Notes under the pieces: generated by a model | Seen by the model: the letters and a program-made list of their open reading frames with translations, nothing else | Databases searched by the model: none | Told to the model about the DNA's origin: nothing | Assembly (NCBI GenBank): GCA_035632975.1 | Contig: DASQFV010000099.1 | Location: 1-44,873 of the forward strand | From: Nitrospiraceae bacterium | Lineage (GTDB): Bacteria; Nitrospirota; Nitrospiria; Nitrospirales; Nitrospiraceae | Reading direction: 5' to 3' | DNA length: 44,873 nt | Translations under genes and position numbers: made by a program | Part shown: positions 1-44,873 of the stretch, one piece after another | Layout of the letters: each line of letters starts with the position of its first letter | Position numbering within the stretch: position 1 is the first letter of the stretch

Positions 1-189
1 TGGCGCCACTTCGATCCGCTGCCGGTGCTGGGGTTGGGCGGACAAGATCGTCGGAAACGTGATCGCAAGGCGCGCGAGGAACAGGCACGGGAGACCAAGG
101 AGTTCCGCGGTCTGGATCGGGTGTTGAAATCGTCGGCCAAGTCGGCCAAGCGGCAAGAGACGGGCCGCGGGAGGAGACCGAAGTCATGA
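1..189 (+). CDS. 3' end of an upstream CDS (partial, unknown function, Arg/Lys-rich tail)
   Basis: Frame 1 is open from the window edge to TGA 187-189. The stop overlaps the ATG at 186 of the next gene (ATGA), suggesting translational coupling. Confidence 0.4.
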   Translation, partial: WRHFDPLPVLGLGGQDRRKRDRKAREEQARETKEFRGLDRVLKSSAKSAKRQETGRGRRPKS

Positions 190-2102
190 TGCGAGTGACG
201 CCGTTAGTATGGGTGAGTTTTGGGCTGGTCAGTCTTACGGTCAGTGTGATAATGGCGGGCAATTCGCTCTTTGATTTGGTGCCAGACCACGATCGCCAGG
301 CCTTTGAATATCGTCGTGACTTGGCAGAGTCGTTGGCGGTTCAGTACTCGGCGCTGGCCGAGCGTGAACAGATCGAGACGGTGAAATTTGCGATGGAGAC
401 GTTGGCCAAGCGGATTCCGGATATCCTGTCGCTGGCGCTCCTCCTGAAGAGCGGGACGGTCGTGGCGCAGGTGGGCGACCATGCGCGAGTTTGGGTGCAG
501 CCGTCCGGCGAAGAATCCACCCTTGATTTTTTCCAAGTCCCGATCTTTTCCGGCGACCAACCGTGGGGCATGCTCCAGGTTGCGTTTCGCCAAACGAACG
601 TAACCGGCATTCAATGGTTGCTCGCGGATCCGTGGATGCGCTTCCTGGCATTTGTCAGTGTCGCGGGATTCGTCGGCTACCTCCTCTTCATGAAACGCAC
701 CCTCCGTCAGCTCGATCCCTCCGGCATTATTCCAACTCGCGTGAAATCCGCGCTCGATGCGCTCACGCAAGGCGTGGTCATGATCGATACGCTGGATTTT
801 GTCGTCTTGGTGAACGATGCCTTCTGCCATGCTGTGGGAAAGACAGTGACGTCGTTGATCGGATCCGACCTCGGCACCCTATCGTGGAAGTCTCCTGCGT
901 CATCTGCCAAGGTGTTGGTGCACCCCTGGACAGAGGCGATCATGAACAAGCAGCCCAAAGACGGCACGCCCCTTCTCCTGAGCTGTCCTGATGGTGAATC
1001 ACGAAAGTTCATCGTTAATACCGTGCCGATTATGGACGACGCGTCCACGGTGAGAGGGGCCCTGGTCTCCTTCCACGATATTACCGAACTCGATCGAGCG
1101 AATTCTTCCCTCCGGGAGGCGAATAGCGAGTTGGATTCGTCCCGCTTCCAAATTCTGGAAAAGAACCAGGAACTTGAAGCGACAAATACGACCCTCCAGG
1201 TCGAGATGAACGAGCGGAAAAAGGCTCAGGCAGAGAGAGAAGATCTGCATCACCAGCTCGTACAGGCGTCGCGCCAAGCCGGTATGGCGGATGTGGCGTC
1301 GAGCGTGCTGCACAACGTCGGGAATGTACTCACTAGCATTAACGTGTCGACTGATATTTTGCTGAAGACCCTCAAGAAGCCGATGGTGGGGGATGTCTGC
1401 CGAATTGCTTCGATGTTTCATGAGCATCAGGACAATTTACAGGCATTTCTGACACAAGATGAGAAGGGCAAGCAGATTCCCTCGTATTTGGGTTTGGTTG
1501 CCGAGTCCCTGAGCGGGAGTCACCAGGCCATCCAGAGCGAAATCGACTCCATCGTGAAAAAAATCGACCATATCAAGCAAGTGGTCGTGGCGCAGCAGGA
1601 TATCGCCCGCGCGGGGGAGGTTCGTGAGGCGACGGAGACCGAGGAACTGATGGAGCAAGCCTTGCTGATGGGGATGCCCGAGCCGGAGAAGTGCGGTATC
1701 CGAGTCGTGCGGGAGTACGCCCATGTTCCGACGATCATGACGGATCGACATCATGTCCTCCAGATTCTGGTGAATGTCATCACCAATGCCAAGAACGCCA
1801 TGGTCGAATATCCGGCGAACTCGCATTGCCTCACGGTCCGAATCGGGTTGCCTGCCGACCGCAGAGGATCCGTGCGATTTGAGGTGACCGATACCGGTGG
1901 CGGCATTAACGCTGAAAACCTCCCACGCTTGTTTAGTCAGGGTTTTACGACAAGAAAGACCGGACATGGCCTTGGTCTTCACAGTGCCGCAATCTCTGCC
2001 AAGAATATCGGCGGAACCTTACAAGCCCGGAGTGAGGGAGAAGGGCGCGGCGCCACCTTCATGCTCGATCTCCCATTGACCTTGGCGGATGTTGCTGCAT
2101 GA
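186..2102 (+). CDS. Membrane sensor histidine kinase (two TM segments flanking an extracytoplasmic domain, PAS-like region, coiled coil, H-box, HATPase_c)
   Basis: 638-aa ORF. Hydrophobic segments VWVSFGLVSLTVSVIMAG and FLAFVSVAGFVGYLLFM. H-box ASSVLHNVGNVL, N-box ILVNVITNAKNAM, G1 VTDTGGGI, G2 GHGLGLH. Confidence 0.9.
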   Translation: MMRVTPLVWVSFGLVSLTVSVIMAGNSLFDLVPDHDRQAFEYRRDLAESLAVQYSALAEREQIETVKFAMETLAKRIPDILSLALLLKSGTVVAQVGDHARVWVQPSGEESTLDFFQVPIFSGDQPWGMLQVAFRQTNVTGIQWLLADPWMRFLAFVSVAGFVGYLLFMKRTLRQLDPSGIIPTRVKSALDALTQGVVMIDTLDFVVLVNDAFCHAVGKTVTSLIGSDLGTLSWKSPASSAKVLVHPWTEAIMNKQPKDGTPLLLSCPDGESRKFIVNTVPIMDDASTVRGALVSFHDITELDRANSSLREANSELDSSRFQILEKNQELEATNTTLQVEMNERKKAQAEREDLHHQLVQASRQAGMADVASSVLHNVGNVLTSINVSTDILLKTLKKPMVGDVCRIASMFHEHQDNLQAFLTQDEKGKQIPSYLGLVAESLSGSHQAIQSEIDSIVKKIDHIKQVVVAQQDIARAGEVREATETEELMEQALLMGMPEPEKCGIRVVREYAHVPTIMTDRHHVLQILVNVITNAKNAMVEYPANSHCLTVRIGLPADRRGSVRFEVTDTGGGINAENLPRLFSQGFTTRKTGHGLGLHSAAISAKNIGGTLQARSEGEGRGATFMLDLPLTLADVAA

Positions 2103-2974
2103 CAAACGACAAGACGACTGATAATCGACGCATTCTGGTGATCGACGACAACGTGTCCATCCATGAGGACTTTCGCAAGATCTTGGTGCCGCCGAAAAGT
2201 TCTGATTCGCTTGATCTTGCGCGGGTGGCCTTGTTCGGAGAGACACCGAGTCTCCCGCCACAGGAGCACTACGAGCTCGAGTCCGCGCATCAGGGGAAAG
2301 AGGGGGTCGATCTGGTCCAGAGTGCTCAGCGAGAGGGCCGCCCCTACGCGATGGCCTTCGTGGACATGCGTATGCCGCCGGGATGGGACGGCCTCGAAAC
2401 GGTCGAGCATCTGTGGCAGGTCGCGCCTGACCTCGAGATCGTGATCTGCACGGCCTATGCCGATCATCCATGGGAAGACGTGAGTCGCCGAATCGGGAAC
2501 ACCGACAAGCTGCTCATCCTGCTGAAACCCTTCAACAGCATCGAGGTTGTTCAACTGGCAAACTCGCTCACGAAGAAATGGAACTTGACGAATGCGTTCA
2601 ATCTGCAGATTGAGTGCCTCGCGTCCTGCGTGAGCCAGCGAACGGACCAATTGCACGAAGCGAACGACCGCCTTCGAGAAAACATCGCCCGGACAATCGC
2701 GGAGACTGCGAAGGACCAGCCTCAGGACGATGCCGCGGCAGCATTCCTCCAGAAAGAAGAGTTTCTGGCAATCATGAGCCATGAAATCCTCACGCACATC
2801 AATGAACTGGTCGGCGAGGTGAATCTGTTGTCCGACAGCCCGCTCAGTCCTGGGCAGCGAGAGCATGCGACGACCATACAGAGATGCGCGCAGGATCTCC
2901 TGGCTCTCCTCAACGACATGCACGGGTTCATGACTAGTCGGAGACAAGAAACTCAGGCGGGGGGTCGTCAATGA
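2099..2974 (+). CDS. Response-regulator receiver domain fused to a HisKA-like dimerisation/phosphoacceptor segment, no ATPase domain
   Basis: The ATG overlaps the kinase stop. REC motifs ILVIDDN, AFVDMRMPPGWDG, ICTAY, LLKPF. C-terminus has FLAIMSHEILTHINELVG (H-box-like), and the ORF ends about 60 aa later without N/G boxes. Confidence 0.85.
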   Translation: MTNDKTTDNRRILVIDDNVSIHEDFRKILVPPKSSDSLDLARVALFGETPSLPPQEHYELESAHQGKEGVDLVQSAQREGRPYAMAFVDMRMPPGWDGLETVEHLWQVAPDLEIVICTAYADHPWEDVSRRIGNTDKLLILLKPFNSIEVVQLANSLTKKWNLTNAFNLQIECLASCVSQRTDQLHEANDRLRENIARTIAETAKDQPQDDAAAAFLQKEEFLAIMSHEILTHINELVGEVNLLSDSPLSPGQREHATTIQRCAQDLLALLNDMHGFMTSRRQETQAGGRQ

Positions 2975-3013
2975 CGACGGCTGTCCTATCGGCGCGGGGA
3001 GAAATAAAAAAGA

Positions 3014-4270
3014 ATGACCAAAGATGTCAATAATCAAAATCTTCGGGTCTTGGTGATCGACGACAACACGTCTATCCACGAGGACTTTCGCAAAATCCTT
3101 CAAGCGAAAGCCGGGGAGGAAAATTTCGATCAAGCGCGGGCGAAGTTGTTCGGCGATTTGCCGCTCTCGCGGGAGATCGAACGGTTCGAACTGGACTGCG
3201 CCGATCAGGGGCAAGCCGCTCTCACCTTGGTGCAGCAGGCACGGAATGAAGGCCGACCCTATGCGGTGGCGTTTGTTGATATGAGGATGCCGCCCGGGTG
3301 GGACGGGCTGGAAACCATCGAACACCTCTGGGAGGCGGACGCAGAGCTACAGGTGGTCATCTGTACGGCATACTCCGACCACCCGTGGAACGAAATCAAA
3401 GAACGTGTCGGCCGAACCGACAAGTTGTTGATCCTCCAGAAACCGTTTAACGGCATTGAAGTGTTGCAGCTGGCCACCGCACTCTGTCGAAAATGGGATC
3501 TTGCACGTGAAGTGGCAGGACAACTGCGTGAATTGAGCATTCAGGTCGACCACCGTACGGTAGAACTCCAGGGCGCGAACGAGCAACTGACACAATCCAA
3601 TGCGACCTTGGTGCGAACCGTGGCGAATCTTGAGGCGGTTCAAGCGGAAGTTTTACTGCAAAATGACGAACTGGGGCGTCTCGCGTCTCGAGATCCACTC
3701 ACCGGCTGCCTCAACCGTCGCGCCTTTTACGCGCAATTTGAGACGGCGTTGGCCGAAAGTCTAAAACATGACATCGAACTGAGCTGCCTGATGGTGGACA
3801 TCGACAAATTTAAACGCATTAACGACCAATTTGGACATGCGGTGGGGGATCAAGCCATCCAAGCGGTAGCCAACTGCCTGAGCGCTGGGCTGCGGTTGAT
3901 GGACATCATCGGCCGCTATGGAGGAGAGGAATTCTGTTTGCTGTTTCCACGCACCACGCTGGCTGAAGCCGCTAATCTGGCGGAACGTCTTCGGATTCGT
4001 GTCGAAGCAGAGGCTGGAGTTAGGATGCGAATGGCATCCCGCGTGGTGATCACAATGAGTTGCGGCATTTCATCTACGGCGGGTGGAGTGCGGACGCCTT
4101 TGGAGCTGATCGATCACGCGGACAAGGCTCTCTATGCCGCGAAGGAGGGTGGGCGGAACTGTGTCATGGCTCTTAATCCGATTATCGCCGGGGCGAACGC
4201 TCCCGATCAGGTTGAGCCGCAAGTCAGGCGGATCACTCCACGGGTGTCGAGCCCACAGGCTCCCCGGTAA
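3014..4270 (+). CDS. Response regulator with GGDEF output (diguanylate cyclase, PleD/WspR-like) with I-site
   Basis: The REC domain is paralogous to the preceding gene (VLVIDDN, AFVDMRMPPGWDG, ICTAYSD, LQKPF). A coiled coil follows, then a GGDEF domain with RLMDIIGRYGGEEF, i.e. RxxD five residues before GGEEF. Confidence 0.92.
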   Translation: MTKDVNNQNLRVLVIDDNTSIHEDFRKILQAKAGEENFDQARAKLFGDLPLSREIERFELDCADQGQAALTLVQQARNEGRPYAVAFVDMRMPPGWDGLETIEHLWEADAELQVVICTAYSDHPWNEIKERVGRTDKLLILQKPFNGIEVLQLATALCRKWDLAREVAGQLRELSIQVDHRTVELQGANEQLTQSNATLVRTVANLEAVQAEVLLQNDELGRLASRDPLTGCLNRRAFYAQFETALAESLKHDIELSCLMVDIDKFKRINDQFGHAVGDQAIQAVANCLSAGLRLMDIIGRYGGEEFCLLFPRTTLAEAANLAERLRIRVEAEAGVRMRMASRVVITMSCGISSTAGGVRTPLELIDHADKALYAAKEGGRNCVMALNPIIAGANAPDQVEPQVRRITPRVSSPQAPR

Positions 4271-4312
4271 AGGAGGTCTTGAGTAGAAAGGTCACTGTCG
4301 GACAGGCTCCCT

Positions 4313-4552
4313 AGCCCGCATTATTCATGAAAGTTCGTTGCGAAAGCGTGCAGACGTGAAGCGAGATGGGCACTCGGAGGCCGGGGACTGGCTCTGCCGT
4401 CTGAGGCAGTGCCTCCCCCGCTCCTCAGGCGGGAACAGGTACCAAGAAGAAGGGTACCTGTCCCCAACAGTATGTCGAAGGGCTGAACGGCGAGACCGCC
4501 CGCCACAGCCGCGTATCCGCACTGGCAGCAGAAGCCTCATAAATCATGCGGG
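4313..4552 (+). repeat. Repeat family A, copy 1 (about 240 bp, non-coding, imperfect terminal inverted repeats, MITE-like)
   Basis: Near-identical by eye to 7908-8147 in the opposite orientation and to the half copy at 10388-10540. Termini are AGCCCGCATTATTCATG ... CATAAATCATGCGGG. A central hairpin GGGAACAGGTACC-loop-GGTACCTGTCCCC is present. Confidence 0.85.
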
Positions 4553-4570
4553 ATAGAGGGAACAGATGAT

Positions 4571-5089
4571 ATGGGGCGCATCCTGAGCTGTCCGCGGTGC
4601 CAGAAGGACGGCCTCTTGCGGTCTCAACCGCAATCGCCACGCGAGCACCTCGCCTCCTTCCTCTTCGTGGCGCCATTCCGCTGTCCATCGTGCAGTCACC
4701 GTTTTCTGGCGTCCCATCTTTGGCTGGACCATTCCACGCATCCGATTGATCGCCGCGAACACCTCCGGATTCCCGTGCGACTCTATCTCTCGTTCTCCGG
4801 GGGCAAGGTCCGTGGTGAGGGAACGGTGCTCGATCTCTCGATGGGAGGTTGTATCATCGAGAGCGAGACCCAGGTTCATACGAACGACATCTTCTATCTG
4901 CAATTGTCGATTAGTGAAGGTGAACTCCCTCTTGAAGTGGCCGCGATGGTCCGTTCCGTGAGCGCTCGCGGTATCGCCTTCAAGTTCCTTCGAGCCGCCC
5001 AAGAGAACAAGCGCCTGCTCGCCTTTCTCCAGGCCCAGACACCGAATCAGCCGGACAAATCCTCGCTCAACGCCGGTGTCGCCGCCTAA
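4571..5089 (+). CDS. PilZ-domain c-di-GMP receptor with N-terminal CxxC...CxxC zinc-ribbon
   Basis: Carries CPRC...CPSC, then the PilZ signatures RREHLR (RxxxR) and DLSMGG (DxSxxG). Confidence 0.8.
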   Translation: MGRILSCPRCQKDGLLRSQPQSPREHLASFLFVAPFRCPSCSHRFLASHLWLDHSTHPIDRREHLRIPVRLYLSFSGGKVRGEGTVLDLSMGGCIIESETQVHTNDIFYLQLSISEGELPLEVAAMVRSVSARGIAFKFLRAAQENKRLLAFLQAQTPNQPDKSSLNAGVAA

Positions 5090-5222
5090 GCAGGCCGGCG
5101 AATCCATTACCCCATCGTCAACAGAATAGGGTTCGACGCGACCAGCGGGTTGCTGAGAAACCATTACGGCACAGCAGAGCTTCGATGTCCTGTACGTCTT
5201 GGACAAGAAGAGGACGCCTCCG

Positions 5223-5344
5223 CAGGATGCTCAAAAAGGTCGTCCAGCAAGGCCGCAGCGAGCGAAGAGGCGAGGTGCACGCTTCGGTACGCTGAGCTTC
5301 TGAGCGAAGCGAGAACGAAGCGGGCGGACTTTTTCAGCATCCTG
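5223..5344 (-). repeat. Repeat family B, copy 1 (about 122 bp palindromic element)
   Basis: Its reverse complement aligns with 30583-30704 and 44602-44725. Termini CAGGATGCTGAAAAAGTCCGCC ... GGACGACCTTTTTGAGCATCCTG pair as a long hairpin. It ends 1 nt from the stop codon of the minus-strand gene at 5345. Confidence 0.85.
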
Positions 5345-5650
5345 TTAGATCGGAGTTTCCCAGGCAGAAGGAAGCGGGTGGTTGTTGACCAGTTCCTGGT
5401 GTGCGGCAAGATCATAGGGTTCAATGGTGAGGTCGTGCTCATTGAGCGGCTCCGGGCAGGTAGGGGAACAGAGGTACGTGCGATACGATTCGGCCTTCTC
5501 CTTCGTGGCGAACCGGCACAGCCCATATTCCGGCATCTCAGATGAGGGATACCAAAACGCCAGCTCAATCGCACTCCCCTGGTAGATGCCTAGGGTGCGG
5601 TGTTTGATCTGAAACCCGCCGGGCAAATGTGAAGAAGATTCAAGTGACAT
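5345..5650 (-). CDS. Hypothetical protein
   Basis: The ORF has no recognisable motif. The internal ATG at 5650 is preceded by GGAGG. The longer start at 5689 would nearly abut the divergent lemA gene. Confidence 0.45.
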   Translation of the reverse strand: MSLESSSHLPGGFQIKHRTLGIYQGSAIELAFWYPSSEMPEYGLCRFATKEKAESYRTYLCSPTCPEPLNEHDLTIEPYDLAAHQELVNNHPLPSAWETPI

Positions 5651-5745
5651 CGGACGGTCTTGCCTCCGTATCATAATGATTATGCTCATGATAGCATGTG
5701 CGACGCCTGCACTATAGACCGGCGCGAGCGAGAAGGAGGATAGCC

Positions 5746-6345
5746 ATGAGCAGTCGCATCTCAGTATATACCACCATCGCCATCACGGTTCTATTCGTAG
5801 GACTCTCAGGGTGCGGCTACAACGCTCTTCAGGGATTAGATGAAGACACCAAGGCCGCCTGGAGTGAAGTGGTCAATCAGTACCAGCGGCGGGCTGATCT
5901 GATCCCGAACCTGGTTGCCACTGTCAAAGGCTATGCCGCGCATGAGAAGGATACGCTCGAAGGAGTGGTGCAGGCGCGTGCGCGAGCCACGGGGATTCAA
6001 GTGACGCCCGAGACGTTGAAAGACCCAGCGGCGTTCGAACAATTCCAGAAAGCACAAGCCGGGTTGACGTCGGCGTTGGGCCGCCTCATCGCAATTGCAG
6101 AGAATTACCCTAATCTGAAAGCCGACCAGAACTTCCGTGACCTCCAGAGTCAACTCGAAGGGACAGAGAATCGCATTGCCGTCGCGCGCAAACGCTACAT
6201 CGAGAAAGTGGCGGAGTACAACAAAGGCGTCCGCTATTTCCCCACGAACCTGACGGCCAAGTACCTCCTCCATATGGAAGAGAAGCCGAACTTTACCGTG
6301 GCGGATGAAAAGGCTGTGGCTAAGCCGCCGGAAGTGAAATTCTAG
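5746..6345 (+). CDS. lemA: LemA family membrane protein
   Basis: N-terminal TM/lipoprotein-like segment (LSGCGYN), then YNALQGLDEDTKAAWSEVVNQYQRRADLIPNLV, which is typical of LemA. AAGGAGGA lies 5 nt upstream of the ATG at 5746. Confidence 0.85.
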   Translation: MSSRISVYTTIAITVLFVGLSGCGYNALQGLDEDTKAAWSEVVNQYQRRADLIPNLVATVKGYAAHEKDTLEGVVQARARATGIQVTPETLKDPAAFEQFQKAQAGLTSALGRLIAIAENYPNLKADQNFRDLQSQLEGTENRIAVARKRYIEKVAEYNKGVRYFPTNLTAKYLLHMEEKPNFTVADEKAVAKPPEVKF

Positions 6346-6364
6346 GTCGAGGCTGAGGTTCAGG

Positions 6365-7258
6365 TTGAGTGGCAGAACTCGACAGCAGACGGTCAGCTTC
6401 GCCCTCGCTTGTGTCTTATCCTTAGCCTCAGCTTTAACCTCCCTTTCCTTCTCGCTCGACGTGCCGCCACTCACAGGGCGCGTCGTCGACCTCGCCCACG
6501 TATTGCCGCCCGACACGGTCGAATCACTCACCGCGCGACTCAAGGCGCACGAAGAGACCACCAGCAACCAAGTCACGGTGCTCGTGCTCCCGTCCCTCGA
6601 AGAGGAACCGCTCGAATCCTTCTCCCACCGTGTGGCGACGACGTGGAGGCTGGGTCAGAAAGGAACCGACAACGGAGTCCTGCTCTTGGTGGCCATGAAG
6701 GAACGCAAAATTCGCATTGAAGTCGGCTATGGGTTGGAAGGCGCATTGACCGATGCACGATCGGCACAGATTATCAGAAGGGAGATCGTCCCGCGGTTTC
6801 GCGCTGGTGACGCACCGGGCGGGGTAGCCGCCGGGGTCGACGCGATTCTGAAGACGATTGAGGGAACCTATCAGGTCTCCGACAAGACTGCTCCTGGGCT
6901 GGACAGCGATGCCATGGGACAGGTCGTGGTGGCGGTAATTGTTGGATTAATCGTCGGGTTGGGCCTCATGAGCGTCCATCGCCTCCTCGGTCCGGTCGCC
7001 GGCACAGGACTCTCTGTATTGCTCGCGCCTTGGCTGGTGCCTGCCCTGATTACCGGTGGGGTCACCCTGTTGCTGCTCACGTTGATCAGTGCGACCGGTG
7101 TCGGCGGGAGAGGACGCGGACGGCATGGCGGGGACGACTGGGTTTGGTACAGCAGTCGCAGTGGCGGATGGGGCGGCGGCTCGTTCGGCAGCGGAGGAGG
7201 TGGCTTCAGCGGCGGCGGTGGCGATTTCGGAGGAGGAGGCGCCAGTGGAAATTGGTAA
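6365..7258 (+). CDS. TPM-domain protein (YgcG-like) with TM region and Gly-rich C-terminal tail
   Basis: Signal/TM segment, then VVDLAHVL...TSNQVTVLVLPSL...NGVLLLVAMKERKIRIEVGYGLEG (TPM phosphatase-like fold). A TM block follows, then GGWGGGSFGSGGGGFSGGGGDFGGGGASGNW. The start codon is TTG. Confidence 0.8.
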   Translation: MSGRTRQQTVSFALACVLSLASALTSLSFSLDVPPLTGRVVDLAHVLPPDTVESLTARLKAHEETTSNQVTVLVLPSLEEEPLESFSHRVATTWRLGQKGTDNGVLLLVAMKERKIRIEVGYGLEGALTDARSAQIIRREIVPRFRAGDAPGGVAAGVDAILKTIEGTYQVSDKTAPGLDSDAMGQVVVAVIVGLIVGLGLMSVHRLLGPVAGTGLSVLLAPWLVPALITGGVTLLLLTLISATGVGGRGRGRHGGDDWVWYSSRSGGWGGGSFGSGGGGFSGGGGDFGGGGASGNW

Positions 7259-7907
7259 CAGGCTGGAGTTGACCGCTGAAGAACGAGAGCAGATCCGGCT
7301 GGCCATACGGGCGGCGGAGCGGCGGACGAAGGCAGAAATCGTTCCGATGATTGTGGCGCGCTCGGGGCTGTATCGCGAGGTCCGGCATTGGGTCGGTCTC
7401 GGACTCGCGCTCTTGGTGCTCACCATTCTGCTCACGATTGAATCGCACTGGCTCCCGTGGGGTTGGCATGCTTCGAACGCGGCCTGGCTCCTGCTTTCGA
7501 CGCTGGTGGCGTACGGATGTGGCGTGTGGCTCGGGACCCTGTGGCCGGTCATTCGTCTCGGCGCCTCAGTAGCGCGGATGCGGCACAAAGTAAAGCTCAG
7601 AGCCGAACACGCGTTTTCTCAACATGCCGTGTCGCACACGCGGGAGCGCACGGGCGTGCTCATCATGCTGTCGATTCTGGAACGACAGATCTACGTGCTG
7701 CCGGATCGTTCGCTGGATGGTCTGGCCTCACGTGATCATTGGGCGCAGGTGGTCCAGGCTGCTGTCGATCGGTTACAGTGTGGCGATATCGTCGGCGGGC
7801 TCTGCCAGGGAATCGAACGATGCGGCCTGCTGCTTGCCGACATCTGTCCCGGTCGTCCGGGTGACAACCCGAACGAATTGCCGGACGAATTGATTCAGGA
7901 GCCATAA
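7245..7907 (+). CDS. TPM-domain membrane protein, third member of the LemA-TPM-TPM triad
   Basis: LTAEEREQIRLAIRAAERRTKAEIVPMIVARS, then TM helices, then TGVLIMLSILERQIYVLPD. The GTG at 7245 overlaps the upstream stop. The 7089 start in the ORF track lies inside the upstream gene. Confidence 0.7.
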   Translation: MEIGNRLELTAEEREQIRLAIRAAERRTKAEIVPMIVARSGLYREVRHWVGLGLALLVLTILLTIESHWLPWGWHASNAAWLLLSTLVAYGCGVWLGTLWPVIRLGASVARMRHKVKLRAEHAFSQHAVSHTRERTGVLIMLSILERQIYVLPDRSLDGLASRDHWAQVVQAAVDRLQCGDIVGGLCQGIERCGLLLADICPGRPGDNPNELPDELIQEP

Positions 7908-8147
7908 CCCGCATGATTCATGAAGCTTCTGCTGTAAGCACGGATACGCGGCTGCGACGGGCAGTCTCTCCGTTCAGCCCTTCGACATACTGTTGGGGAC
8001 TGGTATCGTTCTTCTTGGTACCTGTGCCCGCCTGAGGAGCGGGATAGGCACTGCCGAAGACGGCAGAGCCAGTCCCTGACCTACGAGTGCCCGTCTTGCT
8101 TCGCGTCTGCACGCTTTCGCGACGAACCGTCATGAATAATGCGGGCT
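7908..8147 (-). repeat. Repeat family A, copy 2 (inverted relative to copy 1)
   Basis: The reverse complement matches 4313-4552 along its whole length. It begins immediately after the TAA stop at 7905-7907. Confidence 0.85.
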
Positions 8148-8198
8148 AACCGTCCTCTTGATAGACTGCCCGGCGTTGTTCCGCTAGAATCCCGATTC

Positions 8199-9812
8199 AT
8201 GTCCGATCCTACTGTGGTATCCCCAGTTCCAACCAATGCGCAGGATGAGACTCGCTCGGTGGTCAAAGCGGCCGGCTTGATCGGCGTGGCCACCTTCTCC
8301 AGCCGCATTCTCGGGTTCATCCGCGACATGGTGCTGGCGAGGATTTTTGGCGCGACGCCTGCGGCAGATGCCTTCTTCGTCGCCTATCGTGTCCCCAACT
8401 TGCTTCGTGAGTTATTTGCGGAAGGATCGATGTCTTCCGCCTTCATTCCGGTCTTCACGGAATATCAGACGCTTAAGTCGAAACGAGACGCCTGGGAACT
8501 GGCGAGCGCCGTCTTCACCACGCTGCTCACAATCGTGACCGGTATCACGATCCTGGGTATTATCGCCGCGTCTGGAATCGTCTGGCTCCTGGCGCCAGGG
8601 TTTCATGACGATCCAGCGAAGCTGGGCATGACGACGCTGCTCACGCAGATCATGTTCCCATATCTGGTCTTTATCAGCCTGGCCGCGCTGGCGATGGGCA
8701 TCCTGAATTCCATGCGCGCCTTCGCGGCGCCGGCGTTCTCGCCGGTGTTCTTTAATGTGTTTATCATCGGCTGCGCGCTCTTTTTATCGCCAATGATGCC
8801 GGAGCCGATCCTCGGCGTGGCCATCGGGGTTGTAGCGGGAGGCGCGGCGCAGTTCGCCATGCAGTTGCCAGGCCTGAGTCTGCGCGGCATGTTGTTCGGA
8901 TTCCGGTTCAAGCCCAGCCATCCCGGCGTGCGGCGGATCGGCGCACTGATGGTGCCGTCGCTCCTTGGTCTATCCGTGACGCAGATCAACATTACCGTAA
9001 GCACGATCCTCGCCTCTTTCTTTGCGGGCGGGCCGACCTATCTTTTCTACGGCATGAGGTTGATTCAGTTTCCGCTCGGCATTTTTGGCGTGGCGTTGGC
9101 CACGGCCATTTTACCGACACTCTCGGCGCAGGCCGCACGCGGGGCGCTGGATGAATTGCGGACGACGTTGGGATTCGGCCTTCGCATGATCCTCTTTATC
9201 ATCCTACCGGCGATGCTGGGGCTGATGCTCCTGCGTCAGCCAATTGTCCACCTGTTCTTTGAGCACGGAACCTTTACGGCGCACGATACGGCCGAGACCG
9301 CACTGGCGGTGCTCTGTTATTCCGTCGGCCTCTGGGCCTTCGGAGGTGTCCGCATCATAGTCTCGGCCTTCTATTCGCTGCAAGACACGCGAACGCCGGC
9401 CATCTCTGCGGCAATCGCCGTCGCAGCCAATCTCGTCTTCTCTTTCCTGCTGATGTCGTCTCTCGGTGCGGCCGGCCTGGCCCTGGCCACAGCCCTGGCG
9501 GCGATGGTCAACGGAGGTATCTTGGTCGCGGTGCTGCACCGCCGGTTAGGCGGCGTGGAATGGGGCTCTGTGGGACGATCGTCGTTTCGTGTGCTGCTCG
9601 CATCTGTGCCGTTGGTTGTGGTCTGTGCCTGGGTGGCAGCGGCGCAGGTCTGGACGCATCCCGGGGAGTGGATCGAGAAATCGGTCATGCTCTTCGCGGC
9701 CATCGGATTGAGCGTGAGCGGTTATCTGGGCGTCCACGCCTTGCTGCGGTCAGAAGAACTCGATCTGGTATGGGGAATGGTCAGACGGAAACTGAAGCGA
9801 GGAACGACCTGA
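8199..9812 (+). CDS. murJ: Lipid II flippase MurJ (MviN)
   Basis: AAGLIGVATFSSRILGFIRDMVLARIFGA...DAFFVAYRVPNLLRELFAEGSMSSAFIPVF plus about 14 TM helices. The 8139 start lies inside repeat A2, so the ATG at 8199 is preferred. Confidence 0.92.
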   Translation: MSDPTVVSPVPTNAQDETRSVVKAAGLIGVATFSSRILGFIRDMVLARIFGATPAADAFFVAYRVPNLLRELFAEGSMSSAFIPVFTEYQTLKSKRDAWELASAVFTTLLTIVTGITILGIIAASGIVWLLAPGFHDDPAKLGMTTLLTQIMFPYLVFISLAALAMGILNSMRAFAAPAFSPVFFNVFIIGCALFLSPMMPEPILGVAIGVVAGGAAQFAMQLPGLSLRGMLFGFRFKPSHPGVRRIGALMVPSLLGLSVTQINITVSTILASFFAGGPTYLFYGMRLIQFPLGIFGVALATAILPTLSAQAARGALDELRTTLGFGLRMILFIILPAMLGLMLLRQPIVHLFFEHGTFTAHDTAETALAVLCYSVGLWAFGGVRIIVSAFYSLQDTRTPAISAAIAVAANLVFSFLLMSSLGAAGLALATALAAMVNGGILVAVLHRRLGGVEWGSVGRSSFRVLLASVPLVVVCAWVAAAQVWTHPGEWIEKSVMLFAAIGLSVSGYLGVHALLRSEELDLVWGMVRRKLKRGTT

Positions 9813-9816
9813 GACG

Positions 9817-10389
9817 ATGGGCAAGAGACACCCTTCACCAGAACGCCTCACGCCTGACGCCTCACGCTTCACGGTCTGCGTCTTCCGTACGCCCTGGGGC
9901 TGGATGGGTGTATCCGAAACGACGAAAGGGATCGACGCGGTGGTGTTGCCCAAGGCGTCGCGACAGGCCGTGCTGTCCGAGTTGCAAGCGACCTCAGCCG
10001 CGCGGCTGGACGCCCAGGTCTCTTCACGATTGCGAGAGGCGCGGACACAACTGACCGACTATCTGGCCGGGACGCGCAGGTCCTTCGATCTGTCGCTGGA
10101 CCTCTCTCGAGGGACCAGTTTCCAGCAGAAGGTCTGGCGGACCCTTCGACGTGTCTCATACGGCCAGCTTCAATCCTATCAATGGGTGGCTGTCCGTGTT
10201 GGAGGCAGACAGTATGCCCGTGCCGTCGGCAATGCCGTGGGGGCGAATCCGATGCCGATCGTGATTCCTTGCCATCGAATTGTGGCGCAGGATACGTCGC
10301 TCGGCGGATTCTCAGGCGGCTTGCCTACGAAACGAAAACTGCTCACTCTCGAAGGAACCCTGGCGGAGCTTCGACCGGGACGATCCTAG
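9817..10389 (+). CDS. ogt: Methylated-DNA--protein-cysteine methyltransferase
   Basis: PIVIPCHRIV active-site motif (PCHR) and YGQLQSYQWVA...VGNAVGANP. Confidence 0.9.
   Translation: MGKRHPSPERLTPDASRFTVCVFRTPWGWMGVSETTKGIDAVVLPKASRQAVLSELQATSAARLDAQVSSRLREARTQLTDYLAGTRRSFDLSLDLSRGTSFQQKVWRTLRRVSYGQLQSYQWVAVRVGGRQYARAVGNAVGANPMPIVIPCHRIVAQDTSLGGFSGGLPTKRKLLTLEGTLAELRPGRS
9846..9874 (+). repeat. Tandem heptamer repeat (CCTCACG CCTGACG CCTCACG CTTCACG)
   Basis: Four consecutive 7-nt units, 30 nt into the ogt reading frame. The same motif family occurs at 27871, 30327, 39005 and 40591. Confidence 0.7.
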
Positions 10390-10540
10390 CCCGCATCATT
10401 CATGCAGCTTCTGCTGCAAGCGTGGATACGCGGCTGTGCCGGGCAGTCTCGCCGTGCATCCCTTCGACATACTGTTGGGGACTGGCGCCCTTCTTCCTGG
10501 TGCCTGCCCCCGTCCGAGGAGTGAGACAGGCGCTAGACTA
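10388..10540 (-). repeat. Repeat family A, truncated half copy
   Basis: Matches the first ~150 nt of 7908-8147 in the same orientation, then diverges. It starts within the TAG stop of ogt. Confidence 0.75.
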
Positions 10541-10716
10541 TAACCGAATAGACCAGAGATGAACCAGACAAACCACAAACTAAGAGGACAGCCTTTTTGA
10601 ACAGCCTACGGGTTCTATTAGTTCCGGCAAGAAGTATTATGGGGGCCGATATCGGCACATCGACCATCGTCTGCTATACTAAGTTGACACGTTTTCGGAA
10701 TGTGTGAGAGGTGGAT

Positions 10717-11283
10717 ATGGGAACGCAAGTTCCGCCACGGCATCCGCTCCGTCAGTTGTTCGACGCTTTGACCGAGAGAAGTTTCACGGAACATCTCGGG
10801 TGGCCCGACCTCAACGTCACCAGCTACGTCTCCAACCTGCTCGTCGACTTTACACACACCGACCACCTGTATAAAATCAGAAATCAGCAAGACCAACCGG
10901 TCGATACGGTCGTGGACCTCTTGTTTGAGTCGGAAGTGTTGCTCGAAGCGCAGTCGATGGATCGTGAACGGGACGTGCATCAGCATATCGGCGATTTCAC
11001 GCTCTTCATGGCGGGACTGTTTCCGGAGTATCTGTGCCGCCTCAAGACAGCCGGGTTGATCTACCACAAGGATTTCCTCGTGGACTATATGAAGACGGGA
11101 AAGCGCTCCTACGGGATTGTCGCGCAAATGGCTGACAGTCCGTCACGGGACGAACTTCCTTTGTTCCGAAAACTCTCCGACAACTTCGAGCTCTGCGTCA
11201 CCGGGCTGGGGTTCGTGCGGTCCGATCTGGATCGCATGAAAGATCCGGCGTACCGGCAGGCGCGGGATCTTCTTCTGAATTGA
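10717..11283 (+). CDS. Conserved hypothetical protein
   Basis: The ORF is co-oriented with the next gene, and its stop overlaps that gene's TTG start. GAGAGG lies 6 nt before the ATG at 10717. The opposite-strand ORF 10618-11127 is treated as a shadow. Confidence 0.55.
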   Translation: MGTQVPPRHPLRQLFDALTERSFTEHLGWPDLNVTSYVSNLLVDFTHTDHLYKIRNQQDQPVDTVVDLLFESEVLLEAQSMDRERDVHQHIGDFTLFMAGLFPEYLCRLKTAGLIYHKDFLVDYMKTGKRSYGIVAQMADSPSRDELPLFRKLSDNFELCVTGLGFVRSDLDRMKDPAYRQARDLLLN

Positions 11284-12212
11284 CAATTTCCCGTCCTCTC
11301 ATTGTAGCCCACGGAGGTGCCGGTCTCCGACGATTGACTCCGGCGCAGGCCACCTGTCTGGCCGATGCACTCGTCATCGGCTATTCCATTCTTGAGCAGG
11401 GCCGACCCGCAGTCATCGCCGTCGAATGTACGATCGGTCTCCTGGAGCAATCAGGGCTGTTCAATGCGGGACGAGGAGCGAATTGTCAGCTGGATGGGGT
11501 GCAACGGATGGATGCCGCGATCATGGAAGGGGCGCACCTCGAAGCTGGAGCCGTTGCCTCGATCGAAGGAATCGTGCATCCGATTACGGCGGCCAGATTG
11601 GTCATGGAAGACACGAGTCATGTCTTGCTCGTGGGACCTCCGGCCACGCGGTTTGCTCAGCACGGCCAACTTGAACAGCTACCGAAAGCGCGATCGCCTC
11701 GCCGGATTTCCGGTCGATCTACTCGTGCTTCAACGGTCGCAGCGCAGACGATTCATCTCTATCGAACGATGCTGAAATCTAAGCGGACACAGAAGGACTG
11801 GTCCGGGACCGTCGGCGCTGTCGCCTTGGATCGGTCCGGGACCGTGGCGGCAGGGGCCTCTACCGGAGGCATCGATTCGATGTTGCCAGGGCGAGTTGGC
11901 GACAGCCCGCTCATCGGCTGTGGTGTCTACGCGGACAATCAGAGTGGTGCTGTGTCGATGACGGGAATCGGCGAAGGCATCGTCCGCCTTGTAATCGCCA
12001 AGAGCATCTGCGATCGTCTAGGTACGGGGAAGAGTCCTGCGGTCGCCGCTCGAGAGGTGTTGCGTTTGCTCGTGTCTCGGGTCCGTGGGTCGGCTGGGGC
12101 CTTAGTCCTCTCGCCGGACGGGCGATTTGCCATCAGGCATGTGACACCTCATATGGCTGCCGGTTGGTGGAACGGGACCGGCCAGCCGACCGTTCGAGGA
12201 CAATTTCCATGA
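11280..12212 (+). CDS. iaaA: Isoaspartyl peptidase / L-asparaginase (Ntn hydrolase family)
   Basis: HGGAG near the N-terminus, NAGRGA, and the autoprocessing site GTVGAVALD. The start codon is TTG. Confidence 0.85.
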   Translation: MTISRPLIVAHGGAGLRRLTPAQATCLADALVIGYSILEQGRPAVIAVECTIGLLEQSGLFNAGRGANCQLDGVQRMDAAIMEGAHLEAGAVASIEGIVHPITAARLVMEDTSHVLLVGPPATRFAQHGQLEQLPKARSPRRISGRSTRASTVAAQTIHLYRTMLKSKRTQKDWSGTVGAVALDRSGTVAAGASTGGIDSMLPGRVGDSPLIGCGVYADNQSGAVSMTGIGEGIVRLVIAKSICDRLGTGKSPAVAAREVLRLLVSRVRGSAGALVLSPDGRFAIRHVTPHMAAGWWNGTGQPTVRGQFP

Positions 12213-12658
12213 AGGACACGCTCTTTCACCTGGCTTTTCCCACGCAGGATGTGGCGGCGGCGAAACGTTTCTATGTCGATGGACTTGGTTGTACGTTGGG
12301 TCGGGAGTCGAGCCACGCCGTCACGTTCGGACTCGCAGGGCATCAACTCGTGGCGCATCTGACGACGGAACCCCTGCCACCGCAACAAGGCATTTATCCC
12401 CACCATTTCGGGTTGGTATTCTTGTCGAAAGACTCGTGGCAACAGTTCTTGGAGCAAGCCCAGGCGAAAAGATTGCCCTTCTATCAACAGCCCCGCATCC
12501 GGTTTCCAGGCACCCGCATCGAGCATCACACGTTCTTTCTCGAAGATCCCTCCGGGAACCTGCTCGAATTCAAACACTACACGCATGAATCTGCGATCTT
12601 CGGCGAACGAGAGTGTCGTGAGGTCGGCGATTCCTCTGAGTATCCTGCTGGGTCGTAG
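12209..12658 (+). CDS. VOC/glyoxalase-bleomycin resistance-dioxygenase family protein
   Basis: FHLAFPTQDVAAAKRFYVDGLGC...HHFGLVF...FFLEDPSGNLLEFK. The ATG at 12209 overlaps the upstream TGA (ATGA). Confidence 0.75.
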   Translation: MKDTLFHLAFPTQDVAAAKRFYVDGLGCTLGRESSHAVTFGLAGHQLVAHLTTEPLPPQQGIYPHHFGLVFLSKDSWQQFLEQAQAKRLPFYQQPRIRFPGTRIEHHTFFLEDPSGNLLEFKHYTHESAIFGERECREVGDSSEYPAGS

Positions 12659-12680
12659 GCTGGTGGCACTCCCAATGTTG

Positions 12681-13409
12681 TTAGGGTGCCGGCTGGGTGG
12701 GTTCCTGATCGATCCGGTTGAGAATACGGTCGTGGCGGCGAGATAGGAACGTCGTTTTTCGCATTGGATCGTATCGACGCGGAGACGGCAACATGGCCAC
12801 CAGCCATGCCGCCTCGTCGGCCGTTAGATGGCGTGAGGACTTGTTGAAGTGATGAAGAGCCGCAGCCTCGGCGCCATAGATACCCTGCCCCCACTCGGCG
12901 ACGTTGAGATAGAGCTCGAGAATTCGTTCCTTCGTAAGATGCTGTTCGAGGGAGCGTGTAATCAGGGCTTCCCGCACCTTTCGAAGCAGGGACCGTTCGG
13001 ATGACAGGTAGAGATTTTTGGCCAGCTGTTGAGTAATGGTGCTTCCACCACGTTTGAATTCTCCCGCTTCGAGATTGTAGAGAGCCGCGTCTTTGATCCC
13101 TTCCCAGTCGAATCCTTCGTGTGTGAAAAACGACGCATCTTCCCCCGCCACAACCGCCTGGTGGAGGTAGGGGGAGATACGTGAGAGCGGCACCCACATC
13201 CAATGGCGTCCGATGGTGTGGCCTTGTGCCTCAGCCTGAGCCTGTCGCGCTTCCATCAGGGCCGTCACGGTTGGATTGGTCGCGCGTAAGACCGAGACGT
13301 CGGGCATTGCAAGCAACCATAGGAAGAGGACCGCCCCGACCGGGAGGCAGAGGCCGATGATTAGGAAGGCCTTCACGCGGGATCGGGATTGGTCGGTTGA
13401 CTTCCGCAT
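12681..13409 (-). CDS. mtgA: Monofunctional biosynthetic peptidoglycan transglycosylase
   Basis: GT51 motifs GEDASFFTHEGFDWEGI and RGGSTITQQLAKNLYLS. The ATG at 13409 precedes a TM anchor. The 13502 start would collide with the divergent engB start. Confidence 0.88.
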   Translation of the reverse strand: MRKSTDQSRSRVKAFLIIGLCLPVGAVLFLWLLAMPDVSVLRATNPTVTALMEARQAQAEAQGHTIGRHWMWVPLSRISPYLHQAVVAGEDASFFTHEGFDWEGIKDAALYNLEAGEFKRGGSTITQQLAKNLYLSSERSLLRKVREALITRSLEQHLTKERILELYLNVAEWGQGIYGAEAAALHHFNKSSRHLTADEAAWLVAMLPSPRRYDPMRKTTFLSRRHDRILNRIDQEPTQPAP

Positions 13410-13501
13410 AGTCTGATGGGTATGAAAGGTACGAGGCGAGAGGCTAGGGGCAAGGGGGCTGATAAGGGCCTTGCATTCGGCTCTTGCCCATAGGGTAACC
13501 A

Positions 13502-14104
13502 TTGAAAATCCTGAGTGCAGAGTTTATCAGAAGTTGTGCGGGGCCAGAACAGTTTCTGAAAAGCGAACTCCCGGAACTCGCCTTCATCGGGCGGTCGAAC
13601 GTCGGAAAGTCCTCTCTCATCAACTCCCTCTTGCAGCGCAAGGGGCTGGCCAAGGTGAGCCGCACGCCGGGAAAGACCCGCTTGGTCAACCTCTTTCGGA
13701 TCACCAGCGACGATCCTGGGTTGGCGCGCTTCGTGGTGGTGGATTTGCCCGGGTATGGATATGCGAAGGTGTCGAAAGCGCTGCGGGCTCAGTGGGCCCC
13801 ATTGATCGAGCAGTATCTCGACGGCAGTGAACAGCTGCGCGCAGTGGTGGTGTTGGTGGAAAGCCGGGTGCTGAGCGAACAGGACAGGGAGACGATCGCA
13901 TGGCTTCTGTCCGTCGGACGACCTCCCATCGTGGTGGCGACGAAAGTGGACAAGTTAAAAATGAGCGAGCGCGTCGGTGCGCTTCGTCGGCTGCAGGAAG
14001 GGTTGGAATTGGTCGAGGGCGACGAAGTTATTCCTTACTCGTCGGTAACGGGCGAGGGGCGGGAGCGGTTGTGGGCAGCCCTGAAAGCGCGGATTCGAAC
14101 TTGA
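13502..14104 (+). CDS. engB: Ribosome biogenesis GTPase YsxC/EngB
   Basis: P-loop GRSNVGKSSLINSL, DLPGYGYA and TKVDK. The start codon is TTG. Confidence 0.9.
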   Translation: MKILSAEFIRSCAGPEQFLKSELPELAFIGRSNVGKSSLINSLLQRKGLAKVSRTPGKTRLVNLFRITSDDPGLARFVVVDLPGYGYAKVSKALRAQWAPLIEQYLDGSEQLRAVVVLVESRVLSEQDRETIAWLLSVGRPPIVVATKVDKLKMSERVGALRRLQEGLELVEGDEVIPYSSVTGEGRERLWAALKARIRT

Positions 14105-15056
14105 TTTCGATGTAGGCCTTGTTCTTGAGGTCCGCCAACCACGATTGGAAGACATCTTCGCTTTTCTGCTGAAAGACGAGTCCCTGGATTTCAGTGCGGA
14201 CTTGCTCATACGGGCGGAACTGTTTGGGTTTCTTGTCCTCCAGGCGCACGATGTGAAAGCCTTCCGAGGTCTCGATCAGATCCGAGATGCCGCCGGGCAC
14301 CAAGCTTGCGATGGTGCGCTCTATCTCAGGCAAAAGCTCTCCCTGCCGCACCAAGCCCAGGCGCCCTCCGTGCGAGGCGCTCGGGCCGTCTGAAAAGCGC
14401 AGCGCCAAATCCTCGAAGGACTCCCCCTGCTTGAGCTGCGCCATCACCTCACGAACTTTTCCCCTCGCGTCGGCCGTATCGTCCGGTGAGCGGGGCTGAA
14501 TGAAAATCTCGCTGAGCGTGTATTCCTCCGAGAGCGCAAACCGATCGCGGTGTTCCTGGAAGTACCGTTTCATGTCGGAGTCCGCGACCATCACCCCACT
14601 CCGCACCTCGCGATCGACGATCCTGAGCAGCGTCAGCTGTTCTCGGACGTTTTTCATGTCTGCCGGGTTCGTCTCGTCGATCGTTCGCCCCTGTTGCTTC
14701 ACCTGCTGAACCGCTTGCCGGACTTCCTGATCGGTGACCGCGATGCCTCGTACCTTGGCTTCCTGGAGTTGCAACTTGCGCTCAATCATCGAGGTCAGCG
14801 CCATGTACTCCGCCGTCTTGAGCCGACGCGCGAGGACGTCGCCGCGATACTCTTTCTGAATCCGCTCCCGCTCCGGGGCGAGTTCCCGTTTCATCTCGGA
14901 CAGCATGATGAGGTCTGAGTTGACGATCGCGATAATCCCATCTTCCACCTGCGCGGCTGAAAGAAGGGACGCTTGTGCGATCAGCCCGACCGCGAAGAGG
15001 ACCGCGTGCCTCAACCAGGCTGGTACCATGGTGATGAAAGGATGGATCGTGATCAT
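14028..15056 (-). CDS. SurA-like periplasmic chaperone / PpiC-type peptidyl-prolyl isomerase
   Basis: Signal peptide, SurA_N-like IIAIVNSDLIMLSEMKRE, and a parvulin domain GGRLGLVRQGELLPEIE...GFHIVRLE. The start is uncertain (15056 or 15029). The 3' end overlaps engB by 77 nt. Confidence 0.8.
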   Translation of the reverse strand: MITIHPFITMVPAWLRHAVLFAVGLIAQASLLSAAQVEDGIIAIVNSDLIMLSEMKRELAPERERIQKEYRGDVLARRLKTAEYMALTSMIERKLQLQEAKVRGIAVTDQEVRQAVQQVKQQGRTIDETNPADMKNVREQLTLLRIVDREVRSGVMVADSDMKRYFQEHRDRFALSEEYTLSEIFIQPRSPDDTADARGKVREVMAQLKQGESFEDLALRFSDGPSASHGGRLGLVRQGELLPEIERTIASLVPGGISDLIETSEGFHIVRLEDKKPKQFRPYEQVRTEIQGLVFQQKSEDVFQSWLADLKNKAYIEIKFESALSGLPTTAPAPRPLPTSKE

Positions 15057-15177
15057 GGATATGGGACTCGCCACGCGCCTGTGGGATCGGCCGGTCGGCG
15101 AGGGTTCGATGGATTGTACACGAATTGCGAGCGACTTGAAGGGGGTCTGAGTCGGAGCAATTTCGATCCGTGACGAT

Positions 15178-16077
15178 TCAGCGTGTGCCGATGTCGTCGG
15201 CGACATAGCGGGAGGCGTCGGCGAGCCGGATGATCGCCTTCGCCCGGATGTCGGCGATCACCCCGTCAAAACGTTTTCGGCGCTTCTCGTTGAGCAGTTC
15301 CTGCCGGAGGCGTTCCCGAACGGCCACGTCCGCCTGAATAATTTCCTTGTCGAGCGCCGAAATCATAACGAGGTAATAGCCGCCGTCCGTCTTGATCGGC
15401 GCACTGATCATTCCGGGCTTGAGGGTATGAATGACTGCGTCGACTTCGGGGATGACCAACCCCTTGCGATAGGGGCCGAGATGGCCTCCTTTCGCTTTTG
15501 TTTTGAAGTCGACGGAATAGCGCTGCGCAAACTTGGCGAAGTCCCCCCCTTGGTTCACCTGCTTTTCAAGATCCTTCGCGGCCGGAAAATTGGGCAGCAG
15601 CATCTGCGACACATTCACTTTCAATGGTGTTAAGAGTTCGTTGGCATGCTCCTCGTAAAAGGCGTCCAATTCCTCCTTCGAGAGTTCAACCTTGGCTTTG
15701 ATCCGATCCTTAAGGAGCTCGTCGAGGATCAGTTGTTCCCGGTAGCGTTGCACTCGATCGCGGATGGCATCGTTCTGGTCGAGTCCTAGCTTGCGCGCTT
15801 CCTGCATGAGCAGTTCTCGGGTGATGAGTTCGTCGAGGAAGAGGCGCTTTCCCCCTTCTTTCTGGTACCGCGCCCTGGTGGCCTCGGCCAGTTCTCCCCA
15901 ACGGGTTTCGAATTCGGTCTGCGTGATCTGTCGGCCATTGACAAGGGCCAGCACGCCATCCTCGGGCGGTGGCGCACAGCCGGTGAGTAATAGGAAGGTG
16001 CCACCGATGGCGCCGGCGAGCAGAGTGACGAGGCGGATAGCGACGACGTTCACGGATCCATTCGATGCTCGAGTCAT
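15178..16077 (-). CDS. PpiC/parvulin-type peptidyl-prolyl isomerase lipoprotein (PrsA/SurA-like)
   Basis: Lipobox LLLTGC, LALVNGRQITQTEFE, and parvulin core GGHLGPYRKGLVIPEVD...GGYYLVMI. Confidence 0.8.
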   Translation of the reverse strand: MTRASNGSVNVVAIRLVTLLAGAIGGTFLLLTGCAPPPEDGVLALVNGRQITQTEFETRWGELAEATRARYQKEGGKRLFLDELITRELLMQEARKLGLDQNDAIRDRVQRYREQLILDELLKDRIKAKVELSKEELDAFYEEHANELLTPLKVNVSQMLLPNFPAAKDLEKQVNQGGDFAKFAQRYSVDFKTKAKGGHLGPYRKGLVIPEVDAVIHTLKPGMISAPIKTDGGYYLVMISALDKEIIQADVAVRERLRQELLNEKRRKRFDGVIADIRAKAIIRLADASRYVADDIGTR

Positions 16078-16094
16078 AGGCGCGTGAGACCTTG

Positions 16095-19000
16095 TTAGCG
16101 AGATGATTGCGGGGACCTCGTGGTGTTGGTATCACAGCCTCCCAGGCTTTGCAAGGTTGCGGTGAGTTCTCGAAACGTGGAAGGCCAGTCCTGATGCGGC
16201 ATCTGGAGCTCGAACGAGAGCGGAGACAGGAAGCACACTCGCTTCTTGTACCGGTCCATCATCCGGTGAATCGCTTGGCTTGAGACCCGGCTCTTGGCGT
16301 CGAGCGTGACGACGACGGAGTGGGTCTTGAGTTCGATCGTGCTCAGGCGCAAGGCCTTGGCCTGGAGCCGCACCTGCATGACTTCGAACAGTCGCTCGAC
16401 GGAGTCCGGGGCCAACCCATACCGATCCTGTATTTCGCCATGGAGTAAGGCGAGATCTCCGACTTGACTACAGGACGAGAGTCGCTTGTAGCACGAGAGG
16501 CGCTGGTGGGGATCGGCGACGTAGTCATCCGGAATAAAGGCGGAGACGTTAAGCCGGAGGGTGGGGTCCGGCTCTTCTTCCACCACCTGGCCCTTGAGGC
16601 GCTGGACAGCCTGCTCCACCATCTGCATGTACAGATCGAGTCCGATGGCAGCGATATGTCCAGATTGTTGTTTCCCGAGAAGGTTGCCGGCGCCACGGAT
16701 TTCCATATCCGCCGCGGCGATGCGGAAGCCGGCGCCCAGTTCGGTAAATTGTTGAATGGCGGTGAGGCGCTTCTGGGCGTCTTCGCTTAACTGTCCCTCA
16801 TCGGGAACCAGGAAGTAGGCGTAGGCTTGGTCGCCGCTTCGTCCCACTCGCCCGCGCAATTGGTACAGCTGCGCGAGGCCGAACATGTCAGCACGATTGA
16901 CGAAGATCGTGTTGGCATGGGGCACGTCGATGCCCGATTGGATAATGGCCGAGGCGATCAACACATCCGCTTCTCGGCGAAAGAACTTCAACATCACGGC
17001 TTCGAGTGGTTTGGCGTTCATCTGCCCATGGGCCATCACGATGCGCGCGTGGGGCACCAGTTGTTGGAGCCACGCTCCGGTCTTCTCCATCGTTTCGACT
17101 CGGTTATGGATGAAGTAGACCTGCCCGCCCCGCCCCAGTTCGCGCAACATCGCCTCCCGGATAAGCGTGTCACTCGATCGGACGACCTGCGTGCGAATGG
17201 ACAAGCGGCCCGCCGGAGGGGTCTCGATGATCGAGAGATCACGCACGCTCGCCATGGCCATCTGCAAGGTGCGAGGAATCGGGGTGGCCGTAAGTGTCAA
17301 GACGTCGACTTGAGTCCGGAGTTGCTTCAATCGCTCCTTGTGTTTGACACCGAACCACTGTTCTTCGTCAATGACCACCAGGCCCAGATTGCGGAACACC
17401 ACATCCTTCTGGAGGAGCCGGTGCGTTCCGATCACCACGTCAATCTTTCCGGCTGCCACGTCTTTGAGAATGACTTTGGCCTCCTTCGGTGATTGGAATC
17501 GGGAGAGCAAGGACACGCGAGCCGGAAACGGGGCGAACCGGTCTGAGAAGTTGTCGTAATGTTGGTGAGCCAACAGGGTTGTGGGGACGAGTACCGCCAC
17601 CTGGCGATTGTCTTCTACGGCCTTGAAGGCTGCTCGCATGGCCACTTCCGTTTTTCCGTACCCGACATCGCCGCACACCAATCGGTCCATGGGTTTCCTG
17701 GATTCCATGTCATGCGTAATATCTTCGATCGCTTTGAGTTGATCCGCCGTTTCTTCATACTCAAACGCAGCCTCGAACTCGTGGTACATCGTGCTGTCGA
17801 ATCCATAGGCATGGCGTGTCACAAGTTCACGGTTGGCATAGAGGTCAACCAACTCGTGGGCCATCTCTTCGATGTCTTGCTTCACACGCGCGGTCGTTTT
17901 GGCCCAATTGGTGCCGCCCAAACGTTCAAGGCGCGGCGCATGACCCTCCGCTCCGCTATACCGCTGCACATGGTTGAGCCGCTCCAGCGGGACGTACAGC
18001 GTGTCGCCTCCGGCGAATTCCAGGATCAAATAGTCGCTGTCGAAGTCTTGTACCGAGAGGCGTTTGAGGCCTTGATATTTAGCGATGCCATGTTGAACAT
18101 GGACGACATAGTCGCCCACGTTGAGATCTTCCAACGAGGAGAGGAAGGTCGCGGCTTTACTCTTGGCTTGCGGCTTGTGGCGCGCGCCTTTGGCAAACAG
18201 TTCTTCTTCCGTCAGAACGACCAAGCGCAAGTCCGGTGCGAGGAGTCCCGCAGATAAATCGCCGCGCAAGACGTAAAACGGCGCTTTGGTTTTACTGGAA
18301 GCGGTCCAGGCCCCCACTGTCCATTCCGTCGCCGGCACATCGTGTTCGCGTAAGAGCGCCAGCAAGCGATCCACTTGGCCGCGACTTCTTGCGACGAGCA
18401 CCACGCGGCACTCTTCTCGCAAGCGATCCATGATCGCCAGGGTCTGGCTGAAGGGCATCCCACGAGCCCCGAGACCGGCGCTGGCCGGGATCTGAGCGGG
18501 AAAGGTCTGGACCGGATTCCAGGAAGCATCGCTCGCGGTGAGCGGTTCGAGGGCGAGCATGGGCCAGCCGTTCGTGCGATCCATGAGTTCCGGCCAGGAG
18601 AGAAACAATCGCTCCGGTGACGGGTAGGGGGCGCCGGTCTCCCGATCGGCGTGGCGGAGATAGCCGTCGTCGATCTTGCTCCAAAGGTCCACGCAGGCTC
18701 CTGTCAACGCAGCCGGCTGATCCAGGACCAATACAGGCTGTTCAGTGAAATAATCGAAGAGGGTCTCCATGTTGGGATAGAGGTCCGGCGCACGCCATTC
18801 GGCATCCGCCGGAATGGGAGCGAGGGCATCCGGCGAAGTCTCTGCACGGAGATATTCCCGCGCGGGAAGGACGACCGCTCGATCAAGCTTCGCGGTGGAT
18901 TTCTGCGTGGCTGGATCGAACAGGCGGAGCGAGTCGACGGTTTCGCCAAGAAACTCGACACGGAGCGGGTCGGCATAGGCCGTCGAGAAAATATCCACAA

Positions 19001-19568
19001 TGCCGCCTCGAATACTAAACTCGCCCGGGATTTCCACCACTGAGACCCGCCGGTAACCGAGACGTAAGAGCCCTCCGGTGAGGGACTCCCGCTCGATCGT
19101 GCCAAGCAGCTTGAATTGCAGAGTAGTGCGGGTGAAGGTCGTAACAGGTAACAGCCGTTGCATCAGGGCCGCGATGGAGGTGACCAGGCAGGTCTGTGGC
19201 GCGGTGCGGATGTGACGCAGGGTATTCATGCGGCGCGCGATCAGACCGACATGGGGCGCGCTGCCCTCGTATGGCAAGGTTTCCCATCTCGGGAACAGGG
19301 CGAGGGGAGCCGTCGAAAGACCGATGAGATCATGGAAAAAGTGCAGATCATCAAAGAGGCGTTCAGCCGCCTCGTCCGACCTTGTAACGATCAGCCAGGA
19401 TCGATTTCCCAATGTGCCCGACTGAGGATGCAGGAGCGTGGTGAGGGCAAGCCCGGCGGTGGAACCGTACAAGCCGGTGATAGAGGGACGGCCTGTTTCG
19501 TCTGCCAGTGCCGCGACGACAGGAATGTACCACTGGGACACTGAATGGGTGTGGGTAGTATCGGACAC
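16095..19568 (-). CDS. mfd: Transcription-repair coupling factor
   Basis: 1157 aa. Motifs include GDVGYGKTEVAMRAAF (Walker A), VIDEEQWFG (DExx box) and LYQLRGRVGRS, plus a CarD-like region DYVVHVQHGIAKY. Confidence 0.95.
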   Translation of the reverse strand: MSDTTHTHSVSQWYIPVVAALADETGRPSITGLYGSTAGLALTTLLHPQSGTLGNRSWLIVTRSDEAAERLFDDLHFFHDLIGLSTAPLALFPRWETLPYEGSAPHVGLIARRMNTLRHIRTAPQTCLVTSIAALMQRLLPVTTFTRTTLQFKLLGTIERESLTGGLLRLGYRRVSVVEIPGEFSIRGGIVDIFSTAYADPLRVEFLGETVDSLRLFDPATQKSTAKLDRAVVLPAREYLRAETSPDALAPIPADAEWRAPDLYPNMETLFDYFTEQPVLVLDQPAALTGACVDLWSKIDDGYLRHADRETGAPYPSPERLFLSWPELMDRTNGWPMLALEPLTASDASWNPVQTFPAQIPASAGLGARGMPFSQTLAIMDRLREECRVVLVARSRGQVDRLLALLREHDVPATEWTVGAWTASSKTKAPFYVLRGDLSAGLLAPDLRLVVLTEEELFAKGARHKPQAKSKAATFLSSLEDLNVGDYVVHVQHGIAKYQGLKRLSVQDFDSDYLILEFAGGDTLYVPLERLNHVQRYSGAEGHAPRLERLGGTNWAKTTARVKQDIEEMAHELVDLYANRELVTRHAYGFDSTMYHEFEAAFEYEETADQLKAIEDITHDMESRKPMDRLVCGDVGYGKTEVAMRAAFKAVEDNRQVAVLVPTTLLAHQHYDNFSDRFAPFPARVSLLSRFQSPKEAKVILKDVAAGKIDVVIGTHRLLQKDVVFRNLGLVVIDEEQWFGVKHKERLKQLRTQVDVLTLTATPIPRTLQMAMASVRDLSIIETPPAGRLSIRTQVVRSSDTLIREAMLRELGRGGQVYFIHNRVETMEKTGAWLQQLVPHARIVMAHGQMNAKPLEAVMLKFFRREADVLIASAIIQSGIDVPHANTIFVNRADMFGLAQLYQLRGRVGRSGDQAYAYFLVPDEGQLSEDAQKRLTAIQQFTELGAGFRIAAADMEIRGAGNLLGKQQSGHIAAIGLDLYMQMVEQAVQRLKGQVVEEEPDPTLRLNVSAFIPDDYVADPHQRLSCYKRLSSCSQVGDLALLHGEIQDRYGLAPDSVERLFEVMQVRLQAKALRLSTIELKTHSVVVTLDAKSRVSSQAIHRMMDRYKKRVCFLSPLSFELQMPHQDWPSTFRELTATLQSLGGCDTNTTRSPQSSR

Positions 19569-19576
19569 TGCTTAGG

Positions 19577-20059
19577 CTAGGTTGTGGTTGAGCGAATGCG
19601 TTGGATCAGCGATGTGGTGGAGACGTCGGGGACCAAAGGAATGGTACGGACGACTCCGCCGCGCGCTTCGACGATCTCGCGGCCGACGATGCGTTCCACC
19701 GCCCAATCTCCGCCTTTGACGAGGACATCCGGCTGCAATGCGGCGATCAGGCCCTGGGGGTCCGGTTCATCGAACAGGATCACATAATCGACACAGCCGA
19801 GCGCAGCGACCACTTCCGCTCGCTGCGCTTCCGAGACGATCGGCCGATCCGGTGCCTTGTTCAAACTCCGGACGGACGCGTCGCTGTTGACGGCGACGAC
19901 AAGCAGGTCGCCCAGGTCTTTCGCGGCCCGGAGGTAGCGCGTATGGCCCACGTGCATGAGATCAAAACAGCCGTTCGTGAACACGATACGTTTCCCTTGG
20001 GTCCGCGCCGCTTGTAGAAGTAGGACGAGCTGGTCTCTGGTCACAACTTTCACGGACAT
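19577..20059 (-). CDS. rfaE2: D-glycero-beta-D-manno-heptose 1-phosphate adenylyltransferase (RfaE/HldE domain II only)
   Basis: Cytidylyltransferase motif FTNGCFDLMHVGHTRYL. The 160-aa size corresponds to a stand-alone domain II. Confidence 0.85.
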   Translation of the reverse strand: MSVKVVTRDQLVLLLQAARTQGKRIVFTNGCFDLMHVGHTRYLRAAKDLGDLLVVAVNSDASVRSLNKAPDRPIVSEAQRAEVVAALGCVDYVILFDEPDPQGLIAALQPDVLVKGGDWAVERIVGREIVEARGGVVRTIPLVPDVSTTSLIQRIRSTTT

Positions 20060-20105
20060 ATCTGCATCATACCGACTGTGCGCGCGGATGGAAAGAGACG
20101 GAACA

Positions 20106-21266
20106 CTACTCGGTCTCGTCGTGGCTCACGCCGCCTAACCCAATCACCGACGACCCGTGCTTGGCAATCAGCGCGTCCATCGCCTCGATGGCTTTCGTCC
20201 GCCGTTGGTCGAACAGCCCGGGCGGCGCGGGTGTCAAGGAGGAGAGCGCGAGCCCGGCCAAGCGGTACTCGGTGCCGAGCCGAATGACTTCCCGTAGTCC
20301 TTGTTGGACGGTCGGCCACATCTCGGGATCGTAGTTCAGCGGGTGCGGAAAGCGATGCTGCTTGGTTGTGATGGCGAAACGGGCGGTTTTCAGCTTCAAC
20401 GTGCAGGATCCGGCGGCCAAGCCTTCCTGTCGGAGCTCCCGCGCCAGGTCGCGGAGGAATCCGCGCAGGGTTCGCTCAAGAAACGGGCGATCATGTGTAT
20501 CGTGTTCGAATGTGATCTCGTGGCTGAGGCTTTTGGATTCGCGATCGGCCACCACCGGTTCGTGGTCGATCCCCCGCGCCAGTTCTCGAATCCAGTGGAG
20601 TCGCGTGCCGAAGATATGACGCAAGGGTTGATCCCAGCGTTGGTCCAACAGCTCGCCGATTGTCTTGAGTCCGAGCGGTTCCAGGCGCGCGGCGGTTTTG
20701 GGACCGATCCCCGGCAGTGCGCGCAGAGGCCGCAGCGCTAAGAATGCTTCTTCCGTACCCGGTGGGACCGTCACCAGTCCATCCGGCTTGTGACTATCCG
20801 CTGCAATTTTGGCGACGGTCTTGCCGGTCGCGACGGCGATGGTGCAGCGCAATCCCGTGGCCTCGGACAGCGTATCCTTCACGAGTTGTCCGAGTGAGCG
20901 AGGATCGGGATGGCGGGTCTGGATCTGTGTCGTGTCGGCATAAAACTCGTCGATGCTGCTCCATTCGGTGAGCGGGAATAACTGATCGGTCACGGCCCGC
21001 ATCGCATCATGCAGCTGTCGATACAGGGGCCGATCAGGAGGAAGCAGAATGAGGTTGGGACAGAGCTGGAGGGCTTTCGCTGTCGGCATCGCCGAGTGGA
21101 TGCCGAATGGCCGCACGGCGTAGCTGGCCGCGGCGATGATCCCACGTGGCGGTGGACCGCCGACCGCGACCGGTTTACCGGCGAGGCTCGGGTCCTTCAC
21201 CACGGCCGCTGAGGCGAACATGGCGTCGACGTCCCCGAAGAGGATCTGGCGCGACCAACGCATCAT
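20106..21266 (-). CDS. dinB: DNA polymerase IV (Y-family translesion polymerase)
   Basis: ILFGDVDAMFASAAV, SIDEFYAD, and the HhH region LPGIGPKTAARL. Confidence 0.9.
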   Translation of the reverse strand: MMRWSRQILFGDVDAMFASAAVVKDPSLAGKPVAVGGPPPRGIIAAASYAVRPFGIHSAMPTAKALQLCPNLILLPPDRPLYRQLHDAMRAVTDQLFPLTEWSSIDEFYADTTQIQTRHPDPRSLGQLVKDTLSEATGLRCTIAVATGKTVAKIAADSHKPDGLVTVPPGTEEAFLALRPLRALPGIGPKTAARLEPLGLKTIGELLDQRWDQPLRHIFGTRLHWIRELARGIDHEPVVADRESKSLSHEITFEHDTHDRPFLERTLRGFLRDLARELRQEGLAAGSCTLKLKTARFAITTKQHRFPHPLNYDPEMWPTVQQGLREVIRLGTEYRLAGLALSSLTPAPPGLFDQRRTKAIEAMDALIAKHGSSVIGLGGVSHDETE

Positions 21267-21282
21267 CGAACATCGTCACAGG

Positions 21283-22020
21283 TCAAAGGTCATTCGTCAA
21301 TTGCAGAGAAGATATGATGGTACTCGCCTCGGATAAAGAGGAGACTAGACCCTCGGATGGAGAAAAAGCCAGTTCCAGTTGTCCGTTCTGTCTGGTCGCT
21401 ACGGCACAGGAGGATTGTTCCTTGTTTTCCACGAATGCCGAATGCCGATTGACGTGTGACGGGTTCAGTTCCTGTAACAATCCCCGACAGATGCCGCAAT
21501 GGTGCCGACGCGGCTGAATCGTCCGTCGCTGGCGTCGGTACACTCGGCCGCATCGCCGACAGCGCCAGGCAAATCGCGCCAGGGCGAGAACTTCCTTCTT
21601 TAACGAATGGTAGATGGTGATCGCCAGGGTGCCGTCCCGATTCATCTCGGTCATCTTGCGGAGAAAATCCGCTCCATGATTCGGCCGCCGCTTCAGGATG
21701 TCGTATTGCCATTGATGAATCATTTCGTGCGCCAGCGTACTCACGATCTCCTGCTCGCCGTACTCGCTCCGCTGGACAACTTGATGGAATAGGGGAAGGG
21801 ACAGGCGAATCTCGCGTCTGGTTGGCGGGCGAAGACCATCCCGATCCAGTCGGGGCCGCGGCCCTCGACAACTCACGAACATGCCGACCGAAGAGGTCAG
21901 CCGGCGGCTCCAGACGAGATCGATCGGGGGTAGCAGGCCCGCGAAGTAGCGGCCATTCAGTTCGCTCCACATCTGGGTCAGATGCTGCGAGGTCACTGGA
22001 GGGGATTGGCGTCGAGACAT
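21283..22020 (-). CDS. SprT-like zinc metalloprotease domain protein with C-terminal Cys4 zinc ribbon
   Basis: LNGRYFAGLLP, HExxH as LAHEMIHQW, then CRRCGRVY...HHCGIC. It lies 16 nt upstream of dinB on the same strand. Confidence 0.75.
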   Translation of the reverse strand: MSRRQSPPVTSQHLTQMWSELNGRYFAGLLPPIDLVWSRRLTSSVGMFVSCRGPRPRLDRDGLRPPTRREIRLSLPLFHQVVQRSEYGEQEIVSTLAHEMIHQWQYDILKRRPNHGADFLRKMTEMNRDGTLAITIYHSLKKEVLALARFAWRCRRCGRVYRRQRRTIQPRRHHCGICRGLLQELNPSHVNRHSAFVENKEQSSCAVATRQNGQLELAFSPSEGLVSSLSEASTIISSLQLTNDL

Positions 22021-22030
22021 GCGAAAGGGG

Positions 22031-23023
22031 TTACCCCAATTCTTCGTGCACCGCCGCGGCCAGCAACGGCACCATGATTTCGTGGTGGCCGATCAGAGAG
22101 TAACCTTTACCACCCTTCTGGGTCGGCCGACGCACCACGTTTGTGAGCGGGCGGTAGTGAGCCAAGAAGTCCATGTCCACGGTCGTAATGTCGGTCAGAT
22201 CATGACCAAGATTGCGTCCCAGTGACACCGCTTTGAGGAAGACTTCCGGCAAAATGACGGCAGAGCCGAGATTGAGATACACGCCCCCCTCCATCCCTGA
22301 CACGACGGCAGCAAGCCGTCGGAAGTCCAGCAGCGAGGTCGCGCCAATGGCGGATCCGTCCGCGGCAGGATGCATATGGATGATGTCGGTACCGATGGCG
22401 ACGTGCACGGTCACCGGAATACCGAGCCGTGCTCCGGTCGCCAGGATGCTCGTTTCGCGATGGGGAAACTGCCCCTGACGTCGGTTGATGTAGTGACCGA
22501 CGGATTCGCCGAGCCCCTCGCGATCGTGGGCCCCGCGGGCGATCGCCTCGTTCAGCATGCGGCCGGTTTCTTCCGCCATCCCGAAGCGTCCCTCGTCAAT
22601 CTCCGCGTCGACTTCCTCAGACGTGTGCCCCATGAGCGCCAATTCGAAATCGTGAATGATCCCGGCGCCGTTCATGGCCACGGCCGACACGATTCCTTGC
22701 CGCATGAGATCCACGAGAATCGGACTCAATCCGACTTTGACGACGTGTGCGCCGATTCCCACGATAACCGGTCGGCCTTTGCGATGGGCCCTTGCAACGG
22801 CTTTGGCGACCGCGCGCAAAGTTTTCACGCCGAGGATATCCGGCAGGGAGCGATAGAATTGGCTGAAGCTGTCCCCACGGTGCCAGGGGCGAGCACAGTC
22901 TGAGACGCGGACCTTGCTGTACCGTTTTTTGAGCGGATAGGTCGTGAGATCCGTCACGTTGATCGGCGGGATCAGGCTCGGAGCCGTGACAGGGGGCCGC
23001 TGCCGGTCAGGAGGCTTTGCCAA
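22031..23023 (-). CDS. Deoxyhypusine synthase-like family protein (putative)
   Basis: Pattern VIVGIGAHVVKVGLSPILVDLMRQGIVSAVAMNGAGIIHDFE ... SILATGARLGIPVTVHVAIGTDIIH ... GVYLNLGSAVILPE resembles the DHS Rossmann core, recalled from memory. The TTG at 23023 is preceded by GAGGAA. The 23203 start would overlap gmhA by about 200 nt. Confidence 0.5.
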   Translation of the reverse strand: MAKPPDRQRPPVTAPSLIPPINVTDLTTYPLKKRYSKVRVSDCARPWHRGDSFSQFYRSLPDILGVKTLRAVAKAVARAHRKGRPVIVGIGAHVVKVGLSPILVDLMRQGIVSAVAMNGAGIIHDFELALMGHTSEEVDAEIDEGRFGMAEETGRMLNEAIARGAHDREGLGESVGHYINRRQGQFPHRETSILATGARLGIPVTVHVAIGTDIIHMHPAADGSAIGATSLLDFRRLAAVVSGMEGGVYLNLGSAVILPEVFLKAVSLGRNLGHDLTDITTVDMDFLAHYRPLTNVVRRPTQKGGKGYSLIGHHEIMVPLLAAAVHEELG

Positions 23024-23585
23024 GGAGCTGTTCCTCGATGAGTTCACACAGGACGTGGCCGAGCGTGATGTGACTTTCTTGAATGCGGGCCGTGACCGTT
23101 GAGGGCACGACGAACAGATATTCCACCAGACCAGCCAGTTTCCCGCCGGTCCCCCCGGTCCAGCCAATGGTAGTGAGGCCACAAGCCCGCGCGGCGTCCA
23201 CACCCTTCAACACGTTGGGTGAATTGCCGCTGGTGCTGATGGCAATGGCGATGTCGCCTTTTTGTCCATGGGCGCGAACTTGGCGGGCAAAGAGTTCGTC
23301 GAAGCCGTAGTCGTTGGCGATGGACGTGATGGCGGCAATGTCGGTGGCCAGGGCGATGGCCGGGAGCGGGGCACGCTCCCGTTTATACCGCCCGACGAAC
23401 TCGGCGGCGAGGTGGGCCGCATCTGTGGCACTGCCTCCATTGCCGAACAATAAGATTTTGTGTCCTTGGCGAAAGGCTGTGGCGATCAGCTTCACGACTT
23501 GCACGATGCGATCGGCATGCTCGTGCGCGAACTGTTGCTTGACGGTCGTGCTTTCGGAAAACGCGCTGAGTACACGCTCTTTCAT
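23007..23585 (-). CDS. gmhA: D-sedoheptulose 7-phosphate isomerase (SIS domain)
   Basis: ILLFGNGGSATDAAHLAAEF, AISTSGNSPNV and IGWTG. Confidence 0.9.
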   Translation of the reverse strand: MKERVLSAFSESTTVKQQFAHEHADRIVQVVKLIATAFRQGHKILLFGNGGSATDAAHLAAEFVGRYKRERAPLPAIALATDIAAITSIANDYGFDELFARQVRAHGQKGDIAIAISTSGNSPNVLKGVDAARACGLTTIGWTGGTGGKLAGLVEYLFVVPSTVTARIQESHITLGHVLCELIEEQLLGKAS

Positions 23586-23697
23586 GGGTAGCGATTCTAG
23601 GCAACCTGCTGTCACCTGTCAAACGTGATTCGCAGGAGTGAATTGATCGCTCAATGTGGCGATGACTCATAGGGCGGAAGAAAACACTTCAGTTCCT

Positions 23698-23735
23698 GAG
23701 AGCGAAGCGAGAACGAAGCCGGAAGGCTTTTACGC
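23698..23735 (-). repeat. Repeat family B, partial (one arm only)
   Basis: CTGAGAGCGAAGCGAGAACGAAGCCGGAAGGCTTTT matches the 5296-5335 arm of copy B1. It lies in the 5' extension of ORF 23656, which argues for the downstream start at 23761. Confidence 0.6.
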
Positions 23736-23760
23736 CGTCCTATGTTATAGTCCGCGCGTC

Positions 23761-25017
23761 ATGGCGCACGACCAACCAGTCAAAGCCTTAGTGATCGCGC
23801 TCACCGACCATGTGGCGACGGCGGTCTATTCGATTAATCGTCTGCAACCGGATTCGCTCTGCTTCGTGCTGCCTGAAGGGGCGAAATCGCTCGTAGAGTC
23901 CGAGGTCCAGCCGAAGATCGAGCACATGCCTAGACGGTGGGACTGGGTGGTGATGGCGAAGACCTGCGAATTTGTCGGCTGTTATCAGACGCTCGCTAGG
24001 ACACTCCCGGAGATGTTGCGTACATGGGATGTGCAGTCAGGCGAGCTCGTCGTCGATGTGACGGGGGCCACACCAGCCATGGCGGGTGCACTGACGTTGG
24101 TCACCATGCCGATGAGTTCGCGGATCGTGTCGCTCGTGCCGGCGCAAGAGGGACAGGAGGGGGACAGGATTGATATCGCCGGACAGCCGTTCGTATGGAC
24201 GCAGGGGAATCCGTGGGATGAGGCGGCATCTGTCTCACGTCGCGAGGGCTGTGAGCTGTTCAACCGGAGATTGTTTGCCGCAGCGGCGAAGCTGTTCCGC
24301 GAGGTCGAAGCACGGGTGAGCGGCGGGCAGAAACCGCTCTATCGTGCCTTCGGAGACCTGGCTGATGGCTACGATCTGTGGGAGCGATTTCACTATCGTC
24401 AAGCCTGGGAGAAACTCAGGATTGCCGTGAAGGCCTTCGAGATGGCGTCCCTGTGGGGCGGACTACCAGGACTCACGTCGCTGTTACCAGCTATCAAAGC
24501 GAATGCGGGATTCTTGGAAAAGCTCGTTCTCGATCCTGCTCCCGTGAAAGACATGCAAGCCCCCGATCTCCTAGCCCATGCCGGACGGCGACTGCATGGC
24601 TTGCACGATCCGGAAGCGGCCATGGTCTCGCTCGTTCGTGCCCTCGAAGCCTTTGCCCAACGACAACTGTTCAAGCAATTCACGATCAAGACCTGGGACG
24701 TGCAGCTGGAGCAATTGCCGCAGGCGCTACGAGAAACCTGTCGGTCCTGTTGGCTGGAAGATCTCGACGGCAAGTACAAATTGCCGTTGCAGGCGCAGTT
24801 TCGGGCACTGGCCGCATTGGGCGACCAGATGGGCCAAGCCTTTTTGCGCGAGTGGCCGACGATGAAGCCCCTGCTCGACGCCGCCAACCATGCTGTCCTC
24901 GGCCACGGTTTCGAGCCGGTCAAAGCCGAGCGGGTGCAGCAGCTGTACGAAGTTGTCATCAAGCTATCGGGCGTCAGTGAGACATCGTTGCCCAAGTTTC
25001 CAATGCTGAGCCTCTAA
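23761..25017 (+). CDS. Orphan CARF-domain protein with C-terminal HEPN-like helical domain (TIGR02710/Csx1-Csm6-like architecture)
   Basis: N-terminal Rossmann-like region ending in VDVTGATPAMAGAL (compare CARF D-x-T-G-G-T-K-x-M). C-terminal AGRRLHGLHDPEAAMVSLVRALEAFAQRQL and AANHAVLGHGFEPV (compare R-N-x-S-x-L-A-H-G). Confidence 0.6.
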   Translation: MAHDQPVKALVIALTDHVATAVYSINRLQPDSLCFVLPEGAKSLVESEVQPKIEHMPRRWDWVVMAKTCEFVGCYQTLARTLPEMLRTWDVQSGELVVDVTGATPAMAGALTLVTMPMSSRIVSLVPAQEGQEGDRIDIAGQPFVWTQGNPWDEAASVSRREGCELFNRRLFAAAAKLFREVEARVSGGQKPLYRAFGDLADGYDLWERFHYRQAWEKLRIAVKAFEMASLWGGLPGLTSLLPAIKANAGFLEKLVLDPAPVKDMQAPDLLAHAGRRLHGLHDPEAAMVSLVRALEAFAQRQLFKQFTIKTWDVQLEQLPQALRETCRSCWLEDLDGKYKLPLQAQFRALAALGDQMGQAFLREWPTMKPLLDAANHAVLGHGFEPVKAERVQQLYEVVIKLSGVSETSLPKFPMLSL

Positions 25018-25089
25018 CCCGGCGTGCTCGGGGAAATCTTGAGGACACTGAACATGGTTCAGAATGTCGTCCAAGGCGGTCAAGCGAGA

Positions 25090-25491
25090 TCACTTTTTGC
25101 CGCACGCAATTTTCCATACAGATTGACCCATACTGCCTGGCATGACTAGTACCCACTTACCTACTTGTGAGTTGGTATAAACTACCGTTCCACTTCCCAT
25201 ATTGCCCGAGAATTCCTTGAGCGCAAGCACCCGGCTGCGCTCCTCTGCGCAGTCGAATTCCCATTGTTCCTTGGCAGTCAAAAACCTGATACCCCCCACG
25301 GTCTGTACAGTCTTGTAGTCGTAGAATTGCCACATCTTCACCAGATTACTGTTGCGGCGTATGGTGGCTGGATCCACGTATACAGTCTTTCCTGCTTCGT
25401 CGCTCTCACCAACTTTTATCCACTCCGCATACGCCGGACTACTACTCAACACCAGGAGAGTTATCGCGATCAGTCGTTTCATGTGCCTCAC
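25090..25491 (-). CDS. Secreted Adhesin_E-like (surface-adhesin protein E family) small protein
   Basis: Signal peptide MKRLIAITLLVLSSSPAYA, W..V, YVDPATIRR, KMWQFYDY, FDCAEERSR, and the C-terminal Cys in WKIACGKK. Confidence 0.65.
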   Translation of the reverse strand: MRHMKRLIAITLLVLSSSPAYAEWIKVGESDEAGKTVYVDPATIRRNSNLVKMWQFYDYKTVQTVGGIRFLTAKEQWEFDCAEERSRVLALKEFSGNMGSGTVVYTNSQVGKWVLVMPGSMGQSVWKIACGKK

Positions 25492-25517
25492 AGTGACCAG
25501 TTAGGTTGACCGCGCGA

Positions 25518-25909
25518 TCACTTGTTGCCGCAGGCGACTTTCCACAGAGTTTGGTCAAGACTACCTGGTGAAACTGGTAGTCTTGCGTTTGCCTGAAGCG
25601 CGATCAAGCAAATTGCCACTTCCTAATATTGCCCGAAAAATACAGAACCGCAAACCCCCTAATGCGCTGTTCGGCACAGTCATATTCCATTTGCGCCTTT
25701 GCCGACAAATATGAGACGCCCTCCTTGGTTTGTGTTGTCTTGAAGTCGAACAGTACCTCCATCTTCACCAGATCCTCTTCGCGGCGCATGCTGGCTGGAG
25801 CCGCGTATGCGCCCATTCCTGCTTCGACTTTGCCACCAACCGCTACCCAATCGGCATACGCAGGACTGCTACTCAGGAAGAGAGGGATGATTAGGAGCAG
25901 TCGTTTCAT
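25518..25909 (-). pseudogene. Frameshifted paralogue of the Adhesin_E-like gene
   Basis: The annotated ORF stops after ...FSGNIRKWQFA. The missing C-terminus appears in two other frames downstream: GSGNLLDRASGKRKTT, then PGSLDQTLWKVACGNK-stop ending at 25518. Confidence 0.6.
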
Positions 25910-26331
25910 TAGGTCGTCTCTGTAATAGATCGTGACTACTGCGGGTGGAATTGCGACAGTGTGCTCCCGTTTGAGGGGGCGGTCAAATGAAACTCGGAGC
26001 GGTTTCGCGGCACCTTGTGAGTGGCATGGTCTGATCGCTACGGATGATTGCGAAGAATATCGGCGTGTCTACCCCGAGTGTGGCGCGGTCGTTACCGTAA
26101 GGGGACGGTCAAATGAAACGTGCGAGGCAAGTTGAACGCTGTGGAAGTTTGGCAGAGTGAGATGAAGGAAAGTTGTGTTTGCGGAGGGGGCGACGATCAC
26201 TACTGCACAGTTGTTTTCCAAACAACGGTGTATTACCGTTGAACTGTCTCAGATAGGAAGATGAAAATGGCATGAACAGTTGTAGTTAGTTATAAGCCGA
26301 CAATTGCAACATTCAAGGCATTGACAATACA

Positions 26332-26712
26332 ATGGAAATCAGAATCTATTATGAAGATACCGATTGCGGAGGGGTGGTGTACTACGGCAATTATCTGAAA
26401 TATTTCGAGCGGGCGCGGACGCAGTATTTCGAAGAGCGAGGGTTATCGGTGGCCGGACTCATGAAAGAAGGCACGGTGTTTGTCGTGGTACACGCAGAAG
26501 TGGATTACCGATCTCCAGCCCGCTATGGCGACCGGCTGATCATCGAGACGGTCGTCTCCGACATGACGGCAGCCTCCTTCACGTTTTCGCACGTGGTCCG
26601 AGAACGGGAGAGCCGGCGTGTGGTCGTTGAAGGATCGGCCAGGTTGGCGGCAACGGATGGAAATGGGAAAGTGAAGCGACTCGACAAGGCGATGAGTGCC
26701 GTATTAAAATAA
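26332..26712 (+). CDS. ybgC: YbgC/4HBT-family acyl-CoA thioesterase
   Basis: IRIYYEDTDCGGVVYYGNYLKYFERAR hotdog-fold signature. Confidence 0.85.
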   Translation: MEIRIYYEDTDCGGVVYYGNYLKYFERARTQYFEERGLSVAGLMKEGTVFVVVHAEVDYRSPARYGDRLIIETVVSDMTAASFTFSHVVRERESRRVVVEGSARLAATDGNGKVKRLDKAMSAVLK

Positions 26713-26736
26713 TCGTCGTCAATAAGGAGTCATGAA

Positions 26737-26886
26737 ATGGAAACGGAATGGGTGGGTTATGGAATGTCGCTGGGAAGCTGGCTCATCATGGCCGGCATGG
26801 CGATCGGTGTAGTCGTACTCGGCTGGTGGTTTTTCTTGCCAAACCCGATGGCTAAAGACAGGAAGGACAGGAATAAGAAGCCCTAA
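26737..26886 (+). CDS. Small (49 aa) single-pass membrane protein, absent from the ORF track
   Basis: AAGGAG at 26724-26729 lies 7 nt before the ATG at 26737. The product is METEWVGYGMSLGSWLIMAGMAIGVVVLGWWFFLPNPMAKDRKDRNKKP, a hydrophobic core followed by a basic tail. Confidence 0.5.
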   Translation: METEWVGYGMSLGSWLIMAGMAIGVVVLGWWFFLPNPMAKDRKDRNKKP

Positions 26887-27017
26887 CCCGACTATAAGTA
26901 TTCTCCTCCACCTTGGTCTTCGCCATCGCCAGAGTCATCCAACGTAACGGGGGTTCACCGGTTGCCGGAACGCGCAGCGCGGTGGATACCCAATGGCAAC
27001 GAAGTTGAGCGGTCGGT

Positions 27018-27461
27018 TCAACCCTCTGGTTGGGCACTTTCACCGTGTAGGTGCTGGTTCAGCGCTACTCCAAGCTCTTGGCATTTATTCATGAGGCCTT
27101 CATAGCTCTTGAGGTTGGCGCTGTACTCAGCCGTTGGATACTTGCTCAGATCACCTTGGCTCTTCTCGTAGAACTGCCCGCAGATCTCCCGGAGAGCTTG
27201 GACAGCTTCGAGCAACGCCGCCGTGTATTGGTGGGAACCCTCCAAAGACCCTGACTCTACCTTCAATGCTGATGATAGAGCAGCCAGTTCGGACGCCAAC
27301 CGACCGAGGTCTCTAAAGAGGGTCCCAAAGTCAGTGGCCTTGAAGAGTCCTGGAATTGGGAGTGCCTTGCGCCACGAAAACTTGAAGATCGTGTCGTGGA
27401 TCGCGGCGTACTCGCGAAGGATTGCGTTCGCTCGGATCACTTCCTCCGGAAGGTCCGGCAT
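27018..27461 (-). CDS. Hypothetical helical protein
   Basis: 147-aa ORF with no recognisable motif. It is co-oriented with the neighbouring small genes. Confidence 0.45.
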   Translation of the reverse strand: MPDLPEEVIRANAILREYAAIHDTIFKFSWRKALPIPGLFKATDFGTLFRDLGRLASELAALSSALKVESGSLEGSHQYTAALLEAVQALREICGQFYEKSQGDLSKYPTAEYSANLKSYEGLMNKCQELGVALNQHLHGESAQPEG

Positions 27462-27568
27462 GTGTCACCCCACGAGAATGTGCCTAATGACCCACGCTGA
27501 CCGACCCGGCCCACGAGGAGCGTGGATTGCAACCACAGCGCGATAACCGGGTTTACTGCAGCGCATGA

Positions 27569-27787
27569 CTAGGCATCATCTCTGTTTCGTTTCTCTTGTT
27601 TCCAAGCTCCCCAGGCATAGTAAAAGCCCAACGGCGCACTGATGGCACAAATCCAGGCCAGAACGGGCCAAGTCGAATCCACGAACAGCACAACGGCAAA
27701 CACGGTATAGAGGACCCCCCCAACGAAGTAGACGTACCAAGAAATCTTGCCCTTTCTCTTTAAAGGTGTGTCGATTGGCGAAGTCAT
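27569..27787 (-). CDS. Small two-TM membrane protein
   Basis: 72 aa, with two hydrophobic helices (WYVYFVGGVLYTVFAVVLFV and VLAWICAISAPLGFYYAWGAW). Confidence 0.5.
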   Translation of the reverse strand: MTSPIDTPLKRKGKISWYVYFVGGVLYTVFAVVLFVDSTWPVLAWICAISAPLGFYYAWGAWKQEKRNRDDA

Positions 27788-27870
27788 TCGAGTGCCCCAA
27801 TGCGTCCTGTGATGCCTAACTATGTATTATCCGGTTTCGTATAACAAGCCACTTGCTCTTCATCCGAAAC

Positions 27871-27899
27871 CTCTACGTTCGACGATTCACGTTTCACGG
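27871..27899 (+). repeat. Tandem heptamer repeat (CTCTACG TTCGACG ATTCACG TTTCACG)
   Basis: Four 7-nt units in the intergenic region upstream of the minus-strand gene 27569-27787. Confidence 0.6.
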
Positions 27900-27912
27900 A
27901 TTGCTGGACGGG

Positions 27913-28407
27913 TTAGCCATCGACTTGGCCGCCTGATTCACGAACGCGCTGCACAATATACGCCTGCGTTTCTGGCGACAAGCACGCGAGCGGCAACGTA
28001 CTGAACTGTGACTTGGAGTACAGCAGAAGCCATACTCTAGGGAACTGCCACAGCTCTTTGACGGCGGACCACTGAAGCGTTGTAGGGCCAATGTCCGAAC
28101 TTATGGTGAACGAAGACTCGTCGGCACGGAACGTGGCTTGAGGCTGGTCCATCTGGTGGAACTTGCGCAGCGAGTTGCGGTAGTGAACGACGTAGACAAC
28201 CGTGACGAACGCGATGCCCAGCACCAGCACGGCCGCAAGCGTACCGACAATCCAGGAGGCCATGCCTAACGCAACAAGTACGCCGAGACCGAGTGCGGCA
28301 ACAAGAAGCGCAACGAAAAAGCCGACGCCTACGGAGCGCCGCCAAAATGCGAACACCGCGTGACGCAGAAGCGCCTCGCTGTAGATGAGTGTGGCTTCGT
28401 GGGACAT
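27913..28407 (-). CDS. YcxB-like membrane protein
   Basis: Two TM helices, then a soluble domain FRADESSFTISSDIGPTTLQWSAVKELWQFPRVWLLLYSKSQFSTLPLACL, typical of the YcxB family. The ATG at 28407 is preferred over 28635. Confidence 0.55.
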   Translation of the reverse strand: MSHEATLIYSEALLRHAVFAFWRRSVGVGFFVALLVAALGLGVLVALGMASWIVGTLAAVLVLGIAFVTVVYVVHYRNSLRKFHQMDQPQATFRADESSFTISSDIGPTTLQWSAVKELWQFPRVWLLLYSKSQFSTLPLACLSPETQAYIVQRVRESGGQVDG

Positions 28408-28669
28408 GGCGGCTATCGATCCAAGCGCTGCGACCGGGCCCGCAACAGGCTCGGATTGCCGCCGAAACACAATGGCCTGATTCGCTCCAGCAAATGGGTA
28501 GGTGGCGTGGTCATGGCCCCAATTTACCAAGCCAGAGGGATTGAATGCTACTGGTCCGCATGATTCAACATGGTTGGTCTCGACTGCCACGCCGTCTGCG
28601 GTTGTCCCTGTCCCGATGCTTTCCGACGGCAACAACTCCGGCGACAGGATTGAATGTTCGGCGACGGCG

Positions 28670-29032
28670 CTATTTTATTTCGGGAATCGGAGGCGCTTGA
28701 AGAAGGGGGGAAAGCAATTCTTCTTTTGCGTTGAGGATCCCAAGCCAGCGAAGGGCGTCATCCAGTTTCCGGAAGATCTCTAGCTGGTCAGTCGGTTCGT
28801 CCCGCAAAATTTTGTACATGCGTGCCATGCCGAACAACACGTCGCTCGTCACCACCACGGCGCGTCGGGAACCGTCCCCGTAGGGATTCAGCCTCGCCAT
28901 TTCTCTGACAGTGGAAGCAGTGACTTCGACATCCGTCACATCACGCAAGGCAGCGAGTTGGTGAAAGTGCCGTACAAAGCGTGGGTCGACGGTCAACGCA
29001 CGTACGTGGGCCAGAAGCTCCCCATCAGTCAA
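28670..29032 (-). CDS. Hypothetical protein, possibly 5'-truncated or frameshifted
   Basis: The start is TTG, and the frame stays open and homologous-looking (IARGWGVL) back to a TAG at 29054-29056. An ATG at 29121 opens a different frame that runs into this point. Confidence 0.4.
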   Translation of the reverse strand: MTDGELLAHVRALTVDPRFVRHFHQLAALRDVTDVEVTASTVREMARLNPYGDGSRRAVVVTSDVLFGMARMYKILRDEPTDQLEIFRKLDDALRWLGILNAKEELLSPLLQAPPIPEIK

Positions 29033-29155
29033 GACACCCCATCCGCGGGCAATCTACGGCAGTTCACAGGGGCCTGCAAGAGGGGGGATGAGCGCGGGAA
29101 GACGAGGCTGTTGCGAATCATAGCGCGCCGGGTGAGCCGCTGGTTGGAGCCTGGC

Positions 29156-29548
29156 TCATTTGTCTTCTACCGTATTCGACAGACGAAAGCGCGAGAGTTC
29201 GGCTCGCAACCAGCCACCGCTAGTCACCTTGATTTGGCCAGGGCACTGAACGAAGTAATGTTCTCCACTCATCCTACTGCTTGATGCCGCACGTTCGATA
29301 AAGTCTTCAGCAGAGTTGACCATCGATCTCTCCATCAGATATTCGTATTTCCCTTCAAGGTGGGCGCGAGCTTCCTTCGGTTCATGCCATGTCCCGTTCC
29401 GCAAGAAGGTGCAGCCTGAGTGTTCGAGGTAGGCAAGAAGATGGGCGATCTCTCGCTGCGACGTAGCCGAGCGCTCAGCGGCGTGCAGGGATGAGCACAG
29501 TAGGAGCACCGCCACAAACGTCACACACCATGAGCTAGGGCGAGCCAT
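29156..29548 (-). CDS. DUF5329-like secreted protein
   Basis: Signal peptide from MARPSSW, then REIAHLLAYLEHSGCTFLRNGTWHEPKEARAHLEGKYEYL...SAEDFIERAASSSRMSGEHYFVQC. Confidence 0.6.
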   Translation of the reverse strand: MARPSSWCVTFVAVLLLCSSLHAAERSATSQREIAHLLAYLEHSGCTFLRNGTWHEPKEARAHLEGKYEYLMERSMVNSAEDFIERAASSSRMSGEHYFVQCPGQIKVTSGGWLRAELSRFRLSNTVEDK

Positions 29549-29655
29549 GATAATTGCCGCGCTGTAACTGTCGAGTGGGCTGTGAGAAGGATCGTAGGCC
29601 TGTGATCTCTGTCGAATCAAAGGTCCGGACACTATCATCGCTTATGGGAACAGTG

Positions 29656-30199
29656 TCAAGCACTTGTGCGTGAGCATACTGCTATTGGCCTGAGACTTCG
29701 CGTACCTTTCTCGGTTGAGCATCTTCGCTCAGAATACCCATCGACAACGATGTCGGCGATGACACGATCGTAGATTCTTTTGGGCTGTGTACGCTTTGGA
29801 AAGAGTCTTCTGTGACGCCCAGCGTAGTTACTCAGCAGGTCCGCTTGTTTGCGAATCCTGCTGTCGCTGAATTTCTGGGGCCGCGAATGGATGACGGGGC
29901 AACGTCGACTTGAGGCTTTGGCCCAATGAGCGATGGGTTCCCTTCGCGTTCTTGTGCGGACGCAATCCTTTCTCGCGGTGAAGTCGATGAGGACGAAGAT
30001 CGCTTCCCGCCCGTGCGTCTGGTTTCCGGCAGAGGTCACAAGACGGTCGAAGCTCAGACTCGGTTGTCCCGGGAGCCAAGGGCCTTGTGGACAATGATGA
30101 GTGTGGGACAGTCGATGGTTGTGCTGGGACCTGATGGGGGAAGATCAGGACGCAGCAGACGGCGATGAGTGCACCAAACGTGGTTCGACCTTCTGCCAT
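29656..30199 (-). pseudogene. Ambiguous, possibly degraded coding region
   Basis: A signal-peptide-like start (MAEGRTTFGALIAVCCVLIFP, ATG 30199) is followed by low-complexity R/P/S/H-rich sequence. A second overlapping frame (29656-30039) is also open. Neither frame has a recognisable domain. Confidence 0.2.
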
Positions 30200-30326
30200 G
30201 ATGCTTACGGAAGGCACACTCCATGCCAGAGTGGTCTGGTTGACAATACAAAAATCCGCATGCTGGAATGACAACGTTTCTCATCGCTCGTATCTCGTCG
30301 TTCGCGAGATACGTTCACGAGTTCTG

Positions 30327-30341
30327 CTTCACGATTTCACG
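30327..30341 (+). repeat. Heptamer motif pair (CTTCACG ATTTCACG) abutting a Shine-Dalgarno sequence
   Basis: It lies directly 5' of the GGAGG at 30342 and the ATG at 30351. A further CGTTCACG is at 30312. Confidence 0.5.
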
Positions 30342-30350
30342 GAGGCTCCT

Positions 30351-30581
30351 ATGGATATGATGGGACGTGTGGGGCTGATCGAGATTCCGATCTTGATCGC
30401 ACCCGATCAAAAGGTCTGGATGGATCGCATGATTAAGGAAGGCAAGATCGCGATTCCTCCAGGTGGGACGCTGGAGAAAGGCTCGCTCTATTCGATGTTT
30501 GTCCGGATGCTTCTGCATAACGCGATGGAAGAACAGAAGCGACAGGAGGTGCTTGACGCGGAAGACGAGGACGACGAATAG
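30351..30581 (+). CDS. Small hypothetical protein with acidic C-terminus
   Basis: GGAGG lies 4 nt upstream of the ATG at 30351. The product is 76 aa and ends in DAEDEDDE. The longer 30165 start lacks support. Confidence 0.45.
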   Translation: MDMMGRVGLIEIPILIAPDQKVWMDRMIKEGKIAIPPGGTLEKGSLYSMFVRMLLHNAMEEQKRQEVLDAEDEDDE

Positions 30582-30582
30582 C

Positions 30583-30704
30583 CAGGATGTTGAAAGCCGC
30601 CGCCGGCTGCGTTCTCGCATCGAGCAAGGCCTCAACGTACTCCGAGTACGCCTCGGCCTTGCTCTCCGCTGCGGCCTTGCCGGACGACAGCTTTAAACAC
30701 CCTG
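30583..30704 (+). repeat. Repeat family B, copy 2
   Basis: Aligns with 44602-44725 and with the reverse complement of 5223-5344. It begins 1 nt after the TAG stop at 30579-30581. Confidence 0.85.
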
Positions 30705-30812
30705 GTAAAAACAATGCTGTACCGAAACCGCTTCGGCGAGTATCTCTCTGGATACAGCCGCAACGAGCAGCCACAAGCTCTTCGGCCTCTGGCATATGCC
30801 ATCTCCTATCGG

Positions 30813-32096
30813 CTATAAGCCCTTCATTGCGGAGCGGGCGGCTTTGATCGTGTATTCGATATCACGGGTCGAGTGAGCGGTCGAGAGGAAGGCGGCCTCG
30901 AATTGAGAAGGGGGCAAGTACACCCCCTGTTCCAGCATCGCGTGAAAGAATTGCCCGTATTGCTTCGTGTCCGACAGTTTCGCGGTATTCCAATCCACCA
31001 CCGGGCCTGACGTAAAGAAGGCCCCAAGTATCGAGCCGACTCTGGTTTGCGTGAGCGGCACACCGGCTTTCTTGGCCGCGTCACCAATCCCTTTGGCCAG
31101 AGCTGCTGATTTCTCTTCCAGCATCTTGTAGACCCCGCGGGCCTTGAGTTGCTTGAGCGTTTCTATGCCGGCGGATACGGCTAACGGATTTCCCGACAAC
31201 GTCCCTGCCTGATAGACCGGCCCCAACGGCGCGATCAGATCCATGATCTCTTTCCGCCCTCCATAGGCGCCGACCGGCAATCCTCCGCCGATGATTTTCC
31301 CCAGCACCGTCAGATCAGGAGTAATGCTGTAAAGCGTTTGGGCTCCCCCGTAGCTCACGCGAAAGCCGGAGATCACTTCATCGAAAATCAATAAGATATC
31401 GTTCTCCGTCGTCAACTGGCGCAACCCCTGGAGAAATCCAGGCGTCGGCGGCACGACGCCCATGTTCGCCGCGATCGGCTCCAGAATAATACAGGCCAAC
31501 GTACTCCGATGTTCCTTGACGATCTGTTGAACCGCTCGGATGTCGTTGTACGGGACGGTCAAGGTGTGCTTCGCAAAGTCAGCCGGAACTCCAAGCGAAT
31601 CCGGGATCCCCAACGTGGCCAGACCTGAACCGGCCTTCGCCAGCAAATAATCGCTGTGGCCGTGATAGCACCCTTCAAATTTCAGAATACTGTCTCGCTT
31701 CGTAAAGCCACGCGCGACACGGATCGCGCTCATGACCGCCTCGGTGCCGGAGCTGACCAGCCTGACCTTTTCCATCGATGGGAAGGCCTGGTGGATCATG
31801 CGGGCGAGAATGACTTCCAGTTCGGTCGGCGCGCCGTAACTGGTTCCGTTTGCGGCGGCCTTCTTGATGGTGCTGATGACCGATGGGAAGGCATGGCCCA
31901 AAATCATCGGACCCCATGACAGGACATAGTCGATGTAGATGTTCCCATCGACGTCGTAGAGGCGTGCGCCTTTGGCGCGCTTAATAAACCGGGGTGGGCC
32001 TCCGACGGAGCGAAAGGCGCGCACCGGACTGTTTACGCCCCCGGGAATCAACTGCTGCGCATCGGCAAACAGCTTGGCTGAACGAGTGGTTTTCAT
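30813..32096 (-). CDS. hemL: Glutamate-1-semialdehyde 2,1-aminomutase
   Basis: [23 protein letters not shown], and the PLP lysine context [19 protein letters not shown]. Confidence 0.95.
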
Positions 32097-32361
32097 AATG
32101 GGGGCGCACAGTATCACGCAGTCGAGCCTCGGTCAAGAATGAGGAGGATTATGCGGTGTGATTAAGGCGACCGGGGCCAAAAAATGTCTGAAGAGAAGCG
32201 GTTCTCAACATTTTTGGTACAGGCCGTTTTGCTGCGAGGCAGGGACTGTTCGTAATCCCTTGCAAATGTGCCGATTCATGCTACCAATCGAGAGCGGCTC
32301 GACTCTTGCCTAGTTAGGCAGGTATTATCCGCAATTCTAGAGAGCGATTAAGGGATCAGCG

Positions 32362-32601
32362 ATGAAGATTGTCTGTTCGTGGTGCCGACAAGAAGGGAAA
32401 CCCGAGCTGGTGGGTGAGAAGGTGCCTCTCGACGATGCTCGGGAAACACATGGGATTTGCGTCGTTCATCGCCACGACCTCGAAGCCCGCTGGCAGGCAT
32501 CGATTCACACAGCCCCACACTCTGAAGTCGCGACCGGAATATCTTCTGCGCTTTTCCGCTGGACAGGCTTGCTGAACGTGACCAAGAAGATGCGACCGTA
32601 G
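32362..32601 (+). CDS. Small Cys/His-rich protein (putative zinc-binding)
   Basis: MKIVCSWCRQEGK...THGICVVHRH, preceded by an AAGGGA Shine-Dalgarno-like sequence. Confidence 0.45.
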   Translation: MKIVCSWCRQEGKPELVGEKVPLDDARETHGICVVHRHDLEARWQASIHTAPHSEVATGISSALFRWTGLLNVTKKMRP

Positions 32602-32670
32602 GACAGGAGCATCTTCTGGTCAATCCCGCCGGCTTCAATCTTACCGTTCGGCGAAGGAGAATAATGCGGG

Positions 32671-33219
32671 TTAGGTCCGTCTTGAAGGAGTCCTACGCCG
32701 TATTCCCAGCTCCCGAGTCGGTTCCGCATTGATTTCTTTCATCCCCCAGTGGGCTCGCTTGGCTTTTTCCCGCTCCGATACAGCGAACAGCACGTGAAAG
32801 GGCGTTGCTCGTCGCGCGCCCATTTCCGCTTGTTCGTTTCCCCAGGCTTCTCCCGCATCCCTCAAGATCTCAAGGAAAGTTTCATACTCTGCTTCGTCGT
32901 CGGATAATACATGGGCCGCATCGGTGATGAGCAGAATATAGCCCTTGGCCGGCAGCCATTCCAGATCGGCCAGACATTCCTCCAAGGCGTCCCAGTTGTG
33001 GCCGAAGTAGTCGGGGAACTCCAATGCCCGTGCGAATTCCGCAAACAGATTTGCCGGCGTCCTGCAGTGACGGCCCTGGATGACCTTCAGCGACAACCCG
33101 GTCGGAGGGCGCACCAGCGATTCGGCGCGCCGCCCGGTTGTGACCATCAGCAATGAGGTCCATGGGGCCTTCGTCGATTGGAGATAGGCGGTCAATGGCA
33201 CTGTGTGTTTCGGAGTCAT
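32671..33219 (-). CDS. Barstar-family ribonuclease inhibitor-like protein with N- and C-terminal extensions
   Basis: NLFAEFARALEFPDYFGHNWDALEECLADLEWL matches the barstar core (fP.YfG.NwDAl.dcL). Confidence 0.7.
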   Translation of the reverse strand: MTPKHTVPLTAYLQSTKAPWTSLLMVTTGRRAESLVRPPTGLSLKVIQGRHCRTPANLFAEFARALEFPDYFGHNWDALEECLADLEWLPAKGYILLITDAAHVLSDDEAEYETFLEILRDAGEAWGNEQAEMGARRATPFHVLFAVSEREKAKRAHWGMKEINAEPTRELGIRRRTPSRRT

Positions 33220-33592
33220 GGTGTCTCACTCAATGGCATGAACGTTCGGGCCCTGCGGACTGAACGGACGGGACAGAGGCAGACGGTACAGTCGGTTCAG
33301 ACGACGAGTATTCCATAAATCTTCCAAGTTCCATCCATAGTTTCGCGTTCGTATTTCGGGGCGAGGCAGCACGGTACGAACCCTAGCACGCACGATCTGG
33401 GAGGATCAACGGGCGTGAAAGAAGTGGGCGTTCGAGGTCGGGAATTGTTGCTATCGCTCATTCGCCAGCGTAGCATCCAATGTATGCATCCTGTTGAGGA
33501 TGTTCGCCAGTCCGGCATCTCCCGGCCACCATACGGGCAGATCGGGCAGGCACGATGCTGACTTACGCTAGGACGAGCCAACGAGGTACAGA

Positions 33593-35917
33593 TTGGAATC
33601 CGCAGTGGACCGGCTTGAGTTTGTGACAGTCGAAGGGCTTCTGGCCTACGGAGAGATGCTGGCGCGTCGTACCGCCGGTGAGGGAATTGCGCTCCCACCT
33701 ATCCCGACTTCCTCAATCGATCGACCACAGCGAACTCGCGACGCCATGGAGAAGATCAGGGCGTTTGTGCGCCGTGCATCAGGGGGCTTTCCCGGGGCGG
33801 AGGAGTATCGGGCTACCCGTCGCGCGGTGATCGAAGAGGGTTGCCGGGGCGATGAACTGGTGTTCTTTGCCGCCTGGAATGCTCTTCTCGCGGCAGGCGA
33901 GTTGACCCCGCTCTTCCGCGTGCCGATCGGGTCAGTGCAGAAGCCGGCGCATCGCCGGCCGGTGGCTATCGTGCCGCGCGCGCAACTGACGCCACAGTTG
34001 GTCGAGGATCGTATCGTGCTGGACTTGGGCGAGGATCGGTTTTGGCTTTTGCCGCGCGATTTAACCGGTCGCACGCTCCTGTTCACGATGCGTCATGGTA
34101 TCTCACGCGTGGAGAGCGGCACCTATCGAGTCGGGCGCCGCCTCGCGAACGTGTTGGATCCTGAGCGAGGCGTCCCCAAAGCCGACGCAGTCGGTGCAGC
34201 CCTGGCTCGGATGCTGGGCGTGGTCGGGCAACAATTGGACTTCCTGCGCATTGACAACTACCTTGATCCGCGCACCTTCGTTCATCTGGTGAGCCAGAGC
34301 CCCAATACGCGGCAACTGTATGAGCGGGTGATCGCGAAGCTGATGCAGGCGCAAGCGCACCATGCTGAGGCACTCTCACCCGCCTGTGATCCCTCATTAG
34401 ACTCCCAGGATTTCGGATGGGTGACAGGTCTGGAGAAGAAGGTGGAAGCCGAGGAGGCCGCAAAGGCATTCGGGGTGGACGTGCAGACTGCCAAGCGCCT
34501 GATCAAACATCCCCTCTACAGCTACCCGGGCGGACATTCCTTCTTCGATGTCTATGTGGATATTGTCGATGGCTTCCGCCGGTTGGGTCATTCTCACCAG
34601 GGGAAGGCCGTGTGTGTGTACAGCCACAGCTCCACGCTCCGGGCGCTCATGATTTATCTCGATCCTCGTCCCTTTCGCGAAGCCTTCACCGAGTTTGGCG
34701 AATATAAGGAGGGACAGGATAACGTCGTTCTGCTGACCTACGAACAGGGACTCTTATCCGGCTATTCCACCGCCGTGGGTCTGTCAGCGCGGGAACGGGC
34801 GGCGCGGGAGACCTGGGTGAAGGTCGAGCGTGAACGCAGAGACCGGATCACGCTCAAGCCCCGACAGATCAAGCGGATCGTGGCATTGGTTTCGGGTGGC
34901 GATTTCGCCGGTGCCGGCGCCGCGTTGAAAGAACTGCGCGTGACAGGACACCGGTTTGGCCTGGAAGTCTACTTCGCCCGGCACGGGTTCTTAGGTCTGG
35001 CCAACAACTGGATCGAAGCGGTGACTGAGGACGATACCCGCGGTATGGGCAGCCATGCGAGCAGTCCGATTGGGAGCAGCCGCTTCGAAGATTTCAAGGA
35101 CGAGCAAGTGCAGCAGGCCACCATGCGGCATCTCAAGCCATACATGGAAGACGGCGCCTTAGTGGTCATTGGTGGGGACGGGAGTCTGCGAGGAGCGCGG
35201 GCGCTCTACGAAGGATTTGGGGTCCAGGCAGTAGGGTTGCCAGGCACGATCGATAATAATCTCGCGGGGACGACCTCCCTGGGTTTTCATTCGGCCGTGT
35301 CTCTTGCGAATCAATCCATCGAGTCGCTGAAGGCCACTAGTTCCGCCATGGGCAGCGTCTTTTTCGTCGAGATTATGGGGGCGGGATCCGGCCATCTCGC
35401 CCTCGCCTGTGCGTATCAGGCCAGAGCTGAAGGCCTCTTGGTCAACGAGCATCCCGATCCCGACGCGTATATCGACGACTTCATCCTGGGCACGCTCAAC
35501 CGCACCTTGGGCGTCGCGAACAAAAGCCATCTGTTTGTGGTGGCAGAACAGACGCCCCATCGCCATCACCCCGATGGCGGCGTGCGCGGTCTTGTCGAGT
35601 ATGTCGCCAGCACACTTACCACGTGGCCACAGTTTCAGGCACGCCCCGGTGAATATTGCCTCGCCCCTGCAACCAAAGCCACGATTCTCGGGCACACGTT
35701 ACGGGGAGCGCCCCCGACCCCCGAGGACAAGACCATCGGACAAGATCTGGCCTATGAAGCGATTCGCCGTCTCGTCAAGGAGCCGGAGCGGGTGGTCGGA
35801 TGCATGTTGGCCTATCGCGGGCCAGGCACTATCGAGGCGATCCCACTCCACGCTGTGGCACCAAAGCAGTTCGACTGGGAGATCTTCGCCCGAATGCACG
35901 GAAGCGAGCTTCCGTAG
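33593..35917 (+). CDS. Three-part fusion: unknown N-domain, histidine phosphatase (PGAM-like), divergent phosphofructokinase-like domain
   Basis: RHG motif LLFTMRHGISRVES and the second His region VYSHSSTLRAL. PFK-family motifs are SGGDFAGAGAA, VVIGGDGSLRGA, LPGTIDNNLAGT and VEIMGAGSGHLAL. The TTG start is uncertain. Confidence 0.7.
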   Translation: MESAVDRLEFVTVEGLLAYGEMLARRTAGEGIALPPIPTSSIDRPQRTRDAMEKIRAFVRRASGGFPGAEEYRATRRAVIEEGCRGDELVFFAAWNALLAAGELTPLFRVPIGSVQKPAHRRPVAIVPRAQLTPQLVEDRIVLDLGEDRFWLLPRDLTGRTLLFTMRHGISRVESGTYRVGRRLANVLDPERGVPKADAVGAALARMLGVVGQQLDFLRIDNYLDPRTFVHLVSQSPNTRQLYERVIAKLMQAQAHHAEALSPACDPSLDSQDFGWVTGLEKKVEAEEAAKAFGVDVQTAKRLIKHPLYSYPGGHSFFDVYVDIVDGFRRLGHSHQGKAVCVYSHSSTLRALMIYLDPRPFREAFTEFGEYKEGQDNVVLLTYEQGLLSGYSTAVGLSARERAARETWVKVERERRDRITLKPRQIKRIVALVSGGDFAGAGAALKELRVTGHRFGLEVYFARHGFLGLANNWIEAVTEDDTRGMGSHASSPIGSSRFEDFKDEQVQQATMRHLKPYMEDGALVVIGGDGSLRGARALYEGFGVQAVGLPGTIDNNLAGTTSLGFHSAVSLANQSIESLKATSSAMGSVFFVEIMGAGSGHLALACAYQARAEGLLVNEHPDPDAYIDDFILGTLNRTLGVANKSHLFVVAEQTPHRHHPDGGVRGLVEYVASTLTTWPQFQARPGEYCLAPATKATILGHTLRGAPPTPEDKTIGQDLAYEAIRRLVKEPERVVGCMLAYRGPGTIEAIPLHAVAPKQFDWEIFARMHGSELP

Positions 35918-36082
35918 CGGGGTTGCGTTGTGGGCGTAGAGGTCGTTTGCTAGAATGGCATTCCTGGACAACATCGCGAGAAGAGCGAAACCCTCGAACT
36001 TCGGGCCTCGAACCCTCGCTCGTCCCGTCTGTCTCGAGCGGCGCGCATCCCGATTGACCAATGACCAGTAACAGCATTGTCT

Positions 36083-37534
36083 ATGCGTAAAGCTAAAATC
36101 GTGTGCACCATTGGCCCCGCCAGCGATTCGCCCGCCTTGCTGGATCAATTAATTGAAAGCGGCATGGACGTGGCGCGCCTCAACTTTTCTCATGGGACCC
36201 ACGATTCGCATGCGCGCGCGGTCAAGGCCATTCGCGACGCAGCGGATCGTCGGCATGTGGCGGTGGCGATCATCCAGGACCTGCAAGGACCGAGGATCCG
36301 GGTTGGAGAAGTCGATCAGGGCGGGCTCGATCTGGGTGCCGGCCAGACTGTGAGGATGGTGACGACTCTGCTCCGGTCAGGCGGTCAACTCGGCGCACAG
36401 TCTATCGCTCCGTCCGGCATGCTTGAGATTCCGGTGTCGTACCAATACCTGGTGCGGGATGTCCAGCCAGGCGCCCGTATCCTGATTGACGATGGGTTAA
36501 TCGAGCTGATTGCTGATCGGATTATCGGCGGCACCGTCGAGTGCGGAGTCGTGACCGGCGGACGACTCACCTCGCACAAGGGCATGAACTTGCCGGATAC
36601 TCGCATCAGCTCCCCCACTCTGACAGACAAAGATCGGGAGGATCTCCGGTTCGGCATCGCGCAAGGGGTGGACTATGTGGCCGTCTCGTTTGTCAGAGGT
36701 CCCGATGACGTAGTGGCCGCAAGGAAATTAGTGTCCGACTGGGGCGGCGACATGCCGATCATTGCGAAGATTGAAAGGCCGGAAGCGATTGAGTGCTTGG
36801 ACGAGATTCTTGATCAGGCGGACGGCGTGATGGTCGCGCGAGGCGATCTGGGAGTGGAGATGGGGCCGGAGGCGGTTCCGCTCCTACAGAAGCGCATTAT
36901 CGCCGAAGCCAACCGCCGCCGCCGCCTCGTGATCACGGCCACTCAGATGCTGGAGTCCATGACGCACCACACGCGCCCGACAAGGGCCGAAGCGTCGGAT
37001 GTGGCTAATGCCGTGCTCGATGGGACCGATGCAGTCATGCTTTCCTCAGAAACGGCGATCGGACAGCACCCGGTTGAAACAGTCCGTGTCATGGACCGAA
37101 TCGTTCGAGCCGCAGAAGCAGGGACTCGACCGGGGCATACGCGCTCGTCCGACGCGCCACGGGGAGCCGGCTCATTCCCGGAAGCCATTTGCAATTCGGC
37201 CTCTTCTGCAGCATCGGTCATTGGGGCGAGCGTCATCGTGGCATTTAGCGAACGGGGTACGACCGCGCGCTTGCTGTCGAAGCAGCGACCTGACTCGTCA
37301 ATTGTTTCATTGACTCCATATGAGTCCGTACGGCGGCGGATGGCGCTGTACTGGGGGGTGATTCCTCACAGGATGCGGCAGATCACTCAAACCGATGAGC
37401 GGATCGATGAAGCGGAACGCCGCCTGAAGACCGAGGGACTGGCGACAACGGGACAGCGGATCGTGATTCTATCAGGGACCAGGATTGGTCAGCCCGGGGA
37501 GACGAATTTCATGAAGCTACACACAGTCAGGTGA
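36083..37534 (+). CDS. pyk: Pyruvate kinase
   Basis: MRKAKIVCTIGPAS, RLNFSHG, MVARGDLGVE and VMLSSETA. Confidence 0.95.
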   Translation: MRKAKIVCTIGPASDSPALLDQLIESGMDVARLNFSHGTHDSHARAVKAIRDAADRRHVAVAIIQDLQGPRIRVGEVDQGGLDLGAGQTVRMVTTLLRSGGQLGAQSIAPSGMLEIPVSYQYLVRDVQPGARILIDDGLIELIADRIIGGTVECGVVTGGRLTSHKGMNLPDTRISSPTLTDKDREDLRFGIAQGVDYVAVSFVRGPDDVVAARKLVSDWGGDMPIIAKIERPEAIECLDEILDQADGVMVARGDLGVEMGPEAVPLLQKRIIAEANRRRRLVITATQMLESMTHHTRPTRAEASDVANAVLDGTDAVMLSSETAIGQHPVETVRVMDRIVRAAEAGTRPGHTRSSDAPRGAGSFPEAICNSASSAASVIGASVIVAFSERGTTARLLSKQRPDSSIVSLTPYESVRRRMALYWGVIPHRMRQITQTDERIDEAERRLKTEGLATTGQRIVILSGTRIGQPGETNFMKLHTVR

Positions 37535-37702
37535 GCGAAAGCGGATGATTGGCCACCCGCACAACGCCAGCGGACTAAGAGCTCCATTCCGCCCGAGCGC
37601 ATGCAGGCTGTTCAAAAAGGCGAGGAGGTACGTACCGCACTTCGTGTGGGCCGCTCGCTCTGGTCCCCCGGGGGAGTACAGATTAGAAGAAAAGAGCACA
37701 CG

Positions 37703-38263
37703 ATGACACCCAACATTGTGGGGCGGCTAGCGTTTATTCTGTGTCAGTTGCTTGCCCTAGTATTGTCGGCCGGAGATGGGCTCGCGCAGACCGGATCCCT
37801 CACGCACTCGCCTTCTGATGTGGTGAAACGATATCTGGCGCTTGATTATAAGGGGGCGCGGCTTGATGCCATCTCGGTCGAGACGGTTACGGCCTACACG
37901 AGTTGGAATGAGGAGCCGGTCTGGGGGCATGTCGTCGTGACGCGAGGTTTTGTGGTGGCGGAGCAGTATCGCCAATGGGAGGTGATCGATAGTCTGGAAG
38001 TCGTGATTCCGGTAACCTTTCAGGTGATAGGCTCGGTATATCTGGAAACCGCCGGTTTCGTCCAGGAGGTTGAGACAGAAGAGGTACGGTTTCGCGTGAA
38101 AGCCGTGAAGAGGCGATGGAGGATTGTCGAGCCGAAGCTTCCCCCTCACGTGGGACTGAAGCGGATGGTGAATCTCGTGCGCGAAGCCTGGATGAAGGAA
38201 ACCGATCCGGCGAAGCGAGACCGTCTTGGGGCGTTGCAGGACGAGTTACGAAAGGCAAAATAA
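37703..38263 (+). CDS. Secreted hypothetical protein
   Basis: The ATG at 37703 is followed by the signal peptide LAFILCQLLALVLSAGDGLAQ. The stop overlaps the next ATG (TAATG). Confidence 0.55.
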   Translation: MTPNIVGRLAFILCQLLALVLSAGDGLAQTGSLTHSPSDVVKRYLALDYKGARLDAISVETVTAYTSWNEEPVWGHVVVTRGFVVAEQYRQWEVIDSLEVVIPVTFQVIGSVYLETAGFVQEVETEEVRFRVKAVKRRWRIVEPKLPPHVGLKRMVNLVREAWMKETDPAKRDRLGALQDELRKAK

Positions 38264-38913
38264 TGATGGGCAAGACCTCGGTGGAGCTGTTGATCTTCGA
38301 CCTGGATGGGACGCTCATCGAGTCCAAATGGGACATTGCCGCGTCGGTGAACCTGACGTTGGCCGAGCTGGGGCTGCCGCAGCGGCCGATCGAGGAAATC
38401 TTTGGGTTTGTGGGGGATGGGGTGAAACAATTGTTGCGCTTGTCGGTCGGCGAGGGCAGTCTGGTCACCTTCGACGAGGCATTGCGGGTGTTCAAGGGCC
38501 AGTACTTGGCCCATTGCCTCGATCGCACGACATTCTATCCCGGTGTTGAACAGGCGCTTGTCCACTTCGAGCGAAAGCGCAAAGCGGTGGCGACCAACAA
38601 ATCGATCGAGTACACAAACGTGATTCTCAAAGGATTGGGGGCACATCATTTCCAGTGTGTCGTCGGCGGGGACAACGGATTCGGACTGAAGCCGGAACCT
38701 GGCATGCTGTTGCATGTGATGGAACAACTGAATGTGCCGAGAGAACAGACCGTACTCGTCGGGGACAGCACCAACGACATCAACGGCGGGCATAATGCGG
38801 GTATCCGCGTCTGCGCAGTCGGCTATGGTATGGGGAATCGGGAGAAGATGGCCGCTTGCCGTCCGGATTGGTTTATTGAACGACCGGAAGAATTACTGGA
38901 GCTCTTTATATGA
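38263..38913 (+). CDS. gph: HAD-superfamily hydrolase (phosphoglycolate phosphatase-like)
   Basis: Motif I LLIFDLDGTLIES, ATNKS, and motif IV VGDSTNDINGGHNAG. Confidence 0.8.
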   Translation: MMGKTSVELLIFDLDGTLIESKWDIAASVNLTLAELGLPQRPIEEIFGFVGDGVKQLLRLSVGEGSLVTFDEALRVFKGQYLAHCLDRTTFYPGVEQALVHFERKRKAVATNKSIEYTNVILKGLGAHHFQCVVGGDNGFGLKPEPGMLLHVMEQLNVPREQTVLVGDSTNDINGGHNAGIRVCAVGYGMGNREKMAACRPDWFIERPEELLELFI

Positions 38914-40586
38914 CGACTCAAGCGTCGCTCGTGAAACGAAGTCCGCCACGGAGGACTGCGATGAGCAATCGGGATCTCTTCCTCAACAGAGGGTTTTCAA
39001 TCCTCGTCACGTTTCACGTTTCACGTTTTACGATGTTGCTCTTCATTTTCACCGCCAGCCTCAGCCTGAACCTTACCCTATTGCATGCCGCCTCGCCCGG
39101 CCTGGCGGATCGTGTGGTGGAACAGAAATTGACGAATGGATTGACCATCCTCATGGTCGAACGACATCAGACACCGGTGGTCTCCCTCAACATGACCTTC
39201 GGCGTCGGGGGAGTAAACGAACAGGTGGGGCAAACCGGCCTGGCGCATCTCTACGAACATATGGCGTTCAAGGGTACGAGGACGGTCGGGACGAAGAATT
39301 ACGAGAAAGAACGCCCCATTCTCGAAGAATGGTATCGAGTGGGGACCGAGCTGGAGCAGCGGCAACGGGAGCTCGCACGGAAGAGTCAGGAGAGACCGGC
39401 CGGTCCCGAGGATCGGACCGCCATCGAGGCGCTGCAGAAACGATTTACGGAACTACAAGAACAGGCAGGACAGTTCGTGGCGGGTAATGAGATGGCCTTA
39501 CTCTACCAACGCCACGGAGGGATCGGGCTCAATGCAGCGACCGGCAAGGACCTGACTCGCTATATGATCAGCCTCCCGGCGAATCGTCTGCCGCTGTGGG
39601 CTGTGCTCGAAGCCGATCGAATGGCGCATCCGGTACTCCGCGAATTCTACAAAGAACGCGGAGTAGTCATGGAGGAGCGACGGTTGCGGAATGACGACAG
39701 CCCCAGCGGGCTGTTGTTTGAAACCTTCACCTCGGCTGCCTTCCGCGCACATCCGTATGGCATTCCGACGATCGGCTGGGAGTCGGACATCCTGTCGCTC
39801 ACGCCGGCCGACACCGAAGCCTTCTTCAAAGCCTATTACGGTCCCGGCAATGCAACGATTGCCATCGTGGGCGATATTGATCCGAAGGACGTCATGACCT
39901 TGATCGAGCAGACGTTCGGCAAGATAGCGGCCGCACCTCCGCAACCTCCGGTCGTCACCATTGAGCCGCCTCAACGAGGGGAGCGCCGCGTGGAGGTGGA
40001 GTTCGATGCCGAACCGTCGGTGGTCATCGGGTTTCACAAGCCATCGTTGGGACATCCCGATGACTATGTCTTCGACGTGATCGACGCGGTGTTAAGCGAC
40101 GGACTCACCTCCCGGCTCTATGCGAATCTGGTCCGCGAGAAACGGATCGCCGCCGCGGTGAACTCCGATTCGAACTATCCGGGGGTCCTTGCTCCGAATC
40201 TGTTCGTGCTCAGTGCCACACCGCTTGCGCCCCATACGACGGCAGAAGTCGAAGCGGCCATCTATGCCGAGCTCGAACGACTCAAGACGGAGCCGGTCTC
40301 CGCCAAGGAGTTTGAGAAAGTGCTGAATAACCTCGATGCCGATTTGGTGCGGGCGCTTCGATCCAACGGAGGTCTTGCTTCTCAATTGGCGCTGTATCAG
40401 ACGGTAGCGAGAGACTGGCGCTACGTGTTAAAGGCTCGGGACAAAATTGCGGCCGTGACGCCGGCGGATATCCAGCGAGTGGCAGCTGAGTATTTCATAA
40501 AGTCGAACCGGACAGTGGCCACGTTGGTGAAAAAGGCCGGCGAGAAGAACGTCGCGACGGCCCCGCAGCACGAGGTGGCGCGATGA
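38910..40586 (+). CDS. M16 (pitrilysin/insulinase) family zinc peptidase, catalytic subunit
   Basis: Inverted zinc motif HxxEH in GLAHLYEHMAFKGT. ATGA overlap with the upstream stop. The alternative start ATG at 39033 precedes a signal peptide. Confidence 0.85.
   Translation: MTTQASLVKRSPPRRTAMSNRDLFLNRGFSILVTFHVSRFTMLLFIFTASLSLNLTLLHAASPGLADRVVEQKLTNGLTILMVERHQTPVVSLNMTFGVGGVNEQVGQTGLAHLYEHMAFKGTRTVGTKNYEKERPILEEWYRVGTELEQRQRELARKSQERPAGPEDRTAIEALQKRFTELQEQAGQFVAGNEMALLYQRHGGIGLNAATGKDLTRYMISLPANRLPLWAVLEADRMAHPVLREFYKERGVVMEERRLRNDDSPSGLLFETFTSAAFRAHPYGIPTIGWESDILSLTPADTEAFFKAYYGPGNATIAIVGDIDPKDVMTLIEQTFGKIAAAPPQPPVVTIEPPQRGERRVEVEFDAEPSVVIGFHKPSLGHPDDYVFDVIDAVLSDGLTSRLYANLVREKRIAAAVNSDSNYPGVLAPNLFVLSATPLAPHTTAEVEAAIYAELERLKTEPVSAKEFEKVLNNLDADLVRALRSNGGLASQLALYQTVARDWRYVLKARDKIAAVTPADIQRVAAEYFIKSNRTVATLVKKAGEKNVATAPQHEVAR
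39005..39032 (+). repeat. Tandem heptamer repeat (CGTCACG TTTCACG TTTCACG TTTTACG)
   Basis: Four 7-nt units ending at the ATG at 39033, which starts the signal-peptide-like MLLFIFTASLSL. Confidence 0.7.
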
Positions 40587-42055
40587 GGGACGTGAAACGT
40601 GAAACGCGAAACGTGCAGCGATGGGGTTTCGTTCTGTGCTCGATGATCATGGCGGCCGCCATCCCGGTGCTGGCGGCCTGTGCCGGAGACCTTGCACTGG
40701 GCGATCCCAGGCGGATGACGTTTAAGCCGGTGGAGTTTACCCCGCCGGAGCCGGATCGTGTGGTGCTCGAGAATGGGATGGTCGTCTATCTCCTTGAGGA
40801 CCATGAGCTGCCCTTGATCAGCATGACTGTGACTATGCGAACTGGCAGCTGGCTCGATCCGGCAGAGAAGATCGGCATGGCTTCGTTGACCGGTTCTATC
40901 ATGCGGACAGGCGGGGGCGGCGGTCTGTCGGCTGAACGAGTGGACGAAGAACTCGAACAGTTCGCCGGGGATGTGAGCATCTCGATTGGACGGCAATCCG
41001 GTTCCGCGTCGCTCGATGTGCTCAGCAAGGACTTGAAGCGGGGGATCCAGATTTTCGCGGGACTTATTCGGACACCCGCCTTTGAGTCGGCGCGGGTTGA
41101 ATTGGCCAAGCTGCAGGTCATCGAAGGGATTCGCCGCAGGCAAGATAACCCCGGTTCGATCGTCGGACGCGAGTTCGTCAAGCTCCTGTACGGAGCGGAC
41201 CACCCGTCGGCGCGTGAAAGCAGCATCGCGTCTATCACCCGCCTCACCAGAGACGATCTGGTCGCTTTTCACCGGAAGACCATTCATCCGAACGGCATGA
41301 TGTTGGGGGTGACGGGGGACTTCGACAAGTCCGCGATGCTGGCCCTGCTGCGCGAAGTATTTGGCGATTGGAAAAAAGGCGAGGTTCCGATGCTGACGAT
41401 TGCCGACGTGTCCCAGGATCCGACGGTGAAGCCCGTTGTTCGGTTTGTGAACAAGGAGACCTCGCAAACGCATCTTCGCCTCGGTCATCTGTCGATCAAA
41501 GAGCAGGATCCCGACTATGTGGCGCTGGCGATCGCGAACGATATTCTGGGGGGCAGTTCCTTTCGCAGCCGTCTCTTCAACGACGTGCGGACCAAACGGG
41601 GCTTGGCCTACTCGGTCGGCAGCCGCTTGAACTCCGGGGTGCACGATCAAGGCGTCTGGCTGATGCGCGCAGAGACGAAGTTGCCATCGACGCAAGAGGT
41701 CATCACTCGGTTTGTCGTGAACATGGAGCGGATGCGGACCGAGTTGGTCACGGACAGCGAGCTGGCAGAAGCGAAAGAGGCCTATGTGAACTCGTTTGTG
41801 TTCTCCTTTGCCAGTTCGTCCGCGATCGTGGGGCGGTTGGTTGAGCTGGAATACGACGGGCTTCCCAGGGATTTTCTCCAGCAATTGCGTGCCCGCGTGA
41901 TCGCATTGACGAAGGATGAAATCCTGGCGGCGGCGAAGAAACATTTAAACCCCGAGCGACTGACCATTGTCGCCGTCGGGGCCGGCGAGGCCCTGCCGAA
42001 GTTGCTATCGGAATTTGGGCAAGTGAAAGAAATAAAGTTGGTTCCGGAGAGCTGA
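40583..42055 (+). CDS. M16 family peptidase, non-catalytic partner subunit (lipoprotein-like)
   Basis: M16 fold, but GMASLTGSIMRTGG occupies the position of HxxEH. Lipobox-like PVLAAC. ATGA overlap with the upstream gene. Confidence 0.8.
   Translation: MRDVKRETRNVQRWGFVLCSMIMAAAIPVLAACAGDLALGDPRRMTFKPVEFTPPEPDRVVLENGMVVYLLEDHELPLISMTVTMRTGSWLDPAEKIGMASLTGSIMRTGGGGGLSAERVDEELEQFAGDVSISIGRQSGSASLDVLSKDLKRGIQIFAGLIRTPAFESARVELAKLQVIEGIRRRQDNPGSIVGREFVKLLYGADHPSARESSIASITRLTRDDLVAFHRKTIHPNGMMLGVTGDFDKSAMLALLREVFGDWKKGEVPMLTIADVSQDPTVKPVVRFVNKETSQTHLRLGHLSIKEQDPDYVALAIANDILGGSSFRSRLFNDVRTKRGLAYSVGSRLNSGVHDQGVWLMRAETKLPSTQEVITRFVVNMERMRTELVTDSELAEAKEAYVNSFVFSFASSSAIVGRLVELEYDGLPRDFLQQLRARVIALTKDEILAAAKKHLNPERLTIVAVGAGEALPKLLSEFGQVKEIKLVPES
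40591..40618 (-). repeat. Tandem heptamer repeat, inverted orientation (CGTGAAA CGTGAAA CGCGAAA CGTGCAG)
   Basis: Four 7-nt units within codons 3-12 of the second M16 gene. It is the reverse complement of the motif at 39005. Confidence 0.7.
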
Positions 42056-42434
42056 GAGGAGAGCGGGTCCTGTCGCCGACCAGCCCGACCGGTCCGGCCA
42101 CCTCACCGGCTCGGCGGCGCGCACAAACGTGGCGCTCTTTATTCATCGCGCCGTGCGCCCTCTTGCCCCGCCCGGTGTAGGGACCCCGCTGCGGGCGGTC
42201 GGGGTCCCAGGTCGGCACCACCCACTCCAGAGAGTGAAAGCCTCCGGAGCTTTGGTGGGGAGAAGAGGGGGGATGCTCTGTCGAGGCTTGCACTCGCGCG
42301 ACCCGCACTTCAGAAATTGCTCGCTGGGCACCCGCTGATGCTGAAGGTCCTGTGTCAAGGACATCATCCTCCATCTGGATACTCTGGATGCTGAAATGAC
42401 TGCGAATGTGGCAAGTCTATGAAAGGAGGCCGCC

Positions 42435-42728
42435 ATGGTGACCTATCTGATGCTGCTCAATTGGACGGATCAGGGAATTAAGAATGTGAAGGACTCGCCG
42501 AAGCGGTTGGATGGGGTGAAGAAACTCGCGAAGGACTTGGGTGGCGAGGTCAAATCCTTCTACATGACGTTGGGGACGTACGATCTGGTGCTCATCGTCG
42601 AGATGCCCAACAACGACAAGCTGGCGAGCTTCGGCCTCAAGTTGGGATCGCTCGGCAATGTGCGGTCCACGACTCTCAGAGCCTACTCCGAGGATGACTA
42701 TCGCCGCATCATTAGCAGCCTGACCTAA
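42435..42728 (+). CDS. GYD-domain protein
   Basis: MVTYLMLLNWTDQGIKNVKDSPKRLD...TLGTYDLVLIVE, with AAAGGAGG upstream. Confidence 0.8.
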   Translation: MVTYLMLLNWTDQGIKNVKDSPKRLDGVKKLAKDLGGEVKSFYMTLGTYDLVLIVEMPNNDKLASFGLKLGSLGNVRSTTLRAYSEDDYRRIISSLT

Positions 42729-42772
42729 GATGGCCCAGGTGTGGAACGGAAGCGATAGCTGAAGGCTTGGTT

Positions 42773-43615
42773 ATGCCGCTCGAAGACGATTTCTGTGACA
42801 TCATCAAGAAGGCCCGCATCGGACAGGCCAGGTCCGTGGCGGATGCGGCGCGGATGACCGGATTGCCCGGTGGCGACATCACGGCGCTGGAGCGCGGCAA
42901 TCGCCCACCTGATCGCATTGAGGTTCGGGCGCTGGCGAAGGCGTTGGGACTTCGTCCTGGTCCGCTGGAGCAGATCGCGATCGAGAAGTGGGAACCGGTC
43001 GCGCAACCGCCGATGGCTTGCGTGGAGACGATACAGGGATCGATCAATGGCTATGGCGTGCAGGGCTATGTGGTCCATGACGGCGGGGAAGCGGTGCTCA
43101 TCGACACGGCGTACAATGCGCCGGCGATGATCGAGTTCTTGTCCACTCACCGCCTGCGCCTGATGGGGATTTGTCTGACGCACGGCCATGCAGATCATGC
43201 CGACGGGATCGACCAGATTCTGAAGTTTCGTGAGACGCCGGTGTATCTCGGAACGGAGGATGTCGATCTCCTCAGTTGGCGGCCCCCCGGTACACAGCTG
43301 AAGGCGCCGGAAAATGGTCAGACGATTGCGGTCGGGCGCTTGCGCGTACAATGCCTGGCGACGCCAGGCCATACCCCTGGCGGGATTTGCTATCGGATGG
43401 ATGCCGAGTCACAGTGCGTCTGTTTCGTCGGCGATACGTTGTTTGCGGGATCCATTGGCCGCTCGAATCCCAGTACGCTGTATCAGACCCATCTGGGATC
43501 GGTCTGGACCAGCGTGCTCACGTTGCCACCTGGGTATCGATTGTTGCCGGGTCACGGACCGGCCACAACGGTTCGAGAAGAACTCGACTATAACCCCTTC
43601 GCGCCGGATCACTGA
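42773..43615 (+). CDS. MBL-fold metallo-hydrolase (glyoxalase II-like) with N-terminal HTH-like segment
   Basis: CLTHGHADH metal motif, ATPGHTPGG and PGHG. The N-terminus SVADAARMTGLPGGDITALERG resembles an XRE-type HTH. Confidence 0.8.
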   Translation: MPLEDDFCDIIKKARIGQARSVADAARMTGLPGGDITALERGNRPPDRIEVRALAKALGLRPGPLEQIAIEKWEPVAQPPMACVETIQGSINGYGVQGYVVHDGGEAVLIDTAYNAPAMIEFLSTHRLRLMGICLTHGHADHADGIDQILKFRETPVYLGTEDVDLLSWRPPGTQLKAPENGQTIAVGRLRVQCLATPGHTPGGICYRMDAESQCVCFVGDTLFAGSIGRSNPSTLYQTHLGSVWTSVLTLPPGYRLLPGHGPATTVREELDYNPFAPDH

Positions 43616-43626
43616 AGTTGGCAGCC

Positions 43627-44601
43627 ATGAATCTCGATCAACGGGATGACGACCAGCCGATCCGCAGCGGAGAGCTGCCGGTTGTGGCGAGGCCATCTGA
43701 GGATCCCAGTGCTCTCTCCACGGACGACGAATTCGAGGAGACCCCGTTCTCGAAATGGATCCTGCCCACCAGCCTCTTTGTGGCGACGATCTTCACCACA
43801 CTGTGGGCCGGGGCCTATCAGGCCTACGACGGACCGATCCATGGACCGGTGAACTTTCTGCTCGAACACCCCGAGACGCTCTGGCGCGGGATTCCCTTCG
43901 CTGCCACACTCCTGCTCATTCTGGTGACCCATGAATTCGGGCACTATGTGCTCTCCCGCATCCACCGAGTTCCGGCGTCGCTGCCGTTGTTCATCCCGGG
44001 CCCTCCGTATTTCATCGGCACATTCGGGGCGATCATTCGCCTGCGCGGGCCGATCTTGAATCGGCGCGCGCTGTTCGACATCGGCGTGTCTGGTCCGCTT
44101 GCCGGCTTCATCGTTGCGGTGGTAGCACTGGTCATCGGTCTGAACATGTCAACGGTCGTTGATCGGACGGCGACCCATGGATTGCAGTTGGGCGAGCCGT
44201 TGCTCTTGCAGTTCATCTCCTGGCTGGTCGTCGGATCCATCCCTCCTCAGGCTGACATCGTCTTGCACCCCATCGGGTTCGCCGCCTGGTTCGGTCTGTT
44301 TGTGACGTCACTGAATCTCCTTCCCATCGGACAACTTGACGGCGGGCATGTGGCGTATGCCCTGTGGGGCTCACGCCAACGCACGATGGCGTTTATCATG
44401 GTGCCGCTGTTGATCGCGCTGGGATTCGTGGGCTGGCCCGGTTGGTGGCTCTGGGCCTTCATGGCCGGACTATGGGGTTTCGGGCACCCCCCGGTGCGCG
44501 ATCTTCACCTGCCGTTGGGCCGAGAGCGCATCGTTGTCGGATGGATTGCATTTGCCGTGTTTGTGCTGACCTTTGCGCCAGTTCCTTTCTCCTTCCACTA
44601 A
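43627..44601 (+). CDS. M50 family site-2 protease (membrane metalloprotease)
   Basis: HExxH as THEFGHYV inside a TM helix, plus NLLPIGQLDGGHV. A TTG at 43618 is an alternative start. Confidence 0.85.
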   Translation: MNLDQRDDDQPIRSGELPVVARPSEDPSALSTDDEFEETPFSKWILPTSLFVATIFTTLWAGAYQAYDGPIHGPVNFLLEHPETLWRGIPFAATLLLILVTHEFGHYVLSRIHRVPASLPLFIPGPPYFIGTFGAIIRLRGPILNRRALFDIGVSGPLAGFIVAVVALVIGLNMSTVVDRTATHGLQLGEPLLLQFISWLVVGSIPPQADIVLHPIGFAAWFGLFVTSLNLLPIGQLDGGHVAYALWGSRQRTMAFIMVPLLIALGFVGWPGWWLWAFMAGLWGFGHPPVRDLHLPLGRERIVVGWIAFAVFVLTFAPVPFSFH

Positions 44602-44725
44602 CAAGCTGCTGAAACAGTCCGCCAGCTTCGTTCTCGCATCGGTCAGACCCTCAACGTACCCCTGAGGGTACGCCTCGGGTCCTCACTCGCTGCGGCCTTG
44701 CTGGACGGTCTGTTTGAGCAGCTTG
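44602..44725 (+). repeat. Repeat family B, copy 3
   Basis: Begins at the nucleotide after the TAA stop at 44599-44601. It aligns with 30583-30704. Confidence 0.85.
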
Positions 44726-44803
44726 CAATCGGACTTCATACAGTGCCTGGCACAATCCGGAGATTTTCTTGTCCGATCGCACACTCCGCCCTACAGTGTG
44801 CCT

Positions 44804-44873
44804 ATGGCATCCACCGAGACTTCGACCCTGTCGTGTCCCAAGTGTCAGGCCGACCAGCCTGACGGAGCGACAG
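44804..44873 (+). CDS. 5' end of a CDS (partial), starts with a CxxC zinc-ribbon-like motif
   Basis: The ATG at 44804 opens MASTETSTLSCPKCQADQPDGAT, which stays open to the window edge. Confidence 0.3.
   Translation, partial: MASTETSTLSCPKCQADQPDGAT

Follow-up and report, generated by a model that had tools for sequence, protein, structure and literature searches.

The window, by which we mean the whole stretch of 44,873 nucleotides analysed here, carries at positions 23761-25017 a gene for a 418-aa protein that joins a CARF domain to a HEPN domain. The preliminary description of this DNA had proposed such a protein at this position, and the observation was confirmed. The locus and the protein show the following features:

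23007-23615, minus strand: gmhA-like SIS-domain gene (Pfam SIS_2), the divergent upstream neighbour
23690-23745, plus strand: 3' remnant of a dispersed repeat of about 125 nt ('family B'), recognised by a 20-nt exact match and by alignment
23743-23751, plus strand: extended -10-like element TGTTATAGT, located 9 nt upstream of the start codon; no Shine-Dalgarno sequence
23761-25017, plus strand: coding sequence of the CARF / 6H / HEPN protein, a Csm6/TIGR02710 homologue (HMM matches, AF2, Foldseek); stop codon at 25015-25017
23761-24195, plus strand: CARF (Rossmann-like) domain, residues 1-145 (beta/alpha alternation in the AF2 model to residue 149; TIGR02710 and PADLOC coverage)
23803-23811, plus strand: remnant of CARF motif I, T15-D16-H17 (alignment to 103 canonical cluster representatives)
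24055-24081, plus strand: altered CARF motif II, D99-V-T-G-A103-T-P105-A-M107; canonically D-x-T-G-G-T-K-x-M, with Lys changed to Pro
24196-24468, plus strand: six-helix linker domain (6H, alias 'HTH'), residues 146-236 (PF22205 at residues 159-221; AF2 helices)
24469-25014, plus strand: HEPN domain, residues 237-418 (PF09670 at residues 268-402)
24739-24750, plus strand: clade-specific C327-x-x-C330 in a HEPN insertion, conserved at 95% or more in the Nitrospirales clade and below 25% in canonical representatives
24883-24909, plus strand: HEPN motif A375-N-H-A378-V-L-G-H382-G383, degenerate relative to R-N-x-S-I-L-A-H-G; Arg and Ser lost, His kept
25084-25909, minus strand: insertion of two Adhesin_E-like paralogues (Pfam PF16747 twice) of lower GC, convergent with the CARF-HEPN gene
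26332-26712, plus strand: YbgC/FadM-family acyl-CoA thioesterase gene (NCBIfam TIGR00051, 94 bits against a cut-off of 68.7), the same-strand downstream partner

In the ORF analysis of the window, the long reading frame spans positions 23656-25017 of the plus strand. An in-frame stop codon lies within 35 codons upstream of ATG 23761 in 48 of 78 orthologous loci and most database orthologues comprise 417-420 amino acids. For these reasons we place the start at ATG 23761, the codon that had been chosen before. A 5'-extended reading frame from GTG 23656 was rejected because of the in-frame stops present there in most loci; conservation in this extension is at the nucleotide level, comes from the repeat remnant and the promoter, and is not protein-coding. 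The remnant, which the preliminary description had already assigned to repeat family B, matches the 3' part of the repeat, and full copies are located at 5222-5348, 30583-30704 and 44598-44726. Almost all of the 78 loci, including those with as little as 70% protein identity, have TATAGT at the same distance from the start, and two have TATGAT instead. Conservation of this -10-like element, together with the lack of a Shine-Dalgarno sequence, suggests that the gene has an extended -10 promoter of its own and that its mRNA is leaderless or nearly so. The earlier classification as monocistronic agrees with the conserved -10 element and with the convergent orientation of the next downstream gene in this window.

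The gmhA-like gene matches NCBIfam phosphoheptose isomerase models, although below their own cut-offs. Downstream, an inserted islet parts the CARF-HEPN gene from the thioesterase gene in this window. The two Adhesin_E-like paralogues share 68% nucleotide self-similarity and occur in only 17 of 57 loci, so that they fall outside the conserved unit. The A/T-richer islet noted earlier was found again (GC content 0.52 at 25001-27000 versus about 0.60 upstream), and downstream of it the GC content rises gradually from 0.545 to 0.577. A barnase partner for a barstar-like gene was looked for and none was found.

To describe the family membership of the protein, we compared it with curated profiles. 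Here, NCBIfam TIGR02710 scored 118.4 bits against a cut-off of 83.9 (E 3.5e-34) and aligned residues 20-402 with positions 2-380 of the 384 model positions. The Pfam models for the Csm6 HEPN domain (PF09670; E 8.7e-20, 71.4 bits, residues 268-402) and for Csm6_6H (PF22205; E 9.4e-11, 42.1 bits, residues 159-221) both exceeded their gathering scores. The PADLOC profile CARF1--CARF_HEPN covered the whole protein with 776 bits, and PADLOC PDLC01812 is the profile for the cluster of the 418-aa protein itself. The TIGR02710, Pfam and PADLOC matches are far beyond chance. Searched against the PDB, the single sequence of the 418-aa protein (phmmer) gave no match, and only the clade profile retrieved Thermus thermophilus Csm6 (TtCsm6), with E 2e-7. 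The AF2 monomer model was confident (pLDDT 92.1, pTM 0.85), and its best Foldseek matches were the TtCsm6 structures 8jbc, 8jbb, 8jh1 and 5fsh (E about 1e-12). Values for TtCsm6, EiCsm6 and StCsm6' ranged from 1e-13 to 1e-9, and the top 16 matches were all Csm6 structures with about 420-460 aligned columns. The preliminary description had named a CARF + HEPN protein of Csm6/TIGR02710 type and had suggested profile searches and a comparison of an AlphaFold model by Foldseek. Both approaches bear it out, with profile matches above the curated cut-offs and Csm6 structures at the top of the list, and they show, by homology, the fold and the membership in the TIGR02710 (Thermus Csm6-type) family.

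The DNA of the window comes from Nitrospira, which are nitrite oxidisers. Orthologues of the gene were found in 161 species-level genomes, and 80 loci from these genomes were used for the locus comparison. Apart from a few MAGs with another or no taxon, these loci belong to Nitrospira, Nitrospiraceae, Nitrospirales or Nitrospirota. All share one housekeeping site, with the order Mfd ... SprT, GSU2086, gmhA-like gene, then divergently the CARF-HEPN gene, then the thioesterase gene, and the identities of the CARF-HEPN proteins track those of their neighbours. From this fixed position in 80 loci we conclude that the gene is inherited vertically. The divergent SIS gene is present in 62 of 64 loci and the thioesterase gene follows downstream in 53 of 57, with gaps from 0 nt. 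Both neighbours also stand beside relatives at 46-47% identity, and the thioesterase gene adjoins the N. bockiana relative too.

No stop codon was detected in 76 full-length orthologues of 70-96% identity. The dN/dS ratio is about 0.1 overall, with 0.15 for the CARF domain, which is the least constrained, 0.09 for 6H and 0.085 for HEPN, the most constrained domain. Thus, the gene is under strong purifying selection. About 70 positions are conserved at 95% or more in the clade and at less than 25% in canonical members, 18 family-invariant positions are lost throughout the clade, several Trp residues have been gained, and the 6H domain carries the clade-specific loops S187-G-G-Q-x-P192 and W232-G-G-P-x-G237. 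All 40 of 40 NJ bootstraps placed the orphan clusters in a single clade. In the sister subclade P0121 (47% identity) the synteny is the same and the HEPN His is lost as well (G-G-G); in P0128 and P0133 this position is Tyr. The nearest intact relatives in a representative library of 1.84 billion proteins belong to the cluster P0135/P0404 and are 30% identical. The canonical cluster closest to the orphans (P0404), which has intact motifs, served as positive control and adjoins Cas6, Cas10, Csm2 and a RAMP protein (Csm3).

In the CARF domain, motif I (G-G-S/T) follows strand beta1 and contacts the phosphate and 2'-OH of cyclic oligoadenylate (cOA). Its three columns are G in 101/103, G in 89/103 and S/T in 86/103 canonical representatives; T15, D16 and H17 occupy them in the window, and the loop is variable among the 76 Nitrospira orthologues. 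The Lys of motif II, present in 102/103 canonical representatives, is P105 here (P105 in 88% of the clade), and the second Gly of the motif (G103) is Ala. D99, T101, G102, T104 and M107 are still present, and the altered form D-L-T-G-A-T-P-A-M is in turn conserved within the clade. Profile alignment placed K137 of TtCsm6 on the P105 column. For the Thermus enzyme it has been reported that K137A wholly loses cA4 binding and that T59A/S60A loses cA4 cleavage and RNase activation (PMC10897365). VDVTGATPAM had been read in the preliminary description as the CARF signature, and the motif is indeed there, but the ligand-binding residues (motif I G-G-[ST], motif II Lys) are gone. The 418-aa protein thus shows neither the motif I nor the motif II Lys of a cOA effector, and at the sequence level the residues with which canonical relatives bind and cleave cOA are replaced.

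A corresponding pattern is seen in the HEPN domain. Canonical representatives have R in 103/103, S in 101/103 and H in 102/103 cases; the window has A375, A378 and H382. Among the Nitrospira orthologues, A375 is found in 75/76 and H382 in 76/76; H382, G383 and F384 are invariant, so that the G-H-G-F stretch is retained, and the basic residues K388 and R391 just after it are newly conserved. R415/N416/H422 of TtCsm6 align on A375/N376/H382 in the profile alignment, and each of the mutations R415A, N416A and H422A abolishes the RNase activity of that enzyme (PMC10897365). The R-x(4-6)-H catalytic motif of HEPN domains is therefore missing (A375 ... H382), and the HEPN Arg and Ser, with which canonical relatives cleave RNA, are replaced. 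The sequence motifs that the preliminary description had quoted from the protein are present. The two consensus motifs that it had given, D-x-T-G-G-T-K-x-M and R-N-x-S-x-L-A-H-G, are both seen in the 103 canonical representatives, the latter as R-N-x-S-I-L-A-H-G. Its statement that Ala stands at the HEPN Arg position is also correct, but the coordinate was not: nt 24880-24882 encode A374, one codon early, and the aligned residue is A375 (nt 24883-24885, residue 410 of the long ORF); both residues are Ala. With a retained fold, a replaced Arg and purifying selection, the protein has the features of the inactivated or non-catalytic HEPN proteins, which are a functional class and not a family.

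We next turn to the genomic context. A Pfam scan found no cas gene among the 39 ORFs of the window, which covers 23.7 kb upstream and 19.9 kb downstream of the gene. No CRISPR-like array was present in the window, the Rfam scan of the window gave no match and the tandem-repeat scan of it yielded nothing but one trivial 24-nt repeat. The absence of cas genes and CRISPR arrays described earlier thus holds within the window. When type III-A proteins of two loci (L085/L086) were compared by tblastn with 1.44 Mb of related loci (10-kb flanks), no match was obtained, but this is a weak test since Cas10 proteins diverge quickly. Linkage to type III CRISPR-Cas (Cas10) was thus not seen within the window, and the context in the 80 loci is a housekeeping one. 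The sole nucleotide cyclase of the window is a response-regulator GGDEF protein (3014-4267). We rejected it as signal source because it is an ordinary diguanylate cyclase with its own PilZ partner, located 20 kb away. In cultured Nitrospira, CRISPR-Cas varies: strain ND1 has type I-C and N. japonica NJ1 has none. A literature search for Nitrospira together with CARF/HEPN/Cas10 or TIGR02710 returned nothing specific.

Taken together, we consider it fairly probable, judging from sequence comparison, that the gene is an exapted Csm6 descendant fixed in the Nitrospiraceae in which canonical cOA sensing and RNA cutting have been lost, and it probably serves a new, non-defence job. Its ancestor would have been an RNase of TIGR02710 / Thermus Csm6 type, with CARF, six-helix and HEPN domains and ancillary to type III CRISPR, and this lineage would have departed from CRISPR loci and become a vertically inherited fixture of the Nitrospiraceae chromosome. 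A response to cOA would no longer be present and canonical Arg/His-dependent RNA cleavage would no longer be possible. The Csm6-type homodimer is most likely still formed, and the role of the protein is most likely non-catalytic and consists in binding, or in regulation, with RNA or a non-cOA ligand as its target. Since motif II residues are retained, the D-L-T-G-A-T-P-A-M pocket may bind some ligand, and a functional tie to the downstream YbgC-type thioesterase may exist. The earlier suggestion of a modified or inactivated RNase output thus pointed in the right direction, with the HEPN Arg and Ser replaced. Its two functional proposals, a stand-alone sensor of a cyclic oligonucleotide and a response to a signal from another part of the genome, were not supported, given the replacement of the motif I G-G-[ST] and the motif II Lys, the vertical inheritance at a fixed housekeeping locus and the patchy distribution of CRISPR-Cas in the genus. 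A more specific proposal, which we regard as tentative and rather doubtful, is that the CRISPR effector was domesticated into Nitrospiraceae core physiology. Its allosteric CARF-to-HEPN relay would be kept, D-L-T-G-A-T-P-A-M would form a new ligand pocket and H382 with K388/R391, C327-x-x-C330 and the gained Trp residues a new output surface; such a housekeeping sensor or regulator might act in acyl-CoA or envelope metabolism via the YbgC-thioesterase and gmhA-like neighbours.

Alternatively, the protein might still be an active stand-alone sensor and effector, the CARF domain of which binds another nucleotide or small ligand and the HEPN domain of which cuts RNA via H382 and relocated basic residues (e.g. 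K388, R391, K369). The invariant H382-G383-F384, the new conservation of K388 and R391 close to the motif, the conserved variant of motif II and the strongest constraint residing in the HEPN domain would be in line with such activity, and HEPN families that lack the Arg and keep the His are known (Anantharaman 2013). However, the loss of the His in P0121 and its replacement by Tyr in P0128/P0133 indicate that His catalysis is not conserved in the clade, and R415A by itself kills TtCsm6 (PMC10897365). Moreover, the motif I loop varies among orthologues, and an ever-present chromosomal RNase without visible regulator would cost the cell, so that we judge continued activity to be unlikely.

It is very improbable that the protein acts as a normal accessory RNase, activated by cOA, for a CBASS-like, minimal-Cas10 or type III CRISPR-Cas system located in another part of the genome. 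The Csm6 homology, the trans-acting effectors known in type III systems and the presence of CRISPR-Cas in some Nitrospira speak for it, but the residues for cOA binding and RNA cleavage are replaced although they are highly conserved in canonical members, and the fixed housekeeping position points to vertical descent. In addition, CRISPR-Cas is patchy in the genus and of type I-C or absent where described, and neither the window nor, by tblastn, the 10-kb flanks of related loci contained a cas gene. Strongly disfavoured is a decaying relic on its way to a functionless pseudogene. Such decay could explain the loss of catalytic and ligand-binding motifs and the weaker constraint on the CARF domain, but not a dN/dS of about 0.1 in all domains, orthologues free of stop codons, some 70 clade-specific conserved positions, a conserved promoter element and a confident AF2 model.

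In type III CRISPR immunity, Csm6/Csx1 proteins are regarded as suicide RNases that can be switched. The exapted descendant that we favour would be a Csm6 scaffold without the residues of switch and blade, yet strongly selected and kept at a single chromosomal site throughout a nitrifier family of global importance. If its function were found, it would clearly exemplify how a defence effector can be taken over for a role in the cell and would show the capacity of the CARF / 6H / HEPN allosteric frame without cOA or RNA cleavage. In Nitrospira genomes, the gene is automatically annotated as 'CRISPR-associated'. Defence-system surveys should not count it as evidence for a type III system or for cOA signalling.

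Among known systems, T. thermophilus Csm6 (TTHB152; PDB 5FSH, 8JBB, 8JBC, 8JH1; TIGR02710 / PF09670 + PF22205) is the best match of the Nitrospira protein both by sequence profile and by Foldseek, with the same architecture (CARF, six-helix, HEPN) and a similar length. Structural motifs common to the TtCsm6 family and the Nitrospira protein include D99, T104, M107, N150-P-W152, R276-R277, R293-x-x-E296, L380, H382 and G383. However, TtCsm6 binds and cleaves cA4 by T59/S60 and K137, where the Nitrospira protein has T15/D16/H17 and P105, and it cuts RNA by R415/N416/H422, where the latter has A375/N376/H382. The gene for TtCsm6 accompanies type III CRISPR-Cas, whereas the Nitrospira gene is a vertically inherited member of a housekeeping block. 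Similarly, the canonical TIGR02710 proteins of type III-A loci (P0135/P0404) have the same domain order but retain G-G-[ST], D-x-T-G-G-T-K-x-M and R-N-x-S-I-L-A-H-G, all of which are altered in the Nitrospira protein.

CARF ring nucleases (Crn1: Sso2081, Sis0455) gave a weak Foldseek match to the CARF fold of the protein. Ring nucleases require the motif I Ser/Thr and the motif II Lys, and both are missing here, so that the protein does not qualify as a ring nuclease. The CARF domain of TtCsm6 itself resembles Crn1 (PMC10897365). In the literature outside the 2020 CARF census (Makarova et al.), we found no description of a full CARF / 6H / HEPN Csm6 scaffold that is disarmed in both domains and fixed lineage-wide. 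HEPN domains without catalytic activity that took on binding or regulatory roles have been described for the MtlR family, Swt1 and HEPN fused to MNT (Anantharaman et al. 2013). They belong to other HEPN families and, unlike the Nitrospira protein, have no CARF domain, but they resemble it in that the Rx4-6H motif is lost, the fold is retained and a non-catalytic role is predicted.

The open reading frame at its full length spans 23656-25017 (+). We took the ATG at 23761 as start codon because an in-frame stop lies at most 35 codons upstream in 48 of 78 orthologous loci and because most database orthologues comprise 417-420 amino acids; the start chosen in the preliminary description was thus right. 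In the window, a repeat remnant read in frame mimics a conserved peptide ('EARTKPEGFYAVLCYSPR'), and this explains the longer ORFs (432-468 amino acids) called in many database entries. The 418-residue product matched TIGR02710 ('CRISPR-associated CARF protein', NCBIfam) over nearly its whole length (118.4 bits vs. a cut-off of 83.9), as well as the Pfam models PF09670 (Csm6 HEPN, E 8.7e-20) and PF22205 (Csm6 six-helix domain, 6H, E 9.4e-11). The PADLOC model CARF1--CARF_HEPN covered 418/418 positions (776 bits) and therefore the subfamily is already catalogued as a CARF-HEPN cluster. An AlphaFold2 model built from 64 sequences of the orphan Nitrospirales-type clade reached a pLDDT of 92.1 and a pTM of 0.85, and residues 380-382 (L-G-H loop) were its sole internal low-confidence stretch. 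The best Foldseek matches were Csm6 structures of Thermus thermophilus (8JBC, 8JBB, 8JH1, 5FSH; E 1e-13 to 1e-11); Csm6 of E. italicus and Csm6' of S. thermophilus came next, and the clade sequence profile reached T. thermophilus Csm6 (TtCsm6) at E 2e-7. Since family models and structure prediction agree, the CARF and HEPN domains proposed from the sequence were correctly called.

A search of 1.84 billion cluster representatives yielded 1333 matches at E<=1e-3. From the best 150 of these 1333 we aligned 109 near-full-length sequences, 103 of which carry intact Csm6-type motifs (canonical representatives). Among the matches listed, these 103 are almost invariant at motif I (S-V-G-G-[ST]-P-E-P, first G in 101/103), motif II (D-x-T-G-G-T-K-x-M, K in 102/103) and the HEPN motif (R-N-x-S-I-L-A-H-G; R 103/103, N 101/103, S 101/103, H 102/103). 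The window protein reads A13-L-T15-D16-H17, D99-V-T-G-A103-T-P105-A-M and A375-N-H-A378-V-L-G-H382-G at these sites. In TtCsm6, each of the single mutations R415A, N416A and H422A eliminated RNase activity, K137A abolished cA4 binding (cA4 being the four-A form of cyclic oligoadenylate, cOA), and T59A/S60A abolished both cA4 cleavage and RNase activation (PMC10897365). Profile alignment pairs R415/N416/H422 of TtCsm6 with A375/N376/H382, and T133/G135/K137 with T101/A103/P105. Thus, where TtCsm6 has functional R415, K137 and T59/S60, the window protein has A375, P105 and an altered motif I. The Ala previously noted at the HEPN Arg position was confirmed, but the residue in line with the catalytic Arg is A375 (nt 24883-24885) and not the neighboring A374 (nt 24880-24882), which is also Ala. 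Judged from the motif columns and the TtCsm6 mutants, the protein lacks, besides this Arg, the CARF residues on which cOA recognition depends.

None of 76 full-length orthologues contains a stop codon; A375 is present in 75/76 and H382 in 76/76. Median dN/dS values against the window were 0.15 (CARF), 0.09 (6H) and 0.085 (HEPN). Variant motif II (D-L-T-G-A-T-P-A-M) and the variant HEPN motif (D-A-A-x-x-A-V-L-G-H-G-F) are conserved among Nitrospirales sequences that are 61-77% identical, unlike the motif I loop, which varies among orthologues. When 195 clade sequences were compared with the 103 canonical ones, 18 family-invariant positions were lost in the clade, 10 of them in the CARF domain (among them G15, P20, S38, G103, K105, Y124, R130); those lost in the HEPN domain include N273, D285/D286, R290, Y292, R375, S378 and A381. 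Conversely, 70 positions with a conservation of at least 95% among clade sequences stay below 25% in canonical members; they include seven Trp, the loops S187-G-G-Q-x-P192 and W232-G-G-P-x-G237, C327-x-x-C330, K388 and R391. By these measures the gene is not decaying, and old constraints dropped with new ones gained look like neofunctionalisation.

In a neighbor-joining tree, the window protein and the six 50%-identity clusters nearest to it (P0121, P0123, P0125, P0128, P0130, P0133) formed one clade in 40/40 bootstraps, apart from the 103 canonical representatives. We found no cas genes in the four cluster contexts inspected (P0121, P0125, P0128, P0130) or in the window. The near-basal P0130 (L083 8906-11224, after a HATPase_c_2/DUF4325 gene) keeps R, H and K. 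In P0128 (L089 9036-11992), Arg is replaced by Cys and His by Tyr; upstream, its gene overlaps a PF04199 'cyclase' gene whose product we take to be of kynurenine-formamidase type rather than a nucleotide cyclase, and a Zn-dependent alcohol dehydrogenase gene follows downstream. In P0121 the His is missing as well (G-G-G), yet the Nitrospira synteny is kept. This pattern fits a family that may have left CRISPR loci once and lost its catalytic residues later.

The claim that cas genes and CRISPR arrays are missing holds within the window, where a Pfam scan of 39 ORFs and an array scan were negative and Rfam gave zero matches. As positive control, P0135/P0404, the closest canonical cluster among the matches listed (30% identical, motifs intact), adjoins Cas6, Cas10 (HD + palm), Csm2 and a RAMP gene. 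A tblastn search with Cas6, Cas10, Csm2, Csm3 and Csm4-like sequences of 1.44 Mb of related loci, a weak test, gave no matches. Nitrospira sp. ND1 carries CRISPR-Cas of type I-C (cas3, cas5, csd1, csd2, cas4, cas1, cas2) and N. japonica NJ1 none (PMC5767232). The window's sole nucleotide cyclase, 20 kb from the target, is a REC-GGDEF protein whose cluster looks like ordinary c-di-GMP signalling.

Features of the window
186-5086, signalling cluster: PAS histidine kinase, hybrid REC-HisKA, REC-GGDEF diguanylate cyclase (3014-4267), PilZ (4571-5086)
5222-5348, 30583-30704, 44598-44726, dispersed intergenic repeat of ~125 nt, copies 72-81% identical; remnant 23690-23745
19577-20056 (-), rfaE-domain-II protein (heptose 1-phosphate adenylyltransferase), above the NCBIfam cut-off
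23007-23612 (-), gmhA-like isomerase, NCBIfam match below cut-off
25084-25909 (-), two tandem Adhesin_E-like (PF16747) paralogues, 68% nucleotide identity
32671-33216 (-), barstar-like (PF01337) gene

The window is Nitrospira DNA, and the best protein matches of the target (87-92% identical) come, by their names, from MAGs of Nitrospira or Nitrospirota. With each GTDB species represented by one genome, relatives were detected in 161 genomes, from which 80 loci were returned (70-96% identical). Their titles read Nitrospira, Nitrospiraceae, Nitrospirales or Nitrospirota, save for a few MAGs titled with another taxon or none. Gene order is conserved: Mfd, rfaE-domain-II, DinB, SprT, GSU2086-family (deoxyhypusine-synthase-like) and the gmhA-like SIS gene on one strand, so that three genes separate rfaE-domain-II from gmhA-like, with the CARF-HEPN gene running divergently from them and a YbgC/FadM-type thioesterase gene behind it. 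Of the loci with enough flank, 62/64 have a divergent SIS gene no more than 3.5 kb from the target, and 53/57 a same-strand thioesterase within 4.5 kb (gap 0 nt upward). Both neighbors also flank the 46-47% identical P0121 and P0125 (Nitrospiraceae MAG) and occur in Ca. N. bockiana. CARF-HEPN identity rises and falls with that of the housekeeping neighbors, which indicates vertical inheritance.

Two spots, one on each side of the target gene, are variable. Most relatives carry an NfeD + SPFH/Band_7 pair between the gmhA-like and target genes (L016 8119-9535, L088 8339-9772, L090 5460-6860); it is absent from the window, and therefore 23616-23760 is an insertion/deletion site. Downstream, the Adhesin_E-like pair, found in only 17/57 related loci, sits in a GC 0.52 islet inserted between the target and its usual thioesterase partner, in line with the A/T-richer islet noticed earlier. 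This spot accepts insertions; another sign is a 126-amino-acid ORF in L016 (11287-11667), perhaps a four-helix-bundle protein by its sequence.

The repeat remnant reported ahead of the gene is indeed the 3' part of the ~125-nt family, whose 3' end supplies the sequence just upstream of the -10 box. An extended -10-like element (TGnTATAGT, 23743-23751) lies 9 nt 5' of the ATG, at the same position in L001-L080; almost every locus, even at 70% protein identity, has TATAGT at this distance, TATGAT stands there in two, and a few differ in the TGn prefix. No Shine-Dalgarno sequence precedes the ATG, and this arrangement suggests an own extended -10 promoter and a leaderless or near-leaderless mRNA. 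A second dispersed family (~150-245 nt, 83-89% identical; 4312-4555, 7905-8148, 10386-10534, one copy inverted) sits intergenically in the PilZ/TPM/MurJ/Ogt stretch. For the barstar-like gene, no barnase partner was found in the window, neither in the adjoining 133-amino-acid ORF (33297-33698, no Pfam match) nor by tblastn with the ribonuclease of N. bockiana. In that species (L090 17086-18152), a PF00545 ribonuclease adjoins the syntenic barstar.

What could such a protein do? A decaying relic is the least credible explanation, given 76 orthologues without stop codons, dN/dS of 0.085-0.15 and 70 clade-specific conserved positions. That it serves as ordinary accessory of a distant type III system is very improbable, since its cOA-recognition residues and HEPN Arg are replaced. 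A rewired, still catalytic sensor-RNase using H382 and the gained K388/R391 is unlikely but deserves more weight: H382 occurs in all 76 orthologues, and K388 and R391 are newly conserved. Against it, P0121 (Gly) and P0128 (Tyr) show that not every member of the clade needs the His.

We consider it reasonably probable that the protein is a disarmed Csm6 descendant, cOA-blind, with a non-catalytic binding or regulatory role. Its fold is that of Csm6; the residues that contact cOA are lost, as are the catalytic Arg and Ser, and the gene stands under purifying selection in a vertically inherited housekeeping block. Such a protein would be blind to cOA and incapable of canonical HEPN catalysis, and would most likely act as homodimeric binding/regulatory protein for RNA or a non-cOA ligand. 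The near-universal downstream thioesterase hints at a functional tie; co-transcription is not obligatory, as shown by insertions between the two, including convergent genes in this window.

Neither the family nor the fold is new, and orphan CARF proteins, like HEPN domains that have been inactivated, are an established concept. In a literature search that did not cover the key CARF census, we found no description of a whole Csm6 scaffold that is disarmed in both domains and has become fixed throughout a lineage, here the Nitrospiraceae, as a syntenic chromosomal gene. Inactivated HEPN domains occur in MtlR, Swt1 and MNT-fused HEPN proteins (Anantharaman 2013), with which the target would share a predicted non-catalytic role in binding or regulation.

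What the first reader, a model, noticed from the sequence alone, without database searches (positions are those of the whole stretch)
33593..35917. Unusual fusion of a PGAM-type histidine phosphatase with a divergent PFK-like domain, directly upstream of pyruvate kinase
One 774-aa ORF combines three parts. The first ~165 aa have no recognisable motif. The second part is a histidine-phosphatase domain with RHG at nt 34091-34099 and a second His in VYSHSSTLRAL. The third is a phosphofructokinase-family domain. The PFK-like domain keeps GGDGS (nt 35171-35185). Motifs I recall from E. coli PfkA are altered: GGDAPGMN becomes GGDFAGAG, the GGT loop becomes SSP, TIDND becomes TIDNN, and MGR becomes MGA. 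The histidine-phosphatase fold is that of eukaryotic FBPase-2. A PFK-1-fold plus FBPase-2-fold fusion would be a non-homologous analogue of the bifunctional PFK-2/FBPase-2 regulator. The PFK-like module might instead be a non-catalytic sugar-phosphate sensor. Placement next to pyk suggests a role in controlling glycolysis versus gluconeogenesis.
Basis: partly seen in the sequence, partly recalled or inferred. Interest (0 to 1): 0.65.

Follow-up and report, generated by a model that had tools for sequence, protein, structure and literature searches.

The report
Nitrospira phosphofructokinase with phosphatase-like N-terminal module
Nitrite-oxidising Nitrospira make their glycolytic enzyme phosphofructokinase as one long protein whose front half is an undescribed, partly degenerate phosphatase-like module, probably a built-in switch for sugar breakdown; it is real, conserved and uncharacterised, but not shown to be a two-way enzyme.

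Summary
The 774-aa ORF (33593-35917, +) is real. It is read as one uninterrupted protein in more than 60 independent Nitrospira assemblies, and all four segments are under purifying selection (dN/dS 0.07-0.17). The C-terminal part (aa 428-774) is an ATP-type PfkA-like kinase domain. It keeps the ATP/Mg site and the catalytic base (G11, R72, D103, G104, T125, D127, E222, H249, R252). It has fixed changes D129N, R162S, R171A and R243K, and it has lost the classical PEP/ADP effector site. The N-terminal 425 aa form a single conserved module: a cap of about 160 aa with no known family, plus a histidine-phosphatase (PGAM-like) fold (AlphaFold pLDDT 83; Foldseek TM up to 0.77). The fold keeps RHG, K282 and His345, but the general-acid Glu is an invariant Ser. 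The module is very rare. It was found in Nitrospiraceae (about 279 species genomes), some Nitrospinae, one Desulfatibia MAG and two standalone fragments. Pyruvate kinase is adjacent in nearly all Nitrospira loci, either in tandem or divergent. Best reading: a lineage-specific PFK with a built-in phospho-ligand or phospho-His regulatory module. A true kinase/phosphatase analogue of PFK-2/FBPase-2 remains possible but unsupported. I rate it a new variant of a known kind, of moderate interest.

The parts
33583..33586 (+). GAGG ribosome-binding site 6 nt upstream of the TTG start
   Evidence: Read directly from the sequence. The N-terminus MESxxxxLxFVT is conserved in homologues.
33593..35917 (+). 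Whole fusion ORF, 774 aa plus stop
   Evidence: Full-length homologues.
33593..34072 (+). N-terminal cap/extension (aa 1-160): five helices and three strands, with the motif C84-x-G-x4-F-x3-W95-N96
   Evidence: No Pfam family. pLDDT is mostly 90-98 over aa 11-110 and 72-83 over aa 111-160. C84, W95 and N96 are invariant down to 22% identity. dN/dS is 0.165.
34073..34792 (+). Histidine-phosphatase (PGAM-like, branch 1) fold, aa 161-400
   Evidence: PF00300 at 24.2-27 bits. Foldseek probability 1.0 and TM 0.6-0.77 to PGAM, TIGAR, PhoE, CobC and PspA. A profile search hits PhoE and PspA at both motifs. dN/dS is 0.113.
34091..34099 (+). RHG motif (R167, H168 the putative phospho-acceptor, G169)
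   Evidence: Invariant in 69 of 69 Nitrospira sequences. It aligns to RHG of E. coli GpmA and PhoE.
34310..34312 (+). R240 in SQSPNTR, equivalent to the second active-site Arg (R62 of dPGM)
   Evidence: Arg in 58 of 69 sequences; K, T, S, H or E in the rest. The assignment rests on S-P-x-x-R motif spacing and is an inference. MAFFT placed this stretch ambiguously.
34403..34405 (+). Ser271 at the position of the canonical general-acid Glu (E89 of dPGM)
   Evidence: LDSQDFGWVTGLEK aligns with LNERHYGALQGLNK of GpmA. Ser in 69 of 69 Nitrospira sequences and in all distant homologues.
34436..34438 (+). K282, aligned with K100 of GpmA
   Evidence: Invariant in alignments A2 and A3. Alignment. That K100 binds substrate in dPGM is recalled from memory.
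34625..34627 (+). His345 in YSHSSTLRAL, the second catalytic His (H184 of dPGM)
   Evidence: hhalign pairs it with AAHGNSLRAL of GpmA. Invariant in all sequences.
34793..34873 (+). Helical linker, aa 401-427
   Evidence: Helix 399-417 in both models, with low pLDDT at its end. dN/dS is 0.155.
34874..35914 (+). PfkA-like ATP-type phosphofructokinase domain, aa 428-774
   Evidence: PF00365 at 187.7 bits. Hits E. coli, Bacillus and human PFK in the PDB at 1e-30 to 1e-36. Foldseek to PFKs. Below all NCBIfam equivalog cut-offs. dN/dS is 0.069.
35171..35185 (+). GGDGS (D103, and G104 the ATP-type signature)
   Evidence: D529 is D in 64 sequences and E in 5. G530 is invariant.
35246..35260 (+). TIDNN: T125 and catalytic base D127 kept, D129 changed to N
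   Evidence: D554 and N556 are invariant.
35354..35356 (+). Ser588 at the position of R162, the 6-phosphate clamp contributed by the neighbouring subunit
   Evidence: S in 66 sequences, T in 3. Arg is kept in the Nitrospinae homologue P0131.
35375..35383 (+). MGA in place of MGR (R171 changed to A)
   Evidence: Ala is invariant. MGR is kept in the Desulfatibia homologue P0157.
35675..35677 (+). Lys695 at the position of R243
   Evidence: Invariant Lys.
36077..37534 (+). Pyruvate kinase, the conserved neighbour; the true start is probably the ATG at 36083
   Evidence: PF00224 at 374.7 bits and PF02887 at 114.4 bits. TIGR01064 at 522.9 bits against a cut-off of 306.4. Adjacent in nearly all Nitrospira loci, either in tandem or divergent. 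No terminator-like site lies in the 160-bp gap.

Best explanation
The ORF encodes the Nitrospira-lineage 6-phosphofructokinase.

Kinase domain. The C-terminal PfkA-type, ATP-dependent kinase domain most likely still phosphorylates fructose-6-phosphate or a very similar sugar phosphate. Its 6-phosphate clamp is remodelled (R162S, R243K), R171 is replaced, and the classical PEP/ADP effector site is absent.

N-terminal module. Fused to the kinase is a lineage-restricted 425-aa module: a ~160-aa cap packed on a histidine-phosphatase (PGAM-like) fold. The fold keeps the phosphate-binding and phospho-acceptor core (R167, H168, K282, H345, and usually R240). It lacks the general-acid Glu, which is an invariant Ser271.

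Proposed mechanism. I infer that the module binds a phosphorylated metabolite, or is transiently phosphorylated on His168 by one. Through the helical linker it would then gate the kinase. This would replace the lost allosteric site, so that the irreversible PFK step runs only when stored glycogen is to be burnt and not during rTCA-driven gluconeogenesis. The conserved pairing with pyruvate kinase, the other irreversible glycolytic step, fits that role.

Shown: the fusion, the folds, the residue states, the taxonomic distribution, the synteny and the purifying selection. Inferred: kinase activity, the substrate, and the regulatory rather than hydrolytic role of the module.
For: Fusion real and constrained:
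- More than 120 full-length clusters.
- 68 intact single-ORF copies from independent assemblies.
- dN/dS of 0.165, 0.113, 0.155 and 0.069 for cap, phosphatase fold, linker and PFK domain.

Kinase probably active:
- G11, R72, F73, D103, G104, S105, G108, G124, T125, D127, E222, H249 and R252 are kept.
- G104 plus G124 is the ATP-type signature. PPi-PFKs have D104/K124 (established knowledge, recalled from memory).
- The eukaryotic regulatory half, a known non-catalytic PFK fold, has lost D103 and D127 (alignment). This protein has not.
- The Nitrospinae homologue P0131 carries the same module on a nearly canonical PFK with GGDAPGMN, TIDND, R162 and R243. The Desulfatibia homologue keeps MGR.
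- The literature counts this gene as the EMP-pathway PFK that serves glycogen catabolism in Nitrospira and Nitrospina.

Effector site lost: R21K, R25V, R54E, R154K and K213N.

Module is a phosphate-binding but atypical histidine phosphatase:
- Confident model with pLDDT 83.2 and pTM 0.85.
- Foldseek to PGAM, TIGAR, PhoE, CobC and PspA.
- RHG, K282 and H345 are invariant. Glu is replaced by Ser in every member, including 22-38% identical homologues.

Link to pyruvate kinase: the gene is adjacent in nearly all Nitrospira loci, in two orientations.
Against: - No biochemical data exist for any member.
- R162 and R171 are lost and D129 is Asn. In E. coli PfkA, mutations at these sites lower F6P affinity or kcat (recalled from the Hellinga/Berger/Evans mutagenesis papers, not re-read). 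Activity could therefore be weak, or the substrate could differ.
- The strict invariance of R167, H168 and H345 together with the cap residues C84, W95 and N96 is equally what one would expect of a true enzyme active site.
- The full-length AlphaFold model is poor (pTM 0.52, PFK C-half pLDDT below 50). No interdomain contact supports an allosteric mechanism.
- I could not check whether these genomes hold a second, canonical PFK.
- Pyruvate kinase linkage is absent in the Nitrospinae and Desulfatibia loci.
Confidence: 0.5

Rival explanations
1. The protein is a true bifunctional kinase/phosphatase. The PFK domain makes a sugar bisphosphate (fructose-1,6- or a 2,6-type bisphosphate). The histidine-phosphatase module hydrolyses it through a phospho-His168 intermediate. 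The two activities are reciprocally controlled, making this a non-homologous analogue of eukaryotic PFK-2/FBPase-2.
For: - The architecture of kinase plus branch-1 histidine phosphatase in one chain is conserved.
- R167, H168, K282 and H345 are invariant and R240 is mostly kept.
- A conserved cap (C84, W95, N96) could form a specific substrate pocket.
- TIGAR, a fructose-bisphosphatase, is among the top fold matches.
Against: - The general-acid Glu is an invariant Ser.
- R240 is replaced by S, T, E, H or K in 11 of 69 sequences.
- There is no specific similarity to FBPase-2. The matches are generic, with no PFKFB chain in the best 50, and PDB sequence hits are only E about 0.02.
- Fructose-2,6-bisphosphate signalling is not known in bacteria (established knowledge).
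- A PFK/FBPase pair on one chain would be a futile cycle unless tightly regulated.
Confidence: 0.25
2. The PFK-like domain is not a fructose-6-phosphate kinase. It is either a non-catalytic sugar-phosphate sensor or a kinase for another substrate. The protein's real activity would then reside in the phosphatase-like module, or in signalling.
For: - D129N, R162S, R171A and R243K are fixed.
- All NCBIfam PFK equivalog and subfamily models score far below their cut-offs, for example 167.9 against 371 and 180.2 against 253.
- The nucleotide loop is altered to GGDFAGAG.
- There is an insertion of about 25 aa between E222 and K243.
Against: - The catalytic base D127, the Mg/ATP ligands D103, G104 and S105, R72, T125, E222, H249 and R252 are all conserved. 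The known sensor version of the fold has lost D103 and D127.
- Relatives carrying the same module have canonical sites.
- The PFK domain is the most constrained part of the protein, with dN/dS 0.069.
Confidence: 0.15
3. The long ORF is an artefact: two genes joined by a frameshift, a mis-assembly or a chimera.
For: None found.
Against: - A single uninterrupted tblastn alignment covers aa 1-774 in most of 84 loci from independent MAGs and genomes.
- 68 complete ORFs were extracted.
- The linker is conserved and under purifying selection.
- Fusions of the same architecture occur in Nitrospinae and Desulfatibia at 28-38% identity.
Confidence: 0.01

Closest known systems
Bacterial ATP-dependent 6-phosphofructokinase PfkA (E. 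coli 1PFK, Geobacillus 3PFK/4PFK; PF00365, TIGR02482)
   Same: The fold is the same, with about 25-28% identity. GGDGS with G104 and G124 gives the ATP-type signature. The catalytic base D127 is kept, as are R72, T125, E222, H249 and R252.
   Different: - It carries a 425-aa N-terminal module.
- D129N, R162S, R171A and R243K are fixed.
- The effector-site residues R21, R25, R54, R154 and K213 are replaced.
- There is an insertion of about 25 aa before K243.
- It scores below every curated NCBIfam cut-off.
Eukaryotic PFK-2/FBPase-2 (PFKFB1-4) and TIGAR
   Same: It has one chain with a sugar-phosphate kinase and a branch-1 histidine-phosphatase fold. TIGAR is among the best fold matches (E about 4e-8 to 7e-8, TM 0.56-0.64). 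It sits at the glycolysis/gluconeogenesis node.
   Different: - The kinase here has the PFK-1 fold, not the P-loop 6PF2K fold. There is no PF01591 hit.
- The domain order is reversed.
- The Glu equivalent to E327 is Ser.
- No PFKFB chain is among the top 50 fold matches.
- There is no evidence for fructose-2,6-bisphosphate.
Eukaryotic PFK-1 (tandem duplicated PFK whose C-terminal half became a regulatory ligand-binding domain)
   Same: It is a precedent for a PFK catalytic domain fused in cis to a regulatory domain that binds phosphorylated effectors. The total length is similar, at about 780 aa.
   Different: The regulatory part here is a histidine-phosphatase fold plus cap, not a second PFK fold, and it is N-terminal.
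Broad-specificity branch-1 histidine phosphatases PhoE (1H2E/1EBB), PspA phosphoserine phosphatase (4IJ5), CobC and dPGM (1E58)
   Same: The fold is the same, with TM 0.62-0.77. RHG, the S-P-x-x-R helix, the G-x3-G-L-x-K segment and the H-S/G-x-x-x-R-A-L motif align.
   Different: - The catalytic Glu is replaced by Ser.
- It has a 160-aa N-terminal cap.
- It has insertions at aa 195-230 and 283-305.
- Identity is only 14-20%. Neither phmmer nor hhalign gives a significant full-length match.

Membership tests
Phosphofructokinase superfamily (Pfam PF00365) | Significant match to the family profile over the whole domain | tested here: met
   187.7 bits against a cut-off of 30.9, profile positions 1-275 of 277. 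PDB PFKs at E 1e-30 to 1e-36.
ATP-dependent 6-phosphofructokinase PfkA (NCBIfam TIGR02482 / NF002872) | Score above the curated equivalog or subfamily cut-off | tested here: not met
   TIGR02482 gives 167.9 bits against 371.35. NF002872 gives 180.2 bits against 253.
ATP-dependent 6-phosphofructokinase PfkA | Catalytic and ATP/Mg residues G11, R72, D103, G104, T125 and D127 | tested here: met
   All are conserved in 69 Nitrospira sequences. D103 is D in 64 and E in 5. T125 is T or S.
ATP-dependent 6-phosphofructokinase PfkA | Fructose-6-phosphate site residues D129, R162, R171, E222, R243, H249 and R252 | tested here: inconclusive
   E222, H249 and R252 are kept. D129N, R162S/T, R171A and R243K are fixed.
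ATP-dependent 6-phosphofructokinase PfkA | Allosteric PEP/ADP effector site (R21, R25, R54, R154, E187, K213) | tested here: not met
   The residues at these positions are K, V, E, K, E and N. The list of effector-site residues is recalled from the E. coli and Bacillus structure papers.
ATP-dependent 6-phosphofructokinase PfkA | Enzymatic activity: F6P + ATP gives F1,6BP | not testable with these tools
   No member has been assayed in the literature searched.
Histidine phosphatase superfamily, branch 1 (PF00300) | Profile match and alpha/beta PGAM fold | tested here: met
   24.2-27 bits against a cut-off of 21.7, covering only part of the profile (positions 68-164). Foldseek probability 1.0 and TM up to 0.77 over 235-280 columns.
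Histidine phosphatase superfamily, branch 1 | RHG nucleophile motif and second catalytic His | tested here: met
   R167, H168, G169 and H345 are invariant. They align to GpmA and PhoE.
Histidine phosphatase superfamily, branch 1 | Second active-site Arg (R62 of dPGM) | tested here: inconclusive
   R240 is Arg in 58 of 69 sequences. The assignment rests on motif spacing.
Histidine phosphatase superfamily, branch 1 | General acid Glu (E89 of dPGM, E327 of FBPase-2) | tested here: not met
   The aligned position is Ser271 in all 69 Nitrospira sequences and in all distant homologues.
PFK-2/FBPase-2 (PFKFB) | N-terminal 6-phosphofructo-2-kinase P-loop domain (PF01591) followed by a C-terminal FBPase-2 domain | tested here: not met
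   There is no 6PF2K hit. The kinase is PF00365 and is C-terminal.
PFK-2/FBPase-2 (PFKFB) | Synthesis and hydrolysis of fructose-2,6-bisphosphate | not testable with these tools
   This needs enzyme assays.

The most novel reading that the evidence does not exclude
The protein is a bacterial, non-homologous counterpart of PFK-2/FBPase-2. In this reading, one polypeptide both makes and destroys a sugar bisphosphate. Alternatively, it couples a phospho-His168 relay fed by a glycolytic phosphodonor to PFK activity. Either way, nitrite oxidisers would have an undescribed switch between glycogen catabolism and rTCA-fed gluconeogenesis. The phosphatase-like module would be a new catalytic subfamily of histidine phosphatases that works without the canonical Glu.
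Probability: 0.15. Interest if true: 0.85.

Novelty: new variant of a known kind. Interest (0 to 1): 0.55.

Why it matters
Nitrospira, including complete ammonia oxidisers, and Nitrospina are the main nitrite oxidisers in soils, wastewater plants, drinking-water filters and the ocean. They fix CO2 by the reductive TCA cycle, store glycogen, and must keep the irreversible PFK step off while gluconeogenesis runs. How they do this is unknown.

Databases label this gene simply "6-phosphofructokinase", "PFK domain-containing protein" or "hypothetical". Metabolic reconstructions count it as a plain PFK. More than half of the protein is therefore ignored.

If the module is the regulator, it is a new way of controlling PFK after the classical effector site was lost. 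If it is catalytic, it is a convergent analogue of the eukaryotic bifunctional enzyme and a new Glu-less branch of histidine phosphatases.

Either way the protein is easy to test, because it can be expressed in E. coli and assayed with standard coupled assays. The divergence from curated PFK models may also cause glycolysis to be called incomplete in some genome annotations; I did not test this.

Tried and rejected
- A phmmer search of aa 1-425 against PDB sequences gave only a spurious ThreeFoil match from a low-complexity repeat.
- hhalign of the module profile against E. coli GpmA aligned only the His345 motif, at probability 6.8%.
- The full-length AlphaFold model was poor in the PFK C-half (pLDDT 30-50, pTM 0.52). 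I drew no conclusion about domain-domain contacts or oligomer state. Its Foldseek search returned only PFKs.
- A profile search with the four distant homologues (A3) against the 5.8-billion-protein index returned only 2 proteins, a limitation of the word index.
- The metagenome scan found only Nitrospira- and Nitrospinae-type fusions and no further standalone modules.
- The two standalone homologues lie on contigs of 2.8 and 1.6 kb that end just after the gene. Whether a PFK gene follows cannot be seen.
The RNA runs found hold only 8-19% of the words and come from soil metatranscriptomes of relatives.
- The Nitrospira defluvii genome paper (the PMC id I recalled) is not held.
- No promoter-like site was found, and the only terminator-like site lies inside the ORF and is below chance expectation.
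- I considered a CRISPR array in the low-GC stretch at 25-28 kb next to the Csm6-like gene. No tandem repeats are present.
Full report
OBSERVATION

The window holds a 774-aa ORF at 33593-35917 (+) with a TTG start. A GAGG ribosome-binding site lies 6 nt upstream.

Pfam assigns PFK (PF00365) to aa 428-725 at 187.7 bits, against a cut-off of 30.9. It assigns His_Phos_1 (PF00300) to aa 258-362 at 24.2 bits, against a cut-off of 21.7. Residues 1-166 match no Pfam family.

These are RHG at aa 167-169, His345 in VYSHSSTLRAL and GGDGS at aa 527-531. The next gene, at 36077-37534, is a complete pyruvate kinase.

THE FUSION IS NOT AN ARTEFACT

- A search of 5.8 billion protein clusters returned more than 120 full-length clusters of 770-805 aa at 73-93% identity. 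Where they carry a name, they come from Nitrospira or Nitrospiraceae.
- A scan of one genome per GTDB species found 279 stretches that encode the N-terminal module. The best 80 were all from Nitrospirota, apart from one MAG labelled Deltaproteobacteria and two labelled only "uncultured bacterium".
- In those loci a single uninterrupted tblastn alignment spans aa 1-774, and 68 complete ORFs could be extracted.
- Pairwise dN/dS against the window is 0.165 for aa 1-160, 0.113 for aa 161-400, 0.155 for the linker and 0.069 for the PFK domain. Every part is under purifying selection.

THE PFK DOMAIN

I aligned the domain with E. coli PfkA. My recalled PfkA sequence proved identical to PDB 1pfk.

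- Kept: G11, R72, F73, D103, G104, S105, G108, G124, T125, the catalytic base D127, E222, H249 and R252.
- Conservative changes: Y41 to F and R77 to K.
- Fixed changes: D129N, R162S, R171A and R243K. These hold in all 69 Nitrospira sequences, with T instead of S at position 162 in three of them.
- Effector site: the residues I recall as forming the PEP/ADP site (R21, R25, R54, R154, K213) are K, V, E, K and N here.
- Phosphoryl donor: G104 plus G124 is the signature of ATP-dependent rather than PPi-dependent PFKs (recalled knowledge).
- Curated models: all NCBIfam PFK equivalog and subfamily models score far below their cut-offs.

The pattern, however, is an intact phosphoryl-transfer machinery with a remodelled sugar-6-phosphate clamp and no classical allosteric site. 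It is not a dead domain.

Two comparisons support this. First, the regulatory C-terminal half of human PFK-1 is the known case of this fold turned into a ligand sensor. It shows GGFEA and TISNN in the same alignment, so it has lost D103 and D127. This protein has kept both. Second, the distant relatives that carry the same N-terminal module have more canonical sites. The Nitrospinae protein P0131 has GGDAPGMN, TIDND, R162 and R243. The Desulfatibia protein P0157 keeps MGR.

THE N-TERMINAL 425 RESIDUES

Rarity. An exhaustive HMMER search of aa 1-425 against 1.84 billion representative proteins gave only 87 hits. Nearly all were fragments of the same family. The distant exceptions were:
- P0131: 794 aa, 38% identity, Nitrospinae MAGs.
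- P0157: 785 aa, 31% identity, Candidatus Desulfatibia.
- P0188 (425 aa) and P0190 (409 aa): two standalone proteins on very short contigs.

Ordinary histidine phosphatases were not reached by this search.

One unit. These homologues align from about residue 60 to about residue 400. The "motif-less" first 165 aa and the phosphatase-like part therefore form a single unit. Invariant residues include C84, W95, N96, R167, H168, S175, G181, S234, S236, P237, N238, T239, F274, G275, T278, K282, P307, G314, H345, S346, S347, E373, Y391 and G396.

Fold. AlphaFold2 models the module confidently, with pLDDT 83.2 and pTM 0.85. Foldseek against the PDB gives branch-1 histidine phosphatases with probability 1.0 and target TM-scores of 0.6-0.77. 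The hits include Bacillus anthracis and E. coli PGM, TIGAR, human PGAM1, CobC, PhoE, PspA and Rv2419c, at 14-20% identity. A profile search of PDB sequences weakly hits PhoE and PspA at both the RHG and His345 motifs. hhalign pairs YSHSSTLRAL with AAHGNSLRAL of E. coli GpmA.

Active-site residues. I added GpmA to the family alignment; its sequence was verified against 1e58. The pairings are as follows:
- RHG pairs with RHG.
- LDSQDFGWVTGLEK pairs with LNERHYGALQGLNK.
- The general-acid Glu (E89) therefore corresponds to Ser271, and K100 to K282.
- Ser271 is invariant in every member, including the most distant ones.
- R240, which by S-P-x-x-R motif spacing is the equivalent of R62, is Arg in only 58 of 69 Nitrospira sequences.

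The module is thus a genuine but atypical member of the histidine-phosphatase fold. It keeps the phosphate-binding and phospho-acceptor core, lacks the proton donor, and carries a conserved ~160-aa cap with no detectable relatives.

GENOMIC CONTEXT

In the window the order is hemL-like aminotransferase (-), barstar-like gene (-), the fusion (+), pyk (+), a 220-aa ORF (+), a HAD phosphatase (+) and two M16 peptidases. Across 84 loci, pyk is adjacent in nearly every Nitrospira locus with enough flank. In the window's clade it lies downstream on the same strand. In more distant Nitrospira it lies upstream and divergent, 86-350 bp away. Linkage that survives an inversion argues for functional coupling. 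No terminator-like site lies in the 160-bp gap in the window. The Nitrospinae and Desulfatibia loci lack the pyk linkage.

LITERATURE

Genome papers on Nitrospira, comammox Nitrospira and Nitrospina state that glycogen is degraded through a complete Embden-Meyerhof-Parnas pathway. They treat the PFK as ordinary. Searches that combined Nitrospira, phosphofructokinase, histidine phosphatase or phosphoglycerate mutase, and fusion or domain architecture found no description of this architecture. Within the library searched, the fusion is undescribed and no member has been characterised.

INTERPRETATION

The best-supported reading is a lineage-specific ATP-PFK whose classical effector site has been replaced by a cis-acting regulatory module built on a degenerate histidine-phosphatase fold. 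The module would bind a phosphorylated metabolite, or be phosphorylated on His168. It would gate the kinase so that the irreversible glycolytic step, together with pyruvate kinase, operates only during glycogen catabolism in an autotroph that otherwise runs gluconeogenesis.

The fusion, the folds, the residue states, the synteny and the selection are shown. Kinase activity, the substrate and the regulatory mechanism are inferred. Overall confidence is about 0.5.

The invariance of the His pair and the cap motif favours it. The missing Glu, the variable R240 and the lack of any specific similarity to FBPase-2 count against it. A non-catalytic PFK domain, or one with an altered substrate, stands at about 0.15. 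An artefact is excluded.

COMPARISON AND NOVELTY

The protein is a member of the PFK superfamily and of the histidine-phosphatase fold. It fails the curated PfkA equivalog thresholds and lacks a defining catalytic residue of branch-1 phosphatases. It is not a PFKFB-family protein: it has no 6PF2K domain and the domain order is reversed.

I rate it a new variant of a known kind. It is a widespread (about 279 species genomes) but taxonomically narrow PFK architecture with an undescribed module. Interest is moderate (0.55). It is not shown to be a new regulatory principle. It is easy to test, however, and it concerns carbon-flux control in globally important nitrifiers.

Noticed in passing
window 36077-38913; loci L005-L084: The block pyk, a 220-aa ORF (signal-peptide-like N-terminus, no Pfam family) and a HAD_2 phosphatase is conserved as a unit next to the fusion gene. 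It inverts together with pyk in loci L058, L062, L063 and L084. A HAD sugar-phosphate phosphatase in this block could be relevant to the kinase/phosphatase question.
   Followed up: partly
window 32671-33219 (-): This is a barstar-like protein (PF01337, 99.9 bits) with a ~45-aa N-terminal extension, divergently transcribed from the fusion gene. It is syntenic in the window's clade. No barnase-like partner was seen among the ORFs examined.
   Followed up: partly
window 23656-25017 (+) and 25000-28000: This is a Csm6-like protein (Csm6 HEPN and 6H domains). It is followed by a ~3-kb stretch of lower GC (0.53-0.56) that holds only small ORFs. No CRISPR-like tandem repeats were found, and no other cas genes were seen in the ORFs scanned. 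It may be an orphan cOA-activated RNase or a remnant island.
   Followed up: partly
loci L005 and L006; L053 and L061: Two MAGs each carry two contigs with a copy of the fusion gene (95-97% and 90-95% identical to the window), with the same neighbours. This is probably strain heterogeneity in the bins rather than true paralogues.
   Followed up: no
locus L060: A MAG labelled Deltaproteobacteria carries a Nitrospira-type copy (77% identity over the full-length protein) with pyk upstream and divergent, on a 3-kb contig. This is most likely a mis-binned Nitrospira contig.
   Followed up: no
P0190 (L086 363-1592) and P0188 (L085 1422-2699): These are standalone homologues of the module without a PFK domain. 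P0190 has RHA instead of RHG. Both contigs end within about 75 bp of the stop codon, so a downstream PFK gene cannot be excluded.
   Followed up: partly
window as a whole; loci L010, L012, L028: The closest relatives (91-97% identity over the N-terminal module) are soil and groundwater Nitrospira MAGs. They include isolates named palsa_1310, 'RCB Rifle_cladeB' and CG24A. From memory, these names belong to comammox clade B Nitrospira. No amo genes lie in the window, so this was not verified.
   Followed up: no
window 16095-22020 (-): The genes mfd (TRCF), a cytidylyltransferase-like gene, a dinB-type Y-family polymerase (IMS) and an SprT-like protein lie in a row on the minus strand. The Desulfatibia fusion locus also has an IMS polymerase and an S24 peptidase next to the fusion gene. 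This is probably coincidence.
   Followed up: no
window 186-4270 (+): This is a signalling cluster: a PAS histidine kinase, a hybrid receiver-HisKA protein and a receiver-GGDEF diguanylate cyclase.
   Followed up: no
That is odd for a soil Nitrospira locus. It may reflect environmental contamination of human-labelled runs or a filter artefact.
   Followed up: no
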